Part shown: piece after piece, positions 1-64,000 of the stretch
Numbering within the stretch: the first letter of the stretch is position 1
How the letters are laid out: the number at the start of each line of letters is the position of its first letter
Translations under genes and position numbers: made by a program
DNA from: an uncultured Acidobacteriota bacterium
GTDB taxonomy: Bacteria > Acidobacteriota > Terriglobia > Acidiferrales > UBA7541
Assembly (NCBI GenBank): GCA_963741045.1
Contig: CAVUGO010000006.1
Coordinates: forward strand, 72,934-136,933
DNA: 64,000 nt
Direction of reading: 5' to 3'
The notes under the pieces: generated by a model
What the model saw: only the letters and a program-made list of their open reading frames with translations
Told to the model about the DNA's origin: nothing
Database searches by the model: none

Positions 1-1194
1 TTTTGCGCCGCACCTGTGCCCTGAAGAATCTCAATTGCCTTCTTCACGGCAGGGTCATCCGGCGAAACGGCTCCGGAAGGAGGCGCTTGGTCTTGATCGT
101 TGCCAGCAACCGTGTCGTCGGCGGGTTTCAGCTCGACCGTAGGCGCAACGCCATCCGCAGGAATCTCTTTTCCGCCGGGTGTGTAATAGGTCGCAACCGT
201 CAAAATCAGCGCTGATCCATCGTCAAGCTGAACGAGCTTCTGCATGGACGCCGTGCCATACGTGCGGCTTCCGATCGCATCGCCGCGATGGTTGTCTGCA
301 ATCGCGCCTGCAAGAATCTCCGCAGCTCCGTCCGTACCGTTTCCGATGAGCACAGTCATCGGCTGCGACCACGCTACCTTCGATCCGTCGGAAGACGACA
401 CTACCGGCGAGATCGTCTGCCCCTTCAAAGTGGTGATTGTGCCGGAGGGCAGAAAGAGCTGCGCCGTCGCAACTCCCTCTGAAATATCTCCGAATGCGCA
501 ATCACGCAAGTCGAGGATCAGCTTGTGTGCGCCCTGATGCTCAAACTGCACGAGCTTTTCGCGAATCTGCTTCGCGGTTCCCGGTTCAAACTCGTGTACG
601 TGAAGATAGGCGATGTCACCCTGGATCTTATCTTCCACGATTTTTGGAGGCGCCAGCTTCGCCAACGTAATTTCCATATCCTGCGGTTCGGCTTTACCTC
701 GCCGAATCACCGAAAGCTTCACCACCGCTCCCGGTTCGCCAGTAAGCAACACCTGTGCCTGGTCCAAAGCCATCTGGCTCGTCGTAAACCCAGCTATCGA
801 TTCCATTAGATCGCCGATTCGCAACCCGGCCTTCTGCGCCGGGCTATCGGGTAAGACGGCGATCACGCCGATATAACCAAAACGCTTCGTGAGCGCGATG
901 CCGGCGGAGGCTTTCGCATGGTTCGCGCTCTTCTCTTTGTAGTCGGCATATTCAAGCGGACTGAGGTAGGCGGATTGGGGGTCGAGCGAATCGAGCAAGC
1001 CGTGGAGCGCGCCGCTGGTCACTTGGTGCATATTGGGGTCGTCCACATAGTCCCGCTGAATGTGCTCGAGCACTTCACTGTAAACCGTCAGGGCGTGAAA
1101 GGCTTTGTCATCAGAGGCTCGCGCTCGTACGTACCCGGCCGCGACATACGCCATAATCAGAACCGACACCGCGACCACGATTTTTCTCGCCATG
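1..1194 (-). CDS. S41-family C-terminal processing peptidase homologue with PDZ domain (3' end beyond window)
   Basis: Not in the ORF track because there is no stop inside the window. Hand translation of the minus strand from ATG 1194-1192 gives MARKIVVAVSVLIMAYVAAGYVRA (signal anchor), PDZ-like SPAQKAGLRIGDLMESIAG, and S41 blocks VLIGNGTDGAAEILAGAIAD and GSRTYGTASMQKLVQLDDGSALILTVATYYTPGGKEI. The + strand ORFs here are short shadows. Confidence 0.8.
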
Positions 1195-1411
1195 GAATTC
1201 ATTCTGTTTTCCTCGACTCCGCCGTAACCACCCATCCCTGTGATGCGAGCTAAGCAGCGCTGGTTTCAAATCGCAAAACCGCTACCCATTATAATGGCTT
1301 TGGGCCGCAGTGTTTAGACGGATTCACGGCTGGATCGTTTACCCCGGGGAATATCGCCCGGGTCCGCACAAACCTAGTCACTACTGATATTTACGGACTT
1401 CGCAGCAGCAG

Positions 1412-2401
1412 TTACTTGTGGGCAAAAGTATGACGCCCAGCCGGAACCTCAAAAGCATCCGGGTTCGCAACGGGCGTCGCAGCCGTTATGTACGTTTGCG
1501 AAATGCGGTCCTGCCACGTGAAATGATCCTCGTCCCAAAGCGCCCATAGAAAACCGAGAGTCAGCGTCGCCCCCGAAAGTACATATCCGAAGCTGCGCCA
1601 CAGAAGTTGCCGCGTTTCCGGAAGCGTCCCATCGAGTCGCACAATCGTCAGGCCTTTCAGCTGCATGCCCGGCGTCGCTCCTGCAACCGTCGTAAACAGA
1701 AAAAAATATTGCGCGTACAACAGAAAGAAAGTCGTCGCGTATACGATCGCATCCACTTTCTGCAACATCAGTTCTCCTCCAAGCGACCGGAAAAGCCCCA
1801 GAAATCCCGCGTACGTAACGATTAGGAAGATCGCATCGAGCACGCCGGCCACGCGACGTTCCCCGAGCCCGGCCACAGGGACCAAAGCCGTTTGCGGATG
1901 AGCCCGGTCGTCTGGCGAACTCGAAAAATCGAGTTCCGGCTGAATGCGAATTTCCATCCGCTCGGTGTGCCGCGGACGAGGATTCGCGCGTGGACGCGGA
2001 CGTTCTGGAACAGGAATTTCCTCTTCGAATTCAGGCTCGCGAACGAAAGGAAGACCCGACTGGGGATCGTCAGGACGAAGGCGGCGACGGCGCACTCGAT
2101 ACTCCTCGAGACGACGGCTCACTTCACGGCGCCATTCCGGTTCGGGTTCGGTTTCCTGATGAGTCGCGCCGGCCGCGACGGGTTGCGGAACGACGCTATC
2201 CTCTGCGACAAGCGGTCCGTCACAGAACGAGCATGTATCGGTGTCTTCGAGCAGCAAGGCACCACACTTCGGGCATATCTGTATCACTGGTCCGTTTTGC
2301 GCTGCGGAAGTTCCAGTGAGGAACGGCCGTAATGTTAACACGATCGCATTCGCGCAAACCATCGCAGTTGTGGCGTCTGACAAATGTCGCGTATCAGGCA
2401 A
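1412..2401 (-). CDS. RDD-family membrane protein with N-terminal zinc-ribbon
   Basis: CPKCGALLLEDTDTCSFCDGPL zinc ribbon, an Arg/Pro/Glu-rich linker, and a C-terminal RDD-like TM domain (GATPGMQLKGLTIVRLDG...WDEDHFTWQDRISQTY). The start is uncertain (TTG 2401 or ATG 2362). Confidence 0.7.
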   Translation of the reverse strand: MPDTRHLSDATTAMVCANAIVLTLRPFLTGTSAAQNGPVIQICPKCGALLLEDTDTCSFCDGPLVAEDSVVPQPVAAGATHQETEPEPEWRREVSRRLEEYRVRRRRLRPDDPQSGLPFVREPEFEEEIPVPERPRPRANPRPRHTERMEIRIQPELDFSSSPDDRAHPQTALVPVAGLGERRVAGVLDAIFLIVTYAGFLGLFRSLGGELMLQKVDAIVYATTFFLLYAQYFFLFTTVAGATPGMQLKGLTIVRLDGTLPETRQLLWRSFGYVLSGATLTLGFLWALWDEDHFTWQDRISQTYITAATPVANPDAFEVPAGRHTFAHK

Positions 2402-2571
2402 CCCGCATTAGGGCGCTTACTTCTCATCCGTGCGAGCCTTAAACCGTGGATGCTTCGCACTATTGCGTTTACAAATACCCGGAGGCGCAACTTTTTACAG
2501 CGCCGATTGCGACCACTCAGGGCGCGTGTTAGGCTCAATTCTCTTTTTTAAGCAGCTCTAATTCTCAGGCG

Positions 2572-4938
2572 ATGCCGAGCGCGATAGTCTCAAAAGCTCT
2601 TCGTAAGTTCGCTTCATCCATCACGCTAACTCTGATTTTATTTTCATTGGGCGATCGTGCGTTCGGTCAAACAGCAGTAACACCCTCTGCTAAGGCCGTT
2701 TCAAAAAAGGCATCTCAGAGCCCAACGAAGTCTTCGCCTCAGCGGCCAAACGAGGGAGGTGTCGCCGCCCTCGAGGCCGATCAGCAGCGCCAGGTAGGCA
2801 AAATCTTTTACGCCGATGGCCACGTTGACGTTCGCTACCAGAACTACCGCATCCGCGCCGACCACGCCGAATACAACAGCGAAACGGGAGTAGTGAACGC
2901 CAAGGGCAACGTTCAACTCGATTATTTGACCCAGCACGTCGAAGCGGACGACCTGCGATACGAACTACAGACGGGCCACGCACTGCTTCACCACGTGCGC
3001 GCCACCTTCGCCTTGCAGCGCCGCCCTACGCCCACGCTTCTCATCAGCCCCAACCCGCTCTCCTTCGAATCCGAAGAGGCTGAACGGATCAACGAGAACA
3101 CATACCGAATCCGAAAAGCGTGGCTCACAGTGTGCGATCCGGACAAGCCAACGTGGAAGTTTTATGCGCCGGTCGCAACCGTTTACCTGCGGAAGTCGGT
3201 CCATCTGGAGAATGGCAACTTCCGAATTCGCTCGATCCCGGTGCTCTATCTGCCCTATGCCACTTTCCCAGCGGAGCGTCGGCGCGATTCCGGATTCATG
3301 ATTCCGGATATTGGCGACAGCAATCGAAAAGGCCTCGTCTTGGGTGAGGCTTTCTATTGGGCGCCCACGGACTGGGCCGACGCAACTGTGGGCGCCTCCT
3401 ATTTCAGCAAACGCGGCTGGAGCGAGACGGGAAATATCCGGATGCGGCCTTGGGAAAATGCCCGGCTCGATGTGAGCTACTTCGGAGTGATGGACCGAGG
3501 TCTTCCGCAGCCCGAAGGACCTCCCATCAACCAGGGTGGGCACGAAATCCACCTGAAATTCGTCTCCGATCTGCCCGACGGATGGCGCGCCGTTGCCGAT
3601 CTGAACGAGCTCTCTTCCCTCGAGTTTCGGCTGGCGTTCGGCGAGACCTACACGCAAGCCGTCAATTCAGAAGTCCCCAACACTGCATTTCTCAACAATG
3701 ACTTCAAGGGCTACAGCTTCGGCGTGGCTGCTTTGGGGTACGAAAACTTCCTAAGCGCTTCGCCCCAAACACAGATACGGCTACGAACTGCTCCGGAGGC
3801 GAATTTCAGCTCCGTTGATCAGGCGCCTTTTCACAATCTGCCGATCTATTTTTCCTTCGAGACTTTCGTGGGGGCTGAACACCGGGAAGAGAACATCACT
3901 CCTTTCTCCACTCCGGGCTTTGTGGAACGAAGCGAGATTGCACCCACGGTTACGATCCCGTTCCACTGGGGACCTTGGCTCGACGTCACCCCGATGTTCA
4001 CTCTTCGCTCCACGCACTACGGTGGGCAACTCTTGAACGGGGCATTTGTGGGCGAGGGGTTCTTCCGTACTACCGAAGAATTCTCACTGGATATACGCCC
4101 GCCTACGCTCGAACGCGTCTGGGGCAACTCGAACACGAAATGGAAACACGTGATCGAGCCGGACATTACCTACCAACTCGTCAACGGAGTGAACAATTTC
4201 GGCCGTTTCGTGCGTTACGATGAAGACGAAACCCTCACGGACACGAACGAAATCGAGTACGGAATCACACAGCGCTTCTATCGCCGGAAAGGAGACGCTG
4301 ACGCTGAGGAGTTTCTCAGCTGGCGAGTCGTCCAGAAATATTTCTTCGATCCCACCTTTGGCGGCGCACTCATTCCCGGCCAGCGAAACGTGTTCCAGAC
4401 CCTCGACGCTCTCACCGCTTTCGCCTTCGCCGATGAGCCGCGGAATTTTTCTCCCATCGTGAGCGACCTGCGAATCATGCCGGGGAAACATTGGGATGTT
4501 CAGTTTCGCGTGGATTACGATCCAAAACGCGGCAATGCCACTGCAATCGGCACGTTATTGAAACTCCGGCCCTACAAAGAGTCGTTCCTCACTCTGGCGC
4601 ACTTCTCCACCACGAATCTTCCAACACCTCTTTCCGAGAATCCTCCGGGCTTCGTTTTTCAGTCGCGCTCGAACCAGGTGCGCGCTCTTCTCGGCTACGG
4701 CGACTTGAACCGCCGCGGCTGGAACGCCACCGTCGGCGCCAGCTACGATCTCACTCAGAACGTCTTTCAAAATCAGGTGGTGCAGGTGGGATACAACGGT
4801 TCGTGTTGCGGTCTGGGATTCGAATACAGGCGGCTTTCGTTCGCGAACATCCGAAACGAAAATCAGTATCGCATCGTGCTTCTAATCGCCAATATCGGCT
4901 CAGTCGGAAATCTCCGGCGCCAGGAAAAAATCTTCTAG
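2572..4938 (+). CDS. lptD: LPS-assembly outer-membrane protein LptD (OstA family)
   Basis: 788 aa with a signal peptide and an OstA-like N-terminal domain (FYADGHVDVRYQNYRIRADHAEYNSETGVVNAKGNVQL). A long beta-barrel region follows, ending in a terminal aromatic (..RRQEKIF). Confidence 0.8.
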   Translation: MPSAIVSKALRKFASSITLTLILFSLGDRAFGQTAVTPSAKAVSKKASQSPTKSSPQRPNEGGVAALEADQQRQVGKIFYADGHVDVRYQNYRIRADHAEYNSETGVVNAKGNVQLDYLTQHVEADDLRYELQTGHALLHHVRATFALQRRPTPTLLISPNPLSFESEEAERINENTYRIRKAWLTVCDPDKPTWKFYAPVATVYLRKSVHLENGNFRIRSIPVLYLPYATFPAERRRDSGFMIPDIGDSNRKGLVLGEAFYWAPTDWADATVGASYFSKRGWSETGNIRMRPWENARLDVSYFGVMDRGLPQPEGPPINQGGHEIHLKFVSDLPDGWRAVADLNELSSLEFRLAFGETYTQAVNSEVPNTAFLNNDFKGYSFGVAALGYENFLSASPQTQIRLRTAPEANFSSVDQAPFHNLPIYFSFETFVGAEHREENITPFSTPGFVERSEIAPTVTIPFHWGPWLDVTPMFTLRSTHYGGQLLNGAFVGEGFFRTTEEFSLDIRPPTLERVWGNSNTKWKHVIEPDITYQLVNGVNNFGRFVRYDEDETLTDTNEIEYGITQRFYRRKGDADAEEFLSWRVVQKYFFDPTFGGALIPGQRNVFQTLDALTAFAFADEPRNFSPIVSDLRIMPGKHWDVQFRVDYDPKRGNATAIGTLLKLRPYKESFLTLAHFSTTNLPTPLSENPPGFVFQSRSNQVRALLGYGDLNRRGWNATVGASYDLTQNVFQNQVVQVGYNGSCCGLGFEYRRLSFANIRNENQYRIVLLIANIGSVGNLRRQEKIF

Positions 4939-4945
4939 CTGCAAA

Positions 4946-6361
4946 ATGCTCGCACGTTCAGAATCCGAGCTGGCTTTTCTTTCCATCGAGCAGGCCGCGC
5001 GCTTGCTCTGCAAGAGGGATATCTCGTCCTCCGATCTCGTCGAGCTGGCGCTAACGCGAATCGAACAATTCAATCCGGCCCTTAATGCGTTCATTTCCGT
5101 GGCTGCCGATCGCGCCCGTGCGGACGCTCGCCGTGCTGAAAAGCAATTGCGCAGGCGCGGCACCACAAGTCCGCTCTGCGGCATTCCTGTAGCGATCAAA
5201 GACAATTTCTTTACTCGCGGCATTCGCACCACCGCCGGCTCACCAATCCTTTCGGATTTCGTTCCCGATACAGACAGTGACGTCGTCCAAAAACTCAGGC
5301 ACGCCGACGCCATCGTGCTCGGCAAAACCAACATGCACGAATTCGCCTACGGTATCACCAATGAGAATCCGCATTACGGCCCGGCGCGGAATCCATGGGA
5401 TCTCGATCGCGTAACAGGTGGCTCGAGTGGAGGATCGGCGGCTGCTCTCGCGATGGGAATTGGATACGCCGCCACCGGCACGGACACCGGCGGCTCGATA
5501 CGCATTCCCTCGGCGCTCTGCGGGATCGTCGGACTGAAACCCACGTTCGGTCTCGTCAGCGTAGAAGGTGTTGTGCCGCTCGCGAGAACGCTCGATCACG
5601 CAGGTCCAATGGCCCGCGGCGTCACGGACGTCTGCATCATGCTCGAGGCAATCGCGGGCAATTATCATCGAGGCGCCATCCGCCCTGATTACCGGAAGCT
5701 CCGCAAGATCCGCCCCCGCAAATTCCGAATCGGCTGGCCCGAACAATATTTTTTTGAGAGCATCGATCGAGAAGTGCAGGCCGCGATCGAATCCGCGGCG
5801 AAATGTTTGAAGTCCCTCGGTGCGACGATCACGGACGTTTCGCTACCAAGCCTCGATCAGTCCGTCGAACCCAGCACCAACATAGCGCTCGCCGAAGCGA
5901 CTCAGTACCACGAATCGAAGGGTTATTTTCCGGCGCAGGCGAGCAAATATAGCGACGACGTTCGGCACAGGCTCGAGATCGGCCGCAAGGTGCTGGCGGC
6001 TGATTACCTCCACGCTTTCGACGTGAAACGAAAAATCACTCAGGAATTCGATACGGTTTTTGAAGATGTAGACGCGATCCTCGCGCCCACTCTTCCTATC
6101 GCCGCGTCACGTATCGGTGAGAAAGAAGTCGTAATCGGCGGAGAAAAAGAAACCGTGCGGTCTGCCTTCGTGCGCTTGAATCGGCCCGCCAATCTCACGG
6201 GCCATCCCGCAATTTCGATTCCGTGCGGCTTCACGCGCGCCGGTTTGCCGATCGGTCTGCAATTGATCGGGGCACATTGGAGCGAAGCGCGATTGCTCTC
6301 CATCGCGCTGGCCTACGAAGACGCCACCGAATGGCACAAGCGACGCCCCCAACTCGCATAG
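4946..6361 (+). CDS. Amidase-signature family enzyme (GatA-like amidase)
   Basis: Amidase signature [12 protein letters not shown], plus [16 protein letters not shown] and KDNFFTRG blocks. Confidence 0.8.
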
Positions 6362-6381
6362 GCGCGCGTCCCTGGTCATCT

Positions 6382-7368
6382 TTACTCAGCAATGTCAGCT
6401 AACGCACCTCTTCGCTCCATCAGCCAGCTTCCCGCCGCAAAGCCAAGCGCGCCCACAACAATTCCCGCCAGCACATCCGCAATGTAGTGGTAGCGGCCGT
6501 AGACAGTGGACACACACATGCTGACGAAAAACGGCAGGCACACCCAGAAAAGCCAGCGACGGTACCGCCATGACGCGAGAATTGCCACTGTCGACCCAGC
6601 CACATGGGCCGACGGAAACGCGCCTCCGTGCACACGTCCGAACCGCTCGATGAATTCGATTGCCGCGGTGAAGTATCCGCCGTTGAGCGGGGTCGTATTC
6701 ATCGCGGCTAGCGCGTGATAGGGGCTTTCGATGGGAAAAAGCACCGCGATAAAATAGACTGTATAGTTCGCGACCGCGGTCGAAACCATCACGTTCCAGA
6801 ACGCAATTCGGTCCTTTCGCGCATACAGAATCGCGGGAAGGATCACCAGGTACAAGAAATACGTCATGTACGCAAATTGCATGAAATCGTTCAGCGCCGG
6901 ATTCGAAAATCGCGCCAGCCACACGGAAGGATGCACGCCCGCGAAATTGAAATCGAATTGAATCAGCCAGCGATCAAACCAGCCCGGGAAAATCGCGTGC
7001 ACCAGCCCCTGCAACTCCTCGAAGAAAAATATGTAGAGGGGCAGCGGGTACCAATCGCGCGCGAAAAGCAGCACTCGATTCCGGGAATGTGCGGCAGCCC
7101 ACGCCACACAGATAATTCCGAGAGCGATCCAGCAGTGAATCACAAAGTACTGCGCAGCATGAACCACGTTGCGATGACACAGCGCCAGCATCGCATTCAG
7201 CCACGCGAGATATACAAACGTCACCCACTCGAAAGCGCCGAGCGCCCGCCGGATATCATCGAATGACCGCGACGAATTGTCGTCGGCCCGCGCCTGCACT
7301 GCAGCAGGCCATTCCACAGTTTCTTCGGAGGCTATTTCGGGCGCCGCCGCTGGCTCGCAAGAGTTCAT
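6382..7368 (-). CDS. PAP2-superfamily membrane protein (Aur1/PAP2_3-like phosphotransferase)
   Basis: Polytopic TM protein with PAP2 C2/C3-like motifs FPSAHVAGS and GRYHYIADVLAG. I trimmed the start to ATG 7368, which overlaps the upstream stop as ATGA (7365-7368). Confidence 0.65.
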   Translation of the reverse strand: MNSCEPAAAPEIASEETVEWPAAVQARADDNSSRSFDDIRRALGAFEWVTFVYLAWLNAMLALCHRNVVHAAQYFVIHCWIALGIICVAWAAAHSRNRVLLFARDWYPLPLYIFFFEELQGLVHAIFPGWFDRWLIQFDFNFAGVHPSVWLARFSNPALNDFMQFAYMTYFLYLVILPAILYARKDRIAFWNVMVSTAVANYTVYFIAVLFPIESPYHALAAMNTTPLNGGYFTAAIEFIERFGRVHGGAFPSAHVAGSTVAILASWRYRRWLFWVCLPFFVSMCVSTVYGRYHYIADVLAGIVVGALGFAAGSWLMERRGALADIAE

Positions 7369-8084
7369 CGAGCTTCCTTGGGAGCTAGGGCCGCATTTTC
7401 CATTTGTTTCTTTTCCAACCTCGAAGAGCTCCAGTGGTAAACGGGCCAGCCTCCTTTCAGAGCTTCGCGCTTCAGACTCCAAGAAGCGTTTACTGCCGCA
7501 GGATGCCCCACGGCTTCAAGCATTCGTATGTCTGACATTTCATTCCCGTACGCAAAACTCTTGAGGAGGTCGAGGTCGAACTCCTCCGCGTCTTCACGTA
7601 TCACTCGCGCCTTCTCTTCGAAACTCAGGTGTGGGCCGGAAAGCCGCCCCGTAAAACAGCCGTCCTGCATTTCGAGCTTCGTCGCGCGTACTTCGACGCC
7701 GCGCGGCAGGTGATTGGTAATAGCGTGCGCTAGCGGCGCGAGCGTCCCCGTGACAACCACGACCCTATGCCCACATTCGACATGCTGGCGCATACGATCG
7801 ATTCCTTCCACGAACAACGGAAGCGTTCCATGCGTAATCGTTTTCGCCCACTCTCCGACAATTGATTCGCGAATTCCGGTGAGATAATGCTTGTTTGCGA
7901 ATACCCCGTATCGCCCACGATTCAGCAGAGTTGTCGTTGACTGCAGCACCCACCGCGCCACGTTCTTCGTCGTGATTTCGTCACGTTCAAGCAGGTAGCC
8001 AAAGAAACGCCACTCAAGCGACGGCGGCGCGAGTAGAGTCCCGTCGAGATCAAAGAAAGCGCCGATTTCTCCCGGCGTATTCAT
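7365..8084 (-). CDS. HAD-IB family hydrolase/phosphatase
   Basis: N-terminal FFDLDGTLL motif I, VVVVTGT motif II, and distal GNEMSD motif. Confidence 0.75.
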   Translation of the reverse strand: MNTPGEIGAFFDLDGTLLAPPSLEWRFFGYLLERDEITTKNVARWVLQSTTTLLNRGRYGVFANKHYLTGIRESIVGEWAKTITHGTLPLFVEGIDRMRQHVECGHRVVVVTGTLAPLAHAITNHLPRGVEVRATKLEMQDGCFTGRLSGPHLSFEEKARVIREDAEEFDLDLLKSFAYGNEMSDIRMLEAVGHPAAVNASWSLKREALKGGWPVYHWSSSRLEKKQMENAALAPKEAR

Positions 8085-8088
8085 CGCG

Positions 8089-8748
8089 TCAATTCATCTC
8101 AACGGCGGCCCGTGTCGCAGCAGCGCTCGAGCTCGTCAGATACCGGCGCCCATCCCAGATCACAGGAATTGCGCGGATCACGCAGAATGCAGCCGTCGCC
8201 ATCACCAACCCTTGCCCGGCCCCGGAAAGCCACTGCCGCGAATTCGCATCGAACCATGTAGCCGGAAGCTGCGGCAGCGGCAGAAGCAATCCGAGATAGC
8301 AGAAGCACGCGCACTTTAGCGCTGCATAGGCCGCGCGGCTCGGCCGAGAAGCCACCAGGCTTCGTCCCCACCACGTCTCGATCATCGAATCTCGACCGAA
8401 CCCGCTGCGTCCGCTTCGCGCTGCAAGGCTCCGCAGAAAATCTGTAAGCGTTCCCCGCACGAAGAACAGCACCGGAATCCAAAACGAAATCAATCCTGTG
8501 GCAGCAAAAAAGGTGAAGAAGAGATTCTCCACCACTCGGTCGCCCAAAATGTCCAACTGCGCGCCAAGCGGCGTCGCAAGATTTCGCTTTCGCGCGATGT
8601 AACCGTCCACACCGTCAAGCGCGATGGCCGCGATCGTTAACAGAATCGCCGTCACGTCCGCCAGCAGCACATCGTGCCCGAGTGTGAAGAGCGCCACAGC
8701 GGCAAAGGCTGCAACCACGCGCGCTGCGGTCACCTGATTTGGCGTCAT
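8089..8748 (-). CDS. CDP-alcohol phosphatidyltransferase family protein
   Basis: Family motif DGVDGYIARKRNLATPLGAQLDILGDRV (D-G-x2-A-R-x8-G-x3-D-x3-D) in a multi-TM protein. Confidence 0.8.
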   Translation of the reverse strand: MTPNQVTAARVVAAFAAVALFTLGHDVLLADVTAILLTIAAIALDGVDGYIARKRNLATPLGAQLDILGDRVVENLFFTFFAATGLISFWIPVLFFVRGTLTDFLRSLAARSGRSGFGRDSMIETWWGRSLVASRPSRAAYAALKCACFCYLGLLLPLPQLPATWFDANSRQWLSGAGQGLVMATAAFCVIRAIPVIWDGRRYLTSSSAAATRAAVEMN

Positions 8749-9121
8749 CGCACTCTCCTCGATTCATCGCGAAGCCGTCGCGCTGAGTTATCTCCAGAAA
8801 AAGAAAGAGCCCGCATCGCTCGCGGCAAATTTCTTTGCCGTTCCCGGCTCCAGCGTGCGGGCCCTCCACCCCGCAAAATGCATTTGGCATGCCACCGCAG
8901 CGGGGAGCTTAAGGTAATGCCTTCAATCGTTTGCGGACGCTCTCGATAGTGACCCTTCCTTTCAATTGTCGAGTCTTTGCGCCACCTGTCGCCTTTCCCC
9001 TCGTCCTCCGACGCGCACAAAAAGCGCGGCGCGCGTCTAACGGATGTGGGAAAATTCCAAGTTCTGTTTCGAGCGTGCGAGACGCTGCATCCAATCACAT
9101 GAAAAAGGCGTACGAAAACTG

Positions 9122-9985
9122 ATGGAAGTTTCGATCTTTGCGGCATTCGTTGCAGGACTCGTATCGTTCCTCTCGCCGTGTGTGCTGCCGCTCGTGCCGG
9201 GCTACATTTCCATGCTTTCGGGTATTGGTGTTGAGCAGCTCAAGGAAGGAAACGCGCCGCGCGGCGGCCTGCTCTTATCGGCTGTCGCGTTCGTTCTTGG
9301 TTTCTCGATAGTTTTCGTTTCGTTCGGCGCTTCGGCCAGCGCAGTTGGGACCTTTCTCGTCCGCAATCGAAGCCTGCTCGCGCCGCTCGCCGGTTCATTG
9401 ATTGTTCTTTTCGGTTTGCACCTCGTTGGCTGGCTGGCGAAGATCACGATTCGAGCGGGGTTGCTGATTGGCGGATTGCTTGTCGCTTCGGGACTTGCTC
9501 TCACACTGCATCCCGGACTTTTCGGCGGATGGCTGAAGGCCATTCATTTCTTCTCCGTCTCGTTGATTTTTCTTCTCGGCCCCTCGCTCACGCGTTGGCT
9601 CAATCGCGACATCCGTTTCCAAAAACTCGGTGGGCAACCGGGCGCCGTCAGCGGTTTTCTGATGGGTTTCGCTTTCGCGTTCGGTTGGACGCCCTGCATC
9701 GGACCCATCCTTGCGGGCGTGCTCGCAATCGCAGCCACGCGCGAAACCGTCGGCCAGGGGATTTTTCTCCTCGCCTGTTATTCGGCTGGACTAGCGATTC
9801 CGTTTCTCGTCACCGCGCTTGGCATCGGCGGTTTCCTGCGCTTCTACCAGAAATTTCGCCGGCATCTACACACGGTGGAAGTCTTTAGCGGCGCTTTGCT
9901 TCTTGCCGTGGGCGGCCTCGTGTTTCTCAACCGGCTCACATGGCTTTCAGGTAAGCTTACTTTTCTGAATCGGTTCTCATGGTGA
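9122..9985 (+). CDS. ccdA: Cytochrome c biogenesis / thiol-disulfide electron transporter CcdA (DsbD beta-domain family)
   Basis: FLSPCVLPLVPGY and FGWTPCIGPIL, the two conserved membrane Cys motifs. Start trimmed to ATG 9122 (MEVSIFAAF...). Confidence 0.8.
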   Translation: MEVSIFAAFVAGLVSFLSPCVLPLVPGYISMLSGIGVEQLKEGNAPRGGLLLSAVAFVLGFSIVFVSFGASASAVGTFLVRNRSLLAPLAGSLIVLFGLHLVGWLAKITIRAGLLIGGLLVASGLALTLHPGLFGGWLKAIHFFSVSLIFLLGPSLTRWLNRDIRFQKLGGQPGAVSGFLMGFAFAFGWTPCIGPILAGVLAIAATRETVGQGIFLLACYSAGLAIPFLVTALGIGGFLRFYQKFRRHLHTVEVFSGALLLAVGGLVFLNRLTWLSGKLTFLNRFSW

Positions 9986-9999
9986 TGGGAGCGTTGCGA

Positions 10000-10566
10000 A
10001 TGACGAAGCTTTTCAAGATCTTATTTTTCTCAGCAGCGGTCGCGGCGATGGCCGTTAGCTTTACCGGCTGCAATTCGAAAAACTGGTTTAAAGCATCGGC
10101 ACAAGAGAATGGCGCTAGCAAAGGTCCGCTGCCCACCGCTCCGGATGCCACGTTCAAGAACTTAGATGGAAAGGACGTAACGCTTTCAAGCTTTAAAGGC
10201 AAAGTCGTCGTGCTCAATTTCTGGGCCACGTGGTGCGAACCTTGCCAGGTGGAAATTCCCTGGATGATCGAATTGCAGCAGAAGAATGCAGACAAAGGCT
10301 TCACGATCCTCGGAGCTGCGATGGACGATGAAGGCAAGAGCGTCGTTGAGCCATATGTGCAAAACACCGAGTTCGACGTGGACGGCCAGAAGATGAAAAT
10401 GAATTATCCGATTGTTCTGGGCAATGACGACATCGCCTCAAAGTTCGGAGGATTAATTGGTTTGCCCACAACGGTCGTGATCACGCGCGATGGGAAAATC
10501 GCGAAGAGATTTATCGGTCTGGCAAACCGCGAGCAACTTGAAAAGCAGGTTCGCGCGCTGCTCTAA
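10000..10566 (+). CDS. TlpA/ResA-like periplasmic thioredoxin lipoprotein
   Basis: Lipobox AVSFTGC and thioredoxin fold with active site FWATWCEPC. Start trimmed to ATG 10000. Confidence 0.8.
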   Translation: MTKLFKILFFSAAVAAMAVSFTGCNSKNWFKASAQENGASKGPLPTAPDATFKNLDGKDVTLSSFKGKVVVLNFWATWCEPCQVEIPWMIELQQKNADKGFTILGAAMDDEGKSVVEPYVQNTEFDVDGQKMKMNYPIVLGNDDIASKFGGLIGLPTTVVITRDGKIAKRFIGLANREQLEKQVRALL

Positions 10567-10658
10567 TCGCCGCCGTCGCCAGCCACTCTTGCTCCTGCTC
10601 GCGTATCTGCTGTAACCTCCAAGAGTCACGATGCGAGAAGCGAGCGCGACAAAAACCT

Positions 10659-10988
10659 ATGGATGAACACGAATTTCAAAAAAAGTGCGACGCAGCATTC
10701 GAATCCCTGCGCAAGCGCCTGCTCGATATTGGCGACCAGCACGATTTCGAAGTAGAAGGCGGCGCCGGCAAACTCGAAATTGAATTCGAAGACGAGGACG
10801 AAACTCGCTTCGTCATCAGCCCCAACACGCCGGTCCGCCAAATCTGGATTTCGGCTCTAACGACGAGTTTCAAACTCGGCTGGTCAGATTCAGCACAGGC
10901 GTTTGTGCTCGAGAAGACGGGCGAAACTCTGAATCAGGTAATGAGCCGCATCCTGACTGAAAAACTCGGCGAACCGGTCCAAGTCTGA
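10659..10988 (+). CDS. cyaY: Frataxin-like iron donor CyaY
   Basis: 109 aa. Acidic N-terminal helix followed by GKLEIEFEDEDETRFVISPNTPVRQIWISA, typical of the CyaY/frataxin family. Confidence 0.75.
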   Translation: MDEHEFQKKCDAAFESLRKRLLDIGDQHDFEVEGGAGKLEIEFEDEDETRFVISPNTPVRQIWISALTTSFKLGWSDSAQAFVLEKTGETLNQVMSRILTEKLGEPVQV

Positions 10989-10994
10989 ACTCGA

Positions 10995-11579
10995 ATGCGC
11001 CTGCGCTTCCGTCGGTTAACCTTCGGCTTATTCCTCGCAGCCACAGCGGCAACGATATTTGCCTCTGCCGGCAACGCGCTCGTATCAGCTCAAGAGGCGC
11101 TGCCTAGTCCCGCTGCGGTCGTTAAGCCGCAAACGTTCGTCTCAATCGAACCCGTCCCACGCGGAAAATCGTTTGAAATAGCGGTGGTTGTCGAGATTGC
11201 GAAGGGTTTTCACATGAACTCGCACAAGCCGACTGATCCGTATCTGATCCAAACAACCCTCACGCCGCAGCTACCTCCCGGATTCGACGTCGCTGACACG
11301 ATCTACCCGGACGGGCATCAGGAAAAATTCTCGTTTTCGCCCAATAAACCCCTGAATGTTTATACCGGCAAGGTGATCCTGCGGCTAAAATTAACGGCGC
11401 ACCCGGATGCGGCCTTCGGCGCGACTACAATTCCCATCACGCTTCGCTACCAGGCTTGCAACGACACTACCTGCCTGCAACCCGTAAAGATTCCGGTGGA
11501 TGCAAAGTTTCAAGTGGCCGCTACCGGCACAAAATCACACGCCGCGCACGCGGAGATTTTCACCGCCGCCGCGAATTAA
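10995..11579 (+). CDS. DsbD N-terminal (alpha) domain-like periplasmic protein
   Basis: Signal peptide, then an immunoglobulin-like domain with FHMNSHKP and LRYQACNDTTCLQPVKIPV (the conserved Cys pair of the DsbD alpha/DsbC-type domain). Confidence 0.65.
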   Translation: MRLRFRRLTFGLFLAATAATIFASAGNALVSAQEALPSPAAVVKPQTFVSIEPVPRGKSFEIAVVVEIAKGFHMNSHKPTDPYLIQTTLTPQLPPGFDVADTIYPDGHQEKFSFSPNKPLNVYTGKVILRLKLTAHPDAAFGATTIPITLRYQACNDTTCLQPVKIPVDAKFQVAATGTKSHAAHAEIFTAAAN

Positions 11580-11596
11580 CAACGGCTTCCAACCCG

Positions 11597-12241
11597 CTAC
11601 CGAAATTCTACCTGCTCGAATCCAAGGCCCGTAAGCATTCGCGAAAGCGTGGTGCGCGCATTCTGGTCCGCCGTTTTCAGCACGCCATCCTGCAACGCGG
11701 CCTGCTGCAGCTGCCGTTCTGCTTCTTCGCGAACTTCGCTTTCCAGATTCGGATCTGGGCTCGAAAAAAGCCCCGTGTCGCGGGAATAAACGCGCGTCCG
11801 CGCGTTGTCGATACGCGTCGTAAATATTTCCGCTGCGGGGATGCGCAGTGAAATCGTCCGCCCGTGCACGGACACATCCGCCGGCTGCACTTTTCCCAGG
11901 TCCACTCCGGCAATCACATCTCCGTGCACCACGAGAAGCAACCGGTCACTAGCCAGGAATTTCGGCAAGTACGCATTGTCACGCTCGCCCGAGATGATCT
12001 TGTCCATCGTGTAGGAGACGGTTTCAAGTCGCTGTAGCTGCTGGATCTGGCGCACCACCGTCGGCTGATTTACGTTGATTACGGTGGTGCCGCCGCGAAA
12101 AAGGCCAATTAACTGAAGAAAGCCCATGCCCGTCCACAACCACACGGAGAGGCCAACTACAGCAAGCGCAATTGCCGCTCCCAGAAGAATTCCGCGCGCC
12201 GGAAGCCGTTGCCGTTCGATGTTTGGCGGGACAAAGCTCAT
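11597..12241 (-). CDS. Membrane-anchored hypothetical protein (DUF4230-like)
   Basis: One N-terminal TM helix followed by a soluble domain. Resemblance to DUF4230 is by eye only. Confidence 0.4.
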   Translation of the reverse strand: MSFVPPNIERQRLPARGILLGAAIALAVVGLSVWLWTGMGFLQLIGLFRGGTTVINVNQPTVVRQIQQLQRLETVSYTMDKIISGERDNAYLPKFLASDRLLLVVHGDVIAGVDLGKVQPADVSVHGRTISLRIPAAEIFTTRIDNARTRVYSRDTGLFSSPDPNLESEVREEAERQLQQAALQDGVLKTADQNARTTLSRMLTGLGFEQVEFR

Positions 12242-12269
12242 TACTCTAATCTTGCCTGAATCGCAGGAT

Positions 12270-13748
12270 TTACTTCGCAGAAATTAAGGGCAGCGCTTTC
12301 CGTAGCCGTGTAATCACTCGCTCCTTACCCAGCGCAACCATTGTATCGAAGAGCGGAGGTGCCACAGCACGGCCCACAATCGCCACGCGCGTCGCATTGA
12401 TCAGAAGGCCTGCCTTCACTCCCTCAGCCGCCGCCACCCCGCGCAAAGCGGCATCGCAGGCATCATGGTTCCAATCCGGCAGGGCTGCGAGTGCGTCCGC
12501 AAGCTTCGCGATGAGCCCCGGAATTTTTTCATCCTTCCAGAATTTCGCGCGCGCCTCCGGCTCATACTCGAAATCGTCAGTGAAAAACGCCCGCGCCCAC
12601 CCCGAAAAATCATGTAGCAAACGCGTTCGCGGCCGTATCAAATCCACCGTCCGTGCAAACCATTCCTTTTCCGCGCCAGCCCAAGCGTCTTTCCACAATC
12701 CGGCCCGCTTCAATTCCGCTTCAACATACGGCAGAATTTCTTCCACGGGCGGTTTCTGCAAATACTGCGTATTAAACCATTCGAGTTTCGCCCGGTCGAA
12801 AATCGCATTCGTGCGGCTCACGCCCGAAAGCGAAAATCTCTCGATCAATTCCGGAGTCCGCATATACTCCGCGTCACCGCCAGCCGACCACCCAAGCAGC
12901 GCCAGAAAATTTCGAAAAGCTTCGGGCAGAAATCCTTCATCCGCATACGACCCGACGCTGGTCGCCCCGTGCCGCTTCGATAGCCGCGTCCGGTCCGCCC
13001 CAAGGATCAGCGGCACATGCGCGAAAATCGGCGGCTCGGCTCCCAGCGCGCGGTAAATCAACACCTGCTTCGGCGTATTCGACAAATGATCCGCGCCGCG
13101 AATAATGTGCGTGATGCGCATGTCAATATCGTCCACCACTACGCTCAACTGATACGTCGGCAGCCCCGACGAGCGCAGCAGCACAAAATCCTCAATCTCC
13201 GCGTTCTGCACTTCTCGTGGCCCGAACACGGCGTCCTCGAATTTGGTGACCCCGGTCCGCGGGACCTTAAAACGAATCGCGCGCGGAATCCCTTGCGCTT
13301 CTTTTGCGGCTCGCTCTGCCTCGCTCAAATCCCGGCAGTTGCAACCAGCGGTCTTCTCCACTTTCGGCGTTTCATCGTCGCCCTCGCCCTCTTGCTCCTC
13401 GCGCGTCGCATCAGCTCCACCGTAAGCCACCGGCTTGCAGTAACAGGTATAGGCAGCCCCGCTCGCCAGAATCTTCTCCCCAGCGGCGCGATACATCTCC
13501 AGCCGCTGCGACTGAAAATACGGCCCCTCGTCCCATTCGACTCCAAGCCATTTCAGCCCTTCCAGGATTCCATCAACAAGCTCCGGCCGATTGCGTTCCA
13601 CATCGGTATCTTCAATTCGTAGCAGGAGTGTGCCACCCTCATGCCGTGCGAAAAGCCAATTAAAAAGAGCGGTGCGAGCGCCGCCAACGTGCAAATATCC
13701 CGTCGGAGAAGGAGCGAATCGTACGCGCGGTTTTTGCGGGGAATTCAT
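12270..13748 (-). CDS. gltX: Glutamate--tRNA ligase
   Basis: RFAPSPTGYLHVGGARTALFNWLFAR (HIGH region), RLSKRHG (KMSKS), and a CYC...CNC zinc-knuckle insertion. Confidence 0.9.
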   Translation of the reverse strand: MNSPQKPRVRFAPSPTGYLHVGGARTALFNWLFARHEGGTLLLRIEDTDVERNRPELVDGILEGLKWLGVEWDEGPYFQSQRLEMYRAAGEKILASGAAYTCYCKPVAYGGADATREEQEGEGDDETPKVEKTAGCNCRDLSEAERAAKEAQGIPRAIRFKVPRTGVTKFEDAVFGPREVQNAEIEDFVLLRSSGLPTYQLSVVVDDIDMRITHIIRGADHLSNTPKQVLIYRALGAEPPIFAHVPLILGADRTRLSKRHGATSVGSYADEGFLPEAFRNFLALLGWSAGGDAEYMRTPELIERFSLSGVSRTNAIFDRAKLEWFNTQYLQKPPVEEILPYVEAELKRAGLWKDAWAGAEKEWFARTVDLIRPRTRLLHDFSGWARAFFTDDFEYEPEARAKFWKDEKIPGLIAKLADALAALPDWNHDACDAALRGVAAAEGVKAGLLINATRVAIVGRAVAPPLFDTMVALGKERVITRLRKALPLISAK

Positions 13749-14065
13749 TCAGTCGATCCCTTCGTGGCTCGGAAACCATCCATTTTAGCGGATAGCCCTC
13801 GCGAAATCGAGAGAGCCGAGCGGAAATAGATGAAACGACGGGAGTTGGTACGAGGGTACTGTTGACCGTTTTTGACCGCTCAGTCATAGTCACACTTGGA
13901 TGCGGCCATCCGCCCTCGGCCTGGAATTTCATGCCGATTGTGCGCCGTGGTCCTAGACTCGCCGGAGGTTGACCTCCACGAAACTCGACTGGACACGCCG
14001 CCGGAAGGCTGGCAATTTTCTGATATTCTCGGCGGAAGACCGCTGTTCATGAAAAAGGCGCCAAG

Positions 14066-17000
14066 TTGTTGAGCCAACTCAATCCGACCTCCATTGTCCC
14101 GCTGGCGAGCGCCTTCCTGCTTGGGCTGTTTTTCGTCTACGTCTATCTGCAGAAACGGCAAGAATATCTGCTCGCATGGTCAGTCGGCTGGCTCCTGCTT
14201 GCTGCCCACTTCGTTCCAATGATGTTACCTCCTCAAATTACCGTGCCCAAATGGGCCTGGAGCGCCAACGAATGGATTCTCGCGATTGCAGCTCTGTCTT
14301 TCTATTGTTCCGCGCGGCTTTATGGCCGTCTCACGGTCCACTTCCGGGCGATTTTCGCCGTCGCTGCTGCTTTGGCGGTTTGGGCTGTCGCTTTTGACCG
14401 CGGTTGGACTCAGGCTCCTTTGGGCCTCTCGGTTACGCTGACCTTTTTCTTCGTCGCCCGCACATTCTGGGAAGAAGGTCAAAAGCAGGAATCGCGTGCG
14501 GATCTTCTGCTTGCGATCACATTCGTTTTCTGGGGTCTGATTCGCGTCGCTACCGTCCTTCAGCCGCGGTTCGGGGGCCGCTTCGCCAACGTCAGTCTGG
14601 TCCCGCTGGTCGCTCTGCCTGAGCTTTTCGCCGGCGTGCTGATGGTGATGGCCGTTTACGAGGAGGAGCGGCGCCGTGTTGAACGAAACATGCTAGCGCT
14701 CTCCAACCTCAACCTCGCAACGTCCAGTTTCGTGGGCGGCGAAATTCAGAAAATGCTGGCGCAGGCGCTCGACCGCGTTCTGAATGTCGTGCGCATCCCG
14801 GCTGGCGCTTTGTGCCTGCATTATGGCGATTCGGAAGGGCCCACCTCTGTCGTCGGCACCGGCATGGGCGATGCGTTTTGTTCCGCTGCACAGCAGGATG
14901 ACCTTGACGAGTACATTGTAAATCTCGTCGCTCGCCTCGGCGGTCTTGTGGTCCTTCGAAATCTCGTCAGCGATTCGGATTACCGCACGCTCGAAAAAGA
15001 AGAACAGTTCCAACACCTGCGCAAGCTGCTGCTCGAACAAGGGCTTCGAACCGTCGTGGGTATCAGCCTGCAAGCCAAGGAGCGCGTATTTGGAGTGCTC
15101 TTGCTCGGGACACCAGACAACCGCAATTTCACCGCAGCCGAGTTGCGGCTTTTGCTCGCGCTTGGTCACCAGATCGGCATGGCCGTTGAGAACAGCTACT
15201 TGATTCAGCAAACTGCCCGGCGCAGCGAAGAGCTTCACATCCTGAACGAAATTGGCCGCGCACTGAGCTCCACCCTTCAGCCGGACATTCTCTTCGAGCG
15301 TATCTATTCGGAAATCCGCAGGTTGCTCGACGTGAGCAGTTTCTTCATCGCTTTCTATGACGGCAAGGCCGACGAAGTGCGATTCGAGATTGAAGTGTTG
15401 GACGGCGAACGGCAACCCAAACGGACGCGCCCGCCGGGAAACCACTTGGTTGAGTTCGTGGTCCGCGAGCGGCAACCGCTCTTGATTCGCGATCACTTCC
15501 ACGATGAAACAGCGCGGCTCGGATTCGATCCCGCTCGCGAAGCAGGCTCGATCTGCGTGGTGCCGCTGATTCTTTACGACCGCGCCATCGGCGTGATGGC
15601 CGTGCACAGTCCCAACGAGCGCGTTTTCGACGAAGGCCACGTGGAGCTGCTGCGCGTTCTTTCCAGCGAAGCCTGCATCGCCATTGAGAATTCTCGCCTC
15701 TTCGCCGAAGAGCAGAAAAAATCGCGGCATCTTACGCTGGTAAATAATATTTCGAGCCATGCGATCACTACCCTGAATCCCGAAGAGATGCTCGCCAAAA
15801 TCGCCTCCGAAATCGAGAATGGCCTCACCTACGATCACATCGGAATCGCCGTGCTCGATTATTCGGCGAAAGAGCTTGTGATTCAGGCGGAGGCGGGCGC
15901 ACGGCACGACGCCATCGGCCGCCGCATTCTGCTGGGCGAAGGTCTCATCGGCCAGGTGGCACGAACCGGGCAACTTGCCATCGTTCGCGAGGTGAACGCC
16001 ACCACTCCGCGCCTGATCGTGCCGGGAAGCGTCTCTGCGATTGCCTTGCCGGTGTCGTACGCGGACGGGCTCCTAGGCGTTTTGTATGTCGAGTCATCCG
16101 AGAAGTCCAGCTTCCCGGATGAGGAGGTCCTTGTCCTCCGCACTCTCGCCGATCTTTTTGCTGGCGCGCTGCACAATGCGCTTACGTTCCAAAAAGCACA
16201 GGAACAGGCAATCACCGACGGGCTCACGGGCGTCAAAACTCACCGCTACTTGATGGAAACGCTTTCGCAGGAATGGAAGCGCTCCACGCGCGCAAACCGT
16301 CCCTTTTCTCTCGTGCTGATGGACCTGGACCGCTTCAAGTTTGTGAACGATTTCTACGGCCACCTCGAAGGCGACGTGGTGCTGCAACGCGTCGGCCACA
16401 TCCTCGAGCAGAATTGCCGCCGTTCCGACGTGGTCGCGCGATACGGCGGCGACGAATTCGTGATCCTGATGCCGGAAACATCCGTAGAACAAGCGCGCCA
16501 GTTGGCGAGCAAGCTGCGCGGTTGGATCGCGTCCGATCCGCTGCTGCGCGATAAAAATATTACCGCCAGCTTCGGTATCGCCGGCTTTCCGGTTCACGGG
16601 TCTACGCCGCAGGAGCTCATCCAGGTGGCGGACTCCTCGATGTACCTCTCGAAGCATCAGGGCGGCAATTCCGTATCAAGCGCGGAGCAGACCGACCCGA
16701 ACGATACGAAGCGCTGGAAAAAAGATGTCCTCGAAGCCTATCTCGGCGTCACCCTCAAGCGCCTGTTTTCCACTGGCCCGGAAGCGTTCGACGAGATCTA
16801 CCGCCGCCTGGAACAATTCACGCGTTCGCTCACGGAACAGGGTGCGGGCAACACGGCTGAATCATTGCCGCCGGCTGTGGTGGAAACCGTGACTTCGCTC
16901 GCCCTCGCGATTGACGCGAAAGACCACTATACGCAGGGCCATTCGCAGAAAGTTTCCGCGTATGCGGTGATGATTGCAGAGGCTCTCAGCATGGATGCGT

Positions 17001-17491
17001 CGGAAGTGGAAGAGATACGCCTTGCTGGTCTTCTGCACGACATCGGCAAGGTTGGTGTCCCCGAACCGATTTTGAACAAGTCCGGCCCACTCGACGCCAC
17101 TGAGTGGGAGACGATGAAGACGCATACCGAGCTGGGCGCCAAAATTCTGGAACCGCTCGAAGCCATGAAACGCATCCGGCTGATGGTGCGCCACCATCAC
17201 GAGTTCTACGACGGCACCGGTTATCCGGACCGCATGGAAGGCGAACGCATTCCATATGGCGCGCGTGTGATAGCAATCGCCGATGCCTACGACACGATTA
17301 CTTCGGAGCGCACCTACAAGAAAGCGCGGACTCCCGAGGACGCATTCCTCGAACTCGAACGTTGCGCTTCCAATCAATTCGATCCCTCGCTCGTGCGCGT
17401 GTTCATCGAAACGATGCGCCGGGCCCCCCGCCAAACCGTTGAGGCCGGCGTAGGCGCTTCAGAACGTCCTACCGATTCAGCGCTCGCGTAG
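14066..17491 (+). CDS. Membrane-bound multi-GAF sensor with GGDEF diguanylate cyclase and HD-GYP phosphodiesterase domains
   Basis: About 7 N-terminal TM helices and three GAF-like repeats. The GGDEF domain reads RRSDVVARYGGDEFVILM (RxxD I-site plus GGDEF). The HD-GYP domain has HDIGKVGVP and HHHEFYDGTGYP. The TTG start is uncertain. Confidence 0.85.
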   Translation: MLSQLNPTSIVPLASAFLLGLFFVYVYLQKRQEYLLAWSVGWLLLAAHFVPMMLPPQITVPKWAWSANEWILAIAALSFYCSARLYGRLTVHFRAIFAVAAALAVWAVAFDRGWTQAPLGLSVTLTFFFVARTFWEEGQKQESRADLLLAITFVFWGLIRVATVLQPRFGGRFANVSLVPLVALPELFAGVLMVMAVYEEERRRVERNMLALSNLNLATSSFVGGEIQKMLAQALDRVLNVVRIPAGALCLHYGDSEGPTSVVGTGMGDAFCSAAQQDDLDEYIVNLVARLGGLVVLRNLVSDSDYRTLEKEEQFQHLRKLLLEQGLRTVVGISLQAKERVFGVLLLGTPDNRNFTAAELRLLLALGHQIGMAVENSYLIQQTARRSEELHILNEIGRALSSTLQPDILFERIYSEIRRLLDVSSFFIAFYDGKADEVRFEIEVLDGERQPKRTRPPGNHLVEFVVRERQPLLIRDHFHDETARLGFDPAREAGSICVVPLILYDRAIGVMAVHSPNERVFDEGHVELLRVLSSEACIAIENSRLFAEEQKKSRHLTLVNNISSHAITTLNPEEMLAKIASEIENGLTYDHIGIAVLDYSAKELVIQAEAGARHDAIGRRILLGEGLIGQVARTGQLAIVREVNATTPRLIVPGSVSAIALPVSYADGLLGVLYVESSEKSSFPDEEVLVLRTLADLFAGALHNALTFQKAQEQAITDGLTGVKTHRYLMETLSQEWKRSTRANRPFSLVLMDLDRFKFVNDFYGHLEGDVVLQRVGHILEQNCRRSDVVARYGGDEFVILMPETSVEQARQLASKLRGWIASDPLLRDKNITASFGIAGFPVHGSTPQELIQVADSSMYLSKHQGGNSVSSAEQTDPNDTKRWKKDVLEAYLGVTLKRLFSTGPEAFDEIYRRLEQFTRSLTEQGAGNTAESLPPAVVETVTSLALAIDAKDHYTQGHSQKVSAYAVMIAEALSMDASEVEEIRLAGLLHDIGKVGVPEPILNKSGPLDATEWETMKTHTELGAKILEPLEAMKRIRLMVRHHHEFYDGTGYPDRMEGERIPYGARVIAIADAYDTITSERTYKKARTPEDAFLELERCASNQFDPSLVRVFIETMRRAPRQTVEAGVGASERPTDSALA

Positions 17492-17578
17492 AAATACGCC
17501 TGCTTCCCGCCATGCTGGACGCGAGAAATTCTTCCCGGTAAAGTCTCTTGTGCGAATTTGTGCGCGCCGGAGACGACG

Positions 17579-17989
17579 ATGCGAACTGCGGTGGTGAAAT
17601 GGGCGGGTGAAGAGGAATTTCTCGCTACGATGCCTTCGGGCCAGACTGTGCTCTTCGACGCCGCGAGCGAGCATAAAAAGGGTCCCAGCCCGAAGGAAAC
17701 TCTGCTCGGGGCACTGGGCGCTTGCACTGGAGTTGATGTGGTTTCGATCTTGCGAAAAAAACGGCAAGACCTCCGGTCGCTCGAAATAAGCATTTCCGGC
17801 GAAGACGCGCACGACCCACCTCAGGTTTGGACGAAAATCGAAATTGTCTACCGGCTCACGGGTAAGCTTGACGACAAGGCCGTTCGGGACGCCATCCAGC
17901 TGAGCGAAACGAAATATTGCTCGTTGGCTGCGATGCTTGGAAAAACCGCGAAAATCACCTACCGCTACGAAATCATTCCCGTGGACTAA
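17579..17989 (+). CDS. OsmC/Ohr family peroxiredoxin-like protein
   Basis: LLGALGACTGVDVVSILRKKR and SETKYCSLAAML, the two conserved Cys blocks. Start trimmed to the SD-preceded ATG 17579. Confidence 0.75.
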   Translation: MRTAVVKWAGEEEFLATMPSGQTVLFDAASEHKKGPSPKETLLGALGACTGVDVVSILRKKRQDLRSLEISISGEDAHDPPQVWTKIEIVYRLTGKLDDKAVRDAIQLSETKYCSLAAMLGKTAKITYRYEIIPVD

Positions 17990-18064
17990 GCTACCGCGAT
18001 TACAATTCCCGCGCTTGTCTTGCTGGAGCGCGATTGCATACAATCGCCCGATTATCCCGGGTAA

Positions 18065-19075
18065 ATGGAGAGTGTAATGGGCCGACGCCTTGCCGCGAAG
18101 ATCACCGGAGTGGCCGGATACGTTCCGCCGCGCGTGGTGACCAACTTCGATCTCGAGAAGATCACCGATACCACCGACGAATGGATTCGCACGCGCACCG
18201 GCATTATCGAACGCCATTACGCCGATCCAGGAATGGCCAGTTCGCATCTGGGTACTGAAGCAGCGAGAAAACTGCTTGAAGCGAAGGGCATCCCTGCGGC
18301 AGAAATTGAAATGATCGTTCTCGCCACGGTTACGCCGGACATGTTGTTTCCCTCCACGGCTTGCCTGATTCAGGATCGTCTGGGCGCTTCGCAGGCCTGG
18401 GGATTCGATCTTTCGGCGGCGTGTTCCGGGTTCGTCTATGCCCTGACCGTGGGCGCTCAGTTTGTGGGAGCTGGCTCGCACAAGAAAGTGCTTGTGATTG
18501 GCAGCGACGTGATGACGTCGATCCTCGATTTCAAGGATCGCGCCACCTGCGTCTTGTTCGGTGACGGCGCGGGCGCAGTTCTCGTCGAGCCGGCAGCGTC
18601 GGATTCCGAGGGCATCATCGATTTCGTGAATGACGTGGACGGCTCAGGCGGCTGCAACCTTTATATGCCGGCGGGCGGCTCGCTGCATCCGTCGTCCCAC
18701 GAAACCGTGGACAAACGCATGCATTACGTCCATCAGGAAGGCGCGCAGGTTTTCAAATACGCAGTGCGACGTATGAGCGAGCTGGCCGTCGAGATTCTGG
18801 AGCGCAACGGACTGACGAGCCGGGACCTCGCGCTTGTCGTTCCGCATCAAGCAAACCTACGCATCATTCGCGCGATGCAAGACCGCCTGGGCGTAGACGA
18901 TTCGAAAATCCTCATCAACATCGACCACTTTGGCAACACCACCGCCGCCACGATTCCGCTGGGGCTGATGGACGCGCTCGAGCAGAAGCGGCTCCGCAAG
19001 GGCGATCTGGTTCTTTTGATCTCCGTGGGCGCTGGATACACCACGGGAGCGATGCTACTGCGTTGGGCCTACTAG
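18065..19075 (+). CDS. fabH: Beta-ketoacyl-ACP synthase III
   Basis: Catalytic triad contexts [19 protein letters not shown] and [10 protein letters not shown]. Confidence 0.9.
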
Positions 19076-19398
19076 GGAGTGACTTCGGAGCGCAGATGCT
19101 TAGCGAGCCTTTCGATGCGTTTGAGATTGTCGGTGAGATCCTTGGGGTACTGATTTTTCGTCACCAGCTCAATTTGAGGAGGCACGCCGTCCGCCAGTTT
19201 CCTTAATTCGTCCGCCTCCTGCTTCATCTGATCCACATTCATTTTTCGGCTGCGCATCTCCATCGGTGGTTCGACAGACTGATTCGATTGCTGGTCAGCC
19301 GTCACAATTCCGGGTGGTTTCGCGCGCTGCCCCAGAGTGGCTGAAACTGAAACGATAAGAAGTGTAAGTATGCAAAGCCACAAAGGAAATTGCCGCAT
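19072..19398 (-). CDS. Small secreted hypothetical protein
   Basis: Trimmed to the AGGAGG-preceded ATG 19398. [23 protein letters not shown] signal peptide, then a charged helical region. Confidence 0.5.
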
Positions 19399-19539
19399 AG
19401 AGCCTCCTTTGTGCGACGAGCGGTTCACCCACGATGCGATTCCCAAAGCAAAACGCCAATGGCTCCGGTCGCCCGGAGCCATTGGCACATTCAGGTCACC
19501 GAAGCTGGATCGCCGAGGGAGCAGCGATCCGGCCACGGG

Positions 19540-22500
19540 CTAGAATTGAAGTTTCAACCCCCACTCAATCGTCCGGGGAGCTCCGAACGCGAACACGCCG
19601 GTTCCCGCGCCGATGCGATCGGGACGCGGATTATCCACTGTGTTCGGTCCAGTGCCATTGATTGAGCCTGGAGTGCCCGTTAGCTGAGGATTCAGGATGC
19701 TGGCTGCCGAATCATAGTTGGCGAAGTTGAAGGTGTTGAAGATGCTGACACTCGGAATGATTGTCAGCCTCTCGTGCCAGACGTGCCCGACCCAGCTGAA
19801 GGTAGTATCGAAGTCCTTCAGCCAACCGTAACCGACGTTGTTGGCTGGAGGCACTGCGATCGGCTGAGCCACGGCACCCAATGCCTGCAGGTCCGCAAGC
19901 GTCACCAGACCCGAGTTAATGAGCACCTGACCCGCTGGCGTGGGAAGCCCGGCGATGTTCGTGTTGTAATTGTTGATTGCGTTCGTCAGACCGACGGGCC
20001 CGATTTGGCGCATGAAGGCACCCACCTTGTAGAGCGAGTAGTCGCAGGTGCCACCCATGGTGCCGCACGATGTGCTCGTCTCTGCGCGGGGAAGCGGGTT
20101 TCCAACCTGCCCGGTGCCGATGTAATCGGTTTCGAAGATTCCACCGGCTGCGCCGATATTGTTGCTGCCATTCACCGGCAGAGTAAAGGGCGTACCCGCA
20201 AAAGGCGACCAGAAGTGGGAAACGATTCCGATCCGGAAGCCAAGCGGCAGATCGGCATAACCGCCGATGTTGAACTGGTGGGTCCGGTCAAGAGATCCCG
20301 GCCCAGACAGTGCGTTGGGATTGCGATTGTCGAGAGCGTTGTTCACGAAATCCTGGTCGCCTCCTGCTGCGCAGGTCGGGCTGCAGGTGTTGGAACCTGA
20401 GTTGACGAAGCGCGACAGGCTATAAGCGAACTGGAAATTCATGTATTTGACGCCCTTGAACGGATGGCTAACGTTCTGCGCCAACTTGATATCCAATCCG
20501 TTGTAAACCGAGCGGCCGGCCGATTGGTACTGATACAGAGCGCCCACGTTCGGGTTGATTCCGCCAAAGGCGCACGCCTGCCCCAAACCCACCGAGCATT
20601 CGCCGACGCCTTGGTCGTAAGGCGAATCGAGGCCAAACGCACCAAATGTGCCAATCGTGGCTCCCTTATTCGCCGCCAATCCCGGAGCACCGGGTACGTT
20701 GCAACCATTCGCTGCGGCCGCCGCCTGGATATTGGCAGCTCCGCAGAATGCGAGAGTACTTGCAATTGCGTTCGCCGCTGCGTCCTTACTGAAGTATGCA
20801 ACGTCTCCAGTGTGGTTGATGTCGGTTCCGATCAGATAGTGCAAGCCGACGTTGCGGATGTAATCTGCGGTTAGGATCAGTCCGGGCCGCAACTCTCGCT
20901 GCAAGCCCACATTCATTTGGAACGACCGTGGCGACTTGTAGGCGGGGGCGAGCAAACCGGTGGTGAGCAAGCTACCGTTCGCGATTCCTGACGGAATAAA
21001 CGCTCCATTGGAACCACCGCCGGCATAAGACGCCTGATATTCGGTCTGGAAGTTACCGAGGCAGGCTGCAAACGTAATGCCTGAGCACGTACCGGCACCG
21101 GGTCCCACCGTCGCGCCGATTGGCGTGTTGCACGCAACACCCCCGGCAGCCTTAGTCGAGTCCCCGAGGAAGTGGGTGCTCCCATCTCCAAACACAACAC
21201 TGCTCGGCCCGAAAGCACAGGGAGCCTGGACGACGTTGAACGCTCCGTTCTGAAGCCGCAGCAAGCGATCGAACAGAATGTCGTTGAAGACAGTGTTGTC
21301 GTAGTAGATTCCGGCTCCGGCGCGGAACACCATCTTGCCATCGCCCTTGGGATCCCAAGCGATGCCGGCCTGCGGGCCGAAGTTCTTGTTCGGCTGATTT
21401 ACGGTGTTACCGGCGCCCGGGAACACCGCGTTCAGCGCGGGAAGAGGTCCCAGATCGCTGTCGGTGCGGCCCGTGTCGCGGACGTATCGCACGCCGTACG
21501 TAAGAGTCAGATTCGGTTTCACCTTCCAGCTGTCACCGATGTACGCCCCCAGCCGGTTGTCCGGACCGAGACCGCCATTCGGCTTGCCAAAGCGCGAAAG
21601 TTCCGTGAACGCACCCTGGCCGTTCCCGACATCAGCGATATCCGCGATGTAGTTCAACGGGCACGCGGCGCCGGTCTGTCCGCCCGGGCACGTCAAAGTG
21701 CCAGGCGCGGTGAGGTTGACGCTGTCAGCAATCGGGGCGATACCGAAGAAGCTGGCATTGGTCCAACCCGTGATGCGATTGTAGCCGATGCCATAACGGA
21801 TGATGTGCGCGCCCCACACCTTGCTTCCGTCGTATTTAACCTGGCGGTCGCTCTGAATTGTCGATTGCGGAGCCAGGAAACTGGGGCCGCTCTGAAAACC
21901 GGTGCCTCCCAGAATGATGCCGACGGGGAGATTCGCGAAGGGCAAGTCGCTCCCTTGAACGGCGTCTCCGATTACGTTCACAAACTTCAGATATTCCGCT
22001 CGGAAGCTGTGGGTGTATTGGCCGGTGGTGAAATCCACGCCGCCGACCAGATTCTTCGTGCGGTCCCGGTTGTCATACACCGCATAGTTCGCCGCACCGC
22101 CGAAGTTTCCAACGTCGCTTGCTTGCCAGTAGCTGAAGCGGCCGAATGCATGAATCGTCTTGGTCGCCTGCCAATCCAGCCGGCCGAGAAGATTGTTGTC
22201 GTGGAACGGAGCTGGAAAAGTTCCGTTAAACGAATTCAAGTTCGTGCCGTCGCCTCCGGGAATCGAAGAGATAAGAACGCCGCCCGCATCATGGGCAAGA
22301 ATTCTTTCGCCGTCGGCAAAGAAGAACAGCTTGTCCTTGATGATCGCTCCGCCTACATCGCCGCCGTACTGGCTGCGTTGAAATTGAGCGCCGCCCGGAT
22401 ATACCGCGGCTTGCGAGTTGTCGCGGAAGAGACCGAAACCTTCTCCATGCAGCGAGTTCGTACCGGACTTGGTCGCAACGTTGACCGCGCCGCTGGACGT

Positions 22501-23211
22501 AAGGTCATTCGAAAGATCCAAGCTCGATTGTGCGAGCTGGAATTCTGCGATAGCGCTTGAGGGTACGCCCGTGGTCGTGGTGCCGACGTTCTCGTCGCTC
22601 ACGTCCACGCCGTCCACTGAAATGCGCGCGCTGCGGCCATAGCGTCCGCCGAATGAAATCGACGAGAAACCAATCTTGGTGGGATCAAAATTGCCGCCGT
22701 CCTGAATCTGAACGCCGGGTTCGAGTTGCGCCAGGTCGAGAAAGTTTCGGCCGTTGATGGGCAGGTTCTCGATCTGTTGTGTGGTCAAGCTGCCGGACAC
22801 CTGCGCCTGGTCTGTATTCACGGCGATCACTTGGCCGCTCACTTCCACCACCGTGCTCGACGCGCCTAGTTCGAGCTTGATCGGCGCGCTCGACACCTGG
22901 TTGATCTGCACAACGTAGGTTCCGGTCACGGTCTTGAAGCTCGGCGCTTCTACCCGAACCGTATAGTTTCCCGGCACCAGTGAACCCGATGTGAAAGTGC
23001 CGGCCGACGTTGTCGCCGTGTCGAGCGCCGCTCCTGTATCTTTGTTGGTGATCGTAACCTTGGCGTTGGGCACGATACCGCCTTGCGGATCGGTCACCAC
23101 GCCCTGAATGCTTCCTGCTTGTACGTTCGATTGCGCGTGAGCCGGCTGATGGCTGAGAAGCAGCACAGCCAGCAGCGCGAACGTGAACGCTGTAAATCGC
23201 TTCCAGTTCAT
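19540..23211 (-). CDS. TonB-dependent receptor with N-terminal carboxypeptidase-regulatory-like domain
   Basis: Signal peptide MNWKRFTAFTFALLAVLLLSHQPAHAQ, a CarboxypepD_reg-like domain (GSIQGVVTDPQGGIVPNAKVTITN...GNYTVRVEAPSFK), a plug (ENLPINGRNFLDLAQLEPGV), and a large barrel ending ..WGLKLQF. Confidence 0.85.
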   Translation of the reverse strand: MNWKRFTAFTFALLAVLLLSHQPAHAQSNVQAGSIQGVVTDPQGGIVPNAKVTITNKDTGAALDTATTSAGTFTSGSLVPGNYTVRVEAPSFKTVTGTYVVQINQVSSAPIKLELGASSTVVEVSGQVIAVNTDQAQVSGSLTTQQIENLPINGRNFLDLAQLEPGVQIQDGGNFDPTKIGFSSISFGGRYGRSARISVDGVDVSDENVGTTTTGVPSSAIAEFQLAQSSLDLSNDLTSSGAVNVATKSGTNSLHGEGFGLFRDNSQAAVYPGGAQFQRSQYGGDVGGAIIKDKLFFFADGERILAHDAGGVLISSIPGGDGTNLNSFNGTFPAPFHDNNLLGRLDWQATKTIHAFGRFSYWQASDVGNFGGAANYAVYDNRDRTKNLVGGVDFTTGQYTHSFRAEYLKFVNVIGDAVQGSDLPFANLPVGIILGGTGFQSGPSFLAPQSTIQSDRQVKYDGSKVWGAHIIRYGIGYNRITGWTNASFFGIAPIADSVNLTAPGTLTCPGGQTGAACPLNYIADIADVGNGQGAFTELSRFGKPNGGLGPDNRLGAYIGDSWKVKPNLTLTYGVRYVRDTGRTDSDLGPLPALNAVFPGAGNTVNQPNKNFGPQAGIAWDPKGDGKMVFRAGAGIYYDNTVFNDILFDRLLRLQNGAFNVVQAPCAFGPSSVVFGDGSTHFLGDSTKAAGGVACNTPIGATVGPGAGTCSGITFAACLGNFQTEYQASYAGGGSNGAFIPSGIANGSLLTTGLLAPAYKSPRSFQMNVGLQRELRPGLILTADYIRNVGLHYLIGTDINHTGDVAYFSKDAAANAIASTLAFCGAANIQAAAAANGCNVPGAPGLAANKGATIGTFGAFGLDSPYDQGVGECSVGLGQACAFGGINPNVGALYQYQSAGRSVYNGLDIKLAQNVSHPFKGVKYMNFQFAYSLSRFVNSGSNTCSPTCAAGGDQDFVNNALDNRNPNALSGPGSLDRTHQFNIGGYADLPLGFRIGIVSHFWSPFAGTPFTLPVNGSNNIGAAGGIFETDYIGTGQVGNPLPRAETSTSCGTMGGTCDYSLYKVGAFMRQIGPVGLTNAINNYNTNIAGLPTPAGQVLINSGLVTLADLQALGAVAQPIAVPPANNVGYGWLKDFDTTFSWVGHVWHERLTIIPSVSIFNTFNFANYDSAASILNPQLTGTPGSINGTGPNTVDNPRPDRIGAGTGVFAFGAPRTIEWGLKLQF

Positions 23212-23558
23212 ACACCCTCCTGAAGACCTGCCAAGAATCGAATGTCGTTGAAAATTCCGCCGCACACCGGGGAAAATCTCCCCGCAGCGTCTATTGGCAC
23301 GTTGATGCCCAGGCTGGAGCGAAAATACGGCTCTAATTTTTCAGTGACTTACGGGATTTTATCGACAGGCGGGACCGCAACGTCCGAATTTCCATAGAAG
23401 AACAGATTTGACCGCGGAGAAAGAAAATTCGAATTTAGAGAATACTATGACATTCAGAATTGTAAATTTCGTAGAAACGAATCTCGCTAGAAAAGTACTA
23501 AGCGATTTGCCTTACCTGGGGCAATCGAATCATTTCTCACAATCAGACGAGCGGATGC

Positions 23559-24944
23559 TCATTCCTTTGCGCTGCCCACGAGTTTTTCCACTTCGTCTGC
23601 TTCCTTTGGAATCGCGGCCGAAAGATTTTCGGGAGCGCCATTCGTGATCAAAATCGTGTCCTCCACGCGATAGTGCATGTGTTTATCGGGAAATTCCACG
23701 ATCGGCTCCACAGTCACCACCTGTCCGGCTTTGACGGGCCCACTTACGCGCATCACGTCATGTGTTGCGAGCCCCACGAAGTGTCCCGGGTACCCATACC
23801 ATTGATTGCCGATGCCGGCTTTGTCGAACACGGCTTTTCCCGCCGCGTTGGCTTCCTCGTACGTGTGGCCGGGAGTGAGAAGGGCGATGATCGCCTTCTG
23901 GCAATCGAGATCCACCGCGTACCACTTCGCTTGTTCGGGCGTGAATTTTCCGCTGATATTGAATGTGCGCGTGATGTCCATCGTCTCGTGATCGAGTGAA
24001 CCGGCAAAATCGAACACGACAAGTTCGTTGGCTTCGATCTTATGGCGATTCGAAAAATAGTGCCATGTGTTGATGTCGCTTCCGGAGCCGACAATCGCCA
24101 GATACGACGCGCCTTGCGCGCCGTGGTCGAAATCGTAGAAATAGGCGCGCGCTTCGATCTGATATTGATACATTCCCGGATGCGCGTGAGCGATTGCGTC
24201 GCGATTTCCTTCGGCGCTAATTCTTCCAATGCGGCGCAGCACTTCGATTTCTTCCGGCCGCTTGATGTTGCGCATTTCGTCGATCACGGGAGTCATGTCG
24301 CGCAGATGCGACATGGCGTAGCGTTCGGCGAGCAGTTTTGCCGGGGCGAGATCGCTCGGAATCGGCTCGTGATAGGGATGCGCGAATTTCCAGGCATGGT
24401 CGCGTCCAACTTCGGGACGCGCGCCGTCGGCTTTATCGGGGAAGCCGAGACGCAGCCACAGATCGGGCGTGCCGCCGCGCGCAAGCGCATAAGAAAGCGC
24501 CGTGTCGAGATCGGAGACCGGCAGCACCACTTTGTAGCCCAGCGCCTCGCGATCCGTGGGCGTGAGCGAGAGCAAATTCGGGCCGTACACCTGAGCCGTG
24601 CGCCCCGCCTGCGCGGGTTCAAAAATTGCGGTGGTGCCCTTCTCGACGTCCATCAGCATTACAGCGCCGGGATCCTGCAGGCCCGTGAAGTAATAAAAGT
24701 CATTGTCTTCGCGGTAGTGCGTGGATTCGGGAATTTCATTGCGGGCGAAAAGGATTGCGTAGCCAGTCTTCAGCTGCTTGGCAAGATCCGAGCGGCGAGC
24801 GGCGAATGTCTGGGGGCCGCCGAGATCGTCGATCGCCTGCTTGTCGGTATATTGCGCCGCAGCGGTGCCGCAAAAAAGCAGCACGACAACCGCGCATATC
24901 CATCCGCGTAGCAAATGTCTGCTTTCGAATCCCATCCGCGCCAT
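23559..24944 (-). CDS. Secreted M24-family Xaa-Pro aminopeptidase
   Basis: Signal peptide, creatinase-like N-domain, and a pita-bread fold with blocks VVFDFAG, GHFVGLATHD and VTVEPIV. Confidence 0.75.
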   Translation of the reverse strand: MARMGFESRHLLRGWICAVVVLLFCGTAAAQYTDKQAIDDLGGPQTFAARRSDLAKQLKTGYAILFARNEIPESTHYREDNDFYYFTGLQDPGAVMLMDVEKGTTAIFEPAQAGRTAQVYGPNLLSLTPTDREALGYKVVLPVSDLDTALSYALARGGTPDLWLRLGFPDKADGARPEVGRDHAWKFAHPYHEPIPSDLAPAKLLAERYAMSHLRDMTPVIDEMRNIKRPEEIEVLRRIGRISAEGNRDAIAHAHPGMYQYQIEARAYFYDFDHGAQGASYLAIVGSGSDINTWHYFSNRHKIEANELVVFDFAGSLDHETMDITRTFNISGKFTPEQAKWYAVDLDCQKAIIALLTPGHTYEEANAAGKAVFDKAGIGNQWYGYPGHFVGLATHDVMRVSGPVKAGQVVTVEPIVEFPDKHMHYRVEDTILITNGAPENLSAAIPKEADEVEKLVGSAKE

Positions 24945-25055
24945 CGCATTCCTCCGGAAATGATTTGTACGAATTCTATTTTCAGACGGGCGGAGCTTAT
25001 CGCAGAAGCGCGAGCTGGAAAAGCCATTTAGAGATGTGTCGGTCGGAAAAACGCT

Positions 25056-26093
25056 CTATTGAGGACCACGCGAGCGCCGGCCTACGTCAATGGCCTGCGA
25101 AGCAGCAGCCGGCTGCAATTTTGCGCCCGTGGAAGAGCCGAACGTGATCGCATCGCGCGTCTTTGCAAACGGCGCTGAGTCGACGAACTTCACCGTGTCG
25201 CCTTCGCGCTCGACTCCGAGTTCTTTCCACAATGCATCGAGATCCACCGGATAAGGCTGATTTTTCATTTTCTGATAAAGCGGCATGAGAACAGAAACTC
25301 CGGTAGCCGCGTCGCCGGCCGTAAGAGCTTTCTCGATTGGCCAATCGTAGCGGATCTCCCCGCCGGCGTTCAGAATTCCGCGCAACGCGTCGTCGAGTCC
25401 CTTGTGATTATTCGTCTGTTTGTGAATTTCGACGTCCGCGAGGAAGCAGAAAAGGGCGCCGCCCCAGTACGTTCGGCCCCAAGTATGGGTGTGATCCAGC
25501 CCTTCGTCGCCGGGCTGCGGCAATCCTTGATGCAAATCGCGCACCAACTCGAACCACATTTCATGCGCATCCATGTTCTTGGCGCGCACGCGTGCAATCG
25601 GCTCTACATAGGTGGCGATTCCCTCTTCGATCCAATGGTGTTCGTCCGCCATCGAAGGGAACGAGAGGTGCACCATTTCGTGTGTCAGCATCCAGTCGGA
25701 GTTTAGCCCCCGCACCGTTGTCTCTCTGCCCACATGGATCGAAATGCGCCCGCCGTCTTTTGCGCCGAACGTTTGTCCCCCGCGCACACCTCGCCCGTCC
25801 GCCGGAATAATTCGAAGCGCCACTTCAGGGACAGGAAAGCGTTCGTAGTAGGTGGAGACGGAATCCGCCGCCATGCGCACCCACTGCATTAGCTCTTGAT
25901 TGGAGAGTTGCATCGGGCCGCTTTCGATATTCACGTCGATTCGCGACGAGCCAACCAGAATTGTGGATGTCATCTCATCTGCCGGGACGCGCAATGCGGG
26001 AACCAGAAGCAGAAGCAAGAATACCGGAATTAGAATTCGAAAGCTGCTACGCGAAGCACAATGAATCGCGGAAGTCCCAGAGCGTGTGGTCAT
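25056..26093 (-). CDS. Putative secreted gluzincin metallopeptidase (HEXXH + WIEEG)
   Basis: N-terminal hydrophobic signal, then LTHEMVHLSFPSMADEHHWIEEGIATYVE (HEXXH plus a downstream Glu in an EG context). Lies 90 nt downstream of, and co-directional with, the DoxX gene. Confidence 0.55.
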   Translation of the reverse strand: MTTRSGTSAIHCASRSSFRILIPVFLLLLLVPALRVPADEMTSTILVGSSRIDVNIESGPMQLSNQELMQWVRMAADSVSTYYERFPVPEVALRIIPADGRGVRGGQTFGAKDGGRISIHVGRETTVRGLNSDWMLTHEMVHLSFPSMADEHHWIEEGIATYVEPIARVRAKNMDAHEMWFELVRDLHQGLPQPGDEGLDHTHTWGRTYWGGALFCFLADVEIHKQTNNHKGLDDALRGILNAGGEIRYDWPIEKALTAGDAATGVSVLMPLYQKMKNQPYPVDLDALWKELGVEREGDTVKFVDSAPFAKTRDAITFGSSTGAKLQPAAASQAIDVGRRSRGPQ

Positions 26094-26185
26094 CACTTAG
26101 TAGGATGCGATGAAAAGGCGTTTTGCTGGAAACAAATCAGAGGAGTATCGGAACTATTTGTGAGGTTAGCTGTTGTCAGCTGTTT

Positions 26186-26683
26186 TCAGATATTGACTCG
26201 GCCCCGATTCGCGTACTTTTTCTCGATCAGATAGTCGAGCGCGATCTTGCCGGGTCCGAAGATCAGGATCACCAAGGCGACGGCGAGGTAAATAAACGGG
26301 TCCGCATTGTAGAACTTGGACGGATCCGAAATAAAAGCGGTAAGCGAATCGCGGTCGGATGTCATGTAGGCAGTGAGCATGTCGATGACGAGGCCAAGTG
26401 CGGCTACGCGCGAAAGCAGGCCGATCGCCAGCAGAATCCCAGCTACGAACTCGAACGTGGAGACAAAACCGGCGGTGGCTCCCGGCTCCGGAATGCCGAG
26501 GCTTGCAAAGAACTGCGTGACGTGCGGGAGATTGTGAAGCTTGCCCCACCCGTTCAGCGCAATGCCAGCAGGCCAGAGGCCAAAGTAGACGCGGATACAT
26601 AGCAGGAGCGCCGACTGCAAGCTGGAAGCCACTCGGACCAGCAAGCCGTACAGGTTTTGGATTTGTTCCCGCAGGCCGCTCAT
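26186..26683 (-). CDS. bufD: DoxX-family membrane protein (BufD-like)
   Basis: Four TM helices with DoxX-like sequence (RVYFGLWPAGIALNGWGKL..., GLLSRVAALGLVIDMLTAY). ATG 26683 overlaps the upstream stop as ATGA. Confidence 0.7.
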   Translation of the reverse strand: MSGLREQIQNLYGLLVRVASSLQSALLLCIRVYFGLWPAGIALNGWGKLHNLPHVTQFFASLGIPEPGATAGFVSTFEFVAGILLAIGLLSRVAALGLVIDMLTAYMTSDRDSLTAFISDPSKFYNADPFIYLAVALVILIFGPGKIALDYLIEKKYANRGRVNI

Positions 26684-27576
26684 CTCTTTTTCGCCGCCAT
26701 GGAGCGGCAGAACCAGCCCAGAGTAGACCAAGTCTGGAACCAGCTCTGAATTTGCGCGGGCCTCTCTTCCGGCGCGATCGAACTCTTGCGCAGAGCGGAG
26801 GCAATGGCCCGGCTTAGCGTCTTGCCCGCGCGCAGTTCCTTCAGGATCAGGAATTCTTCGCGCTCGAGGCGCCGGAAGTACACGGAATCATCGAGGCGGT
26901 GCACGGCAAGAAAAATCGTCGAAGGCTTCAGCCGGGCGACCGCGCGCACGCGCTTCTGCTTGTGCCGCTCATTGAAAGCGTTGCTCGCGAAATCCGTGTC
27001 CGCTTCGTGTTTCTTCAATTCAATCAGAAGGTCATCCACAGGATAGTGCAAATCGAGAAGATGAATGTAAGGCTGCAACTGCAAGCGCAGCGTCTCCGGA
27101 TCAGCTCCCGCGAGATCTTCAGGTTTCAAAGCGGGTTCTGCCTTTCCGTCGAAAGCGTCAATATCGGCCCATTCCAGCCGGACCATGTCGAGTGCCAGCT
27201 CTCGTCGCGAGCTAGTCCATTTCGGATTCTTGCGCAGCCACGTTTCCAATTTTGACCCGAGGTTTCGCAGCGTGAACGAAGTCGAGGGGCAATCGTTGAT
27301 GTAAGCCTTCGCGGCTGCATCGAATTTGCGTTCGCCAAGCACGGCGCGAAGACCTGGAAAATCCTCCGCAAACGCGGAAAGCACTCGAAACCAATATTGG
27401 CGGTTGTAGATTTCCAGGCGCTCAAACGAAGTGAGCCGATCGTTCGGCTTGATGATGTCCGCAGCGACCTTCCGCAGCGACCGGCCGTCAGGCGCCGTCG
27501 GGCGCATGCGCTCGGCGGGAGTGAGAGGCGTCATCACCGCCCGCGCCATACGGCGCTGGATGCTTAGAAGACTCAT
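26680..27576 (-). CDS. bufC: DUF2063-family MNIO partner protein (BufC/MbnC-like)
   Basis: LEIYNRQYWFRVLSAFAEDFPGLRAVLGERKFDAAAKAYINDCPSTSFTLRNLG is the typical DUF2063 N-terminal domain. There are ATGA overlaps at both ends of the gene. Confidence 0.75.
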   Translation of the reverse strand: MSLLSIQRRMARAVMTPLTPAERMRPTAPDGRSLRKVAADIIKPNDRLTSFERLEIYNRQYWFRVLSAFAEDFPGLRAVLGERKFDAAAKAYINDCPSTSFTLRNLGSKLETWLRKNPKWTSSRRELALDMVRLEWADIDAFDGKAEPALKPEDLAGADPETLRLQLQPYIHLLDLHYPVDDLLIELKKHEADTDFASNAFNERHKQKRVRAVARLKPSTIFLAVHRLDDSVYFRRLEREEFLILKELRAGKTLSRAIASALRKSSIAPEERPAQIQSWFQTWSTLGWFCRSMAAKKR

Positions 27577-28424
27577 ACGGCGGTGGCGAGCGAGGCGCTC
27601 GCGAGAAACTTGTTGGCCTTCAGCGCCTCATCATGGACTTCCTGGAACGAAGGAATACTGTCGTCCCATTCGAGGAGCGTCGCCGTGTGGCCCACACGTT
27701 CAATGGCGCGCTCGTAAAGTTTCCATACCGGATCGATCACCGGATGATCGTGCGTATCGAGAATGTATTTCTTGAATTTTGAATGTCCGGCGATATGAAT
27801 CTGCGCCACGCGGTCGGCTGGAACGCTATTTACATATGTAAACGGATCGAAATTGTGGTTCTTCGAAGAAACGTAAATATTGTTCACATCGAGAAGAATC
27901 CCGCAATCCGCCCGCTCCACCACTTCATTTAAAAACTCCCACTCGGTCATTTCCGAAACGTGAAACTCGGCATAGCTGCTCACGTTTTCCACCACCACCG
28001 GTGTTTCAATAAAATCCCGCACCTCGCGAACTTTTTGCGCGGTGATACGTGCCGCTTCGAACGTGTAAGGCATCGGAAGCAGGTCGTGCGTATAGCGCCC
28101 ATCCACACTGCCCCAGCAAAGATGATCCGAAACCCACGGCGTTTTCGTCCGCTTCACCAATTCCTTCAATCGCCGTAAATGTTCGCGGTTCGGCTTTTCC
28201 GCCGAGCCGAAATACATCGAAACGCCATGCTGCACCACGCGATACTGCTCGAGAATTTGATCGAGAATCCGCAACGGCCGGCCGCCGTCAATCATGAAAT
28301 TTTCAGAGATGATTTCGAACCAGTCCACCACCGGTTTCTTGGTAAGAATATGGTGGTAGTGCGGGGCGCGCAGCCCGATTCCCACTCCGTAATCCGTGAA
28401 TCCGTTGAACCGATTTGCAGGCAT
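27573..28424 (-). CDS. bufB: DUF692/UPF0276 multinuclear non-haem iron oxidase (MNIO; BufB/MbnB-like)
   Basis: Signature blocks GIGLRAPHY, EIISENF, HGVSMYFGS, SDHLCW, VENVSSY, LLDVNNIYV and IHIAGH. The start is ATG 28424, or TTG 28436 as in the ORF track. Confidence 0.85.
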   Translation of the reverse strand: MPANRFNGFTDYGVGIGLRAPHYHHILTKKPVVDWFEIISENFMIDGGRPLRILDQILEQYRVVQHGVSMYFGSAEKPNREHLRRLKELVKRTKTPWVSDHLCWGSVDGRYTHDLLPMPYTFEAARITAQKVREVRDFIETPVVVENVSSYAEFHVSEMTEWEFLNEVVERADCGILLDVNNIYVSSKNHNFDPFTYVNSVPADRVAQIHIAGHSKFKKYILDTHDHPVIDPVWKLYERAIERVGHTATLLEWDDSIPSFQEVHDEALKANKFLASASLATAV

Positions 28425-28464
28425 TGAATTCCCCAAATCTACAAAACAAAGTCTAGATAGAAAG

Positions 28465-28492
28465 AGGGCCGGAGAATTCTTGCCGGCCCTCC
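28465..28492 (-). terminator. GC-rich hairpin between precursor gene and MNIO gene (putative attenuator or partial terminator)
   Basis: gagggccgg-N10-ccggccctc, a perfect 9-bp stem. On the minus-strand transcript it is followed by tttctatctagactttgttttg (T-rich but interrupted). Confidence 0.45.
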
Positions 28493-28524
28493 GTCAGGTA
28501 ACGCGGTATTGCTTCAGCGGGTCA

Positions 28525-28812
28525 CTACGACGGCTTCTTCGAGCCGTCAGTTGCGCAGCCGCCCTTGCCCTTGCAAGAGTTCTTGCCTTTGCAACCGTTG
28601 TCGCCCGCTTTGCAACCGCCCTTGCCCTTACAGGAGTTCTGGCCTTTACAGGCGTGCTTTTCCTTCACCTTTTTGTCGCCCGAATCCTGAGCACTGAAGG
28701 TGTTGCCCTTCGCGCTCGAGAGAAGGTTCGACGCTTGCACGGTGACCGCAGTCCCGGCCAACAAACCAGCCAGCGCTGCTCCTGCTATCAAGCTCTTCTT
28801 AGACTTTGTCAT
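28525..28812 (-). CDS. bufA: RiPP precursor 1: Sec-signal peptide + six-Cys Lys/Gly-rich core (bufferin 6/12-Cys-like)
   Basis: Trimmed to ATG 28812, preceded by AGGAGG. Sequence MTKSKKSLIAGAALAGLLAGTAVTVQA|SNLLSSAKGNTFSAQDSGDKKVKEKHACKGQNSCKGKGGCKAGDNGCKGKNSCKGKGGCATDGSKKPS. Located immediately upstream of DUF692. Confidence 0.8.
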   Translation of the reverse strand: MTKSKKSLIAGAALAGLLAGTAVTVQASNLLSSAKGNTFSAQDSGDKKVKEKHACKGQNSCKGKGGCKAGDNGCKGKNSCKGKGGCATDGSKKPS

Positions 28813-28950
28813 GTTTCCACATCCTCCTGTCGATTTGGACTGCAACCGCCCTGATGCTAGTACGTCGCCCCAATGCATTTGGATTGGCCTTCTGGTTGGT
28901 CGAGACTGGGTTCGTTCCAAGCCTCTCGCACGGCGCGAGAAGCTGCCGGG

Positions 28951-28979
28951 AGCATAATCCAGGCAGTTACCGAGAACAA
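28951..28979 (-). promoter_or_regulatory. Putative sigma70-type promoter of precursor 1
   Basis: Minus strand reads TTGTTC (28979-28974), a 17-nt spacer, then TATGCT (28956-28951). Homology with the second copy ends just upstream of it. Confidence 0.4.
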
Positions 28980-29134
28980 CAGCTAATGCACCGGGTGCCG
29001 GAGGATGCCAGCGCAGAACGCTGCTCTCCGCTCTGACCGAGCGTCCAGACTGCTCGGCGGATACCACTCACAACTTCCCGCCGAGGGGCTGGGTTTCGCT
29101 CGGCGTATTTCCGGAAGGGTTTGATCCGACGCTA

Positions 29135-29419
29135 TTAGCCGGGCATCTTGGAGCCGTCAGTTGCGCAGCCCCCTTTGCCCTTGCACGAGTTCTTGCCCTT
29201 GCAGCCATTGTCACTCGACTTGCAGCCGCCCTTGCCTTTACAGGAATTCTGGCCTTTACAAGCGTGCTTTTCCTTCACCTTGGAATCGTCTTTCTGCGTG
29301 CTGAAGGTGTTGCCCTTCGCGCTCGACAGCGGATTGGACGCCTGAACCGTTACAGCAGTCCCGGCCAACAAACCAGCCAGCGCTGCTCCCGCTATCAAGC
29401 TCTTTTTGGACTTTGTCAT
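29135..29419 (-). CDS. bufA: RiPP precursor 2: paralogue of precursor 1
   Basis: Trimmed to ATG 29419, preceded by GGAGG. Sequence MTKSKKSLIAGAALAGLLAGTAVTVQA|SNPLSSAKGNTFSTQKDDSKVKEKHACKGQNSCKGKGGCKSSDNGCKGKNSCKGKGGCATDGSKMPG. All six Cys are conserved. Confidence 0.8.
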   Translation of the reverse strand: MTKSKKSLIAGAALAGLLAGTAVTVQASNPLSSAKGNTFSTQKDDSKVKEKHACKGQNSCKGKGGCKSSDNGCKGKNSCKGKGGCATDGSKMPG

Positions 29420-29553
29420 GTCTCTACCTCCGATAGATTTGGACTGCAACCGCCTGAAGCTAGTACGTCGTCCCAATGGTTTCGGTTTGGCTTACTGGTT
29501 GTTGAGACTGGGTTCGTTCCAAGCCCCGCGCACGGCGCGAGAAGCTGGCGGGG

Positions 29554-29583
29554 AGCATAATCCAGTTAGCAGGTCTGTAACAA
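29554..29583 (-). promoter_or_regulatory. Putative sigma70-type promoter of precursor 2
   Basis: Minus strand reads TTGTTA (29583-29578), an 18-nt spacer, then TATGCT (29559-29554). Confidence 0.4.
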
Positions 29584-29666
29584 TAGGTAAAGCACCGCAT
29601 GGCCGAGTACCAGACCAGCATAGAACTCGGTCGGCCGCAATCGCCGGCTTTTCGGGTCAGTATTGT

Positions 29667-30635
29667 TCAGGTCGCAGGCCAGGTCTGATTCAGAATCATC
29701 GCCAGGCGGAAGCCTGCCTTCGCGAGTTGCTCTTCGATGGTACGAGTTACGAAGGACTGATACGTCGGCCCCACCTTTTCCCTCAGCTTAAGCATTCTCT
29801 CGGCGATCTCGTCCGCATCGGCGCAGGTGCTCACGGGCTCGGGAGTTTCCACCGGGATCTTTCGATTCAGTGCTCCGTACGTCGCTTGTTCGGCCGCCTC
29901 GTGGCTTTCCCAGGCCCAATTATCAAAGTTGACGCCCTCCTCTTTCCACGTCGCGAATTGAGGCTTGAACCTCTTCTCGATAGTGGCGGCGAACTGCTCG
30001 ACGGTCTCGCCACCAGCGATGCGCTCGACGAGCTGTGTGTCCCAAACTCCGTGAAGATTCAATTGGTAGGTCTTAGTGATCTGATCGGTCTCCAGCGGCT
30101 TTTGGCCGAAGTACGTGACCGGGACGCAGTTCCCGCCGCGGTCGTTGTTCGTTGTGCAGTGCAGCGGCTGATGAATGTCCCCCGCGAAATGGATGATGAA
30201 CCGCAGCGCATTCGCTCGAGCAGTCGGATTGCTAGCCGGATCCTGAAGAATCTTCACCTGCTCGGCGAGAGCAAGCGTGATGCAGCTTTGCGTCGCGTCG
30301 CAAGTGAAGCTCCCCTTCTTGGATCCGCGAGGGATGTCAATGAAATGCCAGCCGGCGGTTTCGGGATGGGCTTTGCGGTAATCGTCGGCCCACGTTGCGG
30401 CGTCTTCCATTGGATCGGTTGCGATTGGCTTGCAGAAGCGGTCGAGCGTCGGGTCGACAGGATTGTCAGTGAGAATCTGATTCACCATCGCCAGCGCGTG
30501 AGGATTCAGGTTCTGCTTGGCGATGAGGGCGACCGTTTGATGGCCTTCGCAACCCCATGCGAGCGAGCGAGGGCAATGCAACAGAACAGAACCGAATACG
30601 AGAGCGACGAGAGTTGCGAAGCGAGCCCGATTCAG
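29667..30635 (-). CDS. Secreted S1/P1-family zinc nuclease
   Basis: Blocks WGCEGHQTVALIA, WHFIDIP, HFAGDIHQPLH and NLHGVWD. The ORF track starts at TTG 30581. I extend to in-frame CTG 30635 to recover a signal peptide (see findings). Confidence 0.8.
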   Translation of the reverse strand: MNRARFATLVALVFGSVLLHCPRSLAWGCEGHQTVALIAKQNLNPHALAMVNQILTDNPVDPTLDRFCKPIATDPMEDAATWADDYRKAHPETAGWHFIDIPRGSKKGSFTCDATQSCITLALAEQVKILQDPASNPTARANALRFIIHFAGDIHQPLHCTTNNDRGGNCVPVTYFGQKPLETDQITKTYQLNLHGVWDTQLVERIAGGETVEQFAATIEKRFKPQFATWKEEGVNFDNWAWESHEAAEQATYGALNRKIPVETPEPVSTCADADEIAERMLKLREKVGPTYQSFVTRTIEEQLAKAGFRLAMILNQTWPAT

Positions 30636-30935
30636 GTTAGCACCTCAGTTTGAATGCCCCAGTTGAGAACACAATGCCTCGCCATGAATTCTATTCGGTC
30701 GAGCGCGCGGAAAATAGCCTTCATTTGCGGCGAATCATCATAGATGCAGACTCTTGCCTTGGTGTCAGTCGCGGTGTCTGAAAACCCGGTTTTTCCGTGT
30801 ACGTGACGCGGTGCTTTTGGCGCGAGAAATCTACGCTGCCGACAGGCAATTCCCGCCAAGTATCGCGTTCGGGCACGGCCCTCCTGCGGCGGGTCCCAGA
30901 CATGCCGTGCCCCTACTGAAACCCCCGCCTTGCTG

Positions 30936-31436
30936 CTAATCCCAGGCGCCTAGGACGCGGCGTAGGAGAACTAGTTCGCCGATGTGATAGGCGTTGTGGT
31001 CGGCTGCTAGCAGTGCCTGGCGGAGAATCGTCTGGCCGTCGCCGTGGGAGATTTTCGCGAATAGGTCGGTGGATTCGTTGTTTATTAGATCGCAGAGAGC
31101 TTTGCGATCGGCCTGAAATGCGGCGGCGCTTTTCTCCCAGGCTTTTGCGTCAGGGGGTTCGGGCGATTTCGGCCAATAGCCCTCCGGGAATTCAGGCGAT
31201 TTGTGTTTGGCGTTGCGCGCGAATTCGAGAATATCCCATTGCGCGATGCGCAAGTGTTCGAGCATTTCCCACGGTGAGTGCGCCGCACCCTTCGGTCGTT
31301 TGCCTTGCAGATCAGCGGGCAGATCTTTCACGGCGGTTTCAAAATTCGCGTGGGCTTCGCTGTCGCTGAGGAGCTTCACGAGTTGTTCGCGGAGTGCTTT
31401 GTCCTGGTTGGTGCTGGTTGCCGTTGCGGTGGTCAT
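30936..31436 (-). CDS. DinB-family protein
   Basis: Trimmed to the SD-preceded ATG 31436. Contains HLRIAQWDILEFA and AADHNAYHIGELVLLRRVLG, the DinB/DinB_2 four-helix His motifs. Confidence 0.7.
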   Translation of the reverse strand: MTTATATSTNQDKALREQLVKLLSDSEAHANFETAVKDLPADLQGKRPKGAAHSPWEMLEHLRIAQWDILEFARNAKHKSPEFPEGYWPKSPEPPDAKAWEKSAAAFQADRKALCDLINNESTDLFAKISHGDGQTILRQALLAADHNAYHIGELVLLRRVLGAWD

Positions 31437-31548
31437 GTTTGTTCCTCCCTTTTTTCGATTGGATGATGGTGTCTTTCGATTCGATTGAACGAATTTCAGC
31501 GCCCTGGGCGACAGGAGGGCCGTGCCTCTACTGTCGAAACTCCTCGCG

Positions 31549-32097
31549 TTATTGCATGCGCTGGCAGCGGAATTCGCCCTCGAGTTTCCAGGTGGCACCA
31601 TCTGGATTCAGCGATTCGCCGATCCAGTGGAATGAGTTGGGCGTGATTTCGGTGAATCGCCAGCGCGTCGGCGTGCCGTCCATGCGTGCGCCGACCTGCA
31701 CGATTTCATTTCCGATGCGGCGGCCAGTTTGTTGTTCGTAATGATTCGTCACGGGATTGATCCAGCGGATGCGCCAGGCCTGGATGGACGCGTCCCAGAT
31801 GCGGAGGGTGGTGCCGTACATGTTGTTCGTTTTGGCGAGATTGGCATTGCGGTCCGATACCCGCGGCATGATCCAGACGTCTTGAATGGCGCGGCCTTCA
31901 AGCACCCAGCCGAAATGGACTTCGCCTTGGATGTGCAGCGGCGCGACGTCAGTGGCTGCGTAATGCAAGACCTCTAGATCCCAGCTGCCTACGAGCCACC
32001 CGTATACGTCGCTCTCTTCGGGAATTTCGGGCGATCTTCCGAGAGCTGCCAGAAGGCTGTAGAAATCGTGCTTCTGTGTTGCTGCACTTGCGGTCAT
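31549..32097 (-). CDS. Hypothetical protein (182 aa)
   Basis: Trimmed to the GAGGAGG-preceded ATG 32097. The 370-aa form in the ORF track has an Arg/Pro-rich N-terminus that is antisense to the AraC gene. Confidence 0.5.
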   Translation of the reverse strand: MTASAATQKHDFYSLLAALGRSPEIPEESDVYGWLVGSWDLEVLHYAATDVAPLHIQGEVHFGWVLEGRAIQDVWIMPRVSDRNANLAKTNNMYGTTLRIWDASIQAWRIRWINPVTNHYEQQTGRRIGNEIVQVGARMDGTPTRWRFTEITPNSFHWIGESLNPDGATWKLEGEFRCQRMQ

Positions 32098-32159
32098 TTT
32101 TGCGGCCTCCTCGAACGTCCGTCGTGTGCGATAGACTAAGCGGCAGTGGAGGCGGGGTC

Positions 32160-33134
32160 TTGGCAAAAATTGCGGTGGAATTGGAGCAGGCTTTGGCGCG
32201 GCGGGCTGCCGCGGGCGCCGCGGCCTGTCATCCGACGTGCCGCGTGCTGGCGCGAGGCGATGGTTGGGCTGTGCAGGATTTGATTTGCGCGTCTGGCCCG
32301 CAGGATCCGATTTTTGAAGAACGGCACGGCGGCGTAACGATCGCGATGGTGCTGGCTGGAACGTTTCAGTATCGCGGTTCGGCTTGTCAGAGTTTCGCGA
32401 ACGGGAGTTCGGCAAAAGTGAGATCGGCAAATGGCGCGATTCGCAACGAGCTGATGACGCCGGGTTCGCCGCTGCTGGGAAATGCCCGTCACAATTTTGA
32501 AGTGGGCCACGAACACGCTGCCGGCGACAGGTGCCTCTCGTTTCAATTTGCCCCGGAATATTTCGAGCGAATCGCGTCCGATGCGGGAGCGAAGAAACAC
32601 GAGCGTGGATTTCGCCTGCTGCGGCTGCCTCCGCTGCGCGAATTGTCGTCGCTGACTGCAAGGGCGCGCGCAGGTTTGGAGTATTCGGCAGATACGCCGT
32701 GGGAAGAGCTGAGCATTGAACTCGCCGCCGCGACCGTGCGAGCCGAACGCGGGATTTCGTCGCGCGCGGAGGACGCGCCGCCGAGTGCGATGGCGCGAGT
32801 GACGCGCAGCGTGCGTGCGATTGAGCGGCGTCCGGATGGCGCTTTGGAATTAAGCGGCCTGGCGCGCGAGGCAGGATTGAGCCCGTATCATTTTCTGCGC
32901 ACGTTCGAGCGCCTGACGGGAATTACGCCGCATCAATATGTGCGTCGAGCGCGCCTGCGCGATGCAGCATCGCGTCTTGCGGCGGAACGTAAAAGGGTGC
33001 TGGATATTGCGCTTGATTGCGGTTTCGGTGATGTGTCGAATTTCAATCGTGCATTTCGAACGGAGTTTGGCGTCAGCCCCAAAAACTTTCGACGAGACAA
33101 GTCTTCAAGGCCCGTTTCGACGTCACGCCGATAG
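32160..33134 (+). CDS. AraC-family transcriptional regulator
   Basis: C-terminal double HTH (SPYHFLRTFERLTGITPHQYVRRARL...ALDCGFGDVSNFNRAFRTEFGVSP). The start is probably TTG 32160 after GGAGG. Divergent from the 31549-32097 gene. Confidence 0.75.
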   Translation: MAKIAVELEQALARRAAAGAAACHPTCRVLARGDGWAVQDLICASGPQDPIFEERHGGVTIAMVLAGTFQYRGSACQSFANGSSAKVRSANGAIRNELMTPGSPLLGNARHNFEVGHEHAAGDRCLSFQFAPEYFERIASDAGAKKHERGFRLLRLPPLRELSSLTARARAGLEYSADTPWEELSIELAAATVRAERGISSRAEDAPPSAMARVTRSVRAIERRPDGALELSGLAREAGLSPYHFLRTFERLTGITPHQYVRRARLRDAASRLAAERKRVLDIALDCGFGDVSNFNRAFRTEFGVSPKNFRRDKSSRPVSTSRR

Positions 33135-33138
33135 TGAT

Positions 33139-33576
33139 TCAGCTATTGCCCCTGAACCACACTTGCCACGCAACGAGGCCAAGATAGCTCGTAGCAAGAA
33201 AAAGAAACAAGAGCGTCAGCAAGGTATGCCCCACGACGAACATCTTTCCCTTAGGCCAGTCCTCGTGGGAGAAGTAAAAAAAGTCCACCAGAATGCGCGC
33301 AGTCCAGTAAAAACCAATGAAGCAGGCCAATGCTAAGGCAGCGCGGTCCCCCCGCAGCAGTTCCCTGTGAAGCACCAGGGTGAGAGTCCCAAACACAAGG
33401 ATGGTCAACACCGTGAATCCGCTCTGCACCCAAAGCAGCTTACGATTGAAGGGCATTAGCGACCGCAAATCCTCTTTCCATCGCAAGCGGTAGGGCACCT
33501 GAAAGCTAGCGCACAAGATTACGAAGTGTCCGATTCCACACAGCCACATGCCGAGATCGAAAAATGATTTCGTCAT
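33139..33576 (-). CDS. Small integral membrane protein (4 TM), hypothetical
   Basis: ATG 33576 overlaps the stop of the upstream gene as ATGA. Hydrophobic throughout. Confidence 0.5.
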   Translation of the reverse strand: MTKSFFDLGMWLCGIGHFVILCASFQVPYRLRWKEDLRSLMPFNRKLLWVQSGFTVLTILVFGTLTLVLHRELLRGDRAALALACFIGFYWTARILVDFFYFSHEDWPKGKMFVVGHTLLTLLFLFLATSYLGLVAWQVWFRGNS

Positions 33577-34502
33577 AGGGCGCGAATCGCCTGCATAAAG
33601 GGAAGAATAACGCGCATTACGAACCAAGGATGAAAGAGCCAGAACACCGGCGCCGCAACGAACACTGCCATGAACAGCCAGCCGCGCGCTCCGTGCGCGA
33701 GACCGAGGCGTTTACCCCAGCGGGAATGTTCCATGGTGATTCCGGCACCTTGAAGCAGGAAATATCCGGTCGGGAGTCCGTACCCTCCACGAGCAGGCAA
33801 TGAGATCACCAGGTCATGAACAAGTCCAGATACCAGAAACACGATCATCCCCGCAGCTTCCACGCCCAAAGATCGATGCAACGGACGGAAGATCAACTCG
33901 TAGCCCAACTGACGAAAGCCGAGGTTCCAACGCTTTCCCCAAAACTCTGCGAGCGATGTCGCTCGAAGCGGGGCGGACATAATTGATTTCGCGTTCACGC
34001 CGGCGGCCTGCCACATCAGCGCGACGATTTGAAAGGTCCCGAAATGCAGAAGCAGAACCAAGCCAGCCATGCCTGTCCATCCACGAAGAAGGGGCTGGCT
34101 CGCCGGTAGAGAGCGCGCGACGACCCAAAGCATGGTCGCACCTAATGCAGTCTCAAGCGTTGCCCAGAACCATGCTGTCGCCGGAGGACGCGTGACGCGC
34201 CTGCTCGGATTCAGGAATTCATCTGCATCCATTCCCGGCCAAGCGAGAAGATATGCCGCAGAGCGCCATCCTGCATGCGCCTCTTGATCCGTCGCTCTCC
34301 ACCACGTGAGCCATTTCAAACTGATGAAGATCGCGAACGAAAGAATCCACATGAACACCCAGGCTGGCCAGAGGTTGCGAAGTGCTATGGCCGTCGCAGG
34401 CAAGACCAAGAGAGGAAGCCATCCGACCCACGCGGAGCGCTGTTCTCTCGGGCGCATCGCCGGTTGAATTTCGTCCGCCGTTTTTTCGGTTAAGGTATTC
34501 AC
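33573..34502 (-). CDS. MBOAT_2 / wax-synthase-like membrane acyltransferase family protein
   Basis: Polytopic protein with SLAEFWGKRWNLGFRQL and FLVSGLVHD (conserved His) blocks. GTGA overlap with the upstream gene. Confidence 0.6.
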   Translation of the reverse strand: MNTLTEKTADEIQPAMRPREQRSAWVGWLPLLVLPATAIALRNLWPAWVFMWILSFAIFISLKWLTWWRATDQEAHAGWRSAAYLLAWPGMDADEFLNPSRRVTRPPATAWFWATLETALGATMLWVVARSLPASQPLLRGWTGMAGLVLLLHFGTFQIVALMWQAAGVNAKSIMSAPLRATSLAEFWGKRWNLGFRQLGYELIFRPLHRSLGVEAAGMIVFLVSGLVHDLVISLPARGGYGLPTGYFLLQGAGITMEHSRWGKRLGLAHGARGWLFMAVFVAAPVFWLFHPWFVMRVILPFMQAIRAL

Positions 34503-36022
34503 TTCTCTGCCGAAAGCCGAACTTCATAAACGGTCGGCAATGAATCCGAGTTTGTGCGCACGAAGCTCCGCACCAGCTCTGTGCGGGAAAAATGACCGAG
34601 ACTCAAGAGCCGGATGCATTCGTCCGTGGCGCAACTTTCCCACGAGGTGCGCCTTCCCCATGGGAAGCAACTCGCCTCGATTACGCGCACCGAGAGTTGG
34701 TCCTGAATACCCGATTCTATTTGCTCGCGCAGCCATCGCAAATAATCGAGTTTTTCCGCGAGGGCGGCTTTGGGATCTTCCCGGACGACCACGCCCGGAA
34801 AGTCAGGGATGTCACGCCGCAACGTGTGAATATGACCGTGTCCCTCGACCAGAATCTCGATGTCGAGCTCCATCAGCCGTTCGAGACTGGCAAGCCATTT
34901 CCGGCTATCTACGTCCGGATTAGGGGTTGCAAAATAGCTGCCCATGAAAGCATCACCCGCCAGCAGCAATTTCTCTTTGGGATCGTACAGAACAATGTGG
35001 TCGTCGCAATGGCCTGGGGCTGCTATGACGAGCAATCTGCCGGATGCGGTCTCTACGCTACTTCCCATGAGACGATATGGCTGCGCCAGGTTTGGAGGTT
35101 GTCCGATAATTGCCGCGCGAACCCAGGGAAGTTTTTTGAATGGAGTCAGGAACTGGGCCGTCATCTCCGAAACATAGATTGGCGCGGCGGTCTTCGTGGC
35201 GAGCCAATTGAGATTGCCAACGTGTTCCTCGTGCGCGTGGGTAGCTACTATCCCAATGATTTTATCGTTGCCTCGCGCGAGATGGCGTTTGAGTGATCCT
35301 CGCATCTTCGGCGAGCCGGGGTCGACAGCGAGCCCGTCATACAACACGGTTGTGAACAGCTCGCCGAAGAGAAGCGGAACCGCATTCGGCAAGAAGCCAT
35401 TTAAAAACAGAATGCTTAGCTTGCCATCGAGCAAATCGAGTCGCTTGCGGTAAGTTCTGATGAAGACGCTGGCCCTTTCTGCTGCTGCTTTAAGACCAGA
35501 CCACATCACCAGCGGCAGCCTTATGAAAAAACCCAGCGTGTAGCACGACCAGAACGCTCCCGCGCGCGCTTGCCGCCGAACCGCCTCCGGTTTTGCAATG
35601 CGACACGATCCACCCCGGCATTTGCTCAGCGAATATCTGTTTGTGGCCACGAATCCGTAGAGCAGCCGTCCCAAATTTCGGAATGGAAAACGTTGCCCCA
35701 GTACACCAACGAGCCATGTCAGCGGACACAGCCGAGCTAGAGACGCGACAGCGTCCCAGCCGACGCGAATTTCTCCTTCGGGCGTGACCACGTGCATCTG
35801 CCGGAGGCAATTTTGCAGTTTGAGTCGCGAGTCCACTGATGCCAAGACGTCTTCACGAATGGGAAGGCAGATTGTTTTTCTGTTGCGATCCAGAACTTTC
35901 AGCCATGCGACACATGCCTGGCAAATTTCGCACTGGTCGTCGTAGAGGACTCGGTACAGCTTCTTCCGCGTGCGAAGGTCTTCGGCGGATTTATCCAGGA
36001 CGGCTACTGAGTGGTGAGCCAT
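34499..36022 (-). CDS. Fusion protein: DCC-family (DUF393) thiol-disulfide oxidoreductase + TM region + MBL-fold metallo-hydrolase
   Basis: N-terminus YDDQCEICQACVAWLKVLD (DCC CxxC). C-terminus VATHAHEEHVGN, APGHCDDH and EGHGH, the metallo-beta-lactamase metal ligand blocks. Confidence 0.65.
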   Translation of the reverse strand: MAHHSVAVLDKSAEDLRTRKKLYRVLYDDQCEICQACVAWLKVLDRNRKTICLPIREDVLASVDSRLKLQNCLRQMHVVTPEGEIRVGWDAVASLARLCPLTWLVGVLGQRFPFRNLGRLLYGFVATNRYSLSKCRGGSCRIAKPEAVRRQARAGAFWSCYTLGFFIRLPLVMWSGLKAAAERASVFIRTYRKRLDLLDGKLSILFLNGFLPNAVPLLFGELFTTVLYDGLAVDPGSPKMRGSLKRHLARGNDKIIGIVATHAHEEHVGNLNWLATKTAAPIYVSEMTAQFLTPFKKLPWVRAAIIGQPPNLAQPYRLMGSSVETASGRLLVIAAPGHCDDHIVLYDPKEKLLLAGDAFMGSYFATPNPDVDSRKWLASLERLMELDIEILVEGHGHIHTLRRDIPDFPGVVVREDPKAALAEKLDYLRWLREQIESGIQDQLSVRVIEASCFPWGRRTSWESCATDECIRLLSLGHFSRTELVRSFVRTNSDSLPTVYEVRLSAEK

Positions 36023-36383
36023 AGCTGTTTATGCTTCAGTCTGACACAGGTTGGCGAGATCGTGGGGGAAGGTGCGGTGAACGATTGCGCAAAGAGAGCA
36101 AATTCGCGACGGCAAGGAACGTGGGGCGCGGCGGAGCCAAGCATCACGGCTTGCGTTGTGTTTTTGTTTCGGTGGCGCAGGCTTGAGGCCTACTGAAGTA
36201 CCAAGACAAAGGCGCCGGCCGGAGGCCAGCGGTACGAAGGGCAAGGGCGAAAGAACGAAAGGGCGATCGAGGCAAGCTCAATAATGCGTGGCGTGTTGGT
36301 GCGTGGGCACGGGCAGGAATGCCTGTGCTACTGGGGTTAACCAGAAATTCACAAGTTGCTGAATTTTCAACAGGGATTAATGC

Positions 36384-36412
36384 TTGACACTATGAGGGTG
36401 CTTCGGTATCAT
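36384..36412 (+). promoter_or_regulatory. rRNA promoter (sigma70 consensus-like)
   Basis: TTGACA (36384-36389), a 17-nt spacer, then TATCAT (36407-36412). An AT-rich stretch lies upstream (aaattcacaagttgctgaattttcaac). About 200 nt upstream of the mature 16S 5' end. Confidence 0.7.
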
Positions 36413-36610
36413 GGCGGTTCGTCTGTAGTCCTTCCAGTTGACCTGGGATGACCTGCTCTTTGACAATCGGATGATACATGCCAGAACCCGTTTGGTTTCT
36501 CTCTTGTTTCGGGTGTACCGGGACAAGGGAATATTGAGATAACCGAGCGATTTAACAGTTCGTTCCGATCCGTGGCGATGCAAATCGAGACGGTCGAAAC
36601 ATCAGGTTTC

Positions 36611-38144
<1,534 letters not shown>

Positions 38145-38316
38145 AAAAGAAAAGGGAGTACGAACCGCCTCTGGCGGTTACGGCTCTCCACTCGGTCTAA
38201 CTGACCGGGCGTTCGGTTCTCAGCCGAACGGGTTCTGGCAAGTCTCATCCGATCTCCCCTTTGGCCGCGCGAGCGGTTTGAAGGGCTGTTAAAGAGCAAT
38301 CAGACAAACGCGAGAA

Positions 38317-38355
38317 GGCCCGATTCAATGCGAGTTGGATCGGGCCTTTTTATTT
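38317..38355 (+). terminator. Intrinsic terminator after the 16S trailer
   Basis: ggcccgat-N14-atcgggcc followed by tttttattt. Confidence 0.7.
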
Positions 38356-38372
38356 GGCGCGCTCAAACGCTA

Positions 38373-39401
38373 CTACCAGATAATAATTCTGAACTTTGAA
38401 GTTCTGGCTGGGGCTGGGCCCTTCTCGAACCGCCGGGCATATTCGAAAACGAGTGTAGTGTCGCCCTTCGCCATCGCCTGAAACGTCCAAATTTCTTGCC
38501 CGCCTGCCCCAATGCTGCCTGAGTTGTCTTCCTCATATTTTTCGCCAAGCTGTTTGAGAATCGCCGGATCGGGTGGTTGGGCAAGGCGCCAGGAATAGCC
38601 GGTGGTGTGATTTGCTTCGAGCGGAATTGTAAACGTGTCACCGACTTTCGATTCGATTGTGCTCGGGCGTTTGCGCACGGATGGTTGTGCATCGTCTGCC
38701 TTCGGATTCGGCCGGACTCCCAAAGCGCCAACCTCGGTGAAGCGGCCGGATGAATCGAAGTCGAACGCGACTATCAGAGTGCCGACGCGCGCACAGGCAT
38801 GGCAGCCATCTTGAAGCAGATATTCAACCTGAAATTCCTGGCCGCCGTTAGCGGTGTCGGTCGCCACAGGGAGCTCGGTGTGGTAGCGGTCGGCGGGGAA
38901 AACGCTAACGTTCGGATATTTTTGCAAGACCGCGGCGTAATCGTCGTTTTTGCGCAGATCTTCTTGCGATAGAAATTTGTAGTCGTCAACGTCGATGATG
39001 CGTGGTGTGCCATTCACAAGAAGAACGCCATCCAGATCATTGGCGCGAAAAAGATACTCGATGTATGCGATATCCACGCGGCCGGTATCGCGGAAAGCGC
39101 GAACGTAGGACAGGCCGTTGGCCGCAAACTCTTTCACGAACGCCATCGCCTCATCGGAGGCGCCGGCTGATTTCATGGCCTCTAGAAAGCAGGCTTCGTG
39201 CTGCGCGGGATCGCCTTCGGTGCACTTGCGTCGAATGTCGGACAGCACATCCGAGGCGGGAGTCCAAACCGCCTTCGCGGTGATTCGAGATGACGCATCG
39301 GCGGCAGCACTTGTAGTAGCAGCGGGCGGGGGCACAGCAGAAATAAACAATCCGAACGCTGAAATGCAAAGCACCGCGGCTGCCAGGTTTGCGCGAATCA
39401 T
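38373..39401 (-). CDS. Secreted protein with C-terminal chagasin/I42 cysteine-peptidase-inhibitor domain
   Basis: Signal peptide. C-terminal TFTIPLEANHTTGYSWRL...GAGGQEIWTFQAMAKGDTTLVFEYARRFEKG matches the I42 NPTTGY-W pattern. Confidence 0.65.
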   Translation of the reverse strand: MIRANLAAAVLCISAFGLFISAVPPPAATTSAAADASSRITAKAVWTPASDVLSDIRRKCTEGDPAQHEACFLEAMKSAGASDEAMAFVKEFAANGLSYVRAFRDTGRVDIAYIEYLFRANDLDGVLLVNGTPRIIDVDDYKFLSQEDLRKNDDYAAVLQKYPNVSVFPADRYHTELPVATDTANGGQEFQVEYLLQDGCHACARVGTLIVAFDFDSSGRFTEVGALGVRPNPKADDAQPSVRKRPSTIESKVGDTFTIPLEANHTTGYSWRLAQPPDPAILKQLGEKYEEDNSGSIGAGGQEIWTFQAMAKGDTTLVFEYARRFEKGPAPARTSKFRIIIW

Positions 39402-39476
39402 ATGACTTCTCAGTGATGATTTCTCAGCGGCGAGACGGACACAGAAAAAGCTGCGTACCAGCTCCCCAATGGAAAA

Positions 39477-40427
39477 TTATTCGGAGGCGCCGGCCGGCAC
39501 GAAGACGCGCAAGGGCGCCGAGAAATCAACATCGCGCAATTCGGTACGGATACGGATGGTTCGCATCTCGCCGTTCTTCTTCTTGCTGCGCGGCGTTTCA
39601 AACTTCAGCCAATACTGATTATTGAGCACGACGTTCAGCTGGTCGAGGAATGGGGCGAAAGAAATAGGAGTCTGCAGGCCCTGGAAAAAAGCTTCGCCGC
39701 CGGTGCTGTCCGCCATTTTGGCCAGATTGCTCTGCCCATAATTCACCTGGAACATGTTGCGGCTGAAGCGGCCCACGCCGGTGGCATACAGAGTGTGAAT
39801 CATAACGCCGGCTTTCTGTGCCCGCTCAATCGTCGAATCGACATCGGGGCTGAACGGATCACCGCGGAAGCGATCGATGCCGTCGGCAATCAGCAGAACT
39901 TCCCGGCGCGCTCCTGTAACGGGCCAGCGCTTGAACAAATCCATCAAGGAGAGATAAATGCTGGAATACGCGGCAATATTCCCCAACGGCATGCGAACAC
40001 TCTTCGCAACGGCCTCATGGTCCGTGCTGAACTGCGAGGCCGCCTGGACGGTGCCATTGCTTGCGTAGAAAACTCCGACCCCACAGGATTTGGGCTGGCT
40101 CTTGATGAAACTGTTGATGTCGCTGATTTGATTGCCGATGTCGATGCGATCCGAGTCATCAATGACGATAGCCAGCTCGAGACTGGCTTTGTCGCCCTGC
40201 GCGGGAACCCAGGCGATGACGTTCTGTTTGTCCTTACCCGAGTAGACCGAGATATCGCTCTGGCTGATCGCGGGCGGCGCCGTGTATTTCGGGCCGAGCG
40301 CGGTAACCACGGTGGTGATGGGAACCGTGCCGGCCCCCGATTCTTTCTGCGCTTGCGCGGAAACTGTGGGGAGAAAAATGGAAATTGCGGCGAGCAGGAT
40401 TCCGAATTTGCGAGACGACGTGACCAT
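39477..40427 (-). CDS. VWA-domain protein (VWFA-related acidobacterial-domain type), paralogue A
   Basis: Trimmed to the GAGGAGG-preceded ATG 40427. Signal peptide, LAIVIDDSDR beta1 strand, REVLLIADGIDR and GVMIHTLYA. Confidence 0.7.
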   Translation of the reverse strand: MVTSSRKFGILLAAISIFLPTVSAQAQKESGAGTVPITTVVTALGPKYTAPPAISQSDISVYSGKDKQNVIAWVPAQGDKASLELAIVIDDSDRIDIGNQISDINSFIKSQPKSCGVGVFYASNGTVQAASQFSTDHEAVAKSVRMPLGNIAAYSSIYLSLMDLFKRWPVTGARREVLLIADGIDRFRGDPFSPDVDSTIERAQKAGVMIHTLYATGVGRFSRNMFQVNYGQSNLAKMADSTGGEAFFQGLQTPISFAPFLDQLNVVLNNQYWLKFETPRSKKKNGEMRTIRIRTELRDVDFSAPLRVFVPAGASE

Positions 40428-40559
40428 CAAAGCCTCCTCAGAGGGAATGTTACAAGCCATGTTTCCGCGCGATTGGGAGTGGACTGCGAAACGACGCCCA
40501 GAGCCAATAAGGTAAGAGGCCCGGCTCGGTCTGTCAAGGATTGGAAATCGAGCGCCGCT

Positions 40560-41522
40560 CTATTTTTCGGCGCCTGGAACGAAGACCCTATCGGCGGCTT
40601 TGATCTCGACGTCGCGCCGCTCGGTCAAAACCTTAATGCCTCGATACTCTCCCTTGCCGTTCTTACTTCGATTCGTAGCAAAAGTGAGGAAATATTGATT
40701 TTTCAGGATCAGGCCTAGCTGCGTCAGGTAGGGTGCCGCCGAGAGCGGCGCAGTATTCACGCGCGGCGTATCGCTGGCGAAGGTCACGTACCCGCCGGTT
40801 CCGTCGGTTATCTGGTTGAGATTCCCCTGCCCAACACTCACGACACGCTTGCTGATGCCAGCGCGCCCTGCCGAAGCGGCGTATATCGCATGGATCACGA
40901 TTCCGGCTTGCTGCGCCTTGTCGATCGTGAGTTGAACGTCCGGACTAAAGCGATCCCCGCGCAGATAGTCGTATCCATCGCTGAACAACAAAATCTCGCG
41001 GCGCGCGCCCGTTACCGGCCAACCGGCGATCAACTGCATCAGGGATTGATAGATGCTCGAAGCAGCGCCGTAATTCGAGCTGGGCACCCGGAGGGTCTTG
41101 GCAACCGCGGCAAGGTCCGGACTGAAATTCGTTGCGACCTGAATCGTACCGCTGCTCGCATAGAACACTCTGACATACGTCGAAGGAGGCTGCGACGTTA
41201 TGAATTCCGACAGCGGCCTAAGCTGGGTCCCGAAACTCTTACGCAATGAATCGTCGATAACAATCGCGAGCTGGAGACCGGCTCGATCACCTTGCGCGGG
41301 AATCCAATTTAAGACTTCTCTCCGTACCTGACCTTCTCGAACGGTTACGTCTTCTTTGCTCAATACGGGGGGAGGGGCTGAGCTTTTTCCGAGCACGGTG
41401 ACAACAGTGGTAATCGGGACGGTATCGGGCGAAGTTGCCTGTGGACTTGTCAGTGCGGGCAGCAACCCGACTAGAAAAGCCATTAGTACAACCGATAGAC
41501 CGCCGGCAAGACGTCTAGGCAT
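40560..41522 (-). CDS. VWA-domain protein, paralogue B
   Basis: Trimmed to the GGAGGGAGG-preceded ATG 41522. Collinear with paralogue A (LAIVIDDSLR, REILLFSDGYDY, GIVIHAIYA). Confidence 0.7.
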   Translation of the reverse strand: MPRRLAGGLSVVLMAFLVGLLPALTSPQATSPDTVPITTVVTVLGKSSAPPPVLSKEDVTVREGQVRREVLNWIPAQGDRAGLQLAIVIDDSLRKSFGTQLRPLSEFITSQPPSTYVRVFYASSGTIQVATNFSPDLAAVAKTLRVPSSNYGAASSIYQSLMQLIAGWPVTGARREILLFSDGYDYLRGDRFSPDVQLTIDKAQQAGIVIHAIYAASAGRAGISKRVVSVGQGNLNQITDGTGGYVTFASDTPRVNTAPLSAAPYLTQLGLILKNQYFLTFATNRSKNGKGEYRGIKVLTERRDVEIKAADRVFVPGAEK

Positions 41523-41675
41523 CGTACCTCCCTCCTGCGTCAATTAATGTTTGGAATAACAGATGCTGGGCAACTGTAGTGACGGCAGCAGGTTATGTCA
41601 AGACGGACGGCACGGGCGGCCGCGACATGCGCCCCGGAAGTTAGCCAGCGGAACACGGCCCTTGGGACTTGCGTT

Positions 41676-42119
41676 CTAGTAAGTGAGCGTAAGACGTTTG
41701 CGGCGCTCCACCCACTCTTGGCTGGCGAAAATTCGTGGAGTAAGCTCGATCAGGCGCGGAAGCATATTGAAAACGGCCACCGGGCCCCATTCCCCATCCT
41801 TGCGCGTGCGATAGCCCTTGCGGGTAAGTTCCTCGGCAACCTTGGTCAGCGAAATATCCTGGATGATGAGCTCCATCATAGAGAGCAGGAATTGCATCTC
41901 GTCAGGATTTTCTTCCAGGTGATCGCAGTCCCCTCCTACGCGCACACCGTACGGAGGATCTTCGAGGCGCGGCTCGCGCTCGCCCGGGACGACCGAAGCT
42001 TCGGCTTCGCGTTCCCATTCCAAGCCGACCAGCCGCCATCCAGCTTTTTCGCGCTGCTTCACATACTCCGGGTCAAGCGAACCTTCAAGCGACTCACGAA
42101 CGCGTTCGAGTTTTGCCAC
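41676..42119 (-). CDS. Small hypothetical protein with recombinase-like helix-turn-helix segment
   Basis: ISLTKVAEELTRKGYRTRKDGEWGPVAVFNML resembles the DNA-binding recombinase domain of large serine recombinases. No catalytic resolvase domain is present. Confidence 0.35.
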   Translation of the reverse strand: MAKLERVRESLEGSLDPEYVKQREKAGWRLVGLEWEREAEASVVPGEREPRLEDPPYGVRVGGDCDHLEENPDEMQFLLSMMELIIQDISLTKVAEELTRKGYRTRKDGEWGPVAVFNMLPRLIELTPRIFASQEWVERRKRLTLTY

Positions 42120-42179
42120 GGCTCCTCCTCGTCATCGACCACGGATGAATCGACCGCAAATCAAACCGCCGGACATCTT

Positions 42180-44681
42180 CTATTCGTACCGCAATGCAAT
42201 GATGGGATCCACGCGCATGGCGCGACGAGCAGGCAGGTAGCATGCAAGCATCGCGACCAGCGCCAGGACGACAGGAACCGCAATAAACGTTACCGGGTCC
42301 GTCGCACTGACGCCGAACAGCAAGCTCGCCAGCGCGCGCGTTACCAAAAGCGATGCCAGCAGGCCGAAAGCCGCTCCAATCAGCGTCAATCGAATGCCCT
42401 GACCCAGGACCAATCGTAGAATATCGCGCGGCGAAGCACCCACCGCGATTCGGATTCCGAGCTCGTGCGAGCGCTGGGTCACCGAATACGCCATCACGCT
42501 ATAGAGGCCTACCGACGCAAGCGCCAACGCAATGGCTCCAAAGATGGCGATGAGGATCAAGTTGAATCGCATTGGCGCCCGGGCATCGTCGATATAACTC
42601 TCCAAAGGTTGCAGATTCCGAATCGCGATCTGAGGATCAAGTGTCCTCACTTGCTGTTCGACTTGCTTTATGACTGCGCCCGGATCTCCTGTCGTCTTCA
42701 GTACCACGCCCACCTGACCGAACGGTTCCTGCGCGTGCGGAATGAAGATCTGCTCACGAACGTTGCGGGTGAGATCGTGGATGCGCAAATGCGCCACGAC
42801 TCCCACAACAATGGCAAACAGCCGAGGATTGTCTTTCCTGCTCAATGACTCAATTTCAAGTTTCTTGCCGATCGCGCTCTCGCCCGGCCACGCGCGACGC
42901 GCGAGCATATCGTCAACAATCACAACGATTGGATGATTTGCATCATCGGCGTCGGTAAAATTGCGGCCCGCGAGAAAACGAGCTCCGACCGTCGGAAAAA
43001 ACCCGGGCGTAATGGGTCTCCAGTCAGCGGAGAGGCTTTCCCACTTCTGCGAGGTCTCGGGGTTATACGCGTAGGGCATCTGCGCACCGCTTCCGGTGAA
43101 GGGCAGTTGAAAAATTGAGCCGACCGACTGGACACCGGGCAGCGCGCCCATTTTCAATTCGAGTTCGTGAACGAAGCGGCTGATGTCTTCATTCTTGGGA
43201 TAACGATTGCCAGGAATCGATACGCTGAAAGACACGACGCTGTGCGCATTGAAACCGGGTTGAACGCGTTGCAGAGCGACAAAGCTGCGAATCAGCAATC
43301 CCGCGCCGATCAGAAGCACGAGTGACAATGCGAACTCGCTTATCACGAGCAGACGGCGAGCGCTGTTCCCGCGCCCATCGCTCGATCCCCGCGCAGCATC
43401 TTTCAGAGTGTCGCTGAGATTGAGCCGGAGCGCCTGCACGGCAGGAATCCATCCGAACAGAAGCGCCGTCAGCACGCACGCGCCAAGGGTAAAGGCCAGC
43501 ACCGCGCCGTCGATGCAAATGTCGTCCAGCCTCGGCAATCCTGCCGGGTGAAGCTGAATCAGCAAACTCAGGCCGAGCTGCGCCACCAGCAACCCGCCCA
43601 GGCTTCCGAGAATCGCGAGCAGCACGCTCTCGCTCATAATCTGCCGCATCAGGCGGCCGCGCGATGCTCCCAGCGCAGAACGCACCGCCATTTCCCGTTC
43701 GCGACGAGTGGCTCGCGCGAGGAGAAGATTTGCGACGTTGCCGCAGGCGATCAAAAGCACGAAGCCAACCGCGGCGAGAAGGGTGATAAGCGTCGGCCGA
43801 ACATTCTTCACCACATCGAATTGCATTGGGACCACACGAATGCGCAGACCGGATTCCTTGTGAACTTCGTTTTCATTGCGCAACTGCTCGGCGATGCCAT
43901 CCATCTCGGCCTGCGCCTGCGCCATCGTTACACCGGGTTTCAATCGGCCAAATACACTTAGAAAGGTCAAGTTACGCTGAAATGCGGCGTAGTCGAGTTG
44001 CTGCGGTACCCAGAGGTCGGAATCGTGAATACGGAACGCTTCCGCCGGGAGCAGCAACCGAAACTGCGGCGCAAGGATTCCTACGACGGTGTAGGGGTTG
44101 CCATTCAGTTGAATCGAGCGGCCGATCATTCCGGGATCCGAATGAAAAGTGTTCCGCCAGAGACGGTTGCTCAGCATCACCACTTTGGGACCGTGGAGCG
44201 CTCCCTCCTCCTCGGTGAAATTCCGACCGAGAACCGGCTCGACGCCGAGAAGTGGAAAGAAATTGGGCGTAACAAACGCCATCTCGAATTGTTGCGGCCG
44301 ATTTCCTGCGCCCCCCGGATCGTCGAGTACGAGCGTGCCTCCGCCACTGGGACTGGCTGAAGCAAAATCCATCAGGCGCGATCGCTCGCGGTAATCCTTG
44401 AAATCCGGAGGCGAGACCGCTGGCAACGACTGGCCTTGATTGCCGTAGTCGTTCCAAATGATGGCAAGGCTCGAGGGGTCGCGATAGGGCATGCTGCGCA
44501 GGAGGACGCCGTTGACGACGCTGAAAATCGCAGTATTTGCGCCGATGCCGAGCGAGAGAGTGAGTACGGCGACGGCCGTGAATGCAGGGCTTTTCCGCAG
44601 CATCCGGGCGCCGAAAACTAGGTCCTGCCAGAGCGTTCCCACGAGACACCTCCGCGAACATCGCCCCAGGCTGCGAGGCAT
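42180..44681 (-). CDS. ADOP-type duplicated ABC permease (MacB-like periplasmic domain + FtsX, twice)
   Basis: 833 aa. N-terminus LWQDLVFGARMLRKSPAFTAVAVLTLSLGIGANTAIFS. There are two FtsX-like 4-TM modules, each preceded by a large periplasmic domain. Confidence 0.8.
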   Translation of the reverse strand: MPRSLGRCSRRCLVGTLWQDLVFGARMLRKSPAFTAVAVLTLSLGIGANTAIFSVVNGVLLRSMPYRDPSSLAIIWNDYGNQGQSLPAVSPPDFKDYRERSRLMDFASASPSGGGTLVLDDPGGAGNRPQQFEMAFVTPNFFPLLGVEPVLGRNFTEEEGALHGPKVVMLSNRLWRNTFHSDPGMIGRSIQLNGNPYTVVGILAPQFRLLLPAEAFRIHDSDLWVPQQLDYAAFQRNLTFLSVFGRLKPGVTMAQAQAEMDGIAEQLRNENEVHKESGLRIRVVPMQFDVVKNVRPTLITLLAAVGFVLLIACGNVANLLLARATRREREMAVRSALGASRGRLMRQIMSESVLLAILGSLGGLLVAQLGLSLLIQLHPAGLPRLDDICIDGAVLAFTLGACVLTALLFGWIPAVQALRLNLSDTLKDAARGSSDGRGNSARRLLVISEFALSLVLLIGAGLLIRSFVALQRVQPGFNAHSVVSFSVSIPGNRYPKNEDISRFVHELELKMGALPGVQSVGSIFQLPFTGSGAQMPYAYNPETSQKWESLSADWRPITPGFFPTVGARFLAGRNFTDADDANHPIVVIVDDMLARRAWPGESAIGKKLEIESLSRKDNPRLFAIVVGVVAHLRIHDLTRNVREQIFIPHAQEPFGQVGVVLKTTGDPGAVIKQVEQQVRTLDPQIAIRNLQPLESYIDDARAPMRFNLILIAIFGAIALALASVGLYSVMAYSVTQRSHELGIRIAVGASPRDILRLVLGQGIRLTLIGAAFGLLASLLVTRALASLLFGVSATDPVTFIAVPVVLALVAMLACYLPARRAMRVDPIIALRYE

Positions 44682-44826
44682 GTTCGTTGCCTCTCGAATG
44701 GCGACTGGAAATAGCTGATTGGCTTCGAGTTAGCTTGATGCGAGTGTCGGAAAGCTGAATTTGGCTGACCAGTTCTGGGATGGCGTGTCGCTCAATCGAA
44801 CAGCGGGAAGCAGCGGCTGCCAGGGC

Positions 44827-45636
44827 TCAGCGCGGCGTCCACTGCGGATGGCTCGTGAATAGTCCGTTCACAAAACCAATTTCGTACACAAGAAAAAGAC
44901 CGAACGCGATGCTAATCAGGCCCGACGCAACGCGCAATCCGTGGTTAAGCCGCGCGAAGCGGTTGTCGGCGTAAGCAAAGGGAATCACCATCGCTCCGGT
45001 GATCAGCATCATTCCCGCAATCGTGCCAACTCCAAAAACCAGCAGATAGGCCACTGCCCATTTCGGATTGCGAATCGTCGTGAGAACCAAAAGCGCCACC
45101 GCCGCCGACCCGGCAAGCCCGTGGACCAGACCCACGACCAGCGGCCGCACAACCTGATACAAGCCAATCTGACCGAAGTGGCGATCGAACCAGCCGAGCG
45201 GAGTTTGCGTTGCAGCATGGGGATGAGCATCAGGATTGTGCTGGTGCGGGTGAGTATGGACGTAATCGCCGTGAGCGTGCGGATGAGAGTGGCCGGCCCC
45301 CGATGTTGCGACGCCGCCGGAAAAGGCGTTAGTGATCCACTGGAGCATCCCGGTGAAATTCAAAACGCCCAGAAGAATCAGCATCAGGCCCACGGAAAAT
45401 TCCATCGAGAGGCCAATACGTGCGGGAATCACCCAGCCGAAAAGAATGATTCCGCTTCCCACCGCAAAAATCGTCAGCGTATGCCCGATACCCCAGAACG
45501 CGCCAATCATGGCGGCGTGGCCCACTTTTTTGTAGCGCGAGACGATCGTCGTGACAGCGATCACGTGATCCGGATCAGTGGCGTGGCGCATCCCGAGAAA
45601 GAAGCCGAGCGCGACGATGGAGAGCAAGCCGATCAT
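44827..45636 (-). CDS. NicO/RcnA-like nickel-cobalt transporter family protein with His-rich loop
   Basis: GMRHATDPDHVIAV and GLVHGLAGSAAV signature helices. Central loop GAGHSHPHAHGDYVHTHPHQHNPDAHPHAA. Confidence 0.6.
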   Translation of the reverse strand: MIGLLSIVALGFFLGMRHATDPDHVIAVTTIVSRYKKVGHAAMIGAFWGIGHTLTIFAVGSGIILFGWVIPARIGLSMEFSVGLMLILLGVLNFTGMLQWITNAFSGGVATSGAGHSHPHAHGDYVHTHPHQHNPDAHPHAATQTPLGWFDRHFGQIGLYQVVRPLVVGLVHGLAGSAAVALLVLTTIRNPKWAVAYLLVFGVGTIAGMMLITGAMVIPFAYADNRFARLNHGLRVASGLISIAFGLFLVYEIGFVNGLFTSHPQWTPR

Positions 45637-45703
45637 TTTTCTTTGGAGATTTTAGATGAGCTGAATTCGATGCGAGCAGGCTTGGACTGGCTCGCCAACT
45701 CGC

Positions 45704-46381
45704 TCACGCACCTTTCGCAAGCGACCATTCCACCGCATGCTGCACCAACTCGCGCGCATTACGCAGCGCCATTTTCTCTTTTATATGCGCCTGGTAGGAC
45801 TCGACCGTTTTCGTGCTGACGTGCAGTTCATCGGCTATCTGGCGCGTCCCATGGCCGGCGCCGATCAGCCGGAAAACTTCCAGCTCGCGGTCGCTCAACT
45901 TCGCGAGCGGGTCGCGCGGCGAAATAGAGCCGTTCACAAATTGCTGCAGCATCCGTTTCGTCAGGTTGTCGCTCAGATAGACGTCTCCGCCAAGAATGTG
46001 GCGAATCGCCGTAATCACCTTATCGGCGGCTTCCTGTTTCATGATGTAGCCGTTCGCGCCGGCACGCAAAGCCCGCTCCGCGTACACAGATTCATCATGC
46101 ATAGATAAAACGAGCGCTGGTAAATTCGGATATCGCACGCGCAGTGTCTTCAGCAGCTCCAGACCATCCGGCCCATTCAGCGAAATGTCTAAAATCACGA
46201 AGTCCGGCGCCGCATCTCGAATCGCCTGCAGCGCCGAGGTCGCGTCTTCCGCCTCCCCGCACACCATCAGGTCCGGTTCCCGCTCGATGAACAATGCCAA
46301 TCCCTGCCGCACGATCGGGTGATCGTCCACAAGAAAAACTTTGCATTTGGGTGCCGAAGGATTCAGACGTGTCCTGCTCAT
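45704..46381 (-). CDS. NarL/LuxR-family response regulator
   Basis: REC domain (KVFLVDDHPIV, DFVILDISLNG, MHD..K) plus a C-terminal LuxR HTH (LSDRELEVFRLIGAGHGTRQIADELHVSTKTVESY). Confidence 0.85.
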   Translation of the reverse strand: MSRTRLNPSAPKCKVFLVDDHPIVRQGLALFIEREPDLMVCGEAEDATSALQAIRDAAPDFVILDISLNGPDGLELLKTLRVRYPNLPALVLSMHDESVYAERALRAGANGYIMKQEAADKVITAIRHILGGDVYLSDNLTKRMLQQFVNGSISPRDPLAKLSDRELEVFRLIGAGHGTRQIADELHVSTKTVESYQAHIKEKMALRNARELVQHAVEWSLAKGA

Positions 46382-46547
46382 CCCATTTCCTTGCTCAAGC
46401 CACTCTTCTGTTTATCACGCAGGGGCACCCAACGGAAAGGATTACTCTTTTGCTTGCTGGATTCCACGCTTGGTTCGACAAAGCGTCAGCCACAGCTAGG
46501 CACAATCTTCAGCGGATGATAAAATATTGCGTACTGTCAATGACGAA

Positions 46548-46624
46548 GGGCCTGTAGCTCAGGTGGCTAGAGCGCACCCCTGATAAGGGTGAGGTCGGTG
46601 GTTCAAGTCCACCCAGGCCCACCA
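46548..46624 (+). tRNA. tRNA-Ile (anticodon GAT), CCA encoded
   Basis: Cloverleaf by hand: acceptor GGGCCTG/CAGGCCC, D arm GCTC/GAGC, anticodon stem CACCC/GGGTG with loop CTGATAA, T arm GGTGG-TTCAAGT-CCACC, 3' ACCA. Confidence 0.95.
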
Positions 46625-46736
46625 GCCTTCGCTCAGCGTAGCAGAGCGGAGGCTGCCGCGCCGTAGCGATTTATGCGGAGGCGGGTCTCCGCATCTACAA
46701 GCTTCGGCTCGGCGAGCCAACCGAGGCCGGATTTTC

Positions 46737-46976
46737 ATGACCTGCGTCTGCATCCTTCAAAGCACCGCAAATCCAGACCGCCACTACGTCGGAGCTACAA
46801 CCGACTTACGCGCTCGCTTGCAAAAGCACAATGCAGGCGAGGTGTCGCACACGTCGAAACACTTGCCTTGGACCATGAAAACCTATATCGCCTTCACTGA
46901 TAAGGACCGCGCCTTCGCATTCGAAAAATACCTCAAGCCCGGTTCGGGCAGAGCCTTTACGAAAAAGCGTCTTTGA
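46737..46976 (+). CDS. GIY-YIG domain protein (UPF0213-like)
   Basis: 79 aa. CVCILQSTANPDRHYVGATTDLRARLQKHN...KYLK is the GIY-YIG core (here RHYVG..R..H.). Confidence 0.7.
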   Translation: MTCVCILQSTANPDRHYVGATTDLRARLQKHNAGEVSHTSKHLPWTMKTYIAFTDKDRAFAFEKYLKPGSGRAFTKKRL

Positions 46977-47038
46977 TCGCACCAAGGAACTCAAGTCCGC
47001 AATTTCACATACAGTTGAATCAAACACCCCCGCGACCC

Positions 47039-48427
47039 TTACAGTTTATTGAGCCCGTCGAGCGCCGCGACCTTGTACGCCTCGGCGAGCGTCGGATAAT
47101 TGAACACCGTATCGCGGAAATATTCGATGGAGCCGCCGTACGCAAGCACCGCTTGGCCGATGTGAATAATTTCCGTGGCGCGCTGCCCGATCGCGTGAAC
47201 GCCCAGCAGCTTTCGCGTATTGCGGTCGAACAATAACTTCAGCATTCCGCTCTCATCTCCCAGCATCATGCTCTTCGCCAGCTCTTTGTATTTCGCCATG
47301 CCCACTTCGTACGGCACCTTCGATTCGGTGAGCTTTTCCTCGGTTTGCCCCACCATCGAAATTTCCGGAATCGTGTAAATGCCGTACGGAAATAGCGCCG
47401 ACATATTTTGCGAGGGCGCGCCGAACATGTGGCAGCTCGCGAGACGTCCCTGCTCCATTGAAGTGCTGGCCAGCGCCGGGAATCCGATTACGTCGCCCGC
47501 GGCATAAATATGCGGCACCGCAGTCTGATATTCCGCGTTGACCGTCACCTTGCCGCGCGGGTCAGGCTGCAACCCGGCCGCTTCAAGCCCAATCTGGTCA
47601 CCGTTCGCCTGGCGGCCCACCGCGTACAGCAGCGCATTGGCCTGCACTTTCTTGCCACTCTCGAGTTCCGCGAACACGCGATCGCGCTGCTCGTCGAATC
47701 CCACGCGGGTCACCTTATCGCCCAGCCGAAAAGTAGTCCCCATCTGCCGCAGATGATAGGCGAGCGCCTCAATGATTTCCCGGTCCACAAAATCCAGCAG
47801 CTGCGGACGCTGATCGATCAGCGTTACCTCCACGCCCATCGCCGCCATGAACGACGTGTATTCCAAGCCCACCACGCCCGCGCCCACAACAATCAATTCG
47901 CGCGGCAGCCCCTGCAGCCCGTTGATTTGATCCGTGTCAAACACGCGCTTACCATCAAATGGAATCTCCGTGTTCCCTGCAGGCCGCGTCCCGCATGCAA
48001 TCAGGACGTGTTCGCTTCGAATGACGGTCTTGTCGGTGTCGCCCTGAATCTCGATGGTGTGCGGATCGACGAAATGAGCCATGCCCTGGTAAATGCACAC
48101 GCCGTTCCGCTTCAGTTGCGCGCGAATCACGTCGGTCTCGCGTGCCACCACGCTTTGCACGCGAAACGCGAGGTCCTTCACGGAAATATCGCCATTCCCG
48201 CGATACGCGTCGCCGTAGAATGATTTCACAGCCGATCCCGTAAGCTGAAAAATCGCTTCGCGCACGCTCTTGCTCGGAATCGTGCCCGTATGGACGCACA
48301 CCCCGCCCATCATCACCGTGCGGTCGACCACCGCAACGCGCTTGCGCAGTTTCGCCGCACAGATCGCGCCTTTTTGCCCGGCCGGGCCGCTTCCAATCAC
48401 TACTAGGTCAAAGTCTTGGCCACTCAT
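47039..48427 (-). CDS. sthA: Soluble pyridine nucleotide transhydrogenase (Si-specific)
   Basis: FAD motif VIGSGPAGQ. GGVCVHTGTIPSK has Thr in place of the second redox Cys, as in SthA/UdhA rather than Lpd. An NAD motif and a dimerisation domain are also present. Confidence 0.75.
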   Translation of the reverse strand: MSGQDFDLVVIGSGPAGQKGAICAAKLRKRVAVVDRTVMMGGVCVHTGTIPSKSVREAIFQLTGSAVKSFYGDAYRGNGDISVKDLAFRVQSVVARETDVIRAQLKRNGVCIYQGMAHFVDPHTIEIQGDTDKTVIRSEHVLIACGTRPAGNTEIPFDGKRVFDTDQINGLQGLPRELIVVGAGVVGLEYTSFMAAMGVEVTLIDQRPQLLDFVDREIIEALAYHLRQMGTTFRLGDKVTRVGFDEQRDRVFAELESGKKVQANALLYAVGRQANGDQIGLEAAGLQPDPRGKVTVNAEYQTAVPHIYAAGDVIGFPALASTSMEQGRLASCHMFGAPSQNMSALFPYGIYTIPEISMVGQTEEKLTESKVPYEVGMAKYKELAKSMMLGDESGMLKLLFDRNTRKLLGVHAIGQRATEIIHIGQAVLAYGGSIEYFRDTVFNYPTLAEAYKVAALDGLNKL

Positions 48428-48653
48428 AGGAGTCGTTTACTCTATCTCCGAATAAAATTACGCACAACGGCTGATACTTGGATGCGCGCAGCGAACAAAT
48501 TTCGAGAAATCCGCCTCATTCGGAAGGGGTGGGCGAGGCGCGCCCGGAGGAAATTCTCCTACGGATATCTTACAGAATTGTGAATGGATTGCGGCCGGGA
48601 AAGTCGGAAGCTGTTCCACCCGAGGCAGTTCGGATCAAGCCGCGAGTGGCAAG

Positions 48654-49031
48654 TCAGGCCAGCGCAATCATATCGATTTCCACGCGAAAATCGCGCGGCA
48701 AGCGTGCGGCTTCGATGGTGGTGCGCGCGGGCGCGTTCGCCGGGAAATAGCGCGCATACACTTCGTTCATCGCCTGGAAATCATTCATGTCTTTCAGGAA
48801 GACGCCTACGCGTACCGCGCGGTCCAGCGATGAGCCCGCGGCTTCGACGATTGCTTTCAGATTCTCGAGACATCGCGCCGTCTGTTCCGCCACCCCTCCT
48901 TCCACAATTTTCCCGGTGGCGGGATCGCCTGCACCCTGGCCGGAAACGAAAATGAAGCCATTGGCCTTGATGGCCTGCGAGTAGGGACCGATCGCTTTCG
49001 GTCCTTTGTCGGTGGAAATCACTTCTTTCAC
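48654..49031 (-). CDS. ridA: RidA/YjgF family enamine-imine deaminase
   Basis: 125 aa with GPYSQAIKANGFIFVSGQ, PARTTIEAARLP and VEIDMIA. Confidence 0.85.
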   Translation of the reverse strand: MKEVISTDKGPKAIGPYSQAIKANGFIFVSGQGAGDPATGKIVEGGVAEQTARCLENLKAIVEAAGSSLDRAVRVGVFLKDMNDFQAMNEVYARYFPANAPARTTIEAARLPRDFRVEIDMIALA

Positions 49032-49070
49032 GATGCCTCCTGAATAAACGGATGAGAGGATATTGGATGG

Positions 49071-50603
49071 CTAAGGACGCGATTCGTTAGCGGGCTGATA
49101 CTTCGCGCGAAAATCGTTCGGGATTCCCAATTCGTAGAGCCACGTCCGGAAAAACTCCGCCAGATCTTTCCCGCTTTCCTGCTCGATCGCAGAGCGGATT
49201 TCGTTGTAGCCGACCTGCTGGCCGCGAAGCAGGCTGATCACCCGCTTGAGTGCCGCGCGCACCGGCGCCTCTCCGCATTTGTCTTCCAGCGCGATAAAAA
49301 ACAAAGGCGCCTTCGCAAGGCTGATGGCGCGCTGTTCAGGCGGATCGGTCAGTTTGGCATCACCGAGTGGAATTTCGACCGCTTTCTTCGAGGCGTCGTC
49401 ATACGCGCGCAGATAGTCCACGATGCGCTGGCGGCGGCCAGTTTCGCCTCTGCTTGCCTCATCGATCACAATCGTCGCGTATTCGGAAAGCCCTTCGCCG
49501 AGACCCAGCGCAGCAAACGGCGCGGGATAAATCTGCTGCCCGAACCAATCGTGCGCGATCGCATGTGTCACCTTATCGAGAAATTCCTCGTTGTTTCCCA
49601 GCGCCAGCGCCGCGCTGCTAACCAGCGCTCCACCAGGAAAAGCTGCGGCCGCCGGACCCGCCTCGCCCGTCAAATGATTACGCAGTTCGGGCGACTCAGC
49701 CACGTGTGGGCCGCTGATATGTCTGTCGAGCGGGCCAAAATCATTTTGCATTACGTTCCATGCCGATTCGATTCGTTGAGCGCTTGAGGTGATATCGCCC
49801 CTAAGTGGCTCAAGCATCCAGAACACGACCGAGCTTTTCTCACTTCGCGACGAAGATGCTTCGACGTACTGTCCGCCCACCACGAACGGCGCGAGTTCGT
49901 TCATCCCCACGATATAGCGGGACTCGATTTCATCGTCGGCCTTTTTCACGCCCGCCCTCTTGCCTCGCGAGAGCAGCAGAAAATTAGCAGGCGTTCGAAT
50001 CGTGACGAGCGTTTTGTCGGGCCGCTTCGGAAATGGTGACAGCGCATGATCGGGCGGCTGCAGGACCGCAAACCAGCCGCTGAAACCGAGGCTGAAAGTT
50101 TTTGGGCTCAGGGTGATTTGAGAGCCCGAATCGTCAGGCGAGCGCAGCTCATATTCGATCAGCAGTTCGCGCCTCTGCTTCTGCTCCCACGTGGATTCAA
50201 GCGGAATACGAAGCGTGTGCGGATGATCGTACTGAAGCTCCACGGGCAGCGGGACAGCTCTCACTTCATGCCCGTTCACCTCGACACGCAGATCGTTCAT
50301 GCCAAACGTCTTTTCCACGGGCAAAACCACGTCAATGAAACTCAGTTTCGAAGTGCCGGAATTCACCAGCGTGAACTGGCCGCGAACCTTCAGCTCCGGC
50401 GTCGCTCCGGAAACGAATTGTATTTCGCGCGACTCTTTGCTGATGGCGTAACCGGGAGCGAGCGGCACCGTGCAAGCGGCGCTCGAAATAAGGATGGCGA
50501 TGGTTGAGAGCGGCGCGAGGCGCGAATGGAATGCGGCGCGGGACAAGATGAGTGATTCTAACGGGCGGATGCCGTTTGGAGAAGTGCGAAACGCGATGTG
50601 CAC
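49071..50603 (-). CDS. M1-aminopeptidase-like protein with degenerate zinc motif (HAIAH)
   Basis: THAIAHDWFGQQ...GLGEGLSEYA aligns with the M1 pattern HExxHxWFG...EG..Y, but the catalytic Glu is Ala. Confidence 0.55.
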   Translation of the reverse strand: MHIAFRTSPNGIRPLESLILSRAAFHSRLAPLSTIAILISSAACTVPLAPGYAISKESREIQFVSGATPELKVRGQFTLVNSGTSKLSFIDVVLPVEKTFGMNDLRVEVNGHEVRAVPLPVELQYDHPHTLRIPLESTWEQKQRRELLIEYELRSPDDSGSQITLSPKTFSLGFSGWFAVLQPPDHALSPFPKRPDKTLVTIRTPANFLLLSRGKRAGVKKADDEIESRYIVGMNELAPFVVGGQYVEASSSRSEKSSVVFWMLEPLRGDITSSAQRIESAWNVMQNDFGPLDRHISGPHVAESPELRNHLTGEAGPAAAAFPGGALVSSAALALGNNEEFLDKVTHAIAHDWFGQQIYPAPFAALGLGEGLSEYATIVIDEASRGETGRRQRIVDYLRAYDDASKKAVEIPLGDAKLTDPPEQRAISLAKAPLFFIALEDKCGEAPVRAALKRVISLLRGQQVGYNEIRSAIEQESGKDLAEFFRTWLYELGIPNDFRAKYQPANESRP

Positions 50604-50609
50604 GACCGG

Positions 50610-51236
50610 CTAGGTTCCCGTGAACTTGCGAAGAATTTCTTTGTCAGTAGCGCGGTGCTTGCGCATCGCAAGAATTTGGTCTGCAGCAGAGTCGGGAATG
50701 CCGCGCTGTTCCAGCTCGAGAAGCGTGGATTCTCGCAGACCTGCATTTTTCAGCCTCCCCAGCGAAAGGCCCGAGAGCGACGGCGTGCCGGCCGCTTGAT
50801 GCTTTGCCATTTCGAGAATGATCGCGTCAGAGAGCCCGGCGAGCCGCACTACCTGAAACTCTCCAGCACCGACGCCGAGCTGATCCATCCGGGCGAGCTC
50901 GAGAATGGTGTTTTCGCGCACACCCGCCTTTACGAGACCGGCCACTGCTTCGCCGGCTGCGAACGGCTTGCCACGCTGATGATAAATCTCCACGATGCTC
51001 ACGCACGAGTCGTCAGAAAATCCGGCGCTGCGCATCTTGGAAATTTCTGGGATTTCTTCGGGCGTGATTTTCAGCGCTTCGAGTTTTTTGATTGAAGCGT
51101 AACCGACGCCGGCAGCATCGAGGGGCTTCGTGTCGAGAGGCTGAAAATGTTTGCAGCCTGCCGCTGCAAGCAAGACGCACGCCGCGAAGCAAAGCAGTGA
51201 CGGCCGCCTAGACATTGTAGACGCGCTCGATGTCAA
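50610..51236 (-). CDS. Lipoprotein with 4-5 short internal repeats, hypothetical
   Basis: Lipobox LLAAAGC. Repeated AG(F/V/L)(S/R)(D/E)xx(I/L)LE(I/L/M)a units. The 5' end overlaps the relA/spoT 3' end. Confidence 0.5.
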   Translation of the reverse strand: MTSSASTMSRRPSLLCFAACVLLAAAGCKHFQPLDTKPLDAAGVGYASIKKLEALKITPEEIPEISKMRSAGFSDDSCVSIVEIYHQRGKPFAAGEAVAGLVKAGVRENTILELARMDQLGVGAGEFQVVRLAGLSDAIILEMAKHQAAGTPSLSGLSLGRLKNAGLRESTLLELEQRGIPDSAADQILAMRKHRATDKEILRKFTGT

Positions 51237-53409
51237 ACACTCCTGGGATGCGTTTGATGGAGCTTAGTATGCGCTCGAGCTGCTTGCGGTCGTGAACATC
51301 GAGCGCCACTTCCATGCGCGCGTGCAGCGCTTCACCGCCGCTTTCAAAGGTGCGAATGTTCGCGCCCGTGTCGCTGATCGCGCTGGTAATGCTGGCGAGA
51401 ATTCCGGGGCGGTCTTCAGTGAAAATTCGCAAGCGCACTGGGAACGTTGCTTGCGTCGTGCCGGCCCACTCCACCGGAATGCGCCGCTCGATTTCATATA
51501 AGAGATTCTGGACATTCGGACAGCTCTTGCTGTGCACGGCGATGCCGCGGCCACGCGTCACATAGCCGATGATATCGTCGCCGGGAATTGGAGTGCAGCA
51601 CTTCGAGCGATACACCATCAAGTCGTCGTGGCCGCCGCGCACCACGATCGCGCCTTCATTCATGCCGAGCATGCGCTTGACAGTGGAAACGATCTTCGGC
51701 TGTTTGTCTTCGCCCGGCTCGGCGATTGGCTGGCCGGTAGCCTTGGCGAGCACCTGGCGGGCGGACCATTTTCCGTAGCCGAGGTCGGCGTAGAGATCTT
51801 CTATGCGCCCGCAACCGTAGTCGGACGCGACGCGCTGCCAGTCCTCGTCGGATATTTTCTTCAGCGTGATGTTCGCTTGACGCGCTTCCTTTTCCAAGAG
51901 CCTGCGGCCAACATCCGTGGCCTGCTCGCGCTCATGCAGGTTAATCCACTGACGTATTTTGCTGCGGGCGCGCGAAGTGTGCACGAAGGTCAGCCAGTCG
52001 CGCGATGGCTCGTGTCCTTTCTGCGTGAGAATTTCGACCACATCGCCATTGGCCAGTGCGTGCCGCAGCGGCACCAGCGCGCCATTCACTTTTGCGCCGC
52101 TGCATTGATTTCCGACTTCCGTGTGAATCGCGTACGCGAAATCGACGGGCGTGGCGCTGCGCGGCAGCACGACGACGCGCCCCTTTGGCGAGAAGGTATA
52201 AACTTCTTCGGGATAGAGGTCCACGCGGAGCGTCGAGAGAAACTCGCTGGGCTCCTCCATTTCCTGCACCCACTCGATCAGCTGGCGCATCCAGACGATG
52301 CGCTGGTCGTCGGCCTGTGAAACCGCCCCGCCATCCTTATATTTCCAGTGAGCCGCGACGCCCTGCTCGGCGATGCGATGCATTTCCTGCGTGCGGATTT
52401 GAACTTCAAAAGGCTGGCCTGCGTGAATCACCGTGGTGTGAAGCGACTGATACAAATTGGGCCGCGGCATCGCGATGTAATCCTTGAAGCGCCCGGGAAC
52501 CGGCGGCCAGATCTGGTGGATCACGCCAAGCGCCGCGTAGCAATTCTTCACCGTGTCGGTGATCACGCGCAGGGCGAGGAGATCGAACACCTGATCGAGA
52601 GTGCGCTGCTGCTTTTGAATTTTCAGGTGGAGCGAATAGAGGCGCTTGATGCGCGCCTGCACTTCGGCGGGAATGCCGCTTTCGATCATCTTGCTGCGCA
52701 CGGCGTCCTGCACTTCGTGCAAGAACTTGTCGAAGACTTTTTGCTTGGTGCTGATTTTCTTCTGGATGTCGAGAAATGATTCGGGCTCGAGGTAGCGGAA
52801 CGCGAGATCTTCGAGCTCGCCGCGAATCAAGCCCATGCCCAGCCGGTTCGCAACCGGGGCATAGATGTCGAGCGTCTCGCGCGAGATGCGCTGCTGCCTT
52901 TCAGAATCGAGGAATTGCAGCGTGCGCATGTTGTGCAGGCGGTCGGCCAGTTTGATCATCACGACGCGCACGTCGTTGACCATGGCGAGCAGCATCTTGC
53001 GAACGTTTTCCGCCTGCCGCGCTTCCGGGGCGAGAAGGTCGAGCCGGCTGATTTTCGTGGCGCCTTCCACCAAACGCGCGACGTCTGCCCCGAACATTTC
53101 GTCAATTTGCGAAAGCGGAATTTTGGTGTCTTCGACGACATCGTGCAGTAGCGCGGCGCAGAGCGCGGTAACGTCGAGCCGCATGTCCGCCAGCAGGTGT
53201 GCCACTTCCACGGGATGCGAGAGGAAGGGTTCGCCCGAGAGCCGCGTTTGCGTTTTGTGCTGCTCGGCGGCGAAATCGAAGGCGCGGCGGAGAAGTTCGA
53301 GGTCGTCGCCCGGGCGGTTGCGGCGAACCTTGTCCATCAGCTCGACAAAGCGCAGATCGACGGCGCGCCGTGCGGCTGGGCTGATGGCCGATTTTGGTGC
53401 TGGATCCAT
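51208..53409 (-). CDS. spoT: Bifunctional (p)ppGpp synthetase/hydrolase (RelA/SpoT homologue)
   Basis: HD hydrolase domain (HPVEVA...LLHDVVEDT), RelA_SpoT synthetase block (YQSLHTTV), TGS (VYTFSPKGRVV..GATPVDFAY) and a C-terminal ACT. Confidence 0.9.
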   Translation of the reverse strand: MDPAPKSAISPAARRAVDLRFVELMDKVRRNRPGDDLELLRRAFDFAAEQHKTQTRLSGEPFLSHPVEVAHLLADMRLDVTALCAALLHDVVEDTKIPLSQIDEMFGADVARLVEGATKISRLDLLAPEARQAENVRKMLLAMVNDVRVVMIKLADRLHNMRTLQFLDSERQQRISRETLDIYAPVANRLGMGLIRGELEDLAFRYLEPESFLDIQKKISTKQKVFDKFLHEVQDAVRSKMIESGIPAEVQARIKRLYSLHLKIQKQQRTLDQVFDLLALRVITDTVKNCYAALGVIHQIWPPVPGRFKDYIAMPRPNLYQSLHTTVIHAGQPFEVQIRTQEMHRIAEQGVAAHWKYKDGGAVSQADDQRIVWMRQLIEWVQEMEEPSEFLSTLRVDLYPEEVYTFSPKGRVVVLPRSATPVDFAYAIHTEVGNQCSGAKVNGALVPLRHALANGDVVEILTQKGHEPSRDWLTFVHTSRARSKIRQWINLHEREQATDVGRRLLEKEARQANITLKKISDEDWQRVASDYGCGRIEDLYADLGYGKWSARQVLAKATGQPIAEPGEDKQPKIVSTVKRMLGMNEGAIVVRGGHDDLMVYRSKCCTPIPGDDIIGYVTRGRGIAVHSKSCPNVQNLLYEIERRIPVEWAGTTQATFPVRLRIFTEDRPGILASITSAISDTGANIRTFESGGEALHARMEVALDVHDRKQLERILSSIKRIPGVFDIERVYNV

Positions 53410-53906
53410 TAATGTGTGATTATTCTAATCGAGCCGGGCGGCGGCGGCCTCGGATTTATGAGCTTGTTCCGTACTAGAACCGGTGCGCCTGCGGGTGTTT
53501 TTGTGGGCTACGAAAACCGCGATTTATTTGCGATTAGACTTGCCTCCATTTCTTTGTTTTCAAATACTTACGTGGATTTCTAATTCCAGATTTGCGATTA
53601 GAAACTTGGACCCGATTACTCTCGGAAGTTTGGCCCATCTGGTCGTTCTGGCAACATGTAGTCATAACTCAATTGGCACGGTAGCATAGATAAAATAGAA
53701 CTTTCAAGAACCAGTACCTCCCTTACTTCAGTTGGCATGATCGACTCGCCGATGCGCTTGGCGTCTGTGGCATATCTGCTGAGTTCCGAGTAGGTCCGCT
53801 AGCAGGAGTCAGAAGATGAAAGATCAACTCTAGGAGCTGTTTGCAGCTTACTTGTCCGGTCTCTCAACTAATCAGAAGTTGAGCACATTGGGATCGGTAT
53901 CGGGAT

Positions 53907-54686
53907 TCATGGGCTGCTGACCGGGACCGGCTGCGCGACATAAATGTCTTTTGCGTAGCACGGTTGGTCGGCAATCGTTATCGCCGGAAGAATGGCGGCC
54001 TTGTCCGCTGCTACTTGAAAGTCGGCTGGCAATTTTACTGCAAACTGATAGACAGCTCCCGGGACTCCATAAAACTGATAAACGCCGCCCATGTCGGTCT
54101 GCGCCGATAGAGTAGTATTGGCCGACCGCAGGTTCACAGTAGCGTCAGGAATGCGATGGTTGAAGTCATCGGGCCCCGGTTCGGTCCTCAAAACACCCAC
54201 AACCGTAGCTCCTCCTCTTTTGCGTGCTCGTAGTTCTTTAAGAAGAGCGGTCGCGCTCGATATCGGCTGCGTTGCAGTACATATTCCGGCCATTAATCTG
54301 CCTGGCTCGGCTCCGTATATAGCCATTAATGCCGCAGTCCCCTTGTAAGGGGCCACGAAATACGATTCGCCCATCCGAAAATGGTAGCTACAGTCACCTC
54401 CTCCTCGTCCTGAGTAAATATCAACTTCTTTTTGCTCGAACCCGCTTATGTTTTCATCAATTCGAAATCGGTAGCGGGATAAACCGGATTGGTCAGCAAC
54501 AACTCGTTCATTTGGAGGATTGTCGATGTCGATTACGGTTCCGACGAAGCTGGGGCCAATCGGTTTCAAGTCAGCGCAATTGGAAGGACGAGGGCCTGTG
54601 CCACATGAACAAGCTGGCGAGCGCTCCGCAAAGAAAGTTCCTGCCGCCAGCAGCGCTATTGAAACACGAACCCACGCTCGACCCAT
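53907..54686 (-). CDS. Secreted hypothetical protein with C-terminal CarboxypepD_reg-like beta-sandwich
   Basis: Trimmed to ATG 54686 (MGRAWVRVSIALLAAGTFF signal). C-terminus VVGVLRTEPG...ATVNLRSANTTLSAQTDMGGVYQFYGVPGAVYQFAV. Confidence 0.5.
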   Translation of the reverse strand: MGRAWVRVSIALLAAGTFFAERSPACSCGTGPRPSNCADLKPIGPSFVGTVIDIDNPPNERVVADQSGLSRYRFRIDENISGFEQKEVDIYSGRGGGDCSYHFRMGESYFVAPYKGTAALMAIYGAEPGRLMAGICTATQPISSATALLKELRARKRGGATVVGVLRTEPGPDDFNHRIPDATVNLRSANTTLSAQTDMGGVYQFYGVPGAVYQFAVKLPADFQVAADKAAILPAITIADQPCYAKDIYVAQPVPVSSP

Positions 54687-54740
54687 GTGACTATGACTCC
54701 TTGGTGCACAAGTATACCCGAGCGGCAAGCGCGAGGACAT

Positions 54741-54760
54741 TCATTGACGTTTGTCGATGA
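54741..54760. promoter_or_regulatory. Imperfect palindrome upstream of arsR (candidate ArsR operator)
   Basis: TCATTGAC-gttt-GTCGATGA, with arms complementary at 7 of 8 positions. Overlaps a TTGACG -35-like hexamer 47 nt upstream of the arsR ATG. Confidence 0.35.
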
Positions 54761-54806
54761 ATAGAGTAGGCTCAAATGCGATAAGAATTGAGAGGCGGCT
54801 GATTCG

Positions 54807-55172
54807 ATGGCGCAGAAGACAAATTGCACGACAGATTGTGCGAATGGCAGCGGGGAGTGCTGCAGGACGGATGCGGGCCCGAAACTGAGCCGTGGGAGGG
54901 CGCGAGAGTATGCGGGGTGGTTTAAGGCCCTGGCCGATCCGACGCGGATTCGGATTCTCAATTTGCTGGCGGCGAATCGCGGGGCGGTGTGCGTGTGCGA
55001 CATCGTGAAGCATTTTCCGATCGGGCAGCCGACGATTTCGCACCATTTGAAGATTCTGCGAGACACGCGATTCGTGCAGTCGGAGCGGCGCGGAACGTTT
55101 ATGTACTACCGCGTGAACCGGAATTGCCTGGGTGAGTTCCCCAACGCAGCGCGATTAATCATGAATGTGTAA
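54807..55172 (+). CDS. arsR: ArsR/SmtB-family metalloregulator
   Basis: LADPTRIRILNLLAANRGAVCVCDIVKHFPIGQPTISHHLKILRD, with a CVC As(III) site in the HTH. The N-terminus carries extra Cys residues (CTTDCANGSGECC). Confidence 0.85.
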   Translation: MAQKTNCTTDCANGSGECCRTDAGPKLSRGRAREYAGWFKALADPTRIRILNLLAANRGAVCVCDIVKHFPIGQPTISHHLKILRDTRFVQSERRGTFMYYRVNRNCLGEFPNAARLIMNV

Positions 55173-55273
55173 CCAGCCAGGAACAGCATTTGCGGATATT
55201 TTTCGTGTGTAACATCGAATGTCGTCAATATTCAATGGATCGTATCTATTCAATGATCTCGAGGAGGAAGGCG

Positions 55274-56152
55274 ATGGCAAATGAAAACATCAAGGACGTG
55301 GTAAGAACGAAATATGGCGAGGCGGCACGGCGAGTAACGGCAGGAGCGGCAAGCGGTTGCGGATGCGGGACGAGCGCGACTGAATGCTGCGATCCAATCA
55401 CGTCGGATTTATATGCAGCGGGCGAGGTGGCGGAATTGCCGAAGGAGGTGGTGGCAGCTTCACTTGGATGCGGGAATCCTACGGCGCTGGCACAGCTGAA
55501 CGCGGGAGAGACTGTGCTGGACCTGGGATCCGGCGGGGGCATCGACGTGCTGCTTTCCGCGAAGCGGGTGGGGCCAACGGGAAAAGCGTACGGTCTCGAC
55601 ATGACCGACGAGATGCTGGCGCTGGCGCGAGAGAATCAACGGAAGGCGGGTGTGGAGAACGTGGAATTCCTGAAAGGCGAGATCGAAAACATACCGCTGC
55701 CGGAAAATTCGGTGGATGTGGTGATTTCGAATTGCGTGATTAATTTATCGGGTGACAAAGACCGCGTGTTACGGGAAGCATTCCGCGTGCTGCGGCCGGA
55801 CGGACGATTTGCGGTTTCCGATGTGGTGGTGCGCGGCGCCGTACCTGCCGAGATTCGGCGGAACGTGGAGTTGTGGGTGGGTTGCGTGGCCGGTGCGTTA
55901 GAAGAATCGGAATACCGGACGAAACTCGCGGCGGCGGGATTTGAAGATATCGAAATCGAGCCGACGCGTGTTTACAGCGTGGCGGATGCGCGGCAATTCC
56001 TTACGGCCCAGGGGATCGACGTGGACGCAATCGCGCCGCACGTGGAAGGCAAGTTCGCGAGCGCGTTCATTCGAGCGAAAAAGCCCGCGGTGGCAAAAAG
56101 CGCATCAGAACAGCCCTGCTGCGGGCCGGCTTGTTGCGCAGCGAAGGAGTGA
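55274..56152 (+). CDS. arsM: Arsenite S-adenosylmethionine methyltransferase
   Basis: Trimmed to the GAGGAGG-preceded ATG 55274. Conserved Cys (ECCDP, LGCGNP), SAM motif [11 protein letters not shown], and ISNCVINL. Confidence 0.85.
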
Positions 56153-56157
56153 TCACC

Positions 56158-56649
56158 ATGACAGGACGTTACAACGTACTTTTCCTCTGTACCGGCAACT
56201 CGGCGCGGTCGATCATGGCTGAAGCGATTCTCAACCAGAAAGGCCGGCCTAATTTTCAGGCGTACAGCGCCGGCAGCCATCCAACCAGAAGAGTACGGCC
56301 AGAGGCACTGCGGCAGATCGAAGTCGCGCATTTACCCACGGAAGGTTTGCGCAGCAAGGACTGGGACGAATTTGCGAAGCCCGGCGCCCCTCAGATGAAT
56401 TTCGTTTTCACAGTGTGCGACAACGCGGCAAAGGAAGTTTGTCCCGTGTGGCCGGGCCAGCCGACGACGGCGCAGTGGGGCGTGCCGGATCCAGCAGCCG
56501 TCGAGGGTTCGCCGGAAGAGATCGAGCGGGCGTTTCGCGATGCTTTCATGACGCTCGATCGGAGAATCAGCCTGCTGCTTTGTTTGCCGCTTAGCAGCCT
56601 CGATAAGCTGGCGATCAAACGGGAAATCGATCGGATCGGGCAACAGTGA
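56158..56649 (+). CDS. arsC: Arsenate reductase, LMW-PTP/thioredoxin-coupled type
   Basis: P-loop LFLCTGNSARS, and the downstream Cys pair VCDNAAKEVCPVW. Confidence 0.85.
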   Translation: MTGRYNVLFLCTGNSARSIMAEAILNQKGRPNFQAYSAGSHPTRRVRPEALRQIEVAHLPTEGLRSKDWDEFAKPGAPQMNFVFTVCDNAAKEVCPVWPGQPTTAQWGVPDPAAVEGSPEEIERAFRDAFMTLDRRISLLLCLPLSSLDKLAIKREIDRIGQQ

Positions 56650-57347
56650 AGGCGTCGTTCGGGCGGCGTGTGGCGGCGGAATTTCTGGGAACCGGATTCC
56701 TCGTGGCGACCGTGATCGGCTCGGGAATCATGGGGGAACGCCTGGCTGGCGGAAACGTGGCGATTGCACTTCTAGCGAACACGATCGCGACAGGAGCGGC
56801 GCTCGTGGCGCTGATACTGGCGTTTGGCCCGATATCGGGGGCGCACTTCAACCCGGTGGTGACGCTGAGCGATGCTTTCGAGGGCGGCATGCGCTGGAAG
56901 GAAACGCCCGGCTACATTGGAGCGCAAGTGCTGGGAGCGATGGGTGGAGCCGTAGTGGCGCACGGCATGTTCACGCTGCCTGTCATTTCGCTCTCGCAAC
57001 ATGCGCGAAGCGGAGCGGCGCAGCTTTTCAGCGAATTCGTAGCGACATTCGGATTGATGTGCGTGATCTGGGGATGCGCGAAACGGCGGCCGGACGCGGT
57101 GGCCTTCGCCGTTGGCGCCTACATCACGGCGGCATACTGGTTCACGGCGTCTACATCATTTGCAAATCCCGCAGTGACAATCGGCCGCGCTCTGAGCGAC
57201 ACCTTTGCAGGCATCCGGCCGCAGGATGTGCCGGGATTCATCCTGGCGCAGGCTAGCGGCGGCCTCGCCGCAACACTCCTATTTCGCTGGTTCCGGGCTA
57301 GCGACATTCAGCCAACTCCAATCGAATCTTCGAATTCCAAGGCATAA
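56646..57347 (+). CDS. MIP-family aquaglyceroporin (AqpS-like arsenite channel)
   Basis: SGAHFNPVVTL and FANPAVTIGR, the two NPA-type half-helices. GTGA overlap with the arsC stop. Confidence 0.8.
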   Translation: MKASFGRRVAAEFLGTGFLVATVIGSGIMGERLAGGNVAIALLANTIATGAALVALILAFGPISGAHFNPVVTLSDAFEGGMRWKETPGYIGAQVLGAMGGAVVAHGMFTLPVISLSQHARSGAAQLFSEFVATFGLMCVIWGCAKRRPDAVAFAVGAYITAAYWFTASTSFANPAVTIGRALSDTFAGIRPQDVPGFILAQASGGLAATLLFRWFRASDIQPTPIESSNSKA

Positions 57348-57387
57348 ACAGCGCAGTTTCAGCCAGGGTGGCCGGTTCCGATTTCGC

Positions 57388-57435
57388 TTGACATTCAATA
57401 TTGCGATATGCTATAAGCAAATTACTGATCGCAAT
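57388..57435 (+). promoter_or_regulatory. Promoter plus perfect inverted repeat operator upstream of XRE regulator
   Basis: TTGACA (57388-57393), a 17-nt spacer, then CTATAA. The repeat ATTGCGAT (57400-57407) ... ATCGCAAT (57428-57435) is a perfect 8-bp inverted repeat that brackets the -10 and ends at the ATG. Confidence 0.55.
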
Positions 57436-57981
57436 ATGACCGTAGGAGAAAAAATTAGACATCTCCGCAGCGTGGAGGGGTCTTTGCGCGGGCTTGGACG
57501 GCCCATGACGCAGACCGAAGTAATTCGAGCGATGCGTCGCGAATTGCGGAAAGCGATCAGCCAGGCCTATCTATCGCAAATCGAGAGCGGCGCAAGGCCT
57601 CATATGACGCGCGCGACGCGCGATCTGCTGGCACGCTTTTTCAAGGTGCATCCCGGATTCCTGGTAGACGACGCGGAGGGATTTCAGACCAGCCTCGCCT
57701 CGGACTTGCGGGTGCAGGACGCGAAGGTGGACTCCTGGCTTTACAGCGCGGCGGAAAATTCGGCGAACGATCCGAAGTTGAGTCGCGCGTTGAAGGACGT
57801 GGCCGATTATGACGATTCGCGGAAATGCCTTCTGCTCCTGGGCCAGATCGTGAGAATGCCGGGACTGGTGGATCACCTTTCTGAGGTGCTCGGTGCTGGA
57901 ACGGAGACGGAAGGCAATCGGGAAGGCACGGCAAGGGCCAGCGGTGCGGGGCAAAGCACGACGGAACTCGGCGGCGCGTAA
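57436..57981 (+). CDS. XRE-family helix-turn-helix regulator
   Basis: Trimmed to ATG 57436. MTVGEKIRHLRSVEG...MTQTEVIRAM...SQAYLSQIESGARP is an HTH_XRE pattern. Confidence 0.65.
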   Translation: MTVGEKIRHLRSVEGSLRGLGRPMTQTEVIRAMRRELRKAISQAYLSQIESGARPHMTRATRDLLARFFKVHPGFLVDDAEGFQTSLASDLRVQDAKVDSWLYSAAENSANDPKLSRALKDVADYDDSRKCLLLLGQIVRMPGLVDHLSEVLGAGTETEGNREGTARASGAGQSTTELGGA

Positions 57982-58002
57982 GCGGCGCGGGAGGAAATCG
58001 CC

Positions 58003-58641
58003 ATGACCCTCTCAACTTTCTATCTGATCTGCTTCGTAGTGGGATTTTCGCTGAGCGCACTTTCGTTTTTCTTTGGCGTGCTGCACATCCATTTGCCGCT
58101 GCGCTGGCATATTCCGATTTTTTCGCATCACAGCGCTCCCGCAAGTGTGCACGGAGCTGGCGGCCACGCCGCCGGCACGGCCCACGGAGCAATCCGGGGC
58201 GGAGCGTCGAAAGCAGCGGGCGCAAAACTTTCCTGGCTGAATCCGTCGGCGGGACTCGCGTTTCTGGCTTGGTTTGGCGGGACGGGTTACCTGCTCACGC
58301 AGTATTACGGAGTCTGGTATCTACTGGGCCTTGGGCTCGCGGTCCTGAGCGGCTTTGCGGGAGCCGCGATTGTTTCGTGGTTCCTTGTGAAGGTGCTTCT
58401 GCCGCACGAGGTGGAATTGCACGACGCGGATTTTGAGCTGGCGGGGACGCTGGCAAAAGTGACGAGCTCGATTCGCGAAGGCGGCACCGGCGAAATCACT
58501 TATTCGCAAGGGGGTGTGCGGCGCTGTGCGGGAGCGCGGAGCAGCGACGGGACAGCACTTGAGAAAGGAAGCGAAGTGGTGGTGTCGCGTTATGACAACG
58601 GGATTGCCTACGTGACGCGATGGGAAGAATGGGCCAAGTAG
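58003..58641 (+). CDS. NfeD-family membrane protein
   Basis: N-terminal TM helices plus a C-terminal OB-fold (GTLAKVTSSIREGGTGEITYSQGGVRRCAGARSSDGTALEKGSEVVVSRYDNGIAYV). Confidence 0.7.
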   Translation: MTLSTFYLICFVVGFSLSALSFFFGVLHIHLPLRWHIPIFSHHSAPASVHGAGGHAAGTAHGAIRGGASKAAGAKLSWLNPSAGLAFLAWFGGTGYLLTQYYGVWYLLGLGLAVLSGFAGAAIVSWFLVKVLLPHEVELHDADFELAGTLAKVTSSIREGGTGEITYSQGGVRRCAGARSSDGTALEKGSEVVVSRYDNGIAYVTRWEEWAK

Positions 58642-58694
58642 AGATCGTGTGGAAGGATTAAGGAACGGCGCGAAGAAGCGAAAGGAGAAGGACC

Positions 58695-60146
58695 ATGCCA
58701 GCAGTAACCGGTGTTTGGGTAATTGTCGGGCTGATGGTGCTAGTCGTGGTGTTTCTCATGGGGATGCTCGCGAAGATGTTTCGCAAGGCAGGGCCTCATG
58801 AAGCGATCATCGTTTACGGATTCCGCGGGACGAGGATCGTGAAGGGCGGCGGAACGATTATTTTCCCGATGGTGGAGAGCTCGAAGGAGCTGTCGCTCGA
58901 ATTAATGTCGTTCGACGTGGCGCCGCAGCAGGATCTCTACACGAAACAAGGCGTAGCGGTGACGGTAGAAGCGGTGGCGCAGATCAAAGTGAAGTCGGAT
59001 CCTGAATCTGTAAGGACGGCTGCGGAACAGTTTTTGACCAAGACGCCGGCGTTGCGGGAAGGATTGATCCGGCTGGTGATGGAAGGTCACCTGCGCGGGA
59101 TTATCGGCCAGTTGACGGTCGAGCAGATCGTGAAGGAGCCGGAAATGGTGGCGGACCGCATGCGTTCGACGTGCGCGGACGACATGAATAAGATGGGGCT
59201 TGAAGTGATTTCGTTCACGATCAAGGAAGTACGCGACAAGAACGAGTACATCACCAATATGGGCCGTCCTGACGTGGCGCGCATCAAGCGGGACGCGGAC
59301 GTGGCCGCTGCCGAAGCGGATCGCGATACAGCGATCAAGCGGGCGGAGGCGACTCGCGCTTCGGCGATTGCTAAAGCGCAAGCGGATCAGGAGCGAGTTG
59401 CGGCGGAAACTTCGTCGATGGCGAAGCAGGCGGAAGCGCAGCGGGACCTAGAAGTGAAGAAAGCGGCGTACCAGGAAGCGATGAAGAAGGCGCAAGCGCA
59501 GGCGGACAAGGCGTACGAAATCGAAACGAACATCATGCAGCAGCAAGTGGTGGTGGAAGCGGTTCGAGTGCAGCAGGTGGAGCGCGAAAATCAGATCAAG
59601 GTGCAGGAAGCGGAAATCGCGCGCCGCGAAAAGGAGTTGATTGCGACGGTGTTGAAGCAGGCGGAAGTGGAGCGCCAGAGAATCGAAACGCTCGCGACCG
59701 CGGAAAAACAGAAGCTGATTTCCGAAGCGGAAGGCCATGCGGCGGCGATTCGTTCGCAAGGCGAAGCAGAAGCGGAAATCATTTTCAAGAAGGGCGAGGC
59801 AGAAGCCAAGGCGATGAACGTGAAGGCGGAGGCCTATCAGGAATACAACCAGGCGGCGGTGATCGACCGGCTGTTCACGAACATGCCTGAAATCGTGAAG
59901 GCTATCGCTTCCCCGCTGCAGAACATCGACAAGGTGACGATCGTGTCTACCGGGAATGGCGACGGTACAGGAGCGTACAAACTAACTGGCGACGTGACGA
60001 AGATAGCGGCGCAGGTGCCGGCGCTCTTCGAGGCGTTGTCGGGCATGCAGATGAGCGAACTGCTGTCGAAGGTGCGATTGCTTGGAGACCAGGCACCGAA
60101 GCCGGGTGCGCCGGGCGGAGCGACACCGCCGGCAAGCTTGCGGTAA
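58695..60146 (+). CDS. Flotillin-like SPFH/band-7 protein
   Basis: N-terminal TM, an SPFH domain, and a long Ala/Glu/Lys/Gln coiled-coil flotillin repeat region. Confidence 0.8.
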   Translation: MPAVTGVWVIVGLMVLVVVFLMGMLAKMFRKAGPHEAIIVYGFRGTRIVKGGGTIIFPMVESSKELSLELMSFDVAPQQDLYTKQGVAVTVEAVAQIKVKSDPESVRTAAEQFLTKTPALREGLIRLVMEGHLRGIIGQLTVEQIVKEPEMVADRMRSTCADDMNKMGLEVISFTIKEVRDKNEYITNMGRPDVARIKRDADVAAAEADRDTAIKRAEATRASAIAKAQADQERVAAETSSMAKQAEAQRDLEVKKAAYQEAMKKAQAQADKAYEIETNIMQQQVVVEAVRVQQVERENQIKVQEAEIARREKELIATVLKQAEVERQRIETLATAEKQKLISEAEGHAAAIRSQGEAEAEIIFKKGEAEAKAMNVKAEAYQEYNQAAVIDRLFTNMPEIVKAIASPLQNIDKVTIVSTGNGDGTGAYKLTGDVTKIAAQVPALFEALSGMQMSELLSKVRLLGDQAPKPGAPGGATPPASLR

Positions 60147-60153
60147 ATGTAAG

Positions 60154-60199
60154 TCCGCGGGCGCCCGCTGCAAGGCGGGCGCCGCGGATTTTCTTTTTT
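60154..60199 (+). terminator. Intrinsic terminator after the flotillin gene
   Basis: tccgcgggcgcccgc-tgcaa-ggcgggcgccgcgga (one bulge) followed by ttttctttttt. Confidence 0.75.
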
Positions 60200-60258
60200 G
60201 TACGACGGGAATTTAGAGTAACAACGGCAAGACGTGAGGGCAAGAAGGAGGAACAGAC

Positions 60259-60924
60259 ATGGCACTACTGGAAAGGGTGAGCACATTGATTCGCGCGAAC
60301 CTGAACGATCTAGTTGACCGAGCCGAGGATCCCGAAAAACTGATCAAGCAGGTGATCCTCGATATGGAAAATCAATTTCTGCAGGTGAAGACGCAAGTGG
60401 CGATTTCGATTGCCGACCTGCACATGCTGGAAAAGAAAAAGAAAGAAAACGAGGCGTCGATGGCGGAATGGCTGAAGAAGGCGGAGAAGTCAGTGGACAA
60501 AAAGCAGGACGATCTGGCCCGGATGGCGCTCGAGCGATATCGTAGCTTCCAGCTGATGGCCGAGAGTTTTCATGAACAGGTGAGCGACCAGCAAGCCCAG
60601 GTGGAAAACTTGAAATCGGCGCTGCAAAAGCTGGAACAAAAGCTGGCAGAGGCGCAGTCGAAAAAGGAGCTGTTGCTGGCCCGGCACCGCCGTTCGCAAA
60701 TTACGGGACGAGCGCAGCGAGCGCAGGCAGCTATCGGCGATCAGTCAAAGGCCGCAGTATTCAATCGGCTGAAGCATAAGGTGCTGCATGCTGAGGCAGC
60801 CACCCATGCGGAAGCCGAACTCGCAGGCGAAGATATCGACGGGAAGTTTGCTGCGATCGAAAAGCAGGACGAAATCGAGCGGATGCTGGGAGAAATCAAG
60901 CAGCGCCGAGGTATCGCCAATTAG
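60259..60924 (+). CDS. pspA: PspA/IM30 family protein
   Basis: MALLERVSTLIRANLNDLVDRAEDPEKLIKQVILDMENQ is the canonical PspA/IM30 N-terminus. Coiled coil throughout. Confidence 0.85.
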   Translation: MALLERVSTLIRANLNDLVDRAEDPEKLIKQVILDMENQFLQVKTQVAISIADLHMLEKKKKENEASMAEWLKKAEKSVDKKQDDLARMALERYRSFQLMAESFHEQVSDQQAQVENLKSALQKLEQKLAEAQSKKELLLARHRRSQITGRAQRAQAAIGDQSKAAVFNRLKHKVLHAEAATHAEAELAGEDIDGKFAAIEKQDEIERMLGEIKQRRGIAN

Positions 60925-60953
60925 TGCGCCAAAGCGTAAGCGACCGACAGGCG

Positions 60954-61795
60954 TTATTTCGCGGCAGGTGCTAATGCCGGCGTTGAGGACGATGTGAGGT
61001 CGAAGACGTAGCGCACCGTGATCAGGCCGGTGTGGGAGTTGTCGAGGCGGACGCTCTCGTTGAGTTGCTTGCCGTCGGGGGTGAGTTCGTAGGTGCGGGT
61101 GATTCTGCCGCCGTGCAAGCCTTTTTCCTCGGAGACGAGGCGGGCTCCTTCCCAGTGCGCGGCGGATTCGCGATAACTATCGTCTTTTGATTTTTGCGGG
61201 TGGCGATTGTCGGTCAAGTAGATGCGCTTGCGGCCCTGATCGTCGGTGACGTCCACTTCGCCTTCCTTCTGCGCGAAGCTGAGTGACGTGGCGGGCTCGA
61301 TCAAGTCCTGAAGCTGCTGGCGATCTTCGTAGTTGGTCGGATCCCCCATGCCGCCGCGCCGCCCTGAGGGATTGTTGCCGCCTCCGCTGCCCGGATAGGG
61401 AGAACCACCGCCGGGATATGGAGAATTCGTGGGCCGGCCGTAAGGACCGTTGCCGCCGCCATTGCCTGGATAAGGGCCGTTTCCGCCGCTGCCCGCGTTT
61501 GGATTGTTGCTTCCACTTCCACTTCGATTCCGCGCCTGTTCGATTTTCTGATGGACGTCGTCGCTTTCGTCGGGATTAATTCTCCAGGAGCCAACCAGAT
61601 TTTCTTTTTTCTGCGGCGGGTACTGCTTCACCGGGGGGGAGGAGGAGCCGAAGAACCATCGGACGATTGCGAGTCGGCGGCCGGGGGATGAATCGGGCCG
61701 GGAGCGGCTTGCGCGTGAAGAGATGCGGGCGATGCGAGGCAGGCGCCGGCGAATAGTCCGGCTGCGATCAGGATTTTGGTGGCGTTCAGCTTCAT
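60954..61795 (-). pseudogene. Secreted Gly/Pro/Asn-rich protein gene split by a frameshift at a G7 (C7 on the sense strand) tract
   Basis: A 55-codon ORF (61795-61628; MKLNATKILIAAGLFAGACLASPASLHAQ... signal peptide) ends in TGA just after CCCCCCC (61633-61639). The 225-aa ORF 61631-60954 continues in a different reading frame and has no signal peptide of its own. Confidence 0.6.
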
Positions 61796-61903
61796 ACGGT
61801 CCTCTAAATATCGCGTTCGCTAGTTCAACCGAACCAGTTTAAGGGATGCCGGTGTGAAGGGAAAAGATGTCAGGCATCGAATGTGCGCGGCAACAGACCG
61901 GCC

Positions 61904-62458
61904 CTAACGATTCGCGTTCGAATACTTCTCGGCGCCTTTCTCCACCGGATAGCCTTTTTCCACCCAGTCGCTTGCAAAGTCGTGCGGAAGGAGCAGCACG
62001 CGCAGATTCGCGAAGCCCATATCGTGAAGGGCGTTGAAGGCGGGACGGATGTTCGGGCAGTGATCGAGCGGACAGCAGCCGCAATAAATCACCAGATTCG
62101 CGGTACGCGGAACGCCCTGCGCCCATCGCTTTAGGTCGGCGAGTCCCTGCTCGGATTGCGCGGCGCCATGAAACAGGGCGCCCGGCACGTGGGCGCCCAT
62201 GTAGAGGGGGCGAAAACCAACGCACACGACAACGGGCTTTGCGGCGCCTTTCGATTCGCTGAGCTCTTTCAGGAGGCCAGTGGGCTGAATTGTTTGGGAC
62301 GCGGACCAGGGGTCCGATGAAACGCGCGCCGAAGCTACATTTGATTGAGCCGCGCCTGTGGCAGGCGCGGAGATATATCCCGCGGCGAGAATTGTCGCGG
62401 CGAGGAACACGGCAATGCCTAGGAGACTCGCGAATCGCGCCTTTCTTCCAACCAACAT
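61904..62458 (-). CDS. Secreted rhodanese-like domain protein
   Basis: Trimmed to the GGAGG-preceded ATG 62458. Signal peptide, and an active-site-loop-like LVIYCGCCPLDHCPN. Confidence 0.5.
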   Translation of the reverse strand: MLVGRKARFASLLGIAVFLAATILAAGYISAPATGAAQSNVASARVSSDPWSASQTIQPTGLLKELSESKGAAKPVVVCVGFRPLYMGAHVPGALFHGAAQSEQGLADLKRWAQGVPRTANLVIYCGCCPLDHCPNIRPAFNALHDMGFANLRVLLLPHDFASDWVEKGYPVEKGAEKYSNANR

Positions 62459-62553
62459 TGCATGCCTCCGCGCCCGGAAAAAAATACGGCGGGCCTTTGG
62501 AGCCCGCCGTTTTAATTTCACGAACCTACTGTGAAGATTCGCAACGAACGCGG

Positions 62554-63375
62554 CTAGGTGGTGGGAGCCGCAGTCATTTTCTTCTGCTTGATGGCTTTCA
62601 CCTTGTCTACCAGATCGTCCGCCATCTTCAGATCTTGCTCGCGAGCTTCAGCAGTCGTTTCCATATCTGCTTTCTGACGATAGAGCAGGTTCAGGTAGGC
62701 CATCGCGTCGTCATAGTCCGGACGGCGGTCAATCGCCATCTGCAAGTTCTTGATGCCCTCGTCAACGGTGGCGCCATATTTCTGCTGGAACTGGGCGGCG
62801 AGTGGCGGCGGCATCGGGTCGGTATCCTTGATTTGTTTCTTCGCGGTTTTGTTGTACTCCTCGCGCATATCTTTATTGCCGCGGTAGGCCAGCGACCAAT
62901 CGATCACGCCGATCCAGTAGTAAGGCTCGGGATCCTGCGGCTTGATCGCGATGTGGCGTTCGTGATACGTCTTCGATTCTTCGAGCTTCTTGGCGTCGAA
63001 GGGGGTGCCGCCCATGTTGTAAACGATCGAACCTATACCGTCGATGGCCGAGAGGTTGTTGGGATCCTTATCCAGCACCTGCTGAAATTCCGAAATCGCC
63101 TGCTGGCCCATGCGGATGTTGTCATCCGAAGGGGCGCCTGGAATGTACTGATTGGCGTAGGCAGTGGCCAGGTAGAGGCGTGCGTTCGTCAGGTTGGGAT
63201 CGAGATCCTTGGCCTGTTTGAAATCTTCGACGGCGAGGTCGAACTGGCCGCCCTTGAAGGCCTGGACGCCCTTGTTCAGCTTGTCGCGGGCGCGAAGCTT
63301 GTCGCAACCTGCTCCTGAAGCGAGGGCCGCGATAACGACGGCCAAAAGAATCCCTGTGTGGGGCTTGCGGTGCAT
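62554..63375 (-). CDS. Tetratricopeptide-repeat lipoprotein
   Basis: Lipobox LASGAGC. TPR-like helices (FDLAVEDFKQAKDLDPNLTNARLYLATAYANQ...). Confidence 0.7.
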   Translation of the reverse strand: MHRKPHTGILLAVVIAALASGAGCDKLRARDKLNKGVQAFKGGQFDLAVEDFKQAKDLDPNLTNARLYLATAYANQYIPGAPSDDNIRMGQQAISEFQQVLDKDPNNLSAIDGIGSIVYNMGGTPFDAKKLEESKTYHERHIAIKPQDPEPYYWIGVIDWSLAYRGNKDMREEYNKTAKKQIKDTDPMPPPLAAQFQQKYGATVDEGIKNLQMAIDRRPDYDDAMAYLNLLYRQKADMETTAEAREQDLKMADDLVDKVKAIKQKKMTAAPTT

Positions 63376-63450
63376 CCCTATCTCCTTGACGATGGCTGCG
63401 CCGGACAGGGAAATCGCAGCCCGGCGTTCAGATGTTCACGAGGAAACGAA

Positions 63451-63879
63451 CTATTGGCCCGCTTCCACCTTGGCGGTGATTAGCCCGACTTTCTCGATGC
63501 CCGAGCCTCGCATGATATCGATGGCGCGAGCGACCTGTGCGAATTCGACGGCGTCGTCGCCCTTGACGAACGCCACCTTTTCGGCACGCTGCTTGAAAAT
63601 ATCTTCCAAGCGCGGACCGAGCTCATCCCAGGACGTCTTGTCCTGATTGATCATCACGTCTCCGCCCGCGGTTACCTGCACGACGATCGTCTTCGCCAGC
63701 AGCGCCGGATCTTCTTTCTGATTCGGCGGCGCCGGTTGAGGAACGAGTGCGTCGAGACCGTGCGGAGTCGTCGGCGTGATCACCATGAAAATGATGATGA
63801 GCACGAGAAGCACATCGATCAAAGGAACGATGTTCGGTTCCGACATCGAACCTTTATTTCCACCAACTGCCATCCCCAT
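63451..63879 (-). CDS. exbD: ExbD/TolR biopolymer transport protein
   Basis: Trimmed to the AGGAG-preceded ATG 63879. NIVPLIDVLLVLIIIFMV TM helix and a periplasmic domain (VKGDDAVEFAQVARAIDIMRGSGIEKVGLIT). Confidence 0.85.
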   Translation of the reverse strand: MGMAVGGNKGSMSEPNIVPLIDVLLVLIIIFMVITPTTPHGLDALVPQPAPPNQKEDPALLAKTIVVQVTAGGDVMINQDKTSWDELGPRLEDIFKQRAEKVAFVKGDDAVEFAQVARAIDIMRGSGIEKVGLITAKVEAGQ

Positions 63880-63904
63880 TGGAAACTCCTTGAACGCCCC
63901 GCTG

Positions 63905-64000
63905 CTAGTCCGAGCCGCCGGCTGAACCCGGTGGCGGCGGAGGAGCTGCACCTTTTTGCTGGTTCTTTTCGGTCAGCAGACCGAGGTTATCTACGCCTGC
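63905..64000 (-). CDS. C-terminal fragment of a second ExbD/TolR-like gene (5' end beyond window)
   Basis: Hand translation gives ..AGVDNLGLLTEKNQQKGAAPPPPPGSAGGSD*. The xVDNLGLLT end resembles the ExbD C-terminus of the neighbouring gene. Confidence 0.4.
   Translation of the reverse strand, partial: AGVDNLGLLTEKNQQKGAAPPPPPGSAGGSD

Follow-up and report, generated by a model that had tools for sequence, protein, structure and literature searches.

A bufferin/captophorin-type gene cluster in an acidobacterium: shortened and nearly invariant peptide core, peptidase-like neighbour

Introduction

Five co-directional genes on the minus strand of a 64,000-nt stretch of DNA (the window) raise the question of what kind of product they make and of how many genes the functional unit consists. 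The host is an acidobacterium of the Acidoferrales/Terriglobia lineage. A preliminary description of the locus had proposed a system resembling the bufferins and had held that no acidobacterial member had been studied, with which our literature searches are consistent. Because publications on the bufferin class date back to 2024 (PMC11626156) and its catalogue exceeds 24,000 loci (PMC13097082), the acidobacterial locus represents an unstudied variant rather than a new system. The same two papers document the chemistry of this class and its function with copper.

Results

Two tandem precursors in a bufferin-class layout

The five genes encode two tandem precursors of 94 and 95 aa, a multinuclear iron oxidase (MNIO), a DUF2063 partner and a DoxX protein. 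Coordinates check out, as do the ATGA overlaps joining the MNIO gene to the DUF2063 gene (27573-27576) and the latter to the DoxX gene (26680-26683). HMM searches agree with the earlier reading that a signal-peptide precursor followed by MNIO, DUF2063 and DoxX is the layout of the bufferin class. This gene order is kept in 63 of 80 genome loci.

Precursor A (29135..29419, minus strand; 94 aa plus stop) consists of a Sec-type signal peptide (residues 1-27), a variable linker and a six-Cys core; GGAGG lies 9 nt 5' of its ATG at 29419. Its paralogue, precursor B (28525..28812, minus strand; 95 aa plus stop), has AGGAGG upstream of the ATG at 28812. Lengths and SD motifs are thus as originally assigned. 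Both proteins begin with MTKSKKSLIAGAALAGLLAGTAVTVQA/SN, in which the signal anticipated by the preliminary description was assessed by eye and from hydropathy: the n-region has three Lys, a hydrophobic stretch spans 18 residues (highest Kyte-Doolittle value 2.3), and V-Q-A occupies positions -3 to -1. Both contain HACKGQNSCKGKGGCK(S/A)(S/G)DNGCKGKNSCKGKGGCATDGSK and, as had been claimed for these Lys/Gly-rich cores, exactly six Cys, found in precursor B at residues 55, 61, 67, 74, 80 and 86; five of these six are directly followed by Lys-Gly (C-K-G).

The expectation that the precursors would match BufA2 and not DUF2282 was borne out as to family. Cu_RiPP_BufA2 was the only Pfam/NCBIfam model matched, and no DUF2282 match was found in this search; the score of 39.2 bits (E 6e-10) does not reach the cut-off of 60, and the alignment goes no further than position 64 of the 79 in the model. 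Three proteobacterial control precursors score 80-100 bits. The Cys1-5 spacing (5,5,6,5) is identical to that of canonical BufA2, and the 40-residue core, 2x(CKGxNSCKGKGGC), hardly varies across related Acidobacteriota and some Verrucomicrobiota. The precursors have no C-terminal module, which in canonical Buf2 bears CysVI. The identity of the modified Cys cannot be safely transferred from Buf2. Judged by their sequences, the precursors are a divergent Buf2-like or "Cys-Lys" subgroup, not bona fide BufA2.

Pairwise alignment defines a tandem duplication (28525..29566, minus strand) of two units at an offset of 607 nt, each made up of a leader of about 150 nt and a precursor coding sequence. 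The leaders are approximately 79-87% identical, and of 94 codons, 26 differ synonymously and 9 non-synonymously between the two precursors. The closest relative (L001) has a single unit at the corresponding place, whose product precursor A resembles. Tandem precursors were already noted in a published survey (PMC12452194). Between precursor B and the MNIO gene lies a stem-loop (28455..28491, minus strand), GAGGGCCGG-N10-CCGGCCCUC followed by UUUCUAUCU, which is a candidate attenuator/terminator or 3'-stabiliser. A hairpin with dG of -15 kcal/mol or lower occurs at this position in all 107 related loci (median -25.6; 103 distinct sequences), as compared with a median of -14.9 kcal/mol in a control spacer, that between the DoxX and peptidase genes.

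The predicted modification enzymes

The MNIO (27573..28424, minus strand; 283 aa) is of the BufB type. It matches Pfam PF05114 (MbnB_TglH_ChrH; 358 bits, E 2.7e-107) and NCBIfam NF050167 MNIO_BufB (350.4 bits, E 5.6e-105), the latter above the equivalog cut-off of 310, and stays under the HvfB, ApyH, ChrH and MbnB cut-offs. All DUF692 blocks reported earlier (GIGLRAPHY, EIISENF, HGVSMYFGS, SDHLCW, VENVSSY, LLDVNNIYV, IHIAGH) were found; conserved positions include HGVS66, SDHL99, VENV145, LDVNN178, HIAGH210, DTHDH223 and LLEWDD250. The EWDD sequence, in which an Asp follows the proposed catalytic Asp, is kept in 113 of 114 loci. The corresponding residues are ERDD in three canonical Buf2 MNIOs, ERDG in one Buf1 MNIO, and ERDF in the best PDB match, 3bww, which we take to be a Lys-Cys-type MNIO. 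The Asp-Asp pair matches the published typical determinant of "Cys-Lys" MNIOs (PMC13097082).

The DUF2063 partner (BufC/PME1-type; 26680..27576, minus strand; 298 aa) matches PF09836 (55.5 bits, E 6.9e-15; cut-off 27.2) and NGO1945_C only at E 0.11. It matches HvfC weakly, as do the partner proteins of three canonical Buf2 loci, and no RRE domain was detected in it by sequence. The DoxX-family membrane protein (BufD-like; 26186..26683, minus strand; 165 aa) matches PF07681 (52.7 bits, E 6.9e-14; cut-off 23.6) and, weakly, HvfX; among the 80 genome loci with the full operon, 63 have DoxX. The DUF692, DUF2063 and DoxX matches foreseen for an hmmscan were thus all obtained, with E-values that are not due to chance.

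An entirely different reading would make the small proteins unmodified periplasmic Cys/Lys-rich metal binders, metallothionein-like, or let some copies escape modification. Some relatives (L023, L029, L063 and L064) do have an intact precursor and DoxX with no adjoining MNIO, an intact precursor adjoins a decayed 93-aa MNIO remnant in L003, and the survey also noted stand-alone precursors (PMC12452194). Here, however, both precursors lie directly 5' of an intact BufB/BufC pair with all MNIO blocks present, and at least one of the stand-alone precursors, L064, shares its assembly with a full operon, L016. We consider this explanation very improbable.

A sixth gene

Located 92 nt 3' of the DoxX gene, a sixth gene (25056..26093, minus strand) encodes an exported protein of 345 aa with two invariant motifs, HEMVH (138-142) and EEG (156-158). 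No Pfam or NCBIfam family matched it. Its AF2 model (pLDDT 79.9, pTM 0.77) retrieved 7xyo (M61, E 4.8e-7) and 6a8z (M1) in Foldseek, and the predicted fold is that of an M1/M61 gluzincin/aminopeptidase. The gene is present in 43 of 63 precursor-seeded loci and, reciprocally, the precursor operon in 31 of 35 peptidase-seeded loci (62 of 70 by another count), although the sampled loci are phylogenetically related and linkage partly reflects shared ancestry. The preliminary description had five genes; these stand as listed, but the co-conserved sixth probably belongs to the functional unit.

It is a serious possibility, if somewhat short of even, that the HExxH protein is linked to the operon by synteny only, being a general peptidase of the periplasm that plays no part in maturation, which would leave five genes as the unit. 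The gene is absent from 20 of the 63 loci, and a gap separates it from DoxX where bufBCD are joined by overlaps. The linked examples all come from related lineages, and the wider family (3050 clusters) includes longer forms of 470-500 aa, the only one of which on an informative contig has an unrelated gene context. Against this, peptidase and operon remain linked whichever of them serves as seed, at protein identities of 56-85%, and the peptidase gene stays adjacent in five rearranged loci (L013, L036, L067, L069 and L079), whereas every other flanking family decays to at most 17 of 106 loci. Published surveys report no conserved extra gene; yet the survey in question counted an unrelated gene only if it lay no more than 10 bp from a known one (PMC12452194), so that the sixth gene would have been missed.

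Proposed mechanism and ligand

Altogether, the locus is likely an operon for bufferin/captophorin biosynthesis that belongs to the "Cys-Lys" (Buf2-like) group and would work in six steps. Of the two tandem precursor genes, each with its own leader, more peptide than enzyme would be made, as the strong stem-loop after precursor B probably either curbs read-through or makes the precursor mRNA more stable. By homology with Buf2 and fontiphorin, the iron-dependent MNIO and its DUF2063 partner would oxidise Cys in C-K-G contexts to 5-thiooxazole in the cytoplasm, with a change of -4 Da per Cys. The preliminary description had allowed thiooxazole or oxazolone-thioamide; the second is now disfavoured, oxazolin having been reassigned to 5-thiooxazole (PMC13097082). 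The modified peptide would leave via Sec and be cut after VQA27. In the periplasm the linker (residues 28 to ~49), poorly conserved and rich in Ser, Ala, Gln and Asp, may be trimmed by the M1/M61-like zinc peptidase, as gene linkage and fold suggest, which would leave the invariant core of ~40 residues, KEKHAC...CATDGSK. By analogy, this core, with His53 and the thiooxazoles, would chelate copper and buffer it in the envelope. DoxX would be a membrane redox partner; in Caulobacter it is dispensable for the modification.

With biosynthesis unchanged, the physiological ligand could be other than copper. The invariant Lys/Gly-rich core would then be tuned either to a redox or sulfur stress or to a different metal common in acidic soils and peat, such as Zn, Cd, Ni, Co, Fe or Mn. 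No copper-homeostasis genes, sigma/anti-sigma (SigF/NrsF-type) pair or metal regulator were found near the operon within the window, and none recurs across 106 related loci; the core differs from that of the copper-tested Buf2, and MerC-bufferin fusions have led to suggested roles with other metals and stresses (PMC12452194). This alternative is nonetheless unlikely: all characterised members (Buf1, Buf2, oxazolin, fontiphorin and bulbicupramide) bind or respond to copper (PMC11626156, PMC13097082, PMC12538549), and the MNIO is a BufB equivalog. In conclusion, the cluster for an exported Cys-rich metal-binding peptide of the bufferin/captophorin type is real, and its acidobacterial version combines a shortened, almost invariant core with a conserved peptidase-like neighbour unreported for such clusters.

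Comparison with known systems

Bufferin 2 of Caulobacter vibrioides (BufA2-BufB2-BufC2, CCNA_03001-02999; "BUF_6/12Cys", "Cys-Lys" captophorins) shares a Sec-signal precursor with six Cys, C-K motifs and the same Cys1-5 spacing, a BufB-equivalog MNIO with the Asp-Asp pair, an adjoining DUF2063 partner and a cluster free of sigma/anti-sigma genes. In contrast to it, the acidobacterial precursor falls short of the BufA2 model (39 bits against 60, stopping at position 64 of 79), its Cys5-Cys6 spacer has 5 residues instead of ~12, and it lacks the hydrophobic segment at the C-terminus. Its Cys1 stands in a C-K-G context resembling that of the modified Cys of Buf2, the linker behind the signal peptide is longer (~26 residues), and there is hardly any variation in the core. 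No confident fold came out of AF2 (pLDDT 48.5); Buf2, by contrast, reportedly models as a small folded protein (PMC11626156). DoxX, which Caulobacter buf2 lacks, and the peptidase-like gene are additional.

Bufferin 1 (bufABCD, DUF2282 precursor) has the same order of precursor, MNIO, DUF2063 and DoxX, together with Sec export, thiooxazole chemistry and copper buffering; the acidobacterial precursors differ in lacking a DUF2282 match and in having six rather than four Cys, the locus has no SigF/NrsF pair, and its MNIO has D-D where the Buf1 MNIO examined (L082) has D-G. Oxazolin (HvfABCX, H. influenzae), fontiphorin and gonophorin, the "Lys-Cys" or EGKCG captophorins, likewise combine an MNIO, a DUF2063/RRE partner and a DoxX-family HvfX with a signal-peptide precursor, repeated Cys motifs and 5-thiooxazoles. 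The acidobacterial motif is however C-K-G, not E-G-K-C-G, and its MNIO has D-D, not D-F, and scores 250 with the HvfB model (cut-off 360); ...NACKG substrates are not processed by FonBC (PMC13097082). In methanobactin (MbnABC), too, the Cys of a ribosomal peptide are the target of an MNIO, and the product binds copper. Methanobactin is distinguished by oxazolone/thioamide groups and by its secretion as a chalkophore, while the acidobacterial MNIO reaches only 43 bits with the MbnB model (cut-off 325) and its locus has no MbnC and a signal peptide in place of the leader.

M61 (glycyl) and two-domain M1 zinc aminopeptidases (PDB 7xyo, 8j9c, 6a8z) share with the sixth protein the predicted fold, over ~265-300 aligned columns, and HExxH with a downstream Glu, here within EEG. 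They differ from it in sequence (11-18% identity), in the spacing of the motif (HExxH-X14-E here, not X18) and in the GxMEN exopeptidase motif, not seen in the HExxH protein, which has only ~300 mature residues, is exported and is linked to a RiPP operon.

Organization of the operon

Inspection of the ORF table and of the minus-strand sequence bore out the five-gene layout given in the preliminary description. Two precursor genes, A (29419 to 29135, 94 aa) and B (28812 to 28525, 95 aa), each with a GGAGG-type ribosome-binding site upstream, precede genes for an MNIO (28424 to 27573, 283 aa), a DUF2063 partner (27576 to 26680, 298 aa) and a DoxX protein (26683 to 26186, 165 aa), all on the minus strand. 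Pfam assigns the three to MbnB_TglH_ChrH / PF05114 (E 2.7e-107), DUF2063 / PF09836 (E 6.9e-15) and DoxX (E 6.9e-14), respectively. That description had also read correctly the ATGA overlaps linking these three genes, as well as the shared MTKSKKSLIAGAALAGLLAGTAVTVQA/SN start and the six cysteines of both translated precursors. The overlap couples translation of the DUF2063 gene to that of the MNIO gene. A sixth gene on the same strand (26093 to 25056), 92 nt downstream of DoxX, encodes a 345-aa HExxH protein, hereafter referred to as the peptidase. The locus is thus real and its earlier interpretation, as a bufferin-type RiPP metallophore locus, is essentially right; what we say below on modification chemistry, export, metal specificity and the role of the peptidase in this locus is predicted from sequence.

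The precursor genes are part of two units, 607 nt apart in offset, each made of a leader of approximately 150 nt and a precursor coding sequence. The A and B coding sequences are separated by 26 synonymous and 9 non-synonymous codon differences; therefore, the duplication is not very recent. Tandem precursors were also seen in a few other loci (L080, L142, L159 and L161). The leader was considered as a candidate regulatory RNA and discarded: the z values of its fold are insignificant (-0.06 and +0.09) and, beyond the Shine-Dalgarno sequence, it shows no conservation across 79 loci. The similarity of the two leader copies is a consequence of the duplication. Searching Rfam with the 24500-31500 segment gave no match at E ≤ 1, and a scan for a sigma-70 promoter upstream of the precursors found none. 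A TTGTT(A/C)-N17/18-TATGCT sequence, spotted by eye on the left border of both repeats, matches the consensus at only 8 of 12 positions.

The spacer separating precursor B from the MNIO gene is predicted to fold into a hairpin (28491-28455, minus strand), GAGGGCCGG-N10-CCGGCCCUC, followed by UUUCUAUCU. Hairpins with a dG of -15 kcal/mol or lower are predicted in all of the 107 related precursor-to-MNIO spacers (103 distinct sequences; median, -25.6), and 66 of these spacers have a U-rich tail after the hairpin. The median dG was -14.9 in DoxX-to-peptidase spacers of similar length, used as a control. A hairpin between precursor and enzyme genes is a familiar device of RiPP operons, yielding more precursor than enzyme; the one here may act either by ending transcription or by stabilising the mRNA.

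The precursors are related to BufA2

The six cysteines of both precursors lie within the sequence HACKGQNSCKGKGGCK(S/A)(S/G)DNGCKGKNSCKGKGGCATDGSK. Sequence heuristics predict a Sec-type signal in the precursors directly upstream of the MNIO gene, with a K-rich n-region, an 18-residue hydrophobic core and a VQA cleavage motif. The preliminary description expected a match to a BufA2 model and none to DUF2282. In effect, BufA2 (NF050166) is the sole NCBIfam model that the precursors match (E 6e-10, model positions 3/6-64 of 79), and the Pfam search did not find PF10048 (DUF2282, Buf1). This was as expected. The score of 39.2 bits lies below the curated cut-off of 60, which an equivalog has to reach along the entire length of the model, and the precursors thus fall short of the equivalog standard. 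Being below this cut-off, they are annotated only as "hypothetical protein". At E ≤ 1, Pfam returned nothing apart from Tmemb_14, a spurious match to the signal-peptide region, and the EGKCG motif was not found in the translation of either precursor.

Positive controls were the small genes upstream of MNIO at three proteobacterial loci (Legionella, Asticcacaulis and P. mandelii). These were found via the MNIO, after tblastn of the precursor against plasmids had given zero matches, probably owing to low-complexity masking. The controls score between 80.5 and 100.1 bits over model positions 1/2-78. Canonical BufA2 has the arrangement C-x5-C-x5-C-x6-C-x5-C-x~12-C, its CysVI lying in a C-terminal segment with a hydrophobic tail that contains GG, whereas the window peptides have C-x5-C-x5-C-x6-C-x5-C-x5-C and lack a tail of this type. 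The spacing of the first five cysteines (5, 5, 6, 5) is common to both; the Cys5-Cys6 spacer differs (5 versus approximately 12 residues). The window precursors are therefore BufA2 homologues of a shortened form, built on a perfect internal repeat, 2x(CKGxNSCKGKGGC). Lys-Gly follows five of the six cysteines, here and in nearly all of 120 aligned homologues. The linker after the signal is approximately 26 residues long, as against 7 or so in two of the three canonical controls. The AlphaFold2 model of the precursor (pLDDT 48.5) has no secondary structure and tells us no more than that a confident fold is lacking.

Comparison of the best 120 homologues and 80 genome loci revealed a near-invariant core, KEKHACKGQNSCKGKGGCKxxDNGCKGKNSCKGKGGCATDGSK, in proteins whose signal peptide and, above all, linker vary freely. 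RiPP cores are not usually so uniform, and this near-invariance argues for constraint on every core residue.

At least 7,647 of 8,000 scored candidates (protein clusters) match the precursor. The matches listed in this search are all designated "hypothetical protein" and have no Pfam domain; the named ones are from Candidatus Acidiferrales. In a collection with one genome per species, at least 533 pattern matches, among the 600 listed, encode a relative. Most relatives among the matches listed belong to Acidobacteriota (Acidoferrales, Acidobacteriaceae, Bryobacterales), some are in Verrucomicrobiota-labelled MAGs and single ones carry the labels Eremiobacteraceae, Binatia and Eisenbacteria. 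MAGs assigned to Edaphobacter and Granulicella also have the locus (L047, L075). The closest locus among the matches listed (L001) has a single precursor and shares 88-91% DNA identity and synteny over approximately 9 kb.

The maturation proteins and class assignment

The window MNIO passes the MNIO_BufB model ("MNIO family bufferin maturase", NF050167) with 350.4 bits against a curated cut-off of 310, and is below the NCBIfam cut-offs for HvfB, ApyH, ChrH and MbnB. For the oxazolin (HvfABCX) system, the three equivalog models HvfB, HvfC and HvfX stayed below their cut-offs in the operon (HvfB, 250.4 versus 360; HvfC, 46.8 versus 142; HvfX, 40.4 versus 80). The enzyme has the sequence LLEWDD at positions 250-255, and the D-D pair is found in 113 of 114 related loci. 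From the alignment, this site probably corresponds to D249/F250 of FonB and D251 of BufB2. At the position after the catalytic Asp, three canonical Buf2 MNIOs have ERDD, one Buf1 MNIO has ERDG and the solved structure from H. somni, 3bww, which we take to be a Lys-Cys type MNIO, has ERDF. A 2026 paper places an Asp next to the catalytic Asp in Cys-Lys MNIOs, where Lys-Cys enzymes have Phe (PMC13097082). The D-D pair of the MNIO and the peptide's five C-K-G sites place the locus in the Cys-Lys captophorin group.

The partner protein scores 55.5 bits with PF09836, the N-terminal DUF2063 domain (cut-off, 27.2). As to a putative C-terminal domain of RRE type, NGO1945_C matches the protein at E 0.11. 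Neither phmmer nor a 15-sequence profile of the DUF2063 protein, run against the PDB, recovered 3DEE, which PMC13097082 gives as the structure of the N. gonorrhoeae DUF2063 partner protein. The DUF2063 partners of the three BufA2 controls show weak, HvfC-only matches like those of the window partner; thus, a weak partner match is normal for Buf2 loci.

Some loci depart from the standard arrangement. Four (L023, L029, L063 and L064) have an intact precursor (around 6001-6290) with DoxX approximately 200 nt downstream and lack MNIO and DUF2063; one of them, L064, shares its assembly with a full operon (L016). Since precursor and DoxX can be paired without MNIO or DUF2063, DoxX seems to go with the peptide, not with the maturase. 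Another locus (L003, 6001-6674) pairs an intact precursor with a downstream MNIO remnant of 93 aa, which shows 81% identity across roughly its first 64 residues and diverges thereafter; DUF2063 and DoxX are absent. This looks like a decaying operon with a retained precursor. In a Chthoniobacteraceae MAG (L080, 3305-3947), the second tandem precursor has nine cysteines, arranged as three rather than two units of the CxGxxxCxGxxxC type; hence, the 3-Cys unit behaves as a module.

A metallopeptidase-like gene is co-conserved with the operon

The sixth protein begins with a hydrophobic stretch (Kyte-Doolittle 3.45), either a signal or an anchor, and matches no Pfam or NCBIfam family, Peptidase_M1 and M61 included. 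It contains HEMVH (138-142) and EEG (156-158) motifs, thus the HExxH and the downstream Glu, a putative zinc ligand, of M1/M61 gluzincins, with H138, E139, H142, E156 and E157 invariant in 35 sequences; the GxMEN exopeptidase motif was not found in its translation. Foldseek searches with the AlphaFold2 model (pLDDT 79.9, pTM 0.77) gave M61 and M1 aminopeptidases as the nearest structures: 7xyo (E 4.8e-7, query-normalised TM-score 0.52), 6a8z (E 2e-6) and ERAP/IRAP. Matches at E ≤ 1e-3 were 97, and all 50 among the matches listed are M1/M61 entries.

As determined by tblastn on 80 precursor-seeded loci, 43 of 63 complete operons have a peptidase homologue, which is directly downstream on the same strand in 38 cases and rearranged yet adjacent in 5. 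Reverse seeding with the peptidase, in an independent metagenome scan, found buf genes at 62 of the 70 loci with at least 700 nt of upstream sequence; where at least 3.5 kb was available, 31 of 35 loci had the full precursor-MNIO-DUF2063-DoxX block. Peptidase identities in the peptidase-seeded loci range between 56% and 85%. When the other flanking ORFs were clustered, no family occurred in more than 17 of 106 loci. A published survey took in unrelated genes only at distances of up to 10 bp from a known one, and no peptidase is mentioned in it (PMC12452194); with this criterion, its screen would have missed the gene. It is a reasonable hypothesis that the peptidase trims the long variable linker of the precursor.

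The HExxH family comprises approximately 3,050 clusters at 50% identity, and many members are 470-500 aa long, with an extra N-terminal region of approximately 190 residues (P0248-P0390; L167, 5282-6715). The homologues listed for the window peptidase all lack a Pfam domain. From its size and this lack of annotation, the family looks like a sizeable unannotated gluzincin family. The contexts of distant homologues were looked up in five cases: four contigs were too short, and the fifth, carrying a 477-aa long form, has no MNIO beside it. The unrelated context of this one informative long-form contig suggests that the bufferin link is specific to the short clade.

Neighboring genes

The operon is flanked upstream by an S1/P1 nuclease gene (29667-30581, minus strand; PF02265, E 1e-55) and downstream by the gene for an M24 protein similar to Xaa-Pro aminopeptidases and hydrophobic at its N-terminus (23559-24944, minus strand). 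Both are probably unrelated to the operon, since no relatives but the closest (L001, L084-L086) have retained them. Thirteen of 106 loci have, downstream of the operon, a gene for a 566-aa protein (e.g., L030, 8968-10668), read by eye as a membrane domain plus an NDH-2-like flavoprotein; in L063 (8233-9933) it comes after the precursor and DoxX pair.

Neither copper genes nor a cis-encoded regulator were found in the window. NrsF (anti-sigma F) regulates Buf1 operons in Caulobacter. The ORF at 33139-33627 (minus strand) was considered as an NrsF candidate; its match is probably spurious (E 0.006; 16.9 bits versus a cut-off of 26.8) and no sigma factor gene was found beside it. Also on the minus strand are a 507-aa fusion of a DCC1-like thiol-disulfide oxidoreductase with a metallo-beta-lactamase (34499-36022), an adjoining MBOAT_2-like membrane protein (33573-34502), a 1241-aa protein with CarboxypepD_reg and outer-membrane beta-barrel domains (19540-23265) and a 342-aa protein that ends in a peptidase-inhibitor domain of the chagasin type (I42; 38373-39401). 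A large GAFx3-GGDEF-HD(-GYP) signalling protein is encoded on the plus strand (14066-17491).

Discussion

One can envisage that the six genes form a distinct acidobacterial "mini-bufferin" system, a proposal that we put forward tentatively and consider rather improbable as a whole. According to this scheme, after signal-peptide cleavage, a dedicated exported M1/M61-like metallopeptidase would remove the disordered pro-linker, releasing an invariant, unstructured peptide of approximately 40 residues. Five or even all six of its cysteines would be converted to thiooxazoles, as opposed to the four central cysteines in Buf2, and in acidic soils the metal handled by the product might not be copper. 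Should this be true, a bufferin-type pathway would for the first time have a dedicated maturation protease, and few RiPP families lacking annotation would be as widespread in metagenomes from soil.

Our preferred reading remains that of a branch of a known class. Bufferins, or captophorins, are exported peptides that bind copper and make up a very large class, recognised only recently; to our knowledge, almost all experiments on them have been carried out in Pseudomonadota. Bufferins were defined in 2024 as Buf1 (DUF2282) and Buf2 (BUF_6/12Cys), periplasmic peptides with Cys-derived thiooxazoles that buffer copper, and DoxX is dispensable for their modification (PMC11626156). A 2025 survey described a core cluster of precursor, MNIO, DUF2063 and DoxX genes, reported tandem precursors, and found sigma/anti-sigma genes in Buf1 clusters and not in Buf2 clusters (PMC12452194). 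The 2026 paper gives the class its new name, captophorins, and puts the number of MNIO-PME1 loci at more than 24,000. It distinguishes three precursor groups, DUF2282, Lys-Cys (EGKCG) and Cys-Lys, and oxazolin is reassigned there to 5-thiooxazole (PMC13097082).

Set against these systems, the locus opens no new kind of biology. Its clade occurs very commonly among Acidobacteriota of soil, with more than 7,600 protein clusters and, in species-representative genomes, at least 533 matches; recognising it would improve annotation. The minimal invariant core could aid the study of how an MNIO selects cysteines, and the linked M1/M61-like gene is a candidate for a periplasmic maturation step not known for the class. 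In conclusion, the locus is an acidobacterial, very abundant and unstudied branch of the Cys-Lys/Buf2 bufferins, distinguished by a truncated, invariant core that current annotation models miss and by the co-conserved M1/M61-like gene.

Follow-up and report, generated by a model that had tools for sequence, protein, structure and literature searches.

The two adjacent bufA2-type precursor genes in the window (the whole stretch of 64,000 nucleotides that was analysed) are each preceded by a leader, here called type A, which sequence comparison identifies as a gene-specific element: it is real, selectively maintained, and belongs to a previously undescribed family. Bufferins are a recently recognised and very widespread family of copper-buffering peptides, and to our knowledge the only known control of bufferin genes is the ECF sigma/anti-sigma pair in Caulobacter. 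What is new here is a bufferin precursor gene that stands behind a predicted housekeeping-type promoter and a long, selectively maintained, gene-specific leader absent from Rfam. If this leader regulates expression, it would represent a second, possibly RNA-based way to tune a metal-defence peptide, and it provides a defined motif for reporter tests.

The locus is of the bufferin type. On the minus strand, two bufA2-type precursor genes, copy B and then copy A, are followed by the gene for the MNIO maturase BufB and by that for a DUF2063/HvfC-like partner (Table 1). Each precursor has a Sec-type signal peptide and six Cys residues. With 350.3 bits, the maturase scores over the NF050167 BufB cut-off of 310 bits; both precursors, at 39.2 bits, are under the NF050166 BufA2 cut-off of 60 bits, and the DUF2063-type partner, at 46.8 bits, falls under that of NF050145 (HvfC family; 142 bits). 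Bufferin clusters with tandem precursor genes have already been reported (PMC12452194). Among the genomes sampled, 36 of 201 in the family and 68 of 301 in the class contained homologous precursors. We rejected a precursor extended at its N terminus through translation from an in-frame UUG farther upstream, as 1-nt indels occur between GGAGG and ATG among close relatives and ATGAC preceded by GGAGG is kept in all homologues.

Table 1. Features of the bufferin locus in order of transcription, with positions in the window
Feature	Position	Strand	Basis
Copy B predicted -35, TTGTTA	29578..29583	-	read from sequence; TTGTnn kept here in 30 orthologous leaders
Copy B predicted -10, TATGCT, 18-nt spacer	29554..29559	-	invariant in all 30 type-A leaders; under consensus-scan threshold
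Copy B predicted 5' leader, about 128 nt	29420..29547	-	83-88% identical to leader A; covariance model R2 E 5.7e-27
Copy B hairpin P1	29523..29545	-	present in all 30 leaders, with differing stems; 3 of 6 pairs change on both sides
Copy B block B1 (GGCUUGGAACGAACCCAGUCUC)	29504..29525	-	identical in A and B; nearly invariant in leader family
Copy B blocks B3 (CGACGUACUAGC) and B4 (GGCGGUUGCAGUCCAAAUC)	29436..29470	-	identical in A and B; conserved in orthologues; B4 can pair with B1
Copy B ribosome-binding site GGAGG	29427..29431	-	homologue comparison
bufA2-type precursor copy B	29135..29419	-	94 aa; ORF; NF050166 BufA2 E 6e-10, 39.2 bits
Copy A predicted -35, TTGTTC	28974..28979	-	read from sequence; position kept in orthologues
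Copy A predicted -10, TATGCT, 17-nt spacer	28951..28956	-	read from sequence; invariant in 30 leaders
Copy A predicted 5' leader, about 132 nt	28813..28944	-	95-97% identical to single-copy leaders of close relatives; R2 E 5.1e-30
Copy A hairpin P1 (CUUCUCGC/GCGAGAGG)	28921..28943	-	-16.5 kcal/mol, z = -2.1; covariation in family
Copy A block B1	28902..28923	-	A/B alignment and orthologue alignment
Copy A hairpin P2 (CCAAU/AUUGG) carrying conserved AAUCCAAA	28870..28887	-	orthologue stems unrelated
Copy A blocks B3 and B4	28832..28867	-	A/B alignment and orthologue alignment
Copy A ribosome-binding site AGGAGG	28823..28828	-	sequence and homologue comparison
bufA2-type precursor copy A	28525..28812	-	95 aa; ORF; NF050166 E 5.8e-10, 39.2 bits
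BufB (MNIO maturase), downstream context	27573..28436	-	NF050167 350.3 bits
DUF2063/HvfC-like partner (BufC-like), downstream context	26680..27576	-	NF050145 E 3.1e-12, 46.8 bits

Upstream regions were collected from genomes of the family and the class as well as from genome and metagenome contigs (Ca. Acidoferrales-like relatives). A profile search with nhmmer yielded 33 full-length type-A leaders (E 5.6e-23 or better), 30 of which are distinct, and all 30 sit directly upstream of a bufA2 gene. In a search of 150 whole genomes of the family with the covariance model R2, strong matches ended at bufA2 starts only, with two each in the genome studied here (G000) and in G062 and one each in G052, G110, G119, and G046; an extra weak match before a fasciclin-like gene (E 0.005 per genome) is at about chance level. 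As the strong R2 matches in these 150 genomes lie only upstream of bufA2, the leader is gene-specific. BLAST found it only twice in the 5.67-Mb genome, at the two copies, and the 11 confirmed pattern matches in Acidobacteriota all precede bufA2 ORFs. The short B4 pattern was discarded as a genome-wide probe because its matches were mostly chance ones in unrelated phyla. We also compared the leader with Rfam by cmscan, as the preliminary description of this DNA had proposed, and obtained no match at the window or at seven orthologous loci: Rfam 15 gave nothing relevant at E up to 10 between positions 26000 and 32000 and, at E up to 1, a tRNA as the sole match in the orthologous loci. In the literature, we found no description of bufferin leaders or riboswitches.

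The leader has been conserved beyond the point at which synonymous sites are informative. Among 378 orthologue pairs, at a saturated four-fold-site identity of 0.30, identity was 0.61 in the leader versus 0.46 in a far-upstream control (the stretch 200-300 nt upstream). Copy A and one orthologue (L017), for example, are 27% identical at four-fold sites, that is, saturated, and 62% identical in the leader.

From 5' to 3', the leader consists of a hairpin (P1), block B1, a C/A-rich segment, a second hairpin (P2), blocks B3 and B4, and GGAGG; in nearly all homologues, GGAGG lies 7-12 nt ahead of the ATG. P1 comes right after the predicted transcription start and ends 2-3 nt before B1 in 30 of 30 leaders, and its stems differ: that of copy A is CUUCUCGC/GCGAGAGG, and CCCCGG/CCGGGG and AAUCCGG/CCGGAUU occur elsewhere. 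The family forms of the blocks are GCUUGGAACCAACCCAGUC for B1, ACGUAGUAG, often as an A-R-N repeat, for B3, and GGUGCGGUUGMAGUCCAAA for B4. P2 carries AAUCC(A)AA on stems that in orthologues read GCAAU/GUUGC, AUCCGA/UCGGAU, or CAGGGA/UCCCUG, and it is thermodynamically strong in a subset of lineages only. The 45-55-nt segment after B1 varies in sequence and keeps its composition (A 36, C 37, G 12, U 15%), its 12% G standing against 32% in the rest of the leader. The C-over-G skew of the central segment in the window's own leaders is moderately unusual, being reached by 7% of windows in the 64-kb sequence. The leader was judged to contain no conserved small ORF in either orientation, as the indels between copies A and B are not multiples of three. 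Complementarity to 16S rRNA, considered as a translation enhancer, amounted to chance 9-mers only.

The preliminary description had expected the leader to be conserved in relatives and to show covariation. The first part held for all 30 leaders; the second held clearly for the 5' hairpin only. Between blocks B1 and B4 there are two complementary stretches, UUGGA/UCCAA and AACC/GGUU, and the complementarity ends about 10 nt before the ribosome-binding site. When P1 and these long-range helices were evaluated together, 86.6% of cells were paired, compared with 83.3% in shuffles and 17-58% with slid partners, and six pairs had changed on both sides, compared with 2.1 in shuffles (0/500). Most of this double-change signal comes from P1, for which alone covariation is clear; the B1:B4 helices are almost invariant, and covariation there rests on single sequences. 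The B1:B4 helix had a high pairing probability in 8 of the 30 leaders and one of about 0.05 in the window's own leaders. Insertions of 1 nt and 7 nt in two orthologous leaders (L101 and L110) fall in the internal loop of the proposed helix. RNAalifold gave essentially no consensus fold on the leader alignment (-0.17 kcal/mol), and single-sequence folds of the window's leaders were not more stable than those of shuffled sequences (z = 0.33 and 0.04). Evidence for RNA structure beyond the 5' hairpin is thus weak. An evolved occlusion of the ribosome-binding site was rejected, as its accessibility (0.28) equals that in shuffled leaders (0.27) and the short complementarities resembling the anti-SD sequence that were noticed by eye occur at chance frequency.

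In Caulobacter, the operons buf1 and buf2 are controlled by SigF/NrsF, and the bufferins answer to copper (PMC11626156). Their mapped starts are at -61 and -7, the latter being that of the bufA2 homologue (PMC3511200). The present locus shares with them a Cys-rich precursor with a Sec signal, an MNIO BufB, and a DUF2063 partner, with the precursor as the first gene and the control point; it differs in its sigma70-like promoter and in a predicted leader of about 130 nt, as against mapped starts at -61 and -7. The pattern GTAACC-N12-18-CGWA was absent from the vicinity of the genes and occurred in the window a single time, at 38159, which is at chance level, and NrsF (PF06532) was not found in the 98%-complete genome. 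Sister genera of the family have long upstream regions with ECF-type motifs, either TGTAACC...CGAATC, which resembles the -35 element of Caulobacter sigma(F), or CCGTCTAA; the spacing to CGAA is 13 in these motifs and 16 in the sigma(F) motif GTAACC-N16-CGAA, and membership of the sigma(F) class is therefore a matter of motif likeness. Other families of the class have ECF-like motifs about 60-70 nt from the ATG.

The sister lineages also have a bufA2 leader of their own (type B, model R1). In both types, an A/U-rich tract stands ahead of GGAGG and is itself preceded by GCAGU and, before that, by a purine-rich run. Type B differs in having mostly ECF-like promoters and a hairpin closed by CUUC...GAAG. 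For this hairpin, which shows covariation, 84% of cells are paired, and changes on both sides were counted in 27 cells as compared with 12.5 in shuffles. The window's leaders did not match R1 at E up to 1, and 41 sister loci matched it at E 5.3e-5 or better. In the genus to which the window belongs, all three promoter/leader types are present among orthologous precursors. Because three types occur at orthologous precursors within one genus, the control region appears, by sequence, to have been swapped as a module.

We lean towards the reading that each bufA2-type gene forms its own sigma70-type unit, with a start about 130-135 nt upstream of the ATG, and that the lineage-specific type-A leader acts in cis as RNA. 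P1 would shield the short, highly expressed mRNA against 5'-end-dependent decay. Together with B1 and B4, the unstructured stretch that is rich in C and poor in G would set the amount of full-length, translatable mRNA, and the long-range B1:B4 helix (UUGGA/UCCAA plus AACC/GGUU), if formed, would end about 10 nt ahead of the ribosome-binding site. The route may be premature, possibly Rho-dependent, termination, or processing, or ribosome access, and it would probably involve a trans-acting factor; the C/A-rich stretch is a possible loading site for Rho or another factor. In this lineage, the type-A leader would replace the ECF sigma(F)-type promoter control of Caulobacter and, judging from the motifs, of the sister lineages. 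A known counterpart may be the leader of E. coli ompA, a stabilising 5' UTR of about 130 nt with a stem-loop only a few nucleotides from its 5' end, on an abundant mRNA for a secreted protein. The two are alike in length and in the 5' stem-loop; they are unrelated in sequence, and the conserved blocks have no counterpart in ompA. From position only, we infer a possible stabilising role for the leader studied here.

The conserved blocks might instead be operators at the DNA level, where a metal-responsive repressor or activator would bind downstream of the promoter and act as a roadblock or by looping between the TTGGA and TCCAA repeats. In favour of operators, primary sequence is conserved far more than structure, and B1 and B4 contain mutual inverted repeats. 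Moreover, since ECF control of the sister type is missing (no nearby GTAACC motif, no NrsF), another regulator may be needed. We nevertheless consider DNA-level operators unlikely. Roughly 85 bp separate the half-sites, which do not form adjacent palindromes, and the neighbouring genes differ among the loci (nuclease, sulfite or nitrite reductase, tRNA), with no regulator gene conserved beside them. An action as RNA is favoured because the C/A-rich, G-poor composition is strand-specific, the stems of P1 and P2 vary, no conserved neighbouring regulator was seen, and the motif occurs at a single kind of gene and at no other gene in the genome.

A more specific possibility is a riboswitch that senses a ligand, such as copper or another metal. 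Here, GGUUG of B4 would toggle between AACC in B1, paired along with UUGGA/UCCAA, and a local alternative partner (CRRC just before GUAGUA), and would thereby expose or sequester the A-rich stretch that closely precedes the ribosome-binding site. Known metal riboswitches and Rho-dependent leader attenuators (czcD/NiCo, yybP-ykoY, and the mgtA and corA leaders) resemble the type-A leader in several ways: they are long, gene-specific leaders of metal-homeostasis genes, variable hairpins separate their conserved blocks, and they contain a stretch rich in C and poor in G that is similar to a Rho loading site. They differ from it in that type A has no Rfam match at E up to 10 and no consensus fold. 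The two GGUUG pairings are mutually exclusive, and both alternative partners of U126/U127 are purines, with A and G only (AU 17, GU 13; GU 17, AU 9); such purine-only variation is also expected from transition bias alone. The helices are nearly invariant and so offer no real covariation, and the ribosome-binding site is not preferentially occluded. We therefore regard a riboswitch as quite unlikely, and we know of no copper riboswitch that has been described. The copper response of Caulobacter bufferins (PMC11626156) would agree with a sensor of this kind. Very unlikely, in our estimate, is the narrower proposal that the type-A leader represents a new riboswitch-like class that senses copper or copper stress directly, through the alternative pairing of GGUUG, and has taken the place of ECF sigma control.

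The reading that we favour, a sigma70-type unit with a cis-acting leader for each gene, presupposes that the promoters were placed correctly. In all 30 distinct leaders, the -10 hexamer TATGCT is invariant, a TTGTnn -35 hexamer is kept 17-18 nt upstream, and A/T-rich sequence precedes TTGTnn; the spacer and the sequence farther upstream vary, and conservation begins at the promoter. From this we infer a transcription start about 7 nt after the -10 hexamer, approximately 130-135 nt upstream of the ATG. Agreement of the hexamers with the E. coli sigma70 consensus is limited to 7 of 12 positions, and a promoter consensus scan called no promoter at either copy; the promoters are thus supported because they are conserved in orthologues, not because of the quality of the match. 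Copy A retains both hexamers even though its spacer has diverged and changed in length relative to copy B, which argues that copy A's own promoter is in use. The preliminary description made each precursor an independent transcription unit whose conserved leader is well over 100 nt long. The conservation of the promoter in 30 leaders, the retained hexamers of copy A, and a conservation of the leader that exceeds that of synonymous sites speak for this description, in which the start sites themselves are predicted positions. Its further suggestion, that the leader may be a metal- or redox-responsive RNA element or a platform for a repressor, stays hypothetical in view of the missing Rfam match and consensus fold, covariation that is clear in P1 only, a ribosome-binding site that is not specially occluded, and the lack of a conserved regulator gene nearby.

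If the start were mis-assigned, there would be no long leader: the true promoter would be close to the ATG, as it is in Caulobacter bufA2, and the blocks farther upstream would serve as sites for an activator, as UP-elements, or as parts of a promoter. The weak hexamers that the scan did not call, the start of the Caulobacter bufA2 homologue at -7 (PMC3511200), and the ECF-like motifs that other families of the class carry only about 60-70 nt from the ATG are in line with such an arrangement, to which we give only a slim chance. No -10/-35, sigma54, or ECF-like pair is conserved in B3/B4 across type-A and type-B leaders, and among invariant hexamers TATGCT alone has a TTG 17-18 nt upstream that follows A/T-rich sequence. 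Conservation begins exactly at these hexamers, and the strongly conserved GGAGG implies a transcribed leader of at least that length. A sigma54 or ECF promoter within B1 or B4 was likewise rejected because of unsuitable spacings and the lack of a conserved partner element.

The two copies are duplicates of a whole unit that comprises the promoter, leader, and coding sequence. Alignment of the two minus-strand upstream regions bore out the earlier statements that the duplication is wider than the coding sequence, with about 165 nt upstream of each ATG common to both copies, and that it contains five long identical runs, all of which were found in both. Downstream of the stop codons, identity between A and B drops to noise, as had been described, and a codon alignment agreed that the amino-acid differences between the paralogues avoid all six Cys residues. 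Similarity had also been described as stopping at the promoter; identity does jump there, with no abrupt stop at the -35 hexamer, and weaker similarity continues for about 50 nt farther upstream. Across the unit, identity per 100-column window was 44, 56, 82, 84, 81, 85, 66, and 43, the rise coinciding with the promoter. In the leader, 128 of 155 alignment columns (128 of 145 ungapped) are identical, corresponding to 83-88% identity. In aligned codons, third positions account for 33 of the 45 nucleotide differences, and four-fold degenerate sites are identical at 26 of 41 (63%), a significantly lower share than in the leader (26/41 vs 128/155; Fisher p = 0.011). Because the four-fold sites are only 63% identical while the leaders are 83-88% identical, the similarity of the leaders is more than that of a young duplication; sequence comparison shows that purifying selection acts on the leader, both in the two copies and in its roughly 30 distinct orthologues.

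A neutral origin of the similarity, by recent duplication or gene conversion of a leader without function, would suit the adjacency of the copies, the hints of recombination among relatives, and A/B differences that are not depleted in columns conserved elsewhere, but it is largely refuted by the four-fold-site comparison within the pair, by a leader that can still be aligned (61%) where four-fold sites are saturated, and by flanks that fall to 44-46% identity outside the leader and the unit, so that we give it almost no weight. The depletion just mentioned was sought directly: A/B differences were found in 14 of 76 and 11 of 63 columns (p = 1), and the idea that they avoid columns conserved in other clades of the family was thus rejected. 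Blocks B1, B3, and B4 contain no A/B differences, an observation made on blocks that were themselves selected after the fact.

Compared with the single-copy genes of close relatives, the leader is 95-97% identical in copy A and 88-91% identical in copy B. The upstream flank and promoter spacer of these relatives are found in B, and their downstream context is found in A. As B has the upstream side of the relatives and A their downstream context, the arrangement fits a tandem duplication of a single ancestral unit, after which B would have changed faster. Mosaic amino-acid patterns among relatives hint at recombination and make this history of A and B a tentative one.

Between copy A and bufB, a 9-bp GC hairpin is followed by a T-rich tract. 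Because the terminator scan found no terminator between copy B and copy A, transcription may read through from B into A. In RiPP operons with tandem precursors, an attenuating hairpin also precedes the maturase genes, and the present locus is similar in its tandem precursors and in the hairpin between copy A and bufB. In those operons, however, the second precursor is co-transcribed behind the first, whereas the second copy here has a conserved promoter of its own and a full leader.

Orthologous precursor genes within the single genus g1 carry three differing combinations of promoter and leader: one in G000 (the genome of the window), G052, G110 and G119, a second in G198 (L019), and a third in G177 (L021). 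The control region of bufA2, the bufferin precursor gene, thus seems to have been exchanged as a module. The gene neighbourhood 5' of the type-A promoter, which precedes the predicted leader found in the window, is not conserved, because a tRNA gene occupies this position in L017, whereas divergent genes for sulfite/nitrite reductase and siroheme synthesis lie upstream in L155, L202, L211 and L214.

In sister lineages, we found a second, separate leader element (type B) at 73 distinct loci. It consists of a hairpin, in which CUUC and GAAG form the closing pairs and the inner pairs covary, followed by GCAGU, an A/U-rich tract, and GGAGG. Rfam does not contain this element, and its covariance model (R1) gave no match in the window. 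ECF-type promoter motifs, in the form TGTAACC-N13-CGAATC or (A/T)TCACC-N16-GTCTAA, were also observed in sister lineages (L020, L022, L024, L026, L027, L030, L031, L033, and L035-L037), about 170-250 nt 5' of the precursor ATG. In L027, L030 and L033, the motif is directly followed by a sigma70-like TTGAGA-17-TATACT, which suggests dual promoters. The gene for the anti-sigma factor NrsF (PF06532) was not found in the 98%-complete genome G000, and only one of five relatives having ECF-like bufA2 promoters possessed it.

Coordinates of features at the bufA2 and related loci
Feature	Locus	Position	Strand	Location
tRNA gene	L017	1141-1211		directly 5' of type-A promoter
Type-B leader	L024	1426-1491		
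Type-B leader	L028	1795-1854		
GC hairpin	window	28465-28492	minus	between copy A stop and bufB
Weak R2 match	L353	G069:C5:1085135-1085271		just 5' of secreted fasciclin-domain protein gene

A weak match to R2, the covariance model of the type-A leader, was obtained at L353 (E 0.005 per genome); as 150 genomes were searched, this match is probably due to chance.

Among the type-A loci, the leaders of L107, L101, L106 and L211 contain an anti-SD-like segment of 8-9 nt (AUUACCCUC and GGAGGUAAU) whose sequence complements that of the ribosome-binding site and spacer; in this subgroup, 98% pairing is predicted for the ribosome-binding site. This feature is not general in the type-A family. The precursor ORF of L213 (CAVOOU010000013.1), MTKSKK...TQDGRQQGEGKARL, ends at 54 amino acid residues; it is a frameshifted or mis-assembled copy, and the type-A leader ahead of it is intact.

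The GC hairpin in the window combines a 9-bp stem (GAGGGCCGG...CCGGCCCUC) with a loop of 10 nt, and UUUCUAUCU follows the hairpin. It is absent from the list of the consensus promoter/terminator scan, for which the stated loop limit was 8. The hairpin lies between the precursor and maturase genes and resembles an attenuator.
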